DNA of 32,000 bases from Opitutales bacterium (GTDB lineage Bacteria; Verrucomicrobiota; Verrucomicrobiia; Opitutales; PNEW01): contig CBDCNV010000001.1 in NCBI GenBank assembly GCA_965219535.1, forward strand, positions 60,001 through 92,000. The letters are read 5' to 3'. How positions within the stretch are numbered: position 1 is the stretch's first letter; each line of letters opens with the position of its first letter. The position numbers and the translations under genes are program-made. The notes beneath the pieces were generated by a model. It ran no database searches. It worked only from the letters and a program-made list of their open reading frames with translations, and was not told the DNA's origin. Shown in pieces: positions 1 through 32,000 of the stretch.

Positions 1-2
1 CC

Positions 3-1337
3 TCGACCGACGACGTCGGATTGAATATAAGTATTAACTTTAGTCTACCTTTTACTTATTTCGACTTCAATGCGGTGGAATTAGGCGCCCCGGGTGGGAT
101 TGGCAGTGTCCACTATACGAACCGGACGATCACCTCGACAACGGGAGATGTCGATGGTATCAGTTTGGACGACATCGGGTATACCCCGGTCGGTGCTCCC
201 GGAAGTGGTTCCGAGGGACCACCCCCTGTAACCGGTCCCTCTATCACTACCCAACCTGCGAGCCAGGAAGTGCAGTCTGGTACCGCAGTTGTATTGTCCG
301 TCGCAGCCAGCGGTGACGATCTTACTTACCAGTGGTATACCGGCAACAGCGGTGACACTTCCAGTGCTATCGCGGGTGCTACCGGAAGTACTTTAACCAC
401 GGGTGCACTCACCGCGAGCACGAGTTTCTGGGTGCAGGTAACTAATGCGGGAGGTACCTCTGACAGTGATACCGCTGTTATCACCATCGCAGCACCGACC
501 GTGCCCCTGGTTCTCGAAGGAACAGGAGATATCGCCGGTGAAAACATCCAACACTCCAACGGCAACATCTTCGACCAGGTCTTATTAACTGGAGAGTCCA
601 TCCAACTACAAGCAAGACCGAATCAGATCACCCGGGTATCGTTCATGGACGAAGACGAGGACATTGTGCAGGTAGAGTTCTCAGGCGCAGGTACCTTTAC
701 CGTTACTCTGGACCCGGCCACCTTCCTGCCCGCGGCGTTGCCCCCGCGTTATAACCAGTCAGTAGATTACGTGACGGGCAAACCGAGTGTGGTCATTGAA
801 GGAGCGGATTCCAGCACCTTCTTCAGTATCTTCACCGTGGGATCAATCAACGCCGTGAACCAGGCCTTGTTCCCCGAGGGGCAGGTCTATGATGCCGAGG
901 CCGACGTGACGTTAGTAGAGGTAATTAACTCTACGGGGATAGGAGGCATGCAGCTGTCGAACACGGTGTTCAGTGGAAGCACTGGAAGGATAGGCGTGGA
1001 TGCGAGAGGAGTGCCGATCGCGGTGCGCTTAACCTTAGGCGACATCGATGCCAGTGGCGATGCAGTACCGCACCTCTTATTTGGAGAAGGCTCCTTCACG
1101 GTAGCAGCCGGCAACCCCGGATTGAGGATCACTGGAGGAGACCTTGCGCAGACAAATGGAGCTTCAATCGTAGTTGCGGAAAGTGGATCGACAACACGTG
1201 GATTTGATCGATTAATTACGCAGAACAATTTTAAATCCGATAATACCCCTCAACCTACGCGGAGCATCAATGCCACCTTCGTAAATGAAGATGACGAGGT
1301 GATTACCGTCGAGGTTGATGAGATAACAATTGAATAA
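3..1337 (+). CDS. Secreted/surface Ig-like-domain protein, C-terminal ~444 aa (5' end outside window); paralog of 24513..26801
   Basis: Frame is open from the window edge (STDDVG precedes the TTG used by the ORF track). Ig-like repeat TTQP..LTYQWY..FWVQVTNAGG. From ELGAPGGIG to the C-terminal ITVEVDE(I/V)TIE it aligns colinearly (roughly 85% identical by eye) with the 748-aa minus-strand ORF. TAA stop at 1335-1337. Confidence 0.8.
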   Translation, partial: STDDVGLNISINFSLPFTYFDFNAVELGAPGGIGSVHYTNRTITSTTGDVDGISLDDIGYTPVGAPGSGSEGPPPVTGPSITTQPASQEVQSGTAVVLSVAASGDDLTYQWYTGNSGDTSSAIAGATGSTLTTGALTASTSFWVQVTNAGGTSDSDTAVITIAAPTVPLVLEGTGDIAGENIQHSNGNIFDQVLLTGESIQLQARPNQITRVSFMDEDEDIVQVEFSGAGTFTVTLDPATFLPAALPPRYNQSVDYVTGKPSVVIEGADSSTFFSIFTVGSINAVNQALFPEGQVYDAEADVTLVEVINSTGIGGMQLSNTVFSGSTGRIGVDARGVPIAVRLTLGDIDASGDAVPHLLFGEGSFTVAAGNPGLRITGGDLAQTNGASIVVAESGSTTRGFDRLITQNNFKSDNTPQPTRSINATFVNEDDEVITVEVDEITIE

Positions 1338-1401
1338 CTCTTTAAGGAGTATCCCAGGTATACCCCCACTCATCAATTCCTCGTCACACCTCCACAGCAC
1401 T

Positions 1402-1483
1402 CGCCCTCACTTCGCCAAGATCTCTCATATAAATCAATTCTAAAACCATTAACACCCGGTAACTCTCTTACTTAAAAATTGGG
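1402..1483 (+). mobile_element. Orphan ~80-bp fragment of the right-end region of the 1345-bp IS3-family element (terminal ~22 bp of IRR missing)
   Basis: CGCCCTCACTTCGCCAAGATCTCTCATAT..AAAACCATTAACACCCGGTAACTCTC..ACTTAAA matches about 9161..9239 of the full copy with a few mismatches and a 2-nt indel. It begins 65 bp after the stop of the Ig-like protein gene. Confidence 0.8.
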
Positions 1484-1510
1484 AATTATAGTGCAAAGTA
1501 ACAATTTCAC

Positions 1511-1546
1511 TTGACTTCCCCGCCCATTTTTTGTTACTATAAGTCC
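1511..1546 (+). promoter_or_regulatory. Possible sigma70-like promoter for the IS1595-family transposase
   Basis: TTGACT (1511-1516), 18-nt spacer, TACTAT (1535-1540). AAGGAG Shine-Dalgarno at 1553-1558 lies 8 nt before ATG 1567. Confidence 0.3.
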
Positions 1547-1566
1547 GAAATTAAGGAGTGCAAATC

Positions 1567-2516
1567 ATGTCACAAAAAGCACCAGGCAAAGCATTTCGGA
1601 CCGGCATTTCTCTTCGCAAAGTCTTTCAAATGTTCCCAGATGATGCAACGGCGGAAGCGTGGGTTATCAAGGTGCGGTGGCCGGACGGAGTGACCTGCCC
1701 TTACTGTGATTCTACCAAGGTGCAAGACGGGGCCAAGCATCCGACCATGCGGTTCCGGTGCCGAGGCGGAAACGGAAAACGCTGCTACAAATTCTTCTCG
1801 CACCGCACCAAGACCCTAATGGAAGGCTCCAAGCTCGGGCCTCAAACGTGGGTGCTCGCCACTTATTTACTTTCGACCGGCATTAAGGGTACATCCAGCA
1901 TGAAGCTGCACCGCGACTTGGATATCAGTTATACGGCAGCCTGGTACCTGTCACACCGGATTCGAGAGGCATGGGAAAAAGGGAATGGTCTCTTCTCAGG
2001 GCCAATAGAAGTAGACGAGACGTATGTGGGCGGCAAAGAGAAGAACAAGCATGCCAGCAAGAAGACGAAGGCGGGGCGCGGGCCGGTTGGAAAAGCCGCC
2101 GTGGTTGGGATGAAGGACCGAGACACCAATACCGTAGAAGCTACCGTAGTTGAACGCACGGTTGCCCTGACGTTACAGGGCTTTGTGACCGAGCGCACGG
2201 AAGTAGGAGCCAAAGTCTACACGGACGATCACCGCAGTTATATCGGCCTAGAGAACCATGAGGCCGTTAAACATAGCCGTAAGTGAGTATGTCAACGGTT
2301 ATGGCCCACACCAACGGGATAGAGTCCTTCTGGGCCATGTTGAAGCGTGGATACAACTGCACCTATCATCACATGAGTGAAAAGCATTTGGGGCGCTACA
2401 TCAACGAGTTTGCCGGTCGGCATAACGTCCGGCCTCTTGACACCCTGGAACAAATGAAGATCGTGACGGAGGGTATTGTGGGAAAACGGCTCCGGTATAG
2501 TGAGTTGGTGACGTAA
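1567..2516 (+). pseudogene. IS1595-family (ISXO2-like) transposase, frameshifted
   Basis: N-terminal Zn-ribbon (CPYCDS..RFRCRGG..C) and DDE_Tnp_IS1595-like core (IEVDETYVGG; YTDDHRSY; HTNGIESFW). The coding path needs frame 1 to 2277, frame 2 for VSEYVNG (2279-2299), and frame 0 from about 2301 (MAHTNGIESFW..). ORF-track pieces are 1558..2286 and 2283..2516. Confidence 0.8.
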
Positions 2517-2548
2517 GAGGGACTACCGATAAAATCAGGGCAGGGTCA

Positions 2549-3444
2549 ATGAATTTTAAGGAAAACGAATCAGTTCAGAAATTGCGTGGCGGATACTACA
2601 CGCCAAACGATTTAGCCCATTTTATATCACGGTGGGTAGCAACCGCTACTCCGAAGCGAATACTGGAACCGAGTTGTGGGGATGGTAGATTTTTTCGTCC
2701 ACTTGCCACCTATACAGGTTCCGGTACATCTGAGGTTACGGCTTTTGAATTGGACACACTGGAGGCGGAAAAGGCTCAATTACATGCAGCGGAACTCAGA
2801 TTAAAAGCCACGGTAAGACCGACCGATTTTCTTGGTTGGGTGGTGAACCATCTTTGTGAAGAGGGGGAACGGTTTGATGCAGTAGTGGGCAATCCTCCCT
2901 TCATTCGCTATCAATACCTTCCTGAGAATTTTCAAAAGCTCGCTGAACAAATCTTTCAGTTGTTGGGATGTAAGTTCACAAAACATACAAACGCTTGGGT
3001 TCCTTTTGTACTTGCTTCGATTGCATTGTTGCGACCAGGGGGGCGACTTGGGATGGTCGTCCCCGCCGAAATTATTAACGTCATGCACGCGCAATCGTTG
3101 CGGTCGTATCTTGGAGAGAAGTGCAAGAAGATTGTTATTATTGATCCACAACAGTTGTGGTTTGAGGAAACCTTGCAGGGGGCAGTTATTCTACTTGCCG
3201 AGGTATGTGCGGATACGCAGCAACGACAAGAAGGATTAGGAATCCTTTCAGTTCGAGATAGAGAATTTGTGACCAAAGATGCAAACACGCTTTTTCACTC
3301 AGCGCCCGCTATTAACGGTAAAACCATCGCAGGAAAGTGGACGACAGCCCTCTTAGGTACTTCTACAATAAACCTCCTTGATGAATTACTGAATGATTCG
3401 CATGTGCATAGGTTCAAGGAAGTCGCACAAGTTGATGTTGGCAT
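2549..3444 (+). pseudogene. N6-adenine DNA methyltransferase (Eco57I/TaqI-like gamma class), 3'-truncated by IS insertion
   Basis: GGYYTP near the N-terminus; motif I ILEPSCGDGRFF; motif IV GNPPFIRYQY. The ORF runs into the IS right inverted repeat at 3445, so the last 10 codons of ORF 2549..3475 (DRTPFFVPI*) are IS-encoded. Confidence 0.8.
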
Positions 3445-4789
3445 TGATCGGACCCCGTTTTTCGTACCAATTTAAGTGAGAGAGTTACCGGGTGTTAATG
3501 GTTTTAGGATTGATGTATATGAGAGATCTTGGCGAAGTGAGGGCGTAGCCCGAACGCGGCCAAGATCGGAAAGGAATCTGACAAACTCTTGTGGGCTTTT
3601 GAAGCCTAAACGACTGTGGGGATGTTCATGGTTATAGGTCTGACGCCATTGTTCGATTACCACTTGCGCTTCAGCCACGCTGAGCAACACTTCACGGTTC
3701 AAACACTCATCGCGTAAGCGGTTGTGAAACGACTCGATGAAACCGTTTTGCCAGGGACTGCCCGGATCGATATAGATCGCCTTTATGTTATTACCGGACA
3801 ACCACTGCTGCACTTGATGAGCAATGAACTCACTGCCGTTGTCACTACGGATATAGCTGGGAGGTCCCTCCTCTTCAATGGCCTCGCTAAGCACAGAGAG
3901 GACATCGGTTGAGGTGAGTTGACGAGCGACCCGGATATCCAGGCATTTACGCGTATATGTCTTCGCTTCGCTTGAGTGTCGTCGCTTTCAGCTCCTCGGT
4001 ACATCGATTAGAGTCATCATCTTTAATGGACCGCCGTTGTCTGTACGATCATGGACAAAGTCCCAGGACCAAACGTGATTGCGACCCTTTGCTTTAGTAG
4101 GTGACCCCGTAGAGACTCCTTGACGGTGTCTGCCCTTTTTCGGGGGCTTTACCTGCAGCCCTTCTGAACGTCGTACCGCCTGGACAAACTTCCTGCTTGT
4201 TGTCCAGCCTTCCTTTACCAGCAAGGCACGGATGCGCCGGTAACCGTAGCGGGGATGTTTCCAGGACAAGCTCACAATCCGCTCGACCAACCGCTGAGCT
4301 TTCTCACTGGCCTGTTTGGGCCGGTAACTGAACGTTGACCAACTCAGGCTGAGATAAGCACAAGCCCTCCGCAACGAGCACAACCCTTTCTCAGCCGCAG
4401 CTTTTACTACTCGTTTCTTCTGCTTTGGGCGCACCATTTTTTTGACAGCGTTTCCTCCATTACCTGATTCTTGAGCATTTGATCTGCGAGCAGCTTCTTC
4501 AGCTCGGTATGTCAGGCCTTCTCGCTTGCGCTCGTGAATTCTTTTTCCAGCTCTTTAAATCGCTTCGCATCGGCAAGTTCTAAATTGCCATATTTTTTAC
4601 GCCAGCGATAGAAAGTCTGTTCGCTCAGGTTGTTTCCACGGCAGATTTCCTGTACCGTTTTACCGGTATCGGCTTGCCGCAATATTGTTATAATCTGTTC
4701 TGTTGTGTATCTTTTTCTTTTCATTGAGGTTATCTGTTTATCCCGATAACCTCTCTCTGTAAATGATACGATTTTTGGGGGTCACTCCA
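3445..4789 (-). mobile_element. IS3-family insertion sequence, full-length copy A (1345 bp)
   Basis: IRR (outside-in TGATCGGACCCCGTTTTTCGTACCAATTTAAGTGAGAG) starts at 3445. IRL (TGGAGTGACCCCCAAAAATCGTATCATTTACAGAGAG, reverse-complemented here) ends at 4789. Protein segments are identical to the other copies except S->R at orfB codon 3. Confidence 0.95.
3472..4724 (-). pseudogene. IS3-family transposase orfA/orfB of copy A, each interrupted by an in-frame TGA
   Basis: ORF-track pieces 4512..4724, 3988..4437 and 3472..3894 are colinear with copy B. HTH orfA; DDE core (WSWDF; SDNGSEF; QNGFIESFHNRLRDE). Confidence 0.85.
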
Positions 4790-4872
4790 AGTGTTTTCAT
4801 ATCTTGTGCAACAAGATCAAATAACTCCATAGATTTATGATAAGCTCCAAAAACTTTTAATCCACTTTTCAT
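4790..4872 (-). pseudogene. 27-codon N-terminal stub of a four-helix-bundle (23S rRNA IVS-like) protein gene, cut by IS copy A
   Basis: GGAGGAG Shine-Dalgarno then ATG at 4872..4870. MKSGLKVFGAYHKSMELFDLVAQDMKT runs straight into IRL at 4789. Family assignment rests only on the N-terminal pattern. Confidence 0.35.
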
Positions 4873-5003
4873 ATATCTTCACTCCTCCCTCGACACCTGC
4901 CCCTCGACACTCGACTATTTCTTATTTCATCTTTGGTACTATAAACGGAATATTTTAATATTTATTTATAGCTCAGCGAATGAGATGAATCGTCCTTCAG
5001 AAT

Positions 5004-5657
5004 TTACTTTCTCCCAAACAAATTAATCATGTACCCGCTCACAAAAAATGCAAACGCCACCAGACTGATCGGTGGCAGCCCGCCATGCCAGCTGGATGGG
5101 TTGAGCCAACCTTTGTAGCCCATAAAAAACAAGTGAACTGCACCGAGTATCATCGCTACTAGGAGGAATTTCCGTGAGGTAATAAATTGGATGAATGCCT
5201 TGTCTTCTCTCAGATGGGTTAGAAAACTCAGGTTGTAACCCCAGAGAATGACAAAGGCTAAAACACCACCGAGCATACTTATGCCTGCCAATAGTGTAAG
5301 CGAACCGTCTTGATCAAAAAACTTTCCGTATATTTTTGGATTAAACAGCATGAAGCTCATTAATGCATGGATGAGCACTAGCAAGAATCCGCTCATACCT
5401 AAAGCATTGCGGGCATTGAGCCAGCTTTCAGGAACTTTTAATCCCAGGTTTTTCAACGGTCCCAAACTGAAATTAAAAGTCAGCAATATAAATGCACTTA
5501 GTGAGACCCCTTTATTTAAAATAAAAAAGGGGAAATCTTTCCACGGTACCGGACCGACGATGTGGTAGCGAAGTATCGTATATCCAATCGAAAAGATTAG
5601 CGTAATCGCAATGATCCGACTTGCCGAGTTTTTATGAATTTCTGAATGATTAATCAA
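5004..5657 (-). CDS. Polytopic membrane protein, MsrQ/ferric-reductase-like transmembrane domain (tentative)
   Basis: About 6 hydrophobic segments with conserved-looking His in TM helices (LVLIHALMSF, LGAVHLFFMGY). TTG start at 5657 is uncertain. Confidence 0.5.
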   Translation of the reverse strand: MINHSEIHKNSASRIIAITLIFSIGYTILRYHIVGPVPWKDFPFFILNKGVSLSAFILLTFNFSLGPLKNLGLKVPESWLNARNALGMSGFLLVLIHALMSFMLFNPKIYGKFFDQDGSLTLLAGISMLGGVLAFVILWGYNLSFLTHLREDKAFIQFITSRKFLLVAMILGAVHLFFMGYKGWLNPSSWHGGLPPISLVAFAFFVSGYMINLFGRK

Positions 5658-5832
5658 AATATTATTAAATAAATCTCAATTTATCAAAATACAAATTTCG
5701 AATAATAGCCAAACTACAATTTCTAAATAACCAAACTGTTTTCGATTATTATTTTGTGTAAATTGGTTTTTTGGCTACTGGAATTTATTTGTGGTTTGTA
5801 ACTTGTTATTTTGTGCTTAAATTCATTTCACC

Positions 5833-6519
5833 TTACTCTGATTTCTTATCGCCTTTGATGAATGGCACCGCTTCCTGCGGAGTCTCTGCGAAGGAAATAA
5901 GATTGAGATCTTCTTCACCGATCGTTCCTTCACGAATCATTGTATTCGTGATAAATTCGCTCATTGCGTCCCAGAACTTGCCACCCAGGACGACGAGAGG
6001 AAAGGATTCGATCTTCCCGTTCTGTATGAGTGTAAGCGTCTCGAAAACTTCATCAAGCGTACCAAATCCACCAGGCAGAACGACAAAAGCGGAGGAGAGT
6101 TTCACCAGCATCATCTTGCGTACAAAGAAATGTTCAAATTCAACAAACTGATCCACATAGGGGTTTGGTTTTTGCTCCCTGGGTAGACTGATATTGCAAC
6201 CGATTGATCTGCCTCCCTTATCTTTAGCTCCGCGATTGGCTGCTTCCATGATTCCTGGACCTCCTCCGGTCACCACGGTATAGCCATCGATCGCCAACAG
6301 CCTTCCCATCTCGCGAGCCAGTACATAGCTAGGATGATCGTCTGAAAAACGGGCAGATCCGAATACTGTCACACATTTTCCTAAATCCTTAAGCTCGGCA
6401 GCTGCGTGAAGCGTCTCAATGAAAACCCGACCGGCGCTAACCAGTTCTTCGTCGTAAGATCTAAGGGCACGAAGAAAATTACGCTCTTCGTCGTGTCGTA
6501 TGTCGATAAATTGGCTCAT
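5833..6519 (-). CDS. LOG-family / TIGR00730 Rossmann-fold nucleotide-binding protein (cytokinin riboside 5'-monophosphate phosphoribohydrolase-like)
   Basis: Signature motifs TGGGPGIMEAANRGA and LPGGFGTLDEVFE; ATG start; TAA stop. Confidence 0.9.
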   Translation of the reverse strand: MSQFIDIRHDEERNFLRALRSYDEELVSAGRVFIETLHAAAELKDLGKCVTVFGSARFSDDHPSYVLAREMGRLLAIDGYTVVTGGGPGIMEAANRGAKDKGGRSIGCNISLPREQKPNPYVDQFVEFEHFFVRKMMLVKLSSAFVVLPGGFGTLDEVFETLTLIQNGKIESFPLVVLGGKFWDAMSEFITNTMIREGTIGEEDLNLISFAETPQEAVPFIKGDKKSE

Positions 6520-6719
6520 GGTGGGACCGGATTGATCGGTAAATTGTCAAAAGAAAAATCATGAAATTCAAATGACAAAAAGACAAATCACAAATCTCAA
6601 ATAATATTTAAATTACAAAATCTAAATTACCAAACGGTATTAAATAATAAGGAATCAGATATTCTTTTATCCTTTTTGTCGTTTTGGTTTCTCAATCATT
6701 AGAATATATTTGTATTTTG

Positions 6720-7811
6720 TCATTTGTATTTTGGGAAATTTATATTTCCCCGCATCTTCTGTGTCACGACACAACGGAAACCCGTGTGATTAGAACTGGA
6801 TCGTGGGTCTGTAGCCATACGGGCACTCGGCCTGAATCCGGTACAATAATTTTCGCTGCATAAGAATGATCCGCCTTTAACAATGCGTTTTGGAATACCG
6901 GGTTCATTAGGATCAAGGCTATGTTCTTTAATAACTCCTGTAGGGTTTTCTTTAGAGCTGACTTCATAATACCGGGGATGATACCAATCTGATACCCATT
7001 CCCAGACATTGCCGGCCATGTCATAAAGACCGTATCCGTTGGGTGGATAACTGCCAACAGGTGATGTAATACTATGGCCATCGTTGCCACTGTTTTCGTA
7101 AGGAAAATTCCCTTCCCAATAATTCATCACTTTATTCTCAAGATGCTCGGGTTGATCTCCCCATGTGTATACCTTATTATCCAAGCGACCACGTGCTGCG
7201 TACTCCCATTGTGCTTCGGTAGGCATCTCCTTACCTGCCCATTTGCAATAAGCCATTGCGTCATCATAGGTCACATGTACCACGGGATGATTCATTCTCT
7301 CTTCGATACTGCTTTCCAGTCCTTCGGGATGTCGCCAATTTGCACCTGGTTTATATTCCCACCAGTTATATAAATTTCTCATGTCAACTTTGCCGGTGGG
7401 TTGTTTAAAAACAATCGATGCGGGAATAAGCATCTCAGGTAGTGCACCCGGCCAATCTTCCGCTTTGGGCTTTTGTTCTGAATAGGTAATGTAACCTGTC
7501 TCTTCCACAAACTTCGCGTATTGTTCGTTTATCACGGGAGTCATATCTATCCAGAATCCATCGAGCTTCACCTCATGAACAGGGCTCTCATTGTTATAGC
7601 CGCCATGCGGCATTACCTTATTCCCTGTGTCATCTCCCATCATAAAAGCGCCACCTGGAATCCATAACATACCTGCAGGGCTTTGAATGTTTTGCGGATG
7701 GTCGACCGTTTTAGCTGAAGATTTTTTTATATCCTCACCTCCAGTATGCAGTACAGAAAGCAGCAAAGTTAAAAACCCAAAAGTAAAATAAGAATAAGGA
7801 TTATATTTCAA
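6720..7811 (-). CDS. Formylglycine-generating enzyme family protein (SUMF1/FGE-sulfatase domain), secreted
   Basis: N-terminal hydrophobic signal (FTFGFLTLLLSVLHTG); YGLYDMAGNVWEWVSDWY; GGSFLC..YC..RPSAR..TGFRCV. TTG start at 7811 is uncertain; TGA stop. Confidence 0.9.
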   Translation of the reverse strand: MKYNPYSYFTFGFLTLLLSVLHTGGEDIKKSSAKTVDHPQNIQSPAGMLWIPGGAFMMGDDTGNKVMPHGGYNNESPVHEVKLDGFWIDMTPVINEQYAKFVEETGYITYSEQKPKAEDWPGALPEMLIPASIVFKQPTGKVDMRNLYNWWEYKPGANWRHPEGLESSIEERMNHPVVHVTYDDAMAYCKWAGKEMPTEAQWEYAARGRLDNKVYTWGDQPEHLENKVMNYWEGNFPYENSGNDGHSITSPVGSYPPNGYGLYDMAGNVWEWVSDWYHPRYYEVSSKENPTGVIKEHSLDPNEPGIPKRIVKGGSFLCSENYCTGFRPSARMATDPRSSSNHTGFRCVVTQKMRGNINFPKYK

Positions 7812-7981
7812 AATGTCTGACTATGAAACCTAACGGAAAAGGGTAAGCAAAGTTGAGAGTTAAGTGTTATGAGTCAAAGAAAAACAATTGAATTACAGTT
7901 ATCAGTAATCAGACGTTGGAGTGACCCCCAAAAATCGTATCATTTACAGAGAGAGGTTATCGGGATAAACAGATAACCTCA

Positions 7982-9234
7982 ATGAAAAGAAAAAGATACA
8001 CAACAGAACAGATTATAACAATATTGCGGCAAGCCGATACCGGTAAAACGGTACAGGAAATCTGCCGTGGAAACAACCTGAGCGAACAGACTTTCTATCG
8101 CTGGCGTAAAAAATATGGCAATTTAGAACTTGCCGATGCGAAGCGATTTAAAGAGCTGGAAAAAGAATTCACGAGCGCAAGCGAGAAGGCCTGACATACC
8201 GAGCTGAAGAAGCTGCTCGCAGATCAAATGCTCAAGAATCAGGTAATGGAGGAAACGCTGTCAAAAAAATGGTGAGCCCAAAGCAGAAGAAACGAGTAGT
8301 AAAAGCTGCGGCTGAGAAAGGGTTGTGCTCGTTGCGGAGGGCTTGTGCTTATCTCAGCCTGAGTTGGTCAACGTTCAGTTACCGGCCCAAACAGGCCAGT
8401 GAGAAAGCTCAGCGGTTGGTCGAGCGGATTGTGAGCTTGTCCTGGAAACATCCCCGCTACGGTTACCGGCGCATCCGTGCCTTGCTGGTAAAGGAAGGCT
8501 GGACAACAAGCAGGAAGTTTGTCCAGGCGGTACGACGTTCAGAAGGGCTGCAGGTAAAGCCCCCGAAAAAGGGCAGACACCGTCAAGGAGTCTCTACGGG
8601 GTCACCTACTAAAGCAAAGGGTCGCAATCACGTTTGGTCCTGGGACTTTGTCCATGATCGTACAGACAACGGCGGTCCATTAAAGATGATGACTCTAATC
8701 GATGTACCGAGGAGCTGAAAGCGACGACACTCAAGCGAAGCGAAGACATATACGCGTAAATGCCTGGATATCCGGGTCGCTCGTCAACTCACCTCAACCG
8801 ATGTCCTCTCTGTGCTTAGCGAGGCCATTGAAGAGGAGGGACCTCCCAGCTATATCCGTAGTGACAACGGCAGTGAGTTCATTGCTCATCAAGTGCAGCA
8901 GTGGTTGTCCGGTAATAACATAAAGGCGATCTATATCGATCCGGGCAGTCCCTGGCAAAACGGTTTCATCGAGTCGTTTCACAACCGCTTACGCGATGAG
9001 TGTTTGAACCGTGAAGTGTTGCTCAGCGTGGCTGAAGCGCAAGTGGTAATCGAACAATGGCGTCAGACCTATAACCATGAACATCCCCACAGTCGTTTAG
9101 GCTTCAAAAGCCCACAAGAGTTTGTCAGATTCCTTTCCGATCTTGGCCGCGTTCGGGCTACGCCCTCACTTCGCCAAGATCTCTCATATACATCAATCCT
9201 AAAACCATTAACACCCGGTAACTCTCTCACTTAA
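7982..9234 (+). pseudogene. IS3-family transposase orfA (7982..8275) and orfB (8269..9234) of copy B; in-frame TGA at 8192-8194 and 8716-8718
   Basis: orfA gives MKRKRYTTEQIITILRQADTGKTVQEICRGNNLSEQTFYRWRKKY.. (HTH), then TGA, and the same frame continues HTELKKLLADQMLKNQVMEETLSKKW*. orfB gives MVSPKQKK..WSWDFVHD..TLIDVPRS, then TGA, and the same frame continues ..TYTRKCLD..SDNGSEF..QNGFIESFHNRLRDE.. Confidence 0.85.
8263..8269 (+). promoter_or_regulatory. Putative -1 programmed ribosomal frameshift site (A AAA AAA) joining orfA to orfB
   Basis: The A7 run sits in phase with orfA codons (tcA AAA AAA tgg tga). orfB (ATG 8269) is in the -1 frame. This is the standard IS3-family arrangement. 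Confidence 0.6.
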
Positions 9235-9261
9235 ATTGGTACGAAAAACGGGGTCCGATCA

Positions 9262-10247
9262 ATGTATCCGTTCTGCCAAGGGCTTCCTGGTTCGATATAG
9301 AGGGTATTGATTTTCATCGCAGTTAGCCAGGCTCTCAATTCACTTCCAATAAATGGCTTCGCATGTCGTCGCTTCGCTCCTCGGAACCGATCCATTGTCG
9401 CTGCGAATATATTTTGGCGGCCCATGACGGTCGAGCAGTTTTTGCATGACCCCGCGCACCTTCTCCGCATTGATATGGCGATCGACATGGATCACCCGGC
9501 ACTCGCGGGTGTACTCGTCAAGGACGGTCAGCATTTTGAGATTCCCACCGCGGACCGTCTTATCGTGGATAAAATCCCAGGTCTAAACAGGGACGGGAGC
9601 CCGGTGGAGACACGCCGACGCCTTGGTTTGCGTGGGGGGATCGTCAGGCCCAGTTCACGTCGCAGACCTTGCACGAGCCGTTTACCCACCTGCCAGCCTT
9701 CGTCCTTCAACAGCTTCGTGATCTTCGCATAGCCCCACCTCGCGTATTGCCGTGATAACCGCCTTACTGCCGCTTTTAGTTTCGTTAGCCAGGCATCCGG
9801 ATACTTCGCCCGATATGCATAGGTGGAGCGGTGCAGGTGAAAGTATCGGCACGCTCCACGCATCGAACACTGACCCCGAGCCACATAGTTTTCCGACACC
9901 TGACGTTTGTGCCTAGCACTTACCGTTTTTTCTCAGCGCTTCCTTGAGAATCTCTATGGCTAACAGCTTGTCCGCGAGTATCCGCTTTAACCGTTTGTAT
10001 TCTTTATTCAACTCCTTCCTCTTGGCCCGATTCACATCAATCATTCAATCTCCCGCTGCCAACAGTGGAAGGTCTGTTCGCTGACGTTGTTATCCCGGCA
10101 CACTTCCTGGATCGATTTGCCCTTGTCTGCTTGCCGCAATATACGTATCTTCTCTTCGGTTGTATATTTTTTGCCCTTCATTGTCTGGTCCTTTCTAGGT
10201 TACCCAGACTAACTTTTCAAGTGTACCAGTTTTCGTGGATATGACCA
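9262..10247 (-). mobile_element. Remnant of a third, distinct IS3-family element (frameshifted orfA/orfB; 3' end removed by IS copy B)
   Basis: orfA starts at ATG 10181..10179 (MKGKKYTTEEKIRILRQADKGKSIQEVCRDNNVSEQTF..), then changes frame to ..MIDVNRAKRKELNKEYKRLKRILADKLL... orfB pieces are 9528..9899, 9340..9534 and 9231..9488 (..YIRSDNGS.., ..GSPWQNGYI), cut at 9262. An IR-like end (TGGTCATATCCACGAAAACTGGTACAC, rc) ends near 10247. Confidence 0.8.
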
Positions 10248-10855
10248 ATAGGCATGGAGGGAGTGTGCCACGTCTCTTCCTTGGTCGAACTGATGAAGGG
10301 AATCTATGGCGCTTCGGCGTGCATTTGCCTGAGGCAACGTGTGAGGAACTTGCGTCACTTGGCGAAGATGAGCCGCTGACTTTGATTGGTCGACCTAAAT
10401 ATGAGTCCACTTATATCCAAATACTCTCAGCACTGTCCCCCGTAGAGCGAACATGGTTTGGCCCAGCGTATTGGTTTCCTCGTGGAGCAGCGCCGACTGC
10501 AGGACCGGTTTTGATGAATGAAGAGAATTCACATTTCCTTCAATGTGGACTTGAGGCCTGGCTACCAGATGTACCCCACCACCAACCCTTTGCAGTAATG
10601 ATTGAAAACAGAAGAGCAGTCTCGGTTTGTGCTAGCGTAAGGATAACACCAGCCGCTCATGAGGCAGGAGTTGAGACTTTAGAGAAATACCGACGAAAGG
10701 GGTACGCTGTTTTAACCGTATCAACCTGGGCTAAGGCAGTTGAAGAAATGGGTGCTTTACCGCTCTATAGTACTTCGATAGAGAATGTCGCATCTCAAAG
10801 TGTTGCAGTGCGTTTAGACTTGGCTAGATACGGTGTTGACTTCCATGTAGTTTAA
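10241..10855 (+). CDS. GNAT-family (FR47-like) N-acetyltransferase
   Basis: C-terminal acetyl-CoA-binding region GVETLEKYRRKGYAVLTVSTWAKAVEEMGALPLYSTSIENVASQSVAVRLDL. The ORF-track start GTG 10235 lies inside the neighbouring IS end, so ATG 10241 is preferred. Start uncertain. Confidence 0.6.
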   Translation: MTNRHGGSVPRLFLGRTDEGNLWRFGVHLPEATCEELASLGEDEPLTLIGRPKYESTYIQILSALSPVERTWFGPAYWFPRGAAPTAGPVLMNEENSHFLQCGLEAWLPDVPHHQPFAVMIENRRAVSVCASVRITPAAHEAGVETLEKYRRKGYAVLTVSTWAKAVEEMGALPLYSTSIENVASQSVAVRLDLARYGVDFHVV

Positions 10856-10970
10856 AGCGATGCATAACGCTGTTCGTTCCTCGCTCTGCTGTTACCTGCC
10901 AGTGATGCGTGGCGTTATACAAAAAATGGTTTTGAAAAAATGAAAAAACCACTGATGCCAAGCGACAGAG

Positions 10971-10985
10971 TGGAGTGACCCCCAA
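10971..10985 (+). repeat. Orphan 15-nt copy of the IS left terminus (TGGAGTGACCCCCAA)
   Basis: Identical to the first 15 nt of IRL at 7917 and 15667. Sequence beyond it is unrelated to the IS. Confidence 0.6.
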
Positions 10986-11177
10986 TGAATAGTTGGGTGC
11001 AACCTAAACCCAACAAGAAGGTGAGCAAAGGCATTTGCACTGCAGGAAAACGGAAACATATGAAACCATCACGAACCCTACTGGCAGAACATTACCAATA
11101 ACTAGCTCATGCCCAGGCAAAGGACTGTGATTGATTCAACCATCAGCCACCACAACCATTATACAGCTTCCAAACTA

Positions 11178-11840
11178 CTAAACCGGCTTCACAGCCTTAA
11201 TACCAAAAGATAAGTCAGAAAACCTTTTAACACGAATCGACTGAAAACATAATTTCTCAAGAGCCAACAAGGATTCATCAACATACCAGAAAAATTCTTC
11301 CTCTATCGCCTCTGCCGTAACATCCTCCCCTTGCTTTCTATACTTTTCAATTTGCGACTTCTTCAAATCTTTCGATTCAAGCATTAGATCCCCAAAGACG
11401 GCAACCCCTCCCGGCTCAAGGACTTTCCATATTTTATTAAATAGCATCTTCTTTTCTTCCTCTAAAAGATGATGTACTGTGTACGTACTCATAACCACAT
11501 GAAATGATCCCAACTCACCATCAAAGACACCCAATATGTCATCAGCTATAAACTTTCTGGTTTTGAGATGTTCCAACTTTTCTCGAGCCAATTTTTCCAT
11601 CTCCTCAGAGACATCTACACACACGATTTCGGAACATTGATGGATCTTCTCAGTCAAATTGCCTGAACCCGAACCCAGCTCCAAAACCCGCTTATCTTTG
11701 ACTACTTCCGCGTTACTAAAAACCCATTGCAAAGTTTCCGCATAGCCCGTGCGTATCGGGAAACTCTCGTCCTTTACATCATCATCGTAGCCTTCGGCAG
11801 AGTCATCGTGGTTAAAATCACTAACGTGTTTACTTCTCAT
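11178..11840 (-). CDS. Class I SAM-dependent methyltransferase
   Basis: Motif I VLELGSGSGNLT; acidic post-I (VCVDVSEEM); motif IV-like VMSTYTVHHL. Confidence 0.85.
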   Translation of the reverse strand: MRSKHVSDFNHDDSAEGYDDDVKDESFPIRTGYAETLQWVFSNAEVVKDKRVLELGSGSGNLTEKIHQCSEIVCVDVSEEMEKLAREKLEHLKTRKFIADDILGVFDGELGSFHVVMSTYTVHHLLEEEKKMLFNKIWKVLEPGGVAVFGDLMLESKDLKKSQIEKYRKQGEDVTAEAIEEEFFWYVDESLLALEKLCFQSIRVKRFSDLSFGIKAVKPV

Positions 11841-12121
11841 TTTTCTAAGAGACTATCCAATAATTCTATTTAGCAAGTCTTTTAATCATGAGTCTGGACA
11901 TTCTATGTGAATCATCGTTTCGAATGAGCAGACTTTCGATTCTTTATTAACTTGAAGCCTTCCCTGCTGAGTGATCCAAGCGAAATGACGTGCCCCCAAA
12001 TCGTATCATTAACAGAGAGAGGTTATCGGGATAAACTGACCTGTCCCCGTAAAACTGGACCAGCAAAGATTTAGTCTGGCATGGGTGAAAAACTAATAAA
12101 TAATAGGAGAAAGAACGACCC

Positions 12122-12394
12122 ATGAAAAGCAAAGGCAAACGCTATAATAAAGAACAAATCATCTATGCCCTAAGGCAGGTAGAAGGCGGTCGAAGGATTG
12201 CCGAAGTGTGCCGAGAGTTAGGCGTAAGCGAACAGACCTACCACCGATGGAAGGGTAAATACGCGGGCCTGGGAATAAGCGAATTAAGACGGCTGAAGCA
12301 ACTTGACGAAGAGAACAGCAGTTTGAAGAAACTGGTAGCTGATCTGAGCCTGGACAAGCACATGCTGCAGGAAGTAATCGCAAAAAAGTTATAA
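12122..12394 (+). CDS. IS3-family transposase OrfA (HTH + leucine zipper)
   Basis: MKSKGKRYNKEQIIYALRQVEGGRRIAEVCRELGVSEQTYHRWKGKY..LKQLDEENSSLKKLVADLSLDKHML; uninterrupted. Confidence 0.9.
   Translation: MKSKGKRYNKEQIIYALRQVEGGRRIAEVCRELGVSEQTYHRWKGKYAGLGISELRRLKQLDEENSSLKKLVADLSLDKHMLQEVIAKKL
12382..12388 (+). promoter_or_regulatory. -1 programmed frameshift motif A AAA AAG
   Basis: gcA AAA AAG tta taa is in phase with orfA. orfB is open in the -1 frame from here. Confidence 0.7.
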
Positions 12395-12399
12395 AGCCA

Positions 12400-13449
12400 G
12401 TGGACAAGAAGGTGATTGCTGACTGGTTAGTGGAAGCTTATGAAGTTAGCAAACGCCGGGCGTACAGGCTGATGCAGTTGTCTTGGTCGAGTTATAACTA
12501 CCAGCCTGTGAAGAGGGACGAACGCGCGCTTATCATGCGCATACGTGACCTCGCCGCAGCGCGGGTGCGCTACGGGTATCGGCGAATCACGGTGTTATTA
12601 AAACGGGAAGGCTGGTCGGTAGGAAAGAAACGCGTTTATCGGCTCTACAAGGCCGAAGGGCTGGAAGTGCGCACGAAGAAACGAAAGAAGCGTGCCGCGC
12701 AAAGGCGGGTCGCACTGCCCGCGGCTACAGCAGCCCAGGAGCGCTGGTCGATGGACTTTATGAGCGATCGGCTGACCAACGGCCGCCCCTTCCGCATACT
12801 CACCGTTGTCGATCAATACACCCGAGCTTGCCCACTGCTTTTGGTCGATACGTCCATCGGTGGGCGCAAAGTCGCTGCAGCACTTATGAAAGCCGCTGCA
12901 GGAATCGGTCTTCCCAAAACCATTACCGTCGATAATGGTCCCGAGTTTGCCGGCAAAGTACTCGATGAATGGGCTTATGGCCATGGCATCAAGCTGGATT
13001 TTATCCGCCCAGGCAGACCCGTAGAAAATGGTTATATTGAGAGCTTCAATGGACGCTTACAAGATGAACTTCTTAACCCCAAGATATTTTGTACGCTAGC
13101 TGAAGTGAAAGAGCAACTTGAATCCTGGAGGTTTGATTATAATATTCAAAGACCACACTGTTCTCTGGGCTATCGGCCTTCGGCCGAATACGCCCAGAGC
13201 GCCATATCTAAGCAAATCAAAACCCTTGCCACCCTGCTGGATTTAAAACTGACTCTGGTACAGCATAAGGGTGCAGGTCACGTAACATATCGAAAAATCG
13301 ATAAATCCAACCTTTCTAACAAATCATATGAGAAGTCTCGGACAGAAAATGTACCTTATTCGACTCGTCGGTTCCATTTCTCTCCTTTCTCTCGGCGTTC
13401 CAATGGGGAACTACGCCGCATGGAGTCCACTACCACCACCACCCGATGA
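12400..13449 (+). CDS. IS3-family transposase OrfB (DDE integrase core), expressed as OrfAB by -1 frameshift; the ORF has no stop inside the IS
   Basis: WSMDFMSD; TVDNGPEF; ENGYIESFNGRLQDE; RPHCSLGY. The reading frame passes through IRR (13280) and only stops at 13447-13449 in flanking DNA. Confidence 0.85.
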   Translation: MDKKVIADWLVEAYEVSKRRAYRLMQLSWSSYNYQPVKRDERALIMRIRDLAAARVRYGYRRITVLLKREGWSVGKKRVYRLYKAEGLEVRTKKRKKRAAQRRVALPAATAAQERWSMDFMSDRLTNGRPFRILTVVDQYTRACPLLLVDTSIGGRKVAAALMKAAAGIGLPKTITVDNGPEFAGKVLDEWAYGHGIKLDFIRPGRPVENGYIESFNGRLQDELLNPKIFCTLAEVKEQLESWRFDYNIQRPHCSLGYRPSAEYAQSAISKQIKTLATLLDLKLTLVQHKGAGHVTYRKIDKSNLSNKSYEKSRTENVPYSTRRFHFSPFSRRSNGELRRMESTTTTTR

Positions 13450-14425
13450 GTTCGACTGGATCCAGTTGACCTCGGGAGAGTGGCTAAAGGGTGAAATTAA
13501 AGAGATGTATGATTACACCGTCGAGTTTGACAGCGACAAACTCGGCCTCCTCGACATCGATTGGGACGATGTAGCGCAGATGCACTCGGCACGATCGCAA
13601 ATGGTCCGTTATGGAGATCGACAAACTGCAACTGGCAAACTCTTTATGAAAGGAGATGAACTCGTGGTTACGGAGTCGGAGAAAGACCTAGTAATAAATC
13701 GCTCAGACGTTTTTTCAATCGCTGCTGGGAGCCCCAAGAAACTGGACTTGTGGTCCGCAAAAGCCACCGTCGGCGCGAACATTGGGAGCGGAAACACCGA
13801 ACAAGCCGACTGGAATACCTTGGTGACGATCCAGCATCGAACCGCGAATAACCGCTTCTACTTCGATTACATCGGAACTTTCAGTAAAACCGAGGGAATA
13901 GAAACGGCCAATAGTCATCGCACTAATTCATATTTCGATATTTCTTTTACAAAGAAATTTTTCGTTCGCCCCTTCGCCATTGAGTCTTTCGCGAATCCCT
14001 TTCAAAACATAGATAACCGCTATTCTCTTGGCGCAGGGGTCGGCTACAACATTAAGAGAAACTCAAAAACGGAATGGGATACCACGACAGAAATCAGTTA
14101 TCAATTGACACGGTTCTCCACCGTGCAGGTCGGAGAACAGGCAAGCGATGAGGCGCTCTCGTTCTCAGTCGGATCCCATTTCGTAACGGAGATCACAGAA
14201 TGGCTGGATCTGAACGGAATCTATGAGTTACGCTATGCCGACGAAGCTTCCGGGGGAGTTATTTCACATTCCATAACAAGCATCGAGTTCGAGATTACAA
14301 ACAGGCTCAACCTTAATGTTTCCTTTGTATGGGACTGGACAGCGAATCCTATTCCCGACGCCACCGGTAAGGAACCGGAGGAAAACGATTTCCAGTTCAT
14401 ATTTGGTATCGGATTGGATCTGTAG
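13349..14425 (+). CDS. DUF481-like outer-membrane beta-barrel protein
   Basis: Signal-like N-terminus MYLIRLVGSISLLSLGVPMG from ATG 13349. Alternating beta-strand pattern with GANIGSGNTEQ.. and a C-terminal aromatic-rich FQFIFGIGLDL. The ORF track starts at 13328. Confidence 0.65.
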   Translation: MYLIRLVGSISLLSLGVPMGNYAAWSPLPPPPDEFDWIQLTSGEWLKGEIKEMYDYTVEFDSDKLGLLDIDWDDVAQMHSARSQMVRYGDRQTATGKLFMKGDELVVTESEKDLVINRSDVFSIAAGSPKKLDLWSAKATVGANIGSGNTEQADWNTLVTIQHRTANNRFYFDYIGTFSKTEGIETANSHRTNSYFDISFTKKFFVRPFAIESFANPFQNIDNRYSLGAGVGYNIKRNSKTEWDTTTEISYQLTRFSTVQVGEQASDEALSFSVGSHFVTEITEWLDLNGIYELRYADEASGGVISHSITSIEFEITNRLNLNVSFVWDWTANPIPDATGKEPEENDFQFIFGIGLDL

Positions 14426-14553
14426 CCGACGCCCGAATCATTTCCTGGATGGCGTTCGTTACCGATCCCCAAATCTTGTCAACAACCATCTGTGGCTGAT
14501 GTCGGTGAAGAAAGTTCAGGAAAAGGACGATAATTAGAAGTGAATAGTGAGAG

Positions 14554-14850
14554 TGATCGGACCCCGTTTTTCGTACCAATTTTTAAGTGAGAGAGTTACC
14601 GGGTGTTAATGGTTTTAGGATTGATGTATATGAGAGATCTTGGCGCAGTGAGGGCGTAGCCCGAACGCGGCCAAGATCTGAAAGGATACTGATAAACTCC
14701 AGTGGACTTTTAAAGCCTAAATGACTATGAGGATGTTCATTATTGTAGGTCTGACGCCATTGTTAGATTACCCCTTGCGCTTCAGCTACGCTGAGCAATA
14801 CATCAGGGTTCAGACACGCATCGCGTAATCGGTTGTGAAACGACTCGATG
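14554..14850 (-). mobile_element. Diverged (~85-90% by eye) right-end fragment of an IS related to the 1345-bp element, internally truncated
   Basis: TGATCGGACCCCGTTTTTCGTACCAATTTTTAAGTGAGAGAGTTACCGGGTGTTAATGG.. is colinear with 3445..3740 and ends abruptly after ..GTGAAACGACTCGATG at 14850. Confidence 0.85.
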
Positions 14851-14978
14851 TATGACACTATATGGATCTATCAATCAAATGAGGTATACGCGGAATTAAT
14901 GGATTAAGTTTCAATCAGTAAATCGATATAATATTAAAACCATAGTGAGTATTGTATTAATTCATCTAATATCATTAA

Positions 14979-15509
14979 ATGTCTTTAATGATAATTTCTA
15001 ACCCATCTTATGTAGTTCTTGAAATTCCAGATCCAATTTCTACGACAATCACAAAAATTCGTGAAAAATATGAACCTCAAATAGCTCATTTCCCCGTTGA
15101 GATTACTGTAGCGGGTTCATCAGGAGTAGGCCCCATCTCTTCTGGACAAGAATTGGATTTTGTAATTTCTGAATTAGAAATAATTCTAGTTTCATTTCAA
15201 TCGTTCGAGATATCTTTTCTGACTATAGAACGATTTCCTGAAACAGATATTTTCTACCTTGTCCCTAATGACAAGTCACCGTTTAAAAAATTACATGATT
15301 TGATAAAAAGTACTAATATCAGGTTTGAAACGAATCCACATCCATACGATCCCCATTGTAGTTTACGCGGTTTTACTCCACTCCCCAAAGGATTAGAAGA
15401 TGAGATCAATAGGATCATCTTCCCAAAGGAACAGTTTAAGATATCTAAAATTGCTATATATGAGGTTGATGGAATGAAAACTAATAAACTTTGGGGTAAA
15501 GGTCTTTAA
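14979..15509 (+). CDS. 2H-phosphoesterase (LigT / 2'-5' RNA ligase-like) superfamily protein, tentative
   Basis: 176 aa. Second HxS/T motif is present (PHCSLRG). The position of the first motif reads VEITVAG (no His). AT-rich relative to its neighbours. Confidence 0.45.
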   Translation: MSLMIISNPSYVVLEIPDPISTTITKIREKYEPQIAHFPVEITVAGSSGVGPISSGQELDFVISELEIILVSFQSFEISFLTIERFPETDIFYLVPNDKSPFKKLHDLIKSTNIRFETNPHPYDPHCSLRGFTPLPKGLEDEINRIIFPKEQFKISKIAIYEVDGMKTNKLWGKGL

Positions 15510-15534
15510 GAAGAATAATCTCATGAAGTGACTA

Positions 15535-15666
15535 TGGAGTGCTCCCCCAAATGGTATCATTTACAGAGAGAGGTTATCGGGATAAACAGATAACCTCAAT
15601 GAAAAGAAAACGATACCCAACAGAACAGATAATCGCAATACTGCGGCAAGCCGATACCGGGAAAAC
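15535..15666 (+). mobile_element. Diverged (~90%) left-end fragment of a related IS, cut at 15666 by copy C
   Basis: TGGAGTGCTCCCCCAAATGGTATCATTTACAGAGAGAGGTTATCGGGATAAACAGATAACCTCAATGAAAAGAAAACGATACCC.. parallels 7917..8048, with about a dozen differences. Confidence 0.85.
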
Positions 15667-16351
15667 TGGAGTGACCCCCAAAAATCGTATCATTTACAGA
15701 GAGAGGTTATCGGGATAAACAGATAACCTCAATGAAAAGAAAAAGATACACAACAGAACAGATTATAACAATATTGCGGCAAGCCGATACCGGTAAAACG
15801 GTACAGGAAATCTGCCGTGGAAACAACCTGAGCGAACAGACTTTCTATCGCTGGCGTAAAAAATATGGCAATTTAGAACTTGCCGATGCGAAGCGATTTA
15901 AAGAGCTGGAAAAAGAATTCACGAGCGCAAGCGAGAAGGCCTGACATACCGAGCTGAAGAAGCTGCTCGCAGATCAAATGCTCAAGAATCAGGTAATGGA
16001 GGAAACGCTGTCAAAAAAATGGTGAGCCCAAAGCAGAAGAAACGAGTAGTAAAAGCTGCGGCTGAGAAAGGGTTGTGCTCGTTGCGGAGGGCTTGTGCTT
16101 ATCTCAGCCTGAGTTGGTCAACGTTCAGTTACCGGCCCAAACAGGCCAGTGAGAAAGCTCAGCGGTTGGTCGAGCGGATTGTGAGCTTGTCCTGGAAACA
16201 TCCCCGCTACGGTTACCGGCGCATCCGTGCCTTGCTGGTAAAGGAAGGCTGGACAACAAGCAGGAAGTTTGTCCAGGCGGTACGACGTTCAGAAGGGCTG
16301 CAGGTAAAGCCCCCGAAAAAGGGCAGACACCGTCAAGGAGTCTCTACGGGG
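15667..16351 (+). mobile_element. IS3-family element copy C, 5' 685 bp only
   Basis: Matches copy B from IRL through orfB codon ~111 (..RQGVSTG). It then abuts the IRR of inverted copy D. Confidence 0.9.
15732..16351 (+). pseudogene. Truncated transposase orfA / orfB-5' of copy C
   Basis: ORF-track 15732..15944 and 16019..16354 are identical to copy B, including the orfA TGA. Confidence 0.85.
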
Positions 16352-17695
16352 TGATCGGACCCCGTTTTTCGTACCAATTTAAGTGAGAGAGTTACCGGGT
16401 GTTAATGGTTTTAGGATTGATGTATATGAGAGATCTTGGCGAAGTGAGGGCGTAGCCCGAACGCGGCCAAGATCGGAAAGGAATCTGACAAACTCTTGTG
16501 GGCTTTTGAAGCCTAAACGACTGTGGGGATGTTCATGGTTATAGGTCTGACGCCATTGTTCGATTACCACTTGCGCTTCAGCCACGCTGAGCAACACTTC
16601 ACGGTTCAAACACTCATCGCGTAAGCGGTTGTGAAACGACTCGATGAAACCGTTTTGCCAGGGACTGCCCGGATCGATATAGATCGCCTTTATGTTATTA
16701 CCGGACAACCACTGCTGCACTTGATGAGCAATGAACTCACTGCCGTTGTCACTACGGATATAGCTGGGAGGTCCCTCCTCTTCAATGGCCTCGCTAAGCA
16801 CAGAGAGGACATCGGTTGAGGTGAGTTGACGAGCGACCCGGATATCCAGGCATTTACGCGTATATGTCTTCGCTTCGCTTGAGTGTCGTCGCTTTCAGCT
16901 CCTCGGTACATCGATTAGAGTCATCATCTTTAATGGACCGCCGTTGTCTGTACGATCATGGACAAAGTCCCAGGACCAAACGTGATTGCGACCCTTTGCT
17001 TTAGTAGGTGACCCCGTAGAGACTCCTTGACGGTGTCTGCCCTTTTTCGGGGGCTTTACCTGCAGCCCTTCTGAACGTCGTACCGCCTGGACAAACTTCC
17101 TGCTTGTTGTCCAGCCTTCCTTTACCAGCAAGGCACGGATGCGCCGGTAACCGTAGCGGGGATGTTTCCAGGACAAGCTCACAATCCGCTCGACCAACCG
17201 CTGAGCTTTCTCACTGGCCTGTTTGGGCCGGTAACTGAACGTTGACCAACTCAGGCTGAGATAAGCACAAGCCCTCCGCAACGAGCACAACCCTTTCTCA
17301 GCCGCAGCTTTTACTACTCGTTTCTTCTGCTTTGGGCTCACCATTTTTTTGACAGCGTTTCCTCCATTACCTGATTCTTGAGCATTTGATCTGCGAGCAG
17401 CTTCTTCAGCTCGGTATGTCAGGCCTTCTCGCTTGCGCTCGTGAATTCTTTTTCCAGCTCTTTAAATCGCTTCGCATCGGCAAGTTCTAAATTGCCATAT
17501 TTTTACGCCAGCGATAGAAAGTCTGTTCGCTCAGGTTGTTTCCACGGCAGATTTCCTGTACCGTTTTACCGGTATCGGCTTGCCGCAATATTGTTATAAT
17601 CTGTTCTGTTGTGTATCTTTTTCTTTTCATTGAGGTTATCTGTTTATCCCGATAACCTCTCTCTGTAAATGATACGATTTTTGGGGGTCACTCCA
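16352..17695 (-). mobile_element. IS3-family element copy D, full length minus 1 nt (1344 bp)
   Basis: IRR starts at 16352; IRL ends at 17695. The T6 run seen in copy A (ccatattttttacgcc) is T5 here (17498-17502 region), which frameshifts orfA. Confidence 0.95.
16379..17630 (-). pseudogene. Transposase orfA/orfB of copy D (both TGAs plus an extra 1-nt deletion in orfA)
   Basis: ORF-track 16895..17344 and 16379..16801 are identical to copy B. The 70-aa orfA ORF is absent from the track for this copy. Confidence 0.85.
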
Positions 17696-17904
17696 GTACC
17701 ATTTTCTCTGATATAATGGATTTTCCATGCCTGAACTTTCTCCGGTTTAATTTTATCTAACTTAACGGATTCCACCTTAGTTAGCCAATTTTGATAACCT
17801 CCGTTTTTATAATCGTGGTTTCTTTTATCTGAGGGAATATTCATAATACCCGCTACTAATGTTCTAAATTTTATAATATAGCATGATCGCTCAAGCTTTT
17901 GGAA
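17696..17904 (-). pseudogene. Fragment of a second tyrosine-integrase paralog (N-terminal SAM-like region), cut by IS copy D
   Basis: ..KLERSCYIIKFRTLVAGIMNIPSDKRNHDYKNGGYQNWLTKVESVKLDKIKPEKVQAWKIHYIRENGT aligns with ..TLKEYAKYLRQIVAEIHGIKGEKEKHDYVKGGRQKWLSKIESVKISKITPEKVQQWKVAYIAKAGK of the intact integrase. It ends at IRL 17695. Confidence 0.75.
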
Positions 17905-18342
17905 CTAGGTCTCCTTTAGATTCTTTAATATTTATAAAGCTTCCAACACCAATTTTAGCTGCTATGTCATCATACTTTTCTTAAAAAGTTTTTATTGTAG
18001 AACCCATTCCTAGCCAATTTGTCTTAAATTGAACAAGCTCTTTGAAAAGGGGAGGATTTTTTACATAACTATTTAGAATATCTATTGTTGATTCAGTGAA
18101 TACTAGAAGCCTACTAACGGCTTCTTGTGATTGTGCGTCTTTAGATGATCGAGACATATATCATAATAGCTTTTAAGTGCATTAAAATCATTTTCAATTT
18201 CGTTTATTAGATCACTGTCCCCCTTATTTTCCATAAGAATAATCTTTAATGGATTTTTTAGGGACCGGAAATAACAAATTTAATTAACCTTAAAAACTAG
18301 CTTATTGGTAAAGTTTTTACCTTAGAATGATGCTTATGAATT

Positions 18343-19707
18343 TTAGCTGCTTCTCTTTTTACTGGTCTTTACCAATTCTATTGGCTCCTTTTTTAACAAA
18401 AATCCTAATCCTGCTGTTACACGTCTTTTGCTATCAAGATAATGTCTTTCTGTAACTTGGGTACTGGAATGTCGGAGAGCACGGCTTGCTTCAAATATAC
18501 CAGCTTGGGCGTTGATTAATGAACCGAATTCTTTCCGCAAGCTGTGTAGAGGATTTCTAGCAGTTATACCTTTAGAGCGAAGCCATTGGTTCAAGGCTTT
18601 GAAATTCTTGTCACATCGGTAGTGCGAGTAATCCGAATCTATATTTGGCTCGACTTCGGAATTGATTACAAAACTAACATTTGAATGCGGATAATATCCT
18701 CTTAATATATCCATCAATTCAGGATCTACTTCTACCTCTCCAACCGAATCCTCACTTTTTGGTTGAAAATAACGGGTCGTCTTAATGGTAATTACTTTGT
18801 TGTCAAAATCTATAGCGCTCCATTCGAGTTTATCAATTTCGTTTCGTCTCAATCCAGCTAGGAGAGCGAGCAAAAGGGTTTTGAATTGGTCGGGTTTAGT
18901 TTCTGACAATTCATTACGTGCCATGACCAAAAGTAATTCTGGATCAATCTCAGAGTGAAAACGATGGGAGCCTTCTTTTTCAAATTCGATATCGTCGAAG
19001 GGGAATGGTCTTGGTAATTCTAATTCTATAAAGCGAAGAACCTTTTTAGAAAATAGTGATTTCGCATTGCGAATGATTTTATTGACAGTTGCCTTGGCAG
19101 ACTCCTGTTTCATAGGATCTTTTCCAGCTTTCGCAATATACGCGACCTTCCATTGCTGGACTTTCTCAGGAGTAATTTTTGATATCTTGACCGATTCAAT
19201 TTTACTTAGCCATTTTTGTCTCCCTCCTTTTACATAATCATGTTTTTCTTTTTCGCCTTTAATACCGTGAATTTCCGCAACGATTTGCCTTAAATATTTA
19301 GCGTATTCTTTTAATGTCTTATCCTTGATACCAGCTTTTGCCTTAATCTCGGCTAATAAATCTCCTACAGTGCAATCGATCTTTTTCGATTTAAAATCAT
19401 CTTGAGGTTTAAATTTATCGTTTGTTGCATCCCAACCGTTAGCTATTAAATAAAAATAAATATCGCGGGCCTTATTTGCTGCCGCAGCTTTGTTCGTTGT
19501 ACGTAAATTAATGAATCGTTGTTTACCTGCATGAGATACTCTCATCTGCCAATCCGGTATTTCCAGCTTTTGGCCTTGCCTGATGTAATATCGTTTAACT
19601 AGTCTACGTTTCCAAAATCCAATATGAGCTTTGGATTGTCCTGATTGCTGATCTATTTCTGATCTACTATTTTTGTGCTTAACTGTTGTTAACTGTTCTA
19701 AAATCAT
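18343..19707 (-). CDS. Tyrosine-type site-specific integrase
   Basis: Catalytic residues in the expected order: ..LAGLRRNEI.. (R), ..HSLRKEFGS.. (HxxR), ..ALRHSSTQVTERHYLD (H..Y). Long N-terminal arm/SAM-like region. AT-rich. Confidence 0.9.
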   Translation of the reverse strand: MILEQLTTVKHKNSRSEIDQQSGQSKAHIGFWKRRLVKRYYIRQGQKLEIPDWQMRVSHAGKQRFINLRTTNKAAAANKARDIYFYLIANGWDATNDKFKPQDDFKSKKIDCTVGDLLAEIKAKAGIKDKTLKEYAKYLRQIVAEIHGIKGEKEKHDYVKGGRQKWLSKIESVKISKITPEKVQQWKVAYIAKAGKDPMKQESAKATVNKIIRNAKSLFSKKVLRFIELELPRPFPFDDIEFEKEGSHRFHSEIDPELLLVMARNELSETKPDQFKTLLLALLAGLRRNEIDKLEWSAIDFDNKVITIKTTRYFQPKSEDSVGEVEVDPELMDILRGYYPHSNVSFVINSEVEPNIDSDYSHYRCDKNFKALNQWLRSKGITARNPLHSLRKEFGSLINAQAGIFEASRALRHSSTQVTERHYLDSKRRVTAGLGFLLKKEPIELVKTSKKRSS

Positions 19708-19795
19708 CTCTTATAAATTGCATAAATGTAATATAAGTAATTGTATAACAAACACATTATACAACACTTCGCAACAATTGCAAGCACTATAACTA

Positions 19796-19845
<50 letters not shown>

Positions 19846-19893
19846 TTATAGATCAACGGCTTAGATATATTTAATATTTCTTAAATATTTATG

Positions 19894-19915
19894 CTTGGCC
19901 ATTACTTGGCCATTA
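19894..19915 (+). repeat. Exact tandem duplication of the 11-mer CTTGGCCATTA
   Basis: 19894-19904 and 19905-19915 are identical. It lies 49 bp beyond the tRNA fragment. Confidence 0.9.
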
Positions 19916-20028
19916 ATCCTCTATTAATGCATAAATTTGACTTTTTATCATTCTTACACCCCCACCGACAAAACCGTCAAAACACCCAAAACTATTAAGG
20001 AGATAAAATAGCCTGGGGATATATTCTG

Positions 20029-20220
20029 CTACTCCTCGTCGTCAATACCCCCAAAACTGCTATTCAGCAGGATCTTTACACCTTTCTGGACATAAAGCGT
20101 ATTGTGAGTTACGTAAAAGGGCATTTCCTGCAATTTAATGCACTTAACTGCTAATAAGTAGTCGATGACCTGCACCATCCCATCCCCAGCCCTAATGGGG
20201 GAGGGGGTGGATAAAGACAA
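20029..20220 (-). CDS. Hypothetical small protein (63 aa)
   Basis: ORF only; no recognisable motif; AT-rich context. Confidence 0.2.
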   Translation of the reverse strand: MSLSTPSPIRAGDGMVQVIDYLLAVKCIKLQEMPFYVTHNTLYVQKGVKILLNSSFGGIDDEE

Positions 20221-20403
20221 CCAGTTGTCTTCAAAGGTATAATATATCAGGTCGAAATAAGTATGCCCTTTTTTAGAAGTATCACCTCTTTTGAATAGAG
20301 TGTGTGGTATATATGTTATATTTTATGTGCCAGTTAGAACGCCGGGTATCAGCGGCGGCGATTAGCCGTCCACCTGCATGCCCTTGTTGGCCATTGGGGC
20401 GCT

Positions 20404-21558
20404 TCACGTTAGCCACCAGTGGTGAATGTTGGTCTTGTGCTTCTCGTATGCGTGAGATGCCTGAACCAATAGTCGCTCGCCCGTCCTTCCGTCCGGGGCG
20501 TGGACAAGCAAGTTGTTTGAGTACGCTCCGGCGCCCGCGGTCCGCATCTGCAGGTACTTCCCTTCATCCCAGTGGATGCCGTCGCGAGAGGTGTAGAGAA
20601 CGAAGTGCCCCTGAATTTCATCATCTCCCTTGCTGCCGCTGCGCCCGTGCATCACGAAGCCATCCTTGAACGCGACCATCTGCGGATTACGGATCTGTTT
20701 GGCGAAAAACGCCGTTTGCGGCTCACCCCAAGTCTGTCCGGCATCACGGCTGATCACATAGTCGAGGTGCTTTTCATCTGTCTGGTGATAGACATAGGCG
20801 CTCAGTCCGGTGACCGGCAGAAACACCAGTGCGCCATATCCGCGTTGCATAAACTCGAACGGCAGCACGCTACGACGGGTGAAAGTACGGCCCTGGTCTT
20901 CGCTGACGTAGAGCGAATAATGGTGCTCAGGAAGATTGCCGTACCAGGCTATGCTGCTGTCGTTACATAGCTCGAGTACGTAGATGACGGCTTCGTGATA
21001 CAGGACATCCCAGATACGCCCGGGTTCGTCGCCCATGGGTTTTGCGTCCTCCCAGGTGCTACCGCCGTCGGAGCTGCGCAAGACGGTCGGTATCGCGAGC
21101 GGCTGCCAGGTGAAGTTCTTCTCCGCGATGTTCGCGCACTCCAGGCTAAACAGAAGAATGTCGCCATCGTCCGTGCATACCGCCTTCTCACACATTACGG
21201 AGCGGCCCGTGCCGGCTTCGTACACCCGCTTGGAGTACTCAAGCGGAGCGGGTTTGCTCCAAGTACGACCGCCGTCCTCGGAGCGCTTGTATTCCATCCA
21301 CCCGTCTCCGGTATGGCCGTCGTTCGCATCCGAACAGTTCGGGTAGAAGGCCAGTATCTTCCCTGGTGCATATTCGACAAGCGCATGCCCCAAATGTCCA
21401 CTGCGCCCCGTCTGAGAGTGATCCATGAAAAGTATGCCGTCGTTTGGTGGGTTCGGCGGAGTGATGTCGAAGGGATATGCGTCGGTGTTTTTGGTATTCA
21501 TCGGTATTTGCTTTCCTTGTAGTTCGCTTGTCCACAAACGGATCAAAGTCTCGGCCAT
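20404..21558 (-). CDS. BNR/Asp-box repeat, sialidase-like (exo-alpha-sialidase fold) protein
   Basis: Five Asp-boxes: SEDGGRTWS, SSDGGSTWE, SEDQGRTFT, SRDAGQTWG, SRDGIHWD. An alternative start ATG at 21501 (MNTKNTDAYPF) is preceded by AAGGAAAG. No signal peptide. Markedly GC-rich. Confidence 0.85.
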   Translation of the reverse strand: MAETLIRLWTSELQGKQIPMNTKNTDAYPFDITPPNPPNDGILFMDHSQTGRSGHLGHALVEYAPGKILAFYPNCSDANDGHTGDGWMEYKRSEDGGRTWSKPAPLEYSKRVYEAGTGRSVMCEKAVCTDDGDILLFSLECANIAEKNFTWQPLAIPTVLRSSDGGSTWEDAKPMGDEPGRIWDVLYHEAVIYVLELCNDSSIAWYGNLPEHHYSLYVSEDQGRTFTRRSVLPFEFMQRGYGALVFLPVTGLSAYVYHQTDEKHLDYVISRDAGQTWGEPQTAFFAKQIRNPQMVAFKDGFVMHGRSGSKGDDEIQGHFVLYTSRDGIHWDEGKYLQMRTAGAGAYSNNLLVHAPDGRTGERLLVQASHAYEKHKTNIHHWWLT

Positions 21559-21590
21559 GCGTCAACAATAGCATATATACTATAAGCAAG

Positions 21591-22494
21591 CTACGGCAGG
21601 TTCCGCAGGTGGTGGTCAAACCACTTCACTGAAGGCGTAAAATAGTCTGGAATACTCGGACCATCCGAAACGGAGAAGCCGTGGTTTCCACCATGGATCC
21701 TAATCAGTTCAACGGTCACGCCAGCCTTTTTAAGCTCCTCTTGAAAAAGCTCACTTTGACGGAATAGAACAACCTTGTCTGCATCTCCATGTATTAAGAG
21801 GAATGGAGGATCGTCCTGCGATACGTGGGACTTTGGTGAAGCCTCACGGTACAAGGCGAACTCTTCTGAATCTTCCCCTGGATACAGCCTAGTTCCAAGA
21901 AACGATCCCGTCGCTATACGTTGATTCGTTCTGGCTCTGTATACGAAATCAGTTGGTGGATATAGAGCGACGACAGCTTGAACCTTTGAACTCTGGTGTT
22001 CAATCGGGCTGGGATCTTTCGGATTTCCTTCACCATCGAGGACACCTAACATGCTCACCCGATGAGCCCCCAGTTGCTCCAATCTTATCCGGAACAATTT
22101 TGAAACGGGCAGCATGATATCGAATGAAACGAAGGGCACGTTGCGCATCCTCAACAGCAGCAGGATAGCGGAACCTTGGCGCAGCTCGATGATTGATTGA
22201 GAACAGTGTATAGCCGGCATCTAAGAAAGCTTTAGCCCCCAGCTGAGATCGCTCGACGCCTTGCTTCAATGGTTTTGCATCAAGACTTAGTGGTGCGTGC
22301 CAACCGCTTCCTGTAATGAAGATTATGCCGTAACCGTTCGGTTCAGAGGGATAGTGAACATCCATCAGGAGTGCCAAGCCAGAGTACATGCCATACACAA
22401 CGTTCGACTCAACTCTCGCTTGTGCCTGTAGCGTTTGAGGTATCAATAGGAGAATAAATACTGTCGTGAAATGATAGGATGCTCTTAGTACCAT
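21591..22494 (-). pseudogene. Secreted alpha/beta-hydrolase (esterase/peptidase S9-like), frameshifted just after the nucleophile motif
   Basis: The N-terminal ORF (22030..22509) ends ..IGATGGSSGEHVRCPRW*. The downstream frame (21591..22220) continues ..AHRVSMLGVLDG....PPFLLIHGDADKVV..HGGNHGF. The frame change is near 22055-22060. Signal peptide from ATG 22494. Confidence 0.8.
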
Positions 22495-22571
22495 GGTTAT
22501 ATTAGGCAAACATTACCCCTTTTAAATATTTCCTCAATCAATCGATGCTTTCTTTATTCTTATAAACTCAC

Positions 22572-24308
22572 TCACTCCTCTAACCCCATCTTTTGCAGAA
22601 GCGCAATGAATCGCGGCTCTGATCGAAGGAAGTCAAATCTGGGAGCGACCTTCAAATATCCTATATGTGTATATTGCTTCTCTTTGTAAACCTGTTCGAT
22701 TAATGCTAAAGTCTTTTCCTTCTGCCCTAATTGGGCGTAAAGAAAAACAGCCCAACGGTGTTTTTCAGCAAATTTTTCCAATTCTGGTGGAGGAGTTACA
22801 GATTCACCTGTCCGAGCATACTTTTCTGCGAGTGATGACCATAGTATAAACAATTCTTTATCGATATCTGTAAGTTCAGCCGAACGACCATATGCTCGTG
22901 TAGCATCCTCATACTTCCCCAAATAGAAATACGCATTTCCCAGCTGAACCCATGCACTAGCGTAGTTCGAGTTTAGCGCCAACGTTCTTTCATACTGTTG
23001 AATTGCTTTGTCATACTGTCGTGCAAAATAATATGCTATCCCAAGATGCAAGTTTTAGAAGAGTGAAAAGGGCTCCAGCTCAAGCAACTTTATTCCTTCA
23101 GCGATTGCCTCTTCCGTGCGTCCAGTAAACATTAACAAGAATGAATATCTGTAACGTGCTGGTGCATACTTTGGATCGAGTTTTATAGCGTGCCGAAAAT
23201 ACCGTTCAGCACCAGTAAAGTCTAAGTAGGCATTCTGCCTAACAAACCCCATAGAAGTTTGAGCTTCTGCAAGGTTCGGATCTATCGCCAGTGCTTTTTT
23301 TGCCGCCTCTTCCGCACGTGCTAATGTATCAACTATTCTGATATCATAGAGGTAAGCAGGGAGAACAAGGTTTACGTCCGCGAGGCCAGAGTATGCGAGC
23401 GCGTAATTAGGATCCAAGGAAATGGCCACCTTGAAGTGTTTCATCGCAGCCATTAAATCTTTTTTGCTCTGCTCTCCTGGAGAGAACCCCCGCCGTTTGT
23501 TCCAATGATAACGACCTAAAAGGTATTCGTTGTAGGCTTCGATGTTCTCCGTATAGGTCTGGACTAAAGGAGCACCCTCTTCACCCATGAGTTCAATATG
23601 AAGCGCGCCTGCTATTGCCTTTGAGATTTCATCCTGGATAGCAAAGACGTTTTTAAATTCCCTGTTGTAAGTTTGTGACCATATATGGAAACCATCAGCA
23701 ACATTTATTAGCTGTGCAGTAATACGAAGATCGTTACCTGCTTTACGCACGCTACCCTCAAGCACCGTAGCAACGTTCAGCTGCTCACCTATCGTGGAAA
23801 TATCTAATCCTTCTCCCTTGAACCTGAAGGATGAGGTTCTCGCGGCAACACGCAGTCCCTTAACTTGGGTAAATGAATTTATGAGTTCTTCCGCCATCCC
23901 CTCACAGAAGTATTCCTGATCTTTTGCGGGACTCATGTCGTGAAATGGCAACACAGCGATAGACTTTATCGCAGACTCAGGTTCCAGATCAGGCTCAGGT
24001 GCATCTCTTAATATAAAATACCCGATGACAGATGTGGATAAGAGGACCAAAGCGAATAGGCCTCCAATGGCTGTGTTCTTCCATGTTAATATCTTATGCC
24101 GACGGGATTTATCCGCTGTGTCATCAGGATCAGTTTGTTTAGGTATCACCCCTTCCTGGACGAAAGCTGTTGCTACAACTATGGGGAAACCTACTAAGAG
24201 CATTACTAACGCCAATACTGGAATCCACTCGGGTAAACCGAGAATGTCGGTTAACAAATAGACGACCTGCAATACAATCCAACCACCAATAATGTAGATC
24301 CCTATCAC
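22572..24308 (-). pseudogene. Membrane-anchored TolB-N-like + TPR-repeat protein with one in-frame TAA (23055-23057) and no canonical start for its conserved N-terminus
   Basis: ORFs 23055..24308 and 22572..23051 are in the same frame, separated by a single TAA (..LEPFSLF*NLHLGIAYYF..). TPR motifs lie on both sides of the stop. Confidence 0.7.
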
Positions 24309-24512
24309 CTGCCAAAGTGAACGTCGATGAATCTCGTGGATAAGCTGGACACGGCGAATGCTTGTTAGGAAACAAGGCCTTCAGCCTGAAGTTTTTGCAA
24401 TTAACTGTAAAGGATGAAGCAATAGACTGGGTGAGTGCCCTTTCTCACCTAACCATTCTCGAGCACTGACGAGTGCTGAGAGCGTTTTGATGGGCTGGGG
24501 TATACTTAGTAA

Positions 24513-26801
24513 TTACTCAATCGTTACCTCATCAACCTCGACCGTAATGTCATCACCATCTTCATTAACGAATGTCGCATTAATACTGCGCGTGGGCTGA
24601 GGGGTATTGTCCGATTTAAAATTATTCTGCGTGATCAGCTGATCGAATCCACTCGTTGTCGATCCGCTCTCCGCGACTACGATTGAGGTAAAATTTGTTT
24701 GCGCTAAGTCTCCTCCAGTTATGCGTAAACCTGGATTCGCTGCTGGCACAGTGAATGATCCTTGCCCGAACAATAAATAAGGAACTGCAAGTCCACTAGC
24801 ATCAATATCACCAACTGTTAAACGCACTGCGATGGGTATCCCTCGGGCATCAATTCCAACTTTACCTACACTTCCCGAAAAAACTGCGTTTGATAATTGC
24901 ATCCCTCCAAAACCTGTTGAGTTGATTACCTCCATAAGTTTTACGTCCGCTTCAGCATCATAGACCTGCCCTTCGGGAAAGAGCGCCTGGTTTACCGCGT
25001 TGATCCTTCCCACCGTGAAGATACTTAAGAAGGTACTCGAATCCGCTCCGTCGATGACCATGCTCGGTTTGCCGGTCACGTACTCAACCTGCTGGTTGTA
25101 GCGCGGGGGTAATGCTGCGGGCTGGAAGGTAGCCGGGTCCAGAGTCACGGTTAAGGTCCCTGCACCTGAGATTTCTACTTGCACGATGTCCTCGTCTTCG
25201 TCCATGAAGGAAACTCTTGTGATTTGTCCCGGCTTGGCCTGAAGCTTGATGCTCTCTCCGGTGAGCAGAATCTGGTCGAAGACGTTTCCGTTGGGATGCT
25301 GGATGTTCTCTCCGGCGATATCACCCGTGCCATTGAGGACAAGGGGGACAGATGGAGCAGCCACGGTGACAACCGCGGTTTCACTGTCCGCTGTCCCACC
25401 GGCGTTTGTAATCTGTACCCAGAAGTTGGTGCTCGCGGTGAGAGCACCAGTAGTAAGGGTCGTGCCGATAGCCCCGGCGACGGGGTTGGCGGTGTCACCG
25501 CTGTTGCCGGTATACCACTGGTAGGTTAGATCATCTCCACTCGACTCGACGCTTAATGTTACCGGGTGACCCGTTGCTACTGACTGACTTACCGGTTGCG
25601 TCGTGATCTCAGGGGCTGGGACTGCCGGGGTCGTTGGAGTCGCAGTCGACCCCGTACCAGGTGCTCCAATCGGGGTGAAACCAAAATCATCGATACCGTT
25701 ACGGGTATAAATATTAGCGTTCACATCTTCTTCATCACTATAAATAATCTTCCCAATGCCTCCGGGTGCTCCCAATTCATCTGCGTTAAAGGTAAGAAAA
25801 GCAGGTTTATATAGTGGATCAACAGTCGACTCTAAATTTGTTACTGTCACGAGCAGGTTATCATTAGTATCGAAGACTTCAACTGTGCAATCGATATCTG
25901 TCTGATCCCTTATAGGTTGACAATTTGCATAAAAATCCACCTCGTAAGCCGGAGTTTCAAAGGTGATTGTGAATTCCCCCCCTCCAGCCTCTACAATAAA
26001 AGATTGGTTAAAAGAATGGTTTGATGGGCCGGATGCTTGAGCTAATTGGGCACTATGTGGGCCGCCGCCACTAGACCTAATACCACCTCCAGTACCACCA
26101 GTACTGGTAAAAGTAGCGGTGTAGGGAGAAGTCCCAATAGAAAAAGGTTCCAGTCTACCATCACCTACCCCAAATCCTTCATCCGACTCAAAGCGGGTAT
26201 AGACCGTATTATTGACAGGCTTATCGGTGGGTGTGTAGCCAAGATCATCAATGGACAATTTACCTGTAACATTGAAAATCTTTACTTCTTTTATACCTTC
26301 AATGAATTCCAGATCAGTTCCATCAAGAAAATTGCCACTGTCAGCAATAAAGCTTTGTAAGGCCGAGTTGGTGTTAGCCGGTAGTCCGGTAACTTCGCCA
26401 TGATCTCCTATCACGGTTATAACTTCACCAAATCCGCCGGCGGCTTCTCCCTCGCTGTTTTTATCTCCTTTGACCTCGATTTTGCCACCCCCTGTTGATT
26501 CGGCCGCGTAAAATTCTAAGGTATGAATCCCGCGGGGGCTTATTATTTTTCCCTCCTGACCAGGCCCAAGTGTTAACGCTTTCGTTCCGGAGTGTAAGAG
26601 CGCAGGATCATCGAGAGTTTCTACCGTGAATCCGACTAACTTGACCCGGTTGGGTTCTTCCCCAATGAAAAATTCACCTTCGCCGCTTATGTCCTCAAAG
26701 TCGGTGAATACCTCCAGGTCTTGTGGTAGGGCTGACAGGTGCGCCGATAAATAGAACAAGAGAATCAGAATCGGAATTATATTTATAGGTTTTCTTTTCA
26801 G
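24513..26801 (-). CDS. Large secreted Ig-like-domain protein (full-length family member), probable CTG start
   Basis: The 748-aa ORF-track product starts at TTG 26759. The frame is open 14 codons further upstream and encodes a textbook signal peptide (L/M)KRKPINIIPILILLFYLSAHLSA from CTG 26801..26799. Ig-like TTQP..LTYQWY domain. The C-terminal 440 aa are paralogous to 3..1337. Confidence 0.8.
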   Translation of the reverse strand: MKRKPINIIPILILLFYLSAHLSALPQDLEVFTDFEDISGEGEFFIGEEPNRVKLVGFTVETLDDPALLHSGTKALTLGPGQEGKIISPRGIHTLEFYAAESTGGGKIEVKGDKNSEGEAAGGFGEVITVIGDHGEVTGLPANTNSALQSFIADSGNFLDGTDLEFIEGIKEVKIFNVTGKLSIDDLGYTPTDKPVNNTVYTRFESDEGFGVGDGRLEPFSIGTSPYTATFTSTGGTGGGIRSSGGGPHSAQLAQASGPSNHSFNQSFIVEAGGGEFTITFETPAYEVDFYANCQPIRDQTDIDCTVEVFDTNDNLLVTVTNLESTVDPLYKPAFLTFNADELGAPGGIGKIIYSDEEDVNANIYTRNGIDDFGFTPIGAPGTGSTATPTTPAVPAPEITTQPVSQSVATGHPVTLSVESSGDDLTYQWYTGNSGDTANPVAGAIGTTLTTGALTASTNFWVQITNAGGTADSETAVVTVAAPSVPLVLNGTGDIAGENIQHPNGNVFDQILLTGESIKLQAKPGQITRVSFMDEDEDIVQVEISGAGTLTVTLDPATFQPAALPPRYNQQVEYVTGKPSMVIDGADSSTFLSIFTVGRINAVNQALFPEGQVYDAEADVKLMEVINSTGFGGMQLSNAVFSGSVGKVGIDARGIPIAVRLTVGDIDASGLAVPYLLFGQGSFTVPAANPGLRITGGDLAQTNFTSIVVAESGSTTSGFDQLITQNNFKSDNTPQPTRSINATFVNEDGDDITVEVDEVTIE

Positions 26802-26971
26802 ACTGTTATAACGATTTAAGTGATACTAAATATTGCAGCGAGTTGTATGCGTTTCAGGAGCATTTCTTTGCCATGTTGGTTGATAATAATTTAATCTAGA
26901 AATTGGCAATAGACGAGGGCGATAGGCGATATTATTTATGCCGTTAGATATAATATAGCTTAGTCTATATC

Positions 26972-27365
26972 ATGAAAGTATACGTAGCCGAAGATGATGA
27001 TATTTTGCGTGAGATGCTATCTCGCACTTAACGGGATTCTGCCCAGGACTGGAAGTCGTCGGGGCCAACGATAACAGCCAGGTAGCATTATCAGAGTTCA
27101 CAGAACTCATACCAGACCTAATCATCTTAGACATTAGCTTACCTGAATTAGGTGGATTAGAAATATTGTATCTTATAAAAGAGAAATACCCTCAGATAAA
27201 GATACTGATATATTCAGGACTAGTAGATCAGCAGTCCATAAATAACGCCAAGTGCGGTAAAGCAGATGGTTACATTGTGAAGAATTATGGCCTGGAGGAA
27301 ATTGCTAAGCGATAAAGGCAATTGAAGCAGGTGGCACTTACTTTAGTGCCGAGAAAGTAAGCTAA
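26972..27365 (+). pseudogene. Response-regulator receiver domain (NarL/FixJ-like), at least two frameshifts, output domain missing
   Basis: MKVYVAEDDDILREMLSR (frame a, stop at ~27029); ..GLEVVGANDNSQVALSEFTELIPDLIILDISLPELGGLEILYLIKEKYPQIKILIYSG..KADGYIVKNYGLEEIAKR* (frame b); AIKAIEAGGTYFSAEKVS* (frame c). No ORF of 60 aa or more appears in the track. Confidence 0.75.
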
Positions 27366-27400
27366 TTATCTGGTTGTGAGCTTTTGATATCTTGTCGAGA

Positions 27401-27622
27401 TTACTCAATCGTTACCTCATCAACCTCGACCGTAATGTCATCACCATCTTCGTTTGCGAAGGTAGCATTGATGCTCCTTGTGGGCTGAGGGGTATTGCCG
27501 GATTTAAAGTTGTTCTGGGTGATCAGTCGATCGAAGCCACGAGTTGTTGATCCACTCTCAGCCACTACTATCGAGGACCCATTCGTCTGCTCCAGGTCGC
27601 CTCCAGTGATCCTTAATCCAAG
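27401..27622 (-). pseudogene. C-terminal ~73-codon fragment of a third member of the Ig-like protein family
   Basis: rc reads ..LGLRITGGDLEQTNGSSIVVAESGSTTRGFDRLITQNNFKSGNTPQPTRSINATFANEDGDDITVEVDEVTIE*. The first ~52 nt from the stop (27399-27450) match 24511-24562. Confidence 0.85.
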
Positions 27623-27649
27623 GTTACCGGGTGTTAATGGTTTTAGGAT
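27623..27649 (-). mobile_element. 27-nt internal fragment of the IS right-end region, fused to the paralog fragment
   Basis: GTTACCGGGTGTTAATGGTTTTAGGAT is identical to the IS (e.g. 3484-3510 region). Confidence 0.75.
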
Positions 27650-27677
27650 CGTTGGTATAAATGGTCACGACCAGACT

Positions 27678-28595
27678 CTATTCGTCAGCCGGGGTATCTC
27701 GAAAGGGATCAGAAAATGCTTTTACGGTTTGTAAGGTCGAATCGTCCGGGATTAGCGTGCCCTGGGCGATCTCTGTAAATCTCCACTTATGCAGCCAATC
27801 TATCCACCGCTGCCGCCTGGGATTCTGCTCAGGATTATCCAGCCATTCAAGCGGGTATTCCGGAGACGGAGAATCAAAAGTTTTTTCGGCTATCGATGTC
27901 CTGATTTCATTAGTGATATGCAAATATTCCGTTAGAGCCCTTCCTTCTTCTGCGTTCTTTGGATTTCCAGAATAAACGATGGAAAACGTGCGCCGATCCG
28001 TCGATCCGCCACAACTGGCATGCCATACATGGGAATTAAAGATAAATCCATCACCCGGTTCTACGTCGCAAATATAGGCTGGTCCTTCTTTAATACGTTC
28101 TGTTCCAAGGCGGTTCTCTGCATCATCATAACCCGTGAGACCGTCATACTTTGCTATTTCTTTATGAAAAGCTTTCTTATGGGATCCGGGAATCACCCTC
28201 AAAGCGCCGCTATCCCCATCAACCGGTTGGAGGTAGAAGAGGAATTTTAGATCGTGCATATGAAAATTATAATCATCGGCATGCCAGGCAGTATCATTGA
28301 CGTAGCTGATCGAGTTGCAGGATATTCCAACGCAGTCTTCCCCCATTATCTGTTCTGCGATGCTTACAATGCGCGGGTCTTCGATCAAGGTGGCGAGAAG
28401 GGGCGTCTGCGCACCCAAGTTGGTCCAGCTTATAACATGGGGAGGCGTGTCTTCAGGTTCTGTGTAGCGCCGGGTGGTTTCCAGCTTAGACTTGAATTCC
28501 TCCTTGAAGGTTTCAATTTCACCCGGGCTGAATAATCCTCGCAGGGGAAGGAAACCGAAAGTATTGAAGTACGTGAGTTGATGCGCGGTAAGCAT
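27678..28595 (-). CDS. Phytanoyl-CoA dioxygenase (PhyH) family Fe(II)/2-oxoglutarate oxygenase
   Basis: N-terminal FNTFGFLPLRGLF; HxD in TAWHADDY; distal His in GFIFNSHVWHAS. Confidence 0.8.
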   Translation of the reverse strand: MLTAHQLTYFNTFGFLPLRGLFSPGEIETFKEEFKSKLETTRRYTEPEDTPPHVISWTNLGAQTPLLATLIEDPRIVSIAEQIMGEDCVGISCNSISYVNDTAWHADDYNFHMHDLKFLFYLQPVDGDSGALRVIPGSHKKAFHKEIAKYDGLTGYDDAENRLGTERIKEGPAYICDVEPGDGFIFNSHVWHASCGGSTDRRTFSIVYSGNPKNAEEGRALTEYLHITNEIRTSIAEKTFDSPSPEYPLEWLDNPEQNPRRQRWIDWLHKWRFTEIAQGTLIPDDSTLQTVKAFSDPFRDTPADE

Positions 28596-28833
28596 TTTTT
28601 ACTTTAATTCACTGTTAATTATACCATATTTCGCAATTTATAAAGGGAAAGTCTATTAATTGATATTCCCCATATCAAAACCATAAGGCTAATAACTCCC
28701 AATAATATTGCAACGAATTTCAATTTAAAGCCACACCGGCTAAGACTGATACGCAGAAAATTCTGGAAGCCCATCGCAAGTCCCAAGAGTCAGAAACTGC
28801 CGACCAGGGTGTTCACTGAATTATAATCATGGA

Positions 28834-28845
28834 GGGGTCACTCCA
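28834..28845 (-). repeat. Orphan 12-nt copy of the IS left terminus (GGGGTCACTCCA = rc of TGGAGTGACCCC)
   Basis: Lies 3 nt from the stop codon of the PhyH gene at 28849. Adjacent sequence shows only faint IR-like similarity. Confidence 0.5.
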
Positions 28846-28848
28846 CAG

Positions 28849-29709
28849 CTAATTCGATGGTAGATCGATGGCCCCTTTTTCCTGAAGCCAGTTAATCCAC
28901 TGTTGTCGTTTCGGGCTTTTCTCAGGATTTGCTAACCAGTGAGGGTGATACTGCGGATCGTCAGGTTCGTTTCTGATTCTTATATTTCTATTCGCTTCCA
29001 GCATCTTTTGCATCGACTTTTTTTCTTCCGTAGTCCTGGGATTTCCTTGGAAGGTGCAGCCGACAACCCGGCGGTCTTTTGATCCTTTCCATGTGGCATG
29101 CCAAAGTCTTCCGTGAAAGAGAATGACATCGCCCGGTTCTGATTTACACACATGGGCGGGAATATCATTTAATCCCAGACCGGATTTTTTCAAATAGGAA
29201 TTATCCGACTCCGGTCCTTCATTGGATCCTTTCAACCCGATCCTGTGGAGTTCATCGTGAAAAGGGCTTAAGTGAGAACCGGGGATAACACGCAGCGCTC
29301 CGCTGTTTTCATCTAGTGGCTGCAAATATAAATGAAATTTAGCTGATCGACAATTAGGATCATCGGTATCTGGATGCCAGGGAGTGCGGTCACCCGAGAA
29401 GTGATTGGCCGTTGAAAACAAAGCGACTGCATCCTCGGCCAGGAGTTGCTCAGCTGTATCGCATATTCGTGGATCTTCTGGTAATTTTGCGAGGTAAGGA
29501 GTTTCAGGACCCAGGTTAGACCAATTTAATTGTCCGCGTGCGCCTCGTGGTTTGTTATCTTTTTCTAATTTAATCTTAAGGCCTATTTCATATTCATCGT
29601 TAATTATATTAAGTTCATCAGAGCCGAACGCACCTCGTAGAAGAAGAAATCCAAAGGTTTTAAAATGTTCTATCTGTTGCTCTGTCAAAATTTTCTTTTC
29701 CTTTATCAT
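28849..29709 (-). CDS. PhyH-family Fe(II)/2-oxoglutarate oxygenase, paralog of 27678..28595
   Basis: MIKEKKILTEQQIEHFKTFGFLLLRGAF from ATG 29709 (the ORF track extends to 29790). TPWHPDTD; GDVILFHGRLWHAT. Shares the C-terminal WL.NPE..P.RQ.WI.WL tail. Confidence 0.8.
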   Translation of the reverse strand: MIKEKKILTEQQIEHFKTFGFLLLRGAFGSDELNIINDEYEIGLKIKLEKDNKPRGARGQLNWSNLGPETPYLAKLPEDPRICDTAEQLLAEDAVALFSTANHFSGDRTPWHPDTDDPNCRSAKFHLYLQPLDENSGALRVIPGSHLSPFHDELHRIGLKGSNEGPESDNSYLKKSGLGLNDIPAHVCKSEPGDVILFHGRLWHATWKGSKDRRVVGCTFQGNPRTTEEKKSMQKMLEANRNIRIRNEPDDPQYHPHWLANPEKSPKRQQWINWLQEKGAIDLPSN

Positions 29710-29839
29710 CAATAGATAAGTTAGAAATAGGTGCCTTCTTAGTCGAGTACTTTCTATAATGAAGAGTCTGGCCACTGCACTCGCCAACACTCACCACTGA
29801 CTGTGAGTACGAACGGCTTTGCGTGGGGAAGTGGCTTTC

Positions 29840-29863
29840 GCCACAATGCTGGGCCATTGTGGC
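29840..29863. other. Perfect 9-bp-stem hairpin GCCACAATG-ctgggc-CATTGTGGC in a divergent intergenic region
   Basis: Read directly from the sequence. Function unknown. Confidence 0.7.
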
Positions 29864-29965
29864 AGAGGGCGCTAACGCCGACTGTCAGACTAGCTACATG
29901 ACCGACTAAGATAACAAGAATATCGCGACATCTCGCTGAGGCAGGCGTCAGTTTCTGACATTGAC

Positions 29966-30412
29966 TTGACCTTCGCGATTAAGAAGTCAGCCGGTGGTCA
30001 GTACATACAAGACTTATTCGGGTGGGATGAACAGCTCCAGCTCGGGCGTCACAAAGACCGTTTCTCCCAAGAGAACACGAACCTCATTGTGCAAAACGAT
30101 ACTGTAGTTGGATGGATTTCCGTGTTAGATCACGGGGATCACACCAAGATTGACGAGTTGTACGTGCTCCCCGAGTTTCAACGCAAGGGAATCGGAACAG
30201 CTGTGCTTCAGGAGGTGATCAATCACGTCAAGCTACTCAATGTTCCGTTGCGCCTTAGGGTTTTAGGTATCAATCGTGACGGCATCCGCTTGTACGAAAG
30301 ACTCGGATTTGCAAAACAGCATGAAGACGGGCCGTTTCTGTACATGGAACTGAATCTTCTTAAAAAAGAAACGACAGAACCATGGCAAAAGGGGTCAGGC
30401 TCTGCATTCTGA
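29966..30412 (+). CDS. GNAT-family N-acetyltransferase; last ~8 codons encoded by the left REP-like repeat
   Basis: Motif A VLPEFQRKGIGTAVLQEVI; ..LYERLGF. TTG start is uncertain. The tail ..QKGSGSAF* lies in 30387..30412. Confidence 0.75.
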   Translation: MTFAIKKSAGGQYIQDLFGWDEQLQLGRHKDRFSQENTNLIVQNDTVVGWISVLDHGDHTKIDELYVLPEFQRKGIGTAVLQEVINHVKLLNVPLRLRVLGINRDGIRLYERLGFAKQHEDGPFLYMELNLLKKETTEPWQKGSGSAF

Positions 30413-30414
30413 CA
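30387..30414. repeat. Left 28-bp REP-like inverted repeat (AAAAGGGGTCAGGCTCTGCATTCTGACA)
   Basis: 26/28 match to the reverse complement of 31411..31438. Contains a GTCAG(N10)CTGAC hairpin. Confidence 0.85.
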
Positions 30415-31378
30415 GTATAGAGATAAGAACCTTATCTTTTCTTATATCTCCCATTTTAAGAGTCTTAATGGAGCGAGAGATGCTATCGGGGTGACCCATG
30501 TTCAGTTGTTTACTAATCCATGGATTGGAGGCATTGCTTTTGCGTTTTAAAATCATGGCAATGACAACTTTCCACGGTGCAGATTTTTTATCATTGGCAA
30601 TCTCCTTAGTTCCCTTAGCAAGTCTGTTGAGGTAATTTTTAAGTAATACTTCTGCAGATAGACCATTAATATCACCAACCGCTTTGGCTCCCGGTATTTT
30701 ATATTTTAATTCTTTATTAAATTGTTTAAAGAGCTGTTTTTTGAAAGACCTGCTACCGATAACCCAACCTTTACACATTTTGGAAAACTGTAACTCCTTT
30801 TGGGCCTGTTCATTCATTGACAGCCATAGGAGATATTGCTCATAACTTTTGTGCCCTGAAGGGGTGTCTTTTAAGCCTCCTATCTCTGACAACCAGCTTT
30901 CAAATTGACAAAAGGGTGGTCGCTTTCTCTTCCTGAACAATAAGGGATAACTTGACCAACGATACATTCTTAGTTCATCGACAGACACGATGCCAGCACG
31001 TACCGGATTTAAGTGAATATAGTTAACCAGTGCAGCTAAACCTGGCCCTGGCTCAACAAGCAGAGCATAATAACGACCCTGAAAGAGATGACCACTAACT
31101 TTACGATAACGATTAAACTTATTAGCAAATGTGGATTGGAGCCAGTGCATGCCGAAGATTAGATTTGCGTTGGGCGTTTCTATAGCCAGATGAAAGTGGT
31201 TTCTCATAAGGCAGTAGGCATGTAAAACCCAGTGGCTTTTTTCTGCTCCTAAATATAGACAGTTAAGAAATGTCTGTGCAGCTCCCGCACTTTTAAAAAT
31301 ATCCTGACGATAGTTACCGCGGTTTATGATATGATATATCGCTCCTTCAAACTCGTAGCGTGGGAGTCGTGCCATCAT
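30395..31378 (-). CDS. REP-associated tyrosine transposase-like protein (RayT / IS200-like Y1 HUH fold) with C-terminal DnaA-domain-IV-like HTH
   Basis: YHIINRGN; HUH motif in MRNHFHLAIE; catalytic-Tyr region LVNYIHLNPVRAGIV. C-terminal ..KVVIAMILKRKSNASNPWISKQLNMGHPDSISRSIK resembles a DnaA-C HTH. Confidence 0.8.
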   Translation of the reverse strand: MMARLPRYEFEGAIYHIINRGNYRQDIFKSAGAAQTFLNCLYLGAEKSHWVLHAYCLMRNHFHLAIETPNANLIFGMHWLQSTFANKFNRYRKVSGHLFQGRYYALLVEPGPGLAALVNYIHLNPVRAGIVSVDELRMYRWSSYPLLFRKRKRPPFCQFESWLSEIGGLKDTPSGHKSYEQYLLWLSMNEQAQKELQFSKMCKGWVIGSRSFKKQLFKQFNKELKYKIPGAKAVGDINGLSAEVLLKNYLNRLAKGTKEIANDKKSAPWKVVIAMILKRKSNASNPWISKQLNMGHPDSISRSIKTLKMGDIRKDKVLISILSECRA

Positions 31379-31410
31379 ATAAATATACGGCTTACCTTAT
31401 ATCATATTAA

Positions 31411-31438
31411 TGTCAGAACGCAGGGCCTGACCCCTTTT
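31411..31438. repeat. Right 28-bp REP-like inverted repeat (TGTCAGAACGCAGGGCCTGACCCCTTTT)
   Basis: Reverse complement AAAAGGGGTCAGGCCCTGCGTTCTGACA versus the left repeat gives 2 mismatches. Confidence 0.85.
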
Positions 31439-31461
31439 CTAATCAATTTAATTTTCGCTCT

Positions 31462-32000
31462 TCAGTTGTTTGCAGCGACCTTTTCTGTTTTATATAAAAC
31501 TATTCCCTTTTCATCGTAAAAAGTGATACGCGCTAAGGGCTGCTGCTTCCCTTTTCCCGATTTCACCGTTAAGATTAAGAAACCACCCGTGGGTTCTTCA
31601 TTGTGATAGGGTTGTTTGATTTTACCTTCGGGATCGGAGGAATTTGGATCGCCAGGGAGATAACCCATGGTCGCATTGGCGCCAACCAATGCGCCACAGG
31701 AGAATTCTTCAAACCCTGAAGGATGGATGGCGTGATATTGCCAGTGCCGATCTCCACAGATAAGGTAAAAGTTTTTATCGCGAAAGCCGTTCTCGGTAAG
31801 CCATCGGAAAAAAGCTTCTCCCTCATAGCGAAATCCACCGGGATTAACATGGCTATCGCGTTTCTCATCGCCGGCACCGGGACCGATCATTGGCGTGGCA
31901 GAGAGGAGGAATTTAAATACGGTATCGCTTTGTAACAGTGTTTCTTTAAGCCAATTCTTTTGTTTTAATCCCCAAATGCTTTTATTTGGGCCATCCGGCC
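31462..32000 (-). CDS. PhoD-like alkaline phosphatase / metallophosphoesterase, C-terminal part (5' end outside window)
   Basis: The frame is open to the window edge (..PDGPNKSIWGLKQKNWLKETLLQSDTVFKFLLSATPMIGPG..). LICGDRHWQYH metallophosphatase motif. Confidence 0.7.
   Translation of the reverse strand, partial: PDGPNKSIWGLKQKNWLKETLLQSDTVFKFLLSATPMIGPGAGDEKRDSHVNPGGFRYEGEAFFRWLTENGFRDKNFYLICGDRHWQYHAIHPSGFEEFSCGALVGANATMGYLPGDPNSSDPEGKIKQPYHNEEPTGGFLILTVKSGKGKQQPLARITFYDEKGIVLYKTEKVAANN

Follow-up and report, generated by a model that had tools for sequence, protein, structure and literature searches.

The 32,000-nt stretch of an Opitutales bacterium genome analyzed here (contig CBDCNV010000001.1, positions 60,001 to 92,000; hereafter the window) carries several copies of an IS3-family element in which both transposase genes, orfA and orfB, are interrupted by an in-frame TGA. 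A previous sequence-only reading had located both stops inside extra, frame-keeping blocks present in every copy, offered two explanations (amplification of a crippled element, or passage of the stops by readthrough or recoding that throttles the transposase), and proposed a search for insert-free copies together with BLASTP alignment. The question is whether these TGAs are decoded or are plain stops in dead genes, and what the blocks that carry them are. The TGAs, the A7 run, the reading frames and the copy coordinates of that reading were all reproduced (Table 1).

Table 1. Coordinates of the IS3-family element, its copies and its mini-inserts (X) in the window.
Feature	Position	Strand	Basis or remarks
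IS3-family element, copy B (reference)	7917..9261	+	1345 bp; Pfam domains; aligns end to end with insert-free relatives L001-L003
Left terminal inverted repeat, TGGAGTGACCCCCAAAAATCG	7917..7937	+	Comparison of copies and relatives
orfA frame, broken by TGA 8192-8194	7982..8275	+	ATG 7982
Mini-insert X in orfA, 28 nt, TTCACGAGCGCAAGCGAGAAGGCCTGAC, carries TGA	8168..8195	+	Replaces one A of GAA-A-ATACC; net +27 (9 codons)
A7 slippery run, orfA/orfB -1 frameshift	8263..8269	+	A6G in relatives
orfB frame (DDE/rve transposase), broken by TGA 8716-8718	8269..9234	+	ATG 8269
Mini-insert X in orfB, 43 nt, TACCGAGGAGCTGAAAGCGACGACACTCAAGCGAAGCGAAGAC, carries TGA	8705..8747	+	Replaces one A of ATCGATG-A-ATATACG; net +42 (14 codons)
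Right terminal inverted repeat, ...CGAAAAACGGGGTCCGATCA	9242..9261	+	Comparison of copies and relatives
Remnant of another IS3-family element (~75% related), cut short by copy B	9262..10247	-	
Mini-insert X in remnant, 32 nt, TTCCGAGGAGCGAAGCGACGACATGCGAAGCC	9355..9386	-	Between DNG and EF codons; net +31, frame shifted
Copy A	3445..4789	-	X inserts 4511-4538 and 3959-4001
Copy C, 5' part only, cut by copy D insertion	15667..16351	+	X insert 15918-15945
Copy D, 1-nt deletion in orfA	16352..17695	-	X inserts 17418-17445 and 16866-16908

The element itself is unremarkable, and its layout (OrfA, -1 frameshift, OrfB with a DDE domain, 4-bp duplication) matches that of IS407-like IS3 elements. OrfA matched the Pfam domain HTH_Tnp_1 (E=2.6e-18), and OrfB matched rve_3 (E=8.3e-26), rve (E=3.4e-17) and HTH_21 (E=8.6e-10). 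Past its TGA, the orfA frame reads HTELKKLLADQMLKNQVMEETLSKKW up to a stop at 8273-8275. The orfB frame lies in the -1 frame, overlaps orfA at the A7 run, is open upstream of the run, and continues beyond its own TGA through the DDE core to 9234. The ends of the element (TGGAGTGACCCC... and ...GGGGTCCGATCA) provide the 5'-TG...CA-3' termini of the IS3-family type. By its domains, A-run frameshift, TG...CA ends and 4-bp duplications, the element is an IS3-family member, represented here by a defective copy. No target duplications flank the window copies, and the evidence for transposition given below is drawn from other genomic copies.

Alignment with insert-free relatives, which set the insert boundaries at the DNA level, confirmed that the TGA-bearing blocks are true insertions, of 28 nt in orfA and 43 nt in orfB. 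Among OrfB homologues, the closest (P0001-P0009; 306-307 aa, 88-89% identical by BLASTP and 92-93% in alignment) read TLID-E-YTR, with neither block nor stop. At the DNA level, relatives of ~94% identity lack both blocks and both stops, and orfA and orfB are intact in L001-L003 and L250-L252; the proposed search thus recovered the stop-free, block-free relatives. These intact relatives stem from another assembly (ERZ25069191) and are ~6% diverged; among the window and the fetched loci, no intact insert-free copy from the window's own genome was found. The orfA site is also empty within the same lineage (L256, L257 and L121), and the empty allele GAAAAAGAAAATACCGAG is present in L256 and L257 as well as in the relatives. 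The two comparator elements used in the earlier reading (11986..13280 and 9262..10247) had been read correctly, and the second of them, the remnant, itself carries a related 32-nt insert. On these alignments, both blocks appear to be secondary insertions that entered the transposase genes later and independently. That they contain TGAs would be accidental: the orfB stop falls in the loop GC-TGAAA-GC, the orfA stop in GGCCTGAC. Both blocks are also members of a single family of very small mobile sequences, termed X, which goes beyond what could be seen from the window.

Across the IS family, X occupies five sites (reference positions 250, 761, 890, 971 and 1013) with net lengths of +27, +42, +31, +42 and +35, respectively, in seven combinations of occupancy. 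Since the +31 and +35 inserts break the frame of the same genes, keeping the frame is no general trait of X. Of the four sense-strand TGA[AG]T sites in the IS, X occupies three. That a single 1.3-kb IS family should have received the same kind of tiny secondary insertion at five sites is unusual. In practical terms, it is often these 28-49-nt blocks, as opposed to random decay, that have turned IS3 transposase genes of Opitutales and related marine Verrucomicrobiota into pseudogenes, and such cases can be recognized and masked in annotation.

Programmed readthrough or recoding would require inefficient decoding of the TGAs, either by near-cognate tRNA-Trp or as selenocysteine, with a trickle of full-length OrfAB throttling transposition. 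The frame-keeping lengths of both window inserts (+27, +42) and a window lineage otherwise free of lesions in orfA and orfB are compatible with such a mechanism, as is the C that follows the first TGA, because TGA followed by C is a weak termination context in bacteria. However, the stops are located in foreign inserted sequence that is missing from close relatives, and in diverged homologues the stop position holds a sense codon (Glu or Asn) with the entire block missing, showing that the stop is not conserved. The sequence-only reading was right that the stops are present in every copy, but their conservation does not follow: the window copies differ at just 2 of 1345 positions (a 1-nt deletion in copy D at the equivalent of 8108 and an A>C in copy A at the equivalent of 8275), so that a shared stop is uninformative and reflects recent copying. 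No stable hairpin was found downstream of either TGA, and the RNA folds around them (-6.2 and -4.6 kcal/mol) are weaker than those of shuffled controls (z = +2.1 and +1.4). TGA is also a regular stop in this DNA, terminating 5 of the 18 window ORFs of at least 200 aa; this, and the finding that the long ORFs are intact and unfragmented under table 11, led us to reject a genome-wide reassignment of TGA (codes 4 and 25). Two readthrough events combined with a -1 frameshift would, moreover, give a vanishing combined yield. Transposition was equally successful in sister copies that had gained a +31 frameshifting insert or a TAG nonsense codon, and therefore readthrough is unnecessary to explain the amplification. 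On this evidence, we regard a readthrough throttle as very unlikely, and both TGAs act as normal stop codons. The proposal that the blocks are ordinary lineage-specific transposase loops, in which the TGAs arose as recent point mutations, is less credible still and can practically be dismissed. Nothing other than the preserved frame of both blocks speaks for it, whereas inserts at other sites and in unrelated contexts are of the same sequence family as the blocks, and the clean absence of the blocks from relatives of ~94% DNA identity and from same-lineage copies refutes it.

The same comparison bears out the other explanation of the earlier reading, the amplification of a crippled element by trans-mobilization, recombination or gene conversion, through insert-free relatives, shuffled insert combinations among near-identical copies, and fresh duplications around lesion-bearing copies. 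Copies of the window type (inserts at 250 and 761) and copies with a further insert at 890 occupy many loci. Complete Opitutales genomes with X-bearing copies include OY829953, OZ244160 and MAG CBDANS01. Perfect 4-bp duplications were found at four of ten copies examined (GAGG, GGAA, GAGC and TGAT), and also at L031, L082, L062 and L003. A lineage with an additional TAG nonsense at orfB codon 22 comprises at least nine copies, two of which are flanked by duplications (TTGC and CTTT), and other X-bearing copies have 19- or 20-nt deletions. The occurrence of fresh 4-bp duplications around two-TGA, frameshifted and TAG-nonsense copies alike indicates that dead copies were mobilized in trans, which is a known fate of defective IS copies. 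We conclude that this is, with high probability, an ordinary IS3 element whose transposase genes were broken by two X insertions, whose TGAs are plain stops, and which was still spread by a transposase acting in trans. The window copies would make OrfA only as a 70-aa fragment, would lack full OrfAB transposase and would be non-autonomous; their intact ends would permit mobilization by a transposase that, we infer, is supplied by intact related copies, and recombination among co-resident copies would account for the shuffled inserts. Several observations count against this explanation, among them that no intact copy from the window's genome was found in the loci read, and the near-invariance and common codon phase of X described below. 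IS3-family transposases are generally described as cis-preferential, which makes heavy amplification of dead copies somewhat unexpected. Besides X, orfA and orfB of the window lineage are free of lesions, a pattern that is also predicted if X is removed at the RNA level. For these transposase genes, the recoding story is thus replaced by plain stops in dead, trans-mobilized copies, and the apparent conservation in all copies by their young age.

Removal or skipping of X after transcription, with a functional transposase as the outcome, could proceed by excision of a tiny protein-dependent intron (endonuclease and RtcB-type ligase) or by ribosomal bypassing, routes that can be likened to the SOS splicing of transposons from animal mRNAs, to T4 gene 60 and to mitochondrial byps. 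RNA-level excision of transposons has precedent (PMC11870413), and so do IStrons (PMC4227781). It would agree with the abundance and recent mobility of IS copies that bear X, those with frameshifts among them, and with the near-invariance of X while the IS backbone diverges. X is nearly invariant across IS lineages 88-95% identical to the insert-free reference, and the 43-nt orfB insert is identical in them save for an A/C difference near its 3' end; such uniformity could be a sign of constraint, and not of recent spread or gene conversion. The 49-nt class of X is structured (three covarying base pairs, 95.9% of cells paired), and one complete tRNA-Ser(GCU) gene, part of a tRNA array, has an X at its A58. 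On the other hand, one target A is missing at every site, and hence exact removal of the block leaves a -1 frameshift. Many X-bearing copies carry further lesions (the TAG and the 19-/20-nt deletions) that functional genes would not tolerate; in the single case of a gene under selection, X keeps the frame and brings no stop, which splicing would make unnecessary; and most of the T-loop cases are tRNA fragments, not working genes. Inspection of 8705-8747 and 8168-8195 revealed no matching codon pair that would restore the frame. There are no matched take-off and landing codons and no stop directly after a take-off codon, the stops falling 3-8 codons into the inserts without a hairpin, in disagreement with bypassing. 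Neither a helix-bulge-helix nor any other conserved pairing between X and the IS flanks was found. A search of 16 X-bearing loci at Rfam gathering thresholds matched only tRNA and SRP RNA. With no group I, group II or small-ribozyme match and with inserts of 21-55 nt, a self-splicing intron or known ribozyme was rejected, as was a hammerhead ribozyme, whose CUGANGA...GAAA pattern the core resembles but, on inspection, fails at two essential positions. Like IStrons (PMC4227781), SOS splicing (PMC11870413) and T4 gene 60/byp, X is a coding-sequence insertion that need not destroy the product; it lacks, however, the defining features of these systems, namely the ribozyme, the pairing inverted ends, and the matched take-off and landing codons. 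We consider post-transcriptional removal very improbable, and the evidence on X in the IS points to real inactivation, unlike in those systems.

The 20-nt core of X, CCGAGGAGCGAAGCGACGAC, recurs exactly across several phyla, with more than 230 exact matches among the matches listed across collections. Its contexts are IS3 transposase genes, tRNA T-loops at A58, the apices of integron-like hairpins, and one conserved gene, in frame. Empty and filled alleles could be compared at IS position 250, at positions 761, 890, 971 and 1013, and between L258 (empty) and L127 (filled). Seven sites have known empty alleles, and at each of them the insert takes the place of one target A without any duplication; the target is G-A-AT with a single A replaced, and overall loose, roughly YG-A-RT. 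X lacks inverted ends, since its 5' ends (TWCCGAG...) are not complementary to its 3' ends (...GAC, ...GCC, ...AAC), and it shows neither a target duplication nor, at the 66 non-IS loci compared, a linked gene. An all-against-all ORF comparison of these loci found no recurrent neighbor protein and no linked HUH gene. At coding sites the core lies in the same codon phase in seven of seven cases, which the GAR codon of the target explains only partly. One conserved protein family, of 140 aa, has a 49-nt X in place of the A of a GAG codon (net +48), in frame and stop-free; the filled alleles are L127 and L128, the empty allele is L258, and L127 and L258 come from the same metagenome. This case agrees with a DNA insertion that is tolerated and translated through, and not with its removal. 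A six-frame peptide search found X in only three proteins, and X is rare in called genes.

X may be built of mini-hairpin modules of the form CGAG-loop-CGAG with GAA or GNRA loops. This G.A-paired reading of the core derives from the sequence pattern, a few compensatory variants and the GCGAAGC hairpin literature (PMC13037366), not from computed energies; standard RNA and DNA energy models predicted no stable fold of the inserts. The empty IS sites showed no folding either, so that hairpin-loop targeting inside the IS was rejected, and the target there looks, from its bases, to be sequence-defined (TGART). Searches of Rfam and of the literature for the motif, its peptides and the concept returned nothing specific to X, and the family is apparently widespread and undescribed. 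Searching a plasmid collection with the DNA of the whole IS returned nothing beyond a conserved patch of 70 nt in IS3 genes of actinobacteria. An origin of X in E. coli, phage or plasmid was discarded, with nothing found in E. coli; matches in a Vibrio phage and in virus Rctr197k proved to be look-alikes of ribosome-binding sites (GGAGG..ATG). Integron cassette boundaries (G-TTRRRY) do not fit X, and Helitron-/IS91-type and Tc1-/IS630-type junctions do not fit the one-base replacement.

We tentatively suggest that X might constitute an undescribed class of ultra-small mobile elements: 21-55 nt long, structured, geneless, without inverted ends or duplication, inserted in one orientation, replacing exactly one adenine at G-A-R(T), and sharing an identical 20-nt core across phyla. 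The proposed class would span Verrucomicrobiota, Gammaproteobacteria, Spirochaetota, Acidobacteriota and others, landing in transposase Glu codons, tRNA T-loops (A58) and integron-like hairpin apices and, rarely, in frame in conserved genes. X could move if a widespread enzyme, of the host or of an element, copied a small structured RNA or single-stranded DNA by target priming; a variable 2-nt junction at the 5' end, a precise one at the 3' end and the loss of one target nucleotide would all fit such a process. In a stronger version of this proposal, X is possibly a hyperparasite that disables IS elements.

Several known systems resemble X in part. The transposed mini-introns of archaeal tRNAs (Thermoproteales) are very short related sequences at several tRNA positions, including the T-loop, and require the archaeal splicing endonuclease and a bulge-helix-bulge fold. 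X shares the T-loop location with them but is bacterial, occurs also in protein genes and hairpin apices, and has no such fold. With REP/REPIN sequences (RAYT) and IS200/IS605 palindromes (HUH), X has in common short hairpin-forming units, the lack of duplication and a strand-specific orientation; REPs, however, are species-specific and extragenic, unlike X. IS200/IS605 elements insert beside a fixed 4-5-nt target with no base loss, whereas X loses one target base and no HUH gene is linked to it in the 66 non-IS loci. Rickettsia palindromic elements and other bacterial MITEs (Correia, ERIC and RUP) have been reviewed (PMC2229807, PMC10969869). Like these, X is small, non-autonomous and dispersed, with filled and empty alleles, and like X, they can lie in frame in conserved protein genes and in RNA genes; Correia elements also occur within transposase genes (PMC2229807). 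These elements are ~100-200 bp long, most have terminal inverted repeats, and several have TA termini or target duplications (PMC2229807). In contrast, X measures 21-55 nt, has neither inverted ends nor duplication, replaces one target nucleotide and keeps an identical 20-nt core across phyla. It thus falls outside a strict definition of MITEs (parent-matching inverted repeats and target duplication) and within a broad one of small mobile repeats (many dispersed copies, with filled and empty alleles). If X is truly a mobile element, it lies well below the known size of bacterial MITEs (~100-200 bp; PMC2229807) and combines an unusual integration signature, in which one base is replaced, with an invariant core across phyla and tRNA T-loop targeting. 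Identification of its mover could reveal new integration chemistry and make testable the idea that mobile elements are disabled by smaller parasites. X can itself be a target, as in L023, where one X is nested within another.

Re-reading of the sequence bore out the positions of orfA and orfB, both in-frame TGA codons, the A7 run and the -1 frame of orfB as the sequence-only reading had described them. OrfA contains an HTH_Tnp_1 domain and OrfB contains HTH_21, rve and rve_3 domains (Pfam), with element termini TGGAGTGACCCC... on the left and ...GGGGTCCGATCA on the right. The element, of which the window has three complete copies and a truncated fourth, is an ordinary, defective member of the IS3 family. 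The stops had been regarded as conserved in every copy; they are indeed present in all window copies, but these differ at only 2 of 1345 positions, so the shared stops reflect recent copying and not conservation. In copy A (3445-4789), a single A>C at position 4431, equivalent to 8275 of reference copy B (7917-9261), replaces Ser by Arg at orfB codon 3 and converts the orfA stop TGA (8273-8275) to TGC, extending the orfA frame in this copy.

Coordinates of features in the window
Feature	Position	Strand	Remark
orfA	start 7982; TGA 8192-8194	+	same frame on to 8273-8275; sequence reading
A7 run	8263-8269	+	within orfA frame continuation
orfB	start 8269; TGA 8716-8718	+	-1 frame; open through DDE core to 9234
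IS1595-family transposase ORF	1558-2286		
N6-methylase ORF	2549-3475		runs into end of copy A
Second IS3 element	11986-13280		uninterrupted
Short IS remnants	1402-1476, 14556-14855, 15544-15666		
Tyrosine integrase gene	18343-19707		

The best OrfB homologues in a search of 5.8 billion proteins (306-307 aa; 88-89% identity by BLASTP, 92-93% in alignment) read TLID-E-YTR at the block position. Their DNA (L001-L003 and L250-L252) aligns end to end with copy B, with ~94% identity outside the inserts, and lacks both blocks. The boundaries are exact: GAAAAAGAA-A-ATACCGAG becomes GAAAAAGAA[TTCACGAGCGCAAGCGAGAAGGCCTGAC]ATACCGAG in orfA (8168-8195), and ATCGATG-A-ATATACG becomes ATCGATG[TACCGAGGAGCTGAAAGCGACGACACTCAAGCGAAGCGAAGAC]ATATACG in orfB (8705-8747). 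The orfA site is also empty in same-lineage copies (L256, L257, and L121). These boundaries and relatives substantiate the earlier claim that the blocks are extra insertions, and provide the insert-free, stop-free copies that had been proposed as a search target and whose existence elsewhere had been named as one ground for refutation.

The four window copies of the IS family were aligned with 33 others, 37 in all, taken from an Opitutales MAG, a complete chromosome, ENA assemblies, and one Tara contig. The alignment revealed such inserts, termed X, at five sites (reference positions 250, 761, 890, 971, and 1013, the first two being those of the window) in seven occupancy combinations. At all five sites, one A in a G-A-A/G-T context is swapped for a block that starts with T(A/T)C(C/A)CGAG... 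and ends with C. The block lengths are 28, 43, 32, 43, and 36 nt (net +27, +42, +31, +42, and +35), and the frame is shifted at two of the five sites. The blocks belong to a single family that does not, as such, preserve the frame. Three of the four sense-strand TGA[AG]T sites in the IS are occupied. The 32-nt form also interrupts the DNG|EF codons of the window remnant of another IS3 element (9355-9386, minus strand), and X is visible as the peptides VPRSEATTCEAI and LPSEATPQRA.ARIT in other homologues. Two OrfB homologues (P0030 and P0116) read SDNGSVPR|SEATPQRA.ARITNGF, having lost what lies between the 890 and 971 inserts, apparently by recombination of two X copies within one gene. At the 890 site, an otherwise intact IS copy (L004, 2673-3971) has a 21-nt version that keeps the frame, GTG[TTCCGAGGAGCGAAGCGAGTG]AGTTC, and its OrfB of 313 aa (P0010) is uninterrupted; this version came either from a hit of its own or from the 32-nt insert by a change that restored the frame.

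The sequence-only reading had offered two explanations for the stops, namely readthrough or recoding, and amplification of a crippled element. Recoding is rejected: TGA is a normal terminator in the window, where 5 of the 18 ORFs that reach 200 aa end in it, and the RNA fold around both TGAs is weaker than that of shuffled controls. No take-off/landing codon pair restoring the frame was found for either block, and since each insertion cost one target base, cutting either block out exactly would shift the frame by -1. An Rfam search of X-bearing loci returned only tRNAs and one SRP RNA. Our conclusion is that the TGAs came in incidentally with the inserted sequence, in a GC-TGAAA-GC loop in orfB and in GGCCTGAC in orfA.

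Amplification of a crippled element is supported by the insert-free relatives and by fresh duplications at broken copies. The index of the collection lists the exact 149-aa window orfB fragment under 37 blocks; the 22 contigs that were read belong to two assemblies. Window-type copies (250 + 761) and copies with an added frameshifting 890 insert each occupy several loci, and perfect 4-bp duplications (GAGG, GGAA, GAGC, and TGAT) flank four of the ten copies examined. Outside the 890 insert, the triple-insert type does not differ from the window type; its probable origin is recombination with another copy rather than a new hit, since its right junction has A, as in all other filled alleles, where the window GAG codon has G. 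One MAG contains at least nine copies of a separate lineage that combines the 761 and 890 inserts with a true nonsense codon, TAG, at codon 22 of orfB; some copies of this lineage are flanked by fresh duplications (TTGC and CTTT). Other insert-bearing copies have further lesions (19- or 20-nt deletions). Given the fresh duplications, dead copies of this family are mobilised in the genomes studied, and neither readthrough nor splicing is needed for the amplification in the window. With the inserts, OrfA would end beyond its HTH domain and OrfB would stop short of two of its three catalytic residues; such copies would be non-autonomous, with transposase presumably supplied by intact relatives, and inter-copy recombination would reshuffle the inserts.

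The 20-nt X core, CCGAGGAGCGAAGCGACGAC, has a chance expectation of ~1 in the genome collection. Exact matches number more than 111 there and more than 120 in metagenomes, both lower bounds, with three more in viral contigs. Of 248 occurrences classified by context, 68 cap a long hairpin resembling integron attC sites (mostly in Spirochaetota), 49 lie in the DNG|EF codons of several Opitutales IS3 lineages, 25 in the T-loop of tRNA or tRNA-fragment sequences, 51 at other sites with complementary flanks, and 55 elsewhere. A 49-nt class (16 distinct copies, mostly exactly 49 nt) has a 3' hairpin with three base pairs changed on both sides and 95.9% of cells paired. Core variants retain a GNA or GNRA loop, one with a G:C to A:T double change, and one X is nested in another at a GAG-A-AT site. 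No recurrent protein family adjoining X was found in 66 non-IS loci, and a literature search for the core motif or its peptides found no mention. In the Spirochaetota-type contigs (L013, L021, L033, L050, L060, and at least 60 metagenome loci, e.g., L130-L140), the core caps a ~105-nt hairpin whose stems covary while the apex is identical, and whose ends resemble integron attC sites (..CTAAC....GTTGTTAG..).

In tRNA contexts, mostly from Woeseiaceae and other Proteobacteria, ..GGTTCG-A-ATCC.. becomes ..GGTTCG[X]ATCC... Such T-loops with the core (GGTTCG[X]ATCC...CCA) occur in L056 (3780-3850, minus strand), L070 (7340-7440, minus strand), L010, L043, L191, L212, L161, L201, L222, and others. 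An X-bearing tRNA-Arg 3' fragment lies just downstream of an intact tRNA-Arg and terminator in several Woeseiaceae species, and other Proteobacteria have an X-bearing tRNA-Phe 3' fragment, twice in L222. A complete tRNA-Ser(GCU) in a tight array with eight other tRNA genes (L234, ~361-566, minus strand) carries a 55-nt X where A58 would be, and was found by ARAGORN only once X was removed; the gene may be either dead or processed. Tandem 36-nt units (GGTTCACA + core + AGGCCGAA) stand in front of a tRNA-like 3' end in L178 (371-426, minus strand) and L248 (15-110, minus strand).

Only three called proteins carry X in a six-frame peptide search, and X is therefore largely confined to harmless places, namely IS copies, tRNA fragments, and hairpin loops. 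X also occurs in a gene under selection: in a conserved 140-aa protein family, neighbored by ParB-like and methyltransferase genes, one member, which also occurs in viral contigs, has a 17-residue block in place of Glu. Its DNA shows TTCGCGG-A-GATCAG (L258) changed to TTCGCGG[49 nt]GATCAG (L127, L128), the filled L127 and empty L258 sharing one metagenome. The insert is stop-free (net +48) and replaces one base as elsewhere. The pattern agrees with insertion at the DNA level and translation across the insert wherever it is tolerated, similar to the in-frame insertion of Rickettsia palindromic elements (PMC2229807, PMC10969869); an intron does not fit. A PolX-like ORF (P0123; DNA_pol_B_thumb) includes VPRSEATTRPGAERTGP, the X peptide of the 49-nt class, read in the phase that it also has in the IS; this ORF seems to be truncated and may be a pseudogene.

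X inserts in a single orientation, has a precise 3' junction (..C|A) and two variable bases at its 5' junction, and costs the target one base. These four features would fit target-primed copying of a small RNA or single-stranded DNA; an HUH-type single-strand reaction or ligation into a one-base gap are possible alternatives. X behaves like known small mobile repeats but departs from their defining traits: it has no inverted ends or duplication, is two to ten times smaller, replaces one target base, and has a core invariant across phyla. It is probably a new variant of small mobile elements. The in-frame TGA finding itself is ordinary, and it is the X family that deserves follow-up.

Positions 1-20000 of the window are an IS graveyard. 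No target duplications were found at the window IS copies, which suggests rearrangement by inter-copy recombination. Diverged repeats with 75-82% identity (243-1337 vs 24513-25607; 24512-24731 vs 27400-27619) correspond to large proteins that are paralogues and share an Ig_7 (CHU_C-associated) domain (21-1337 and 24513-26759).
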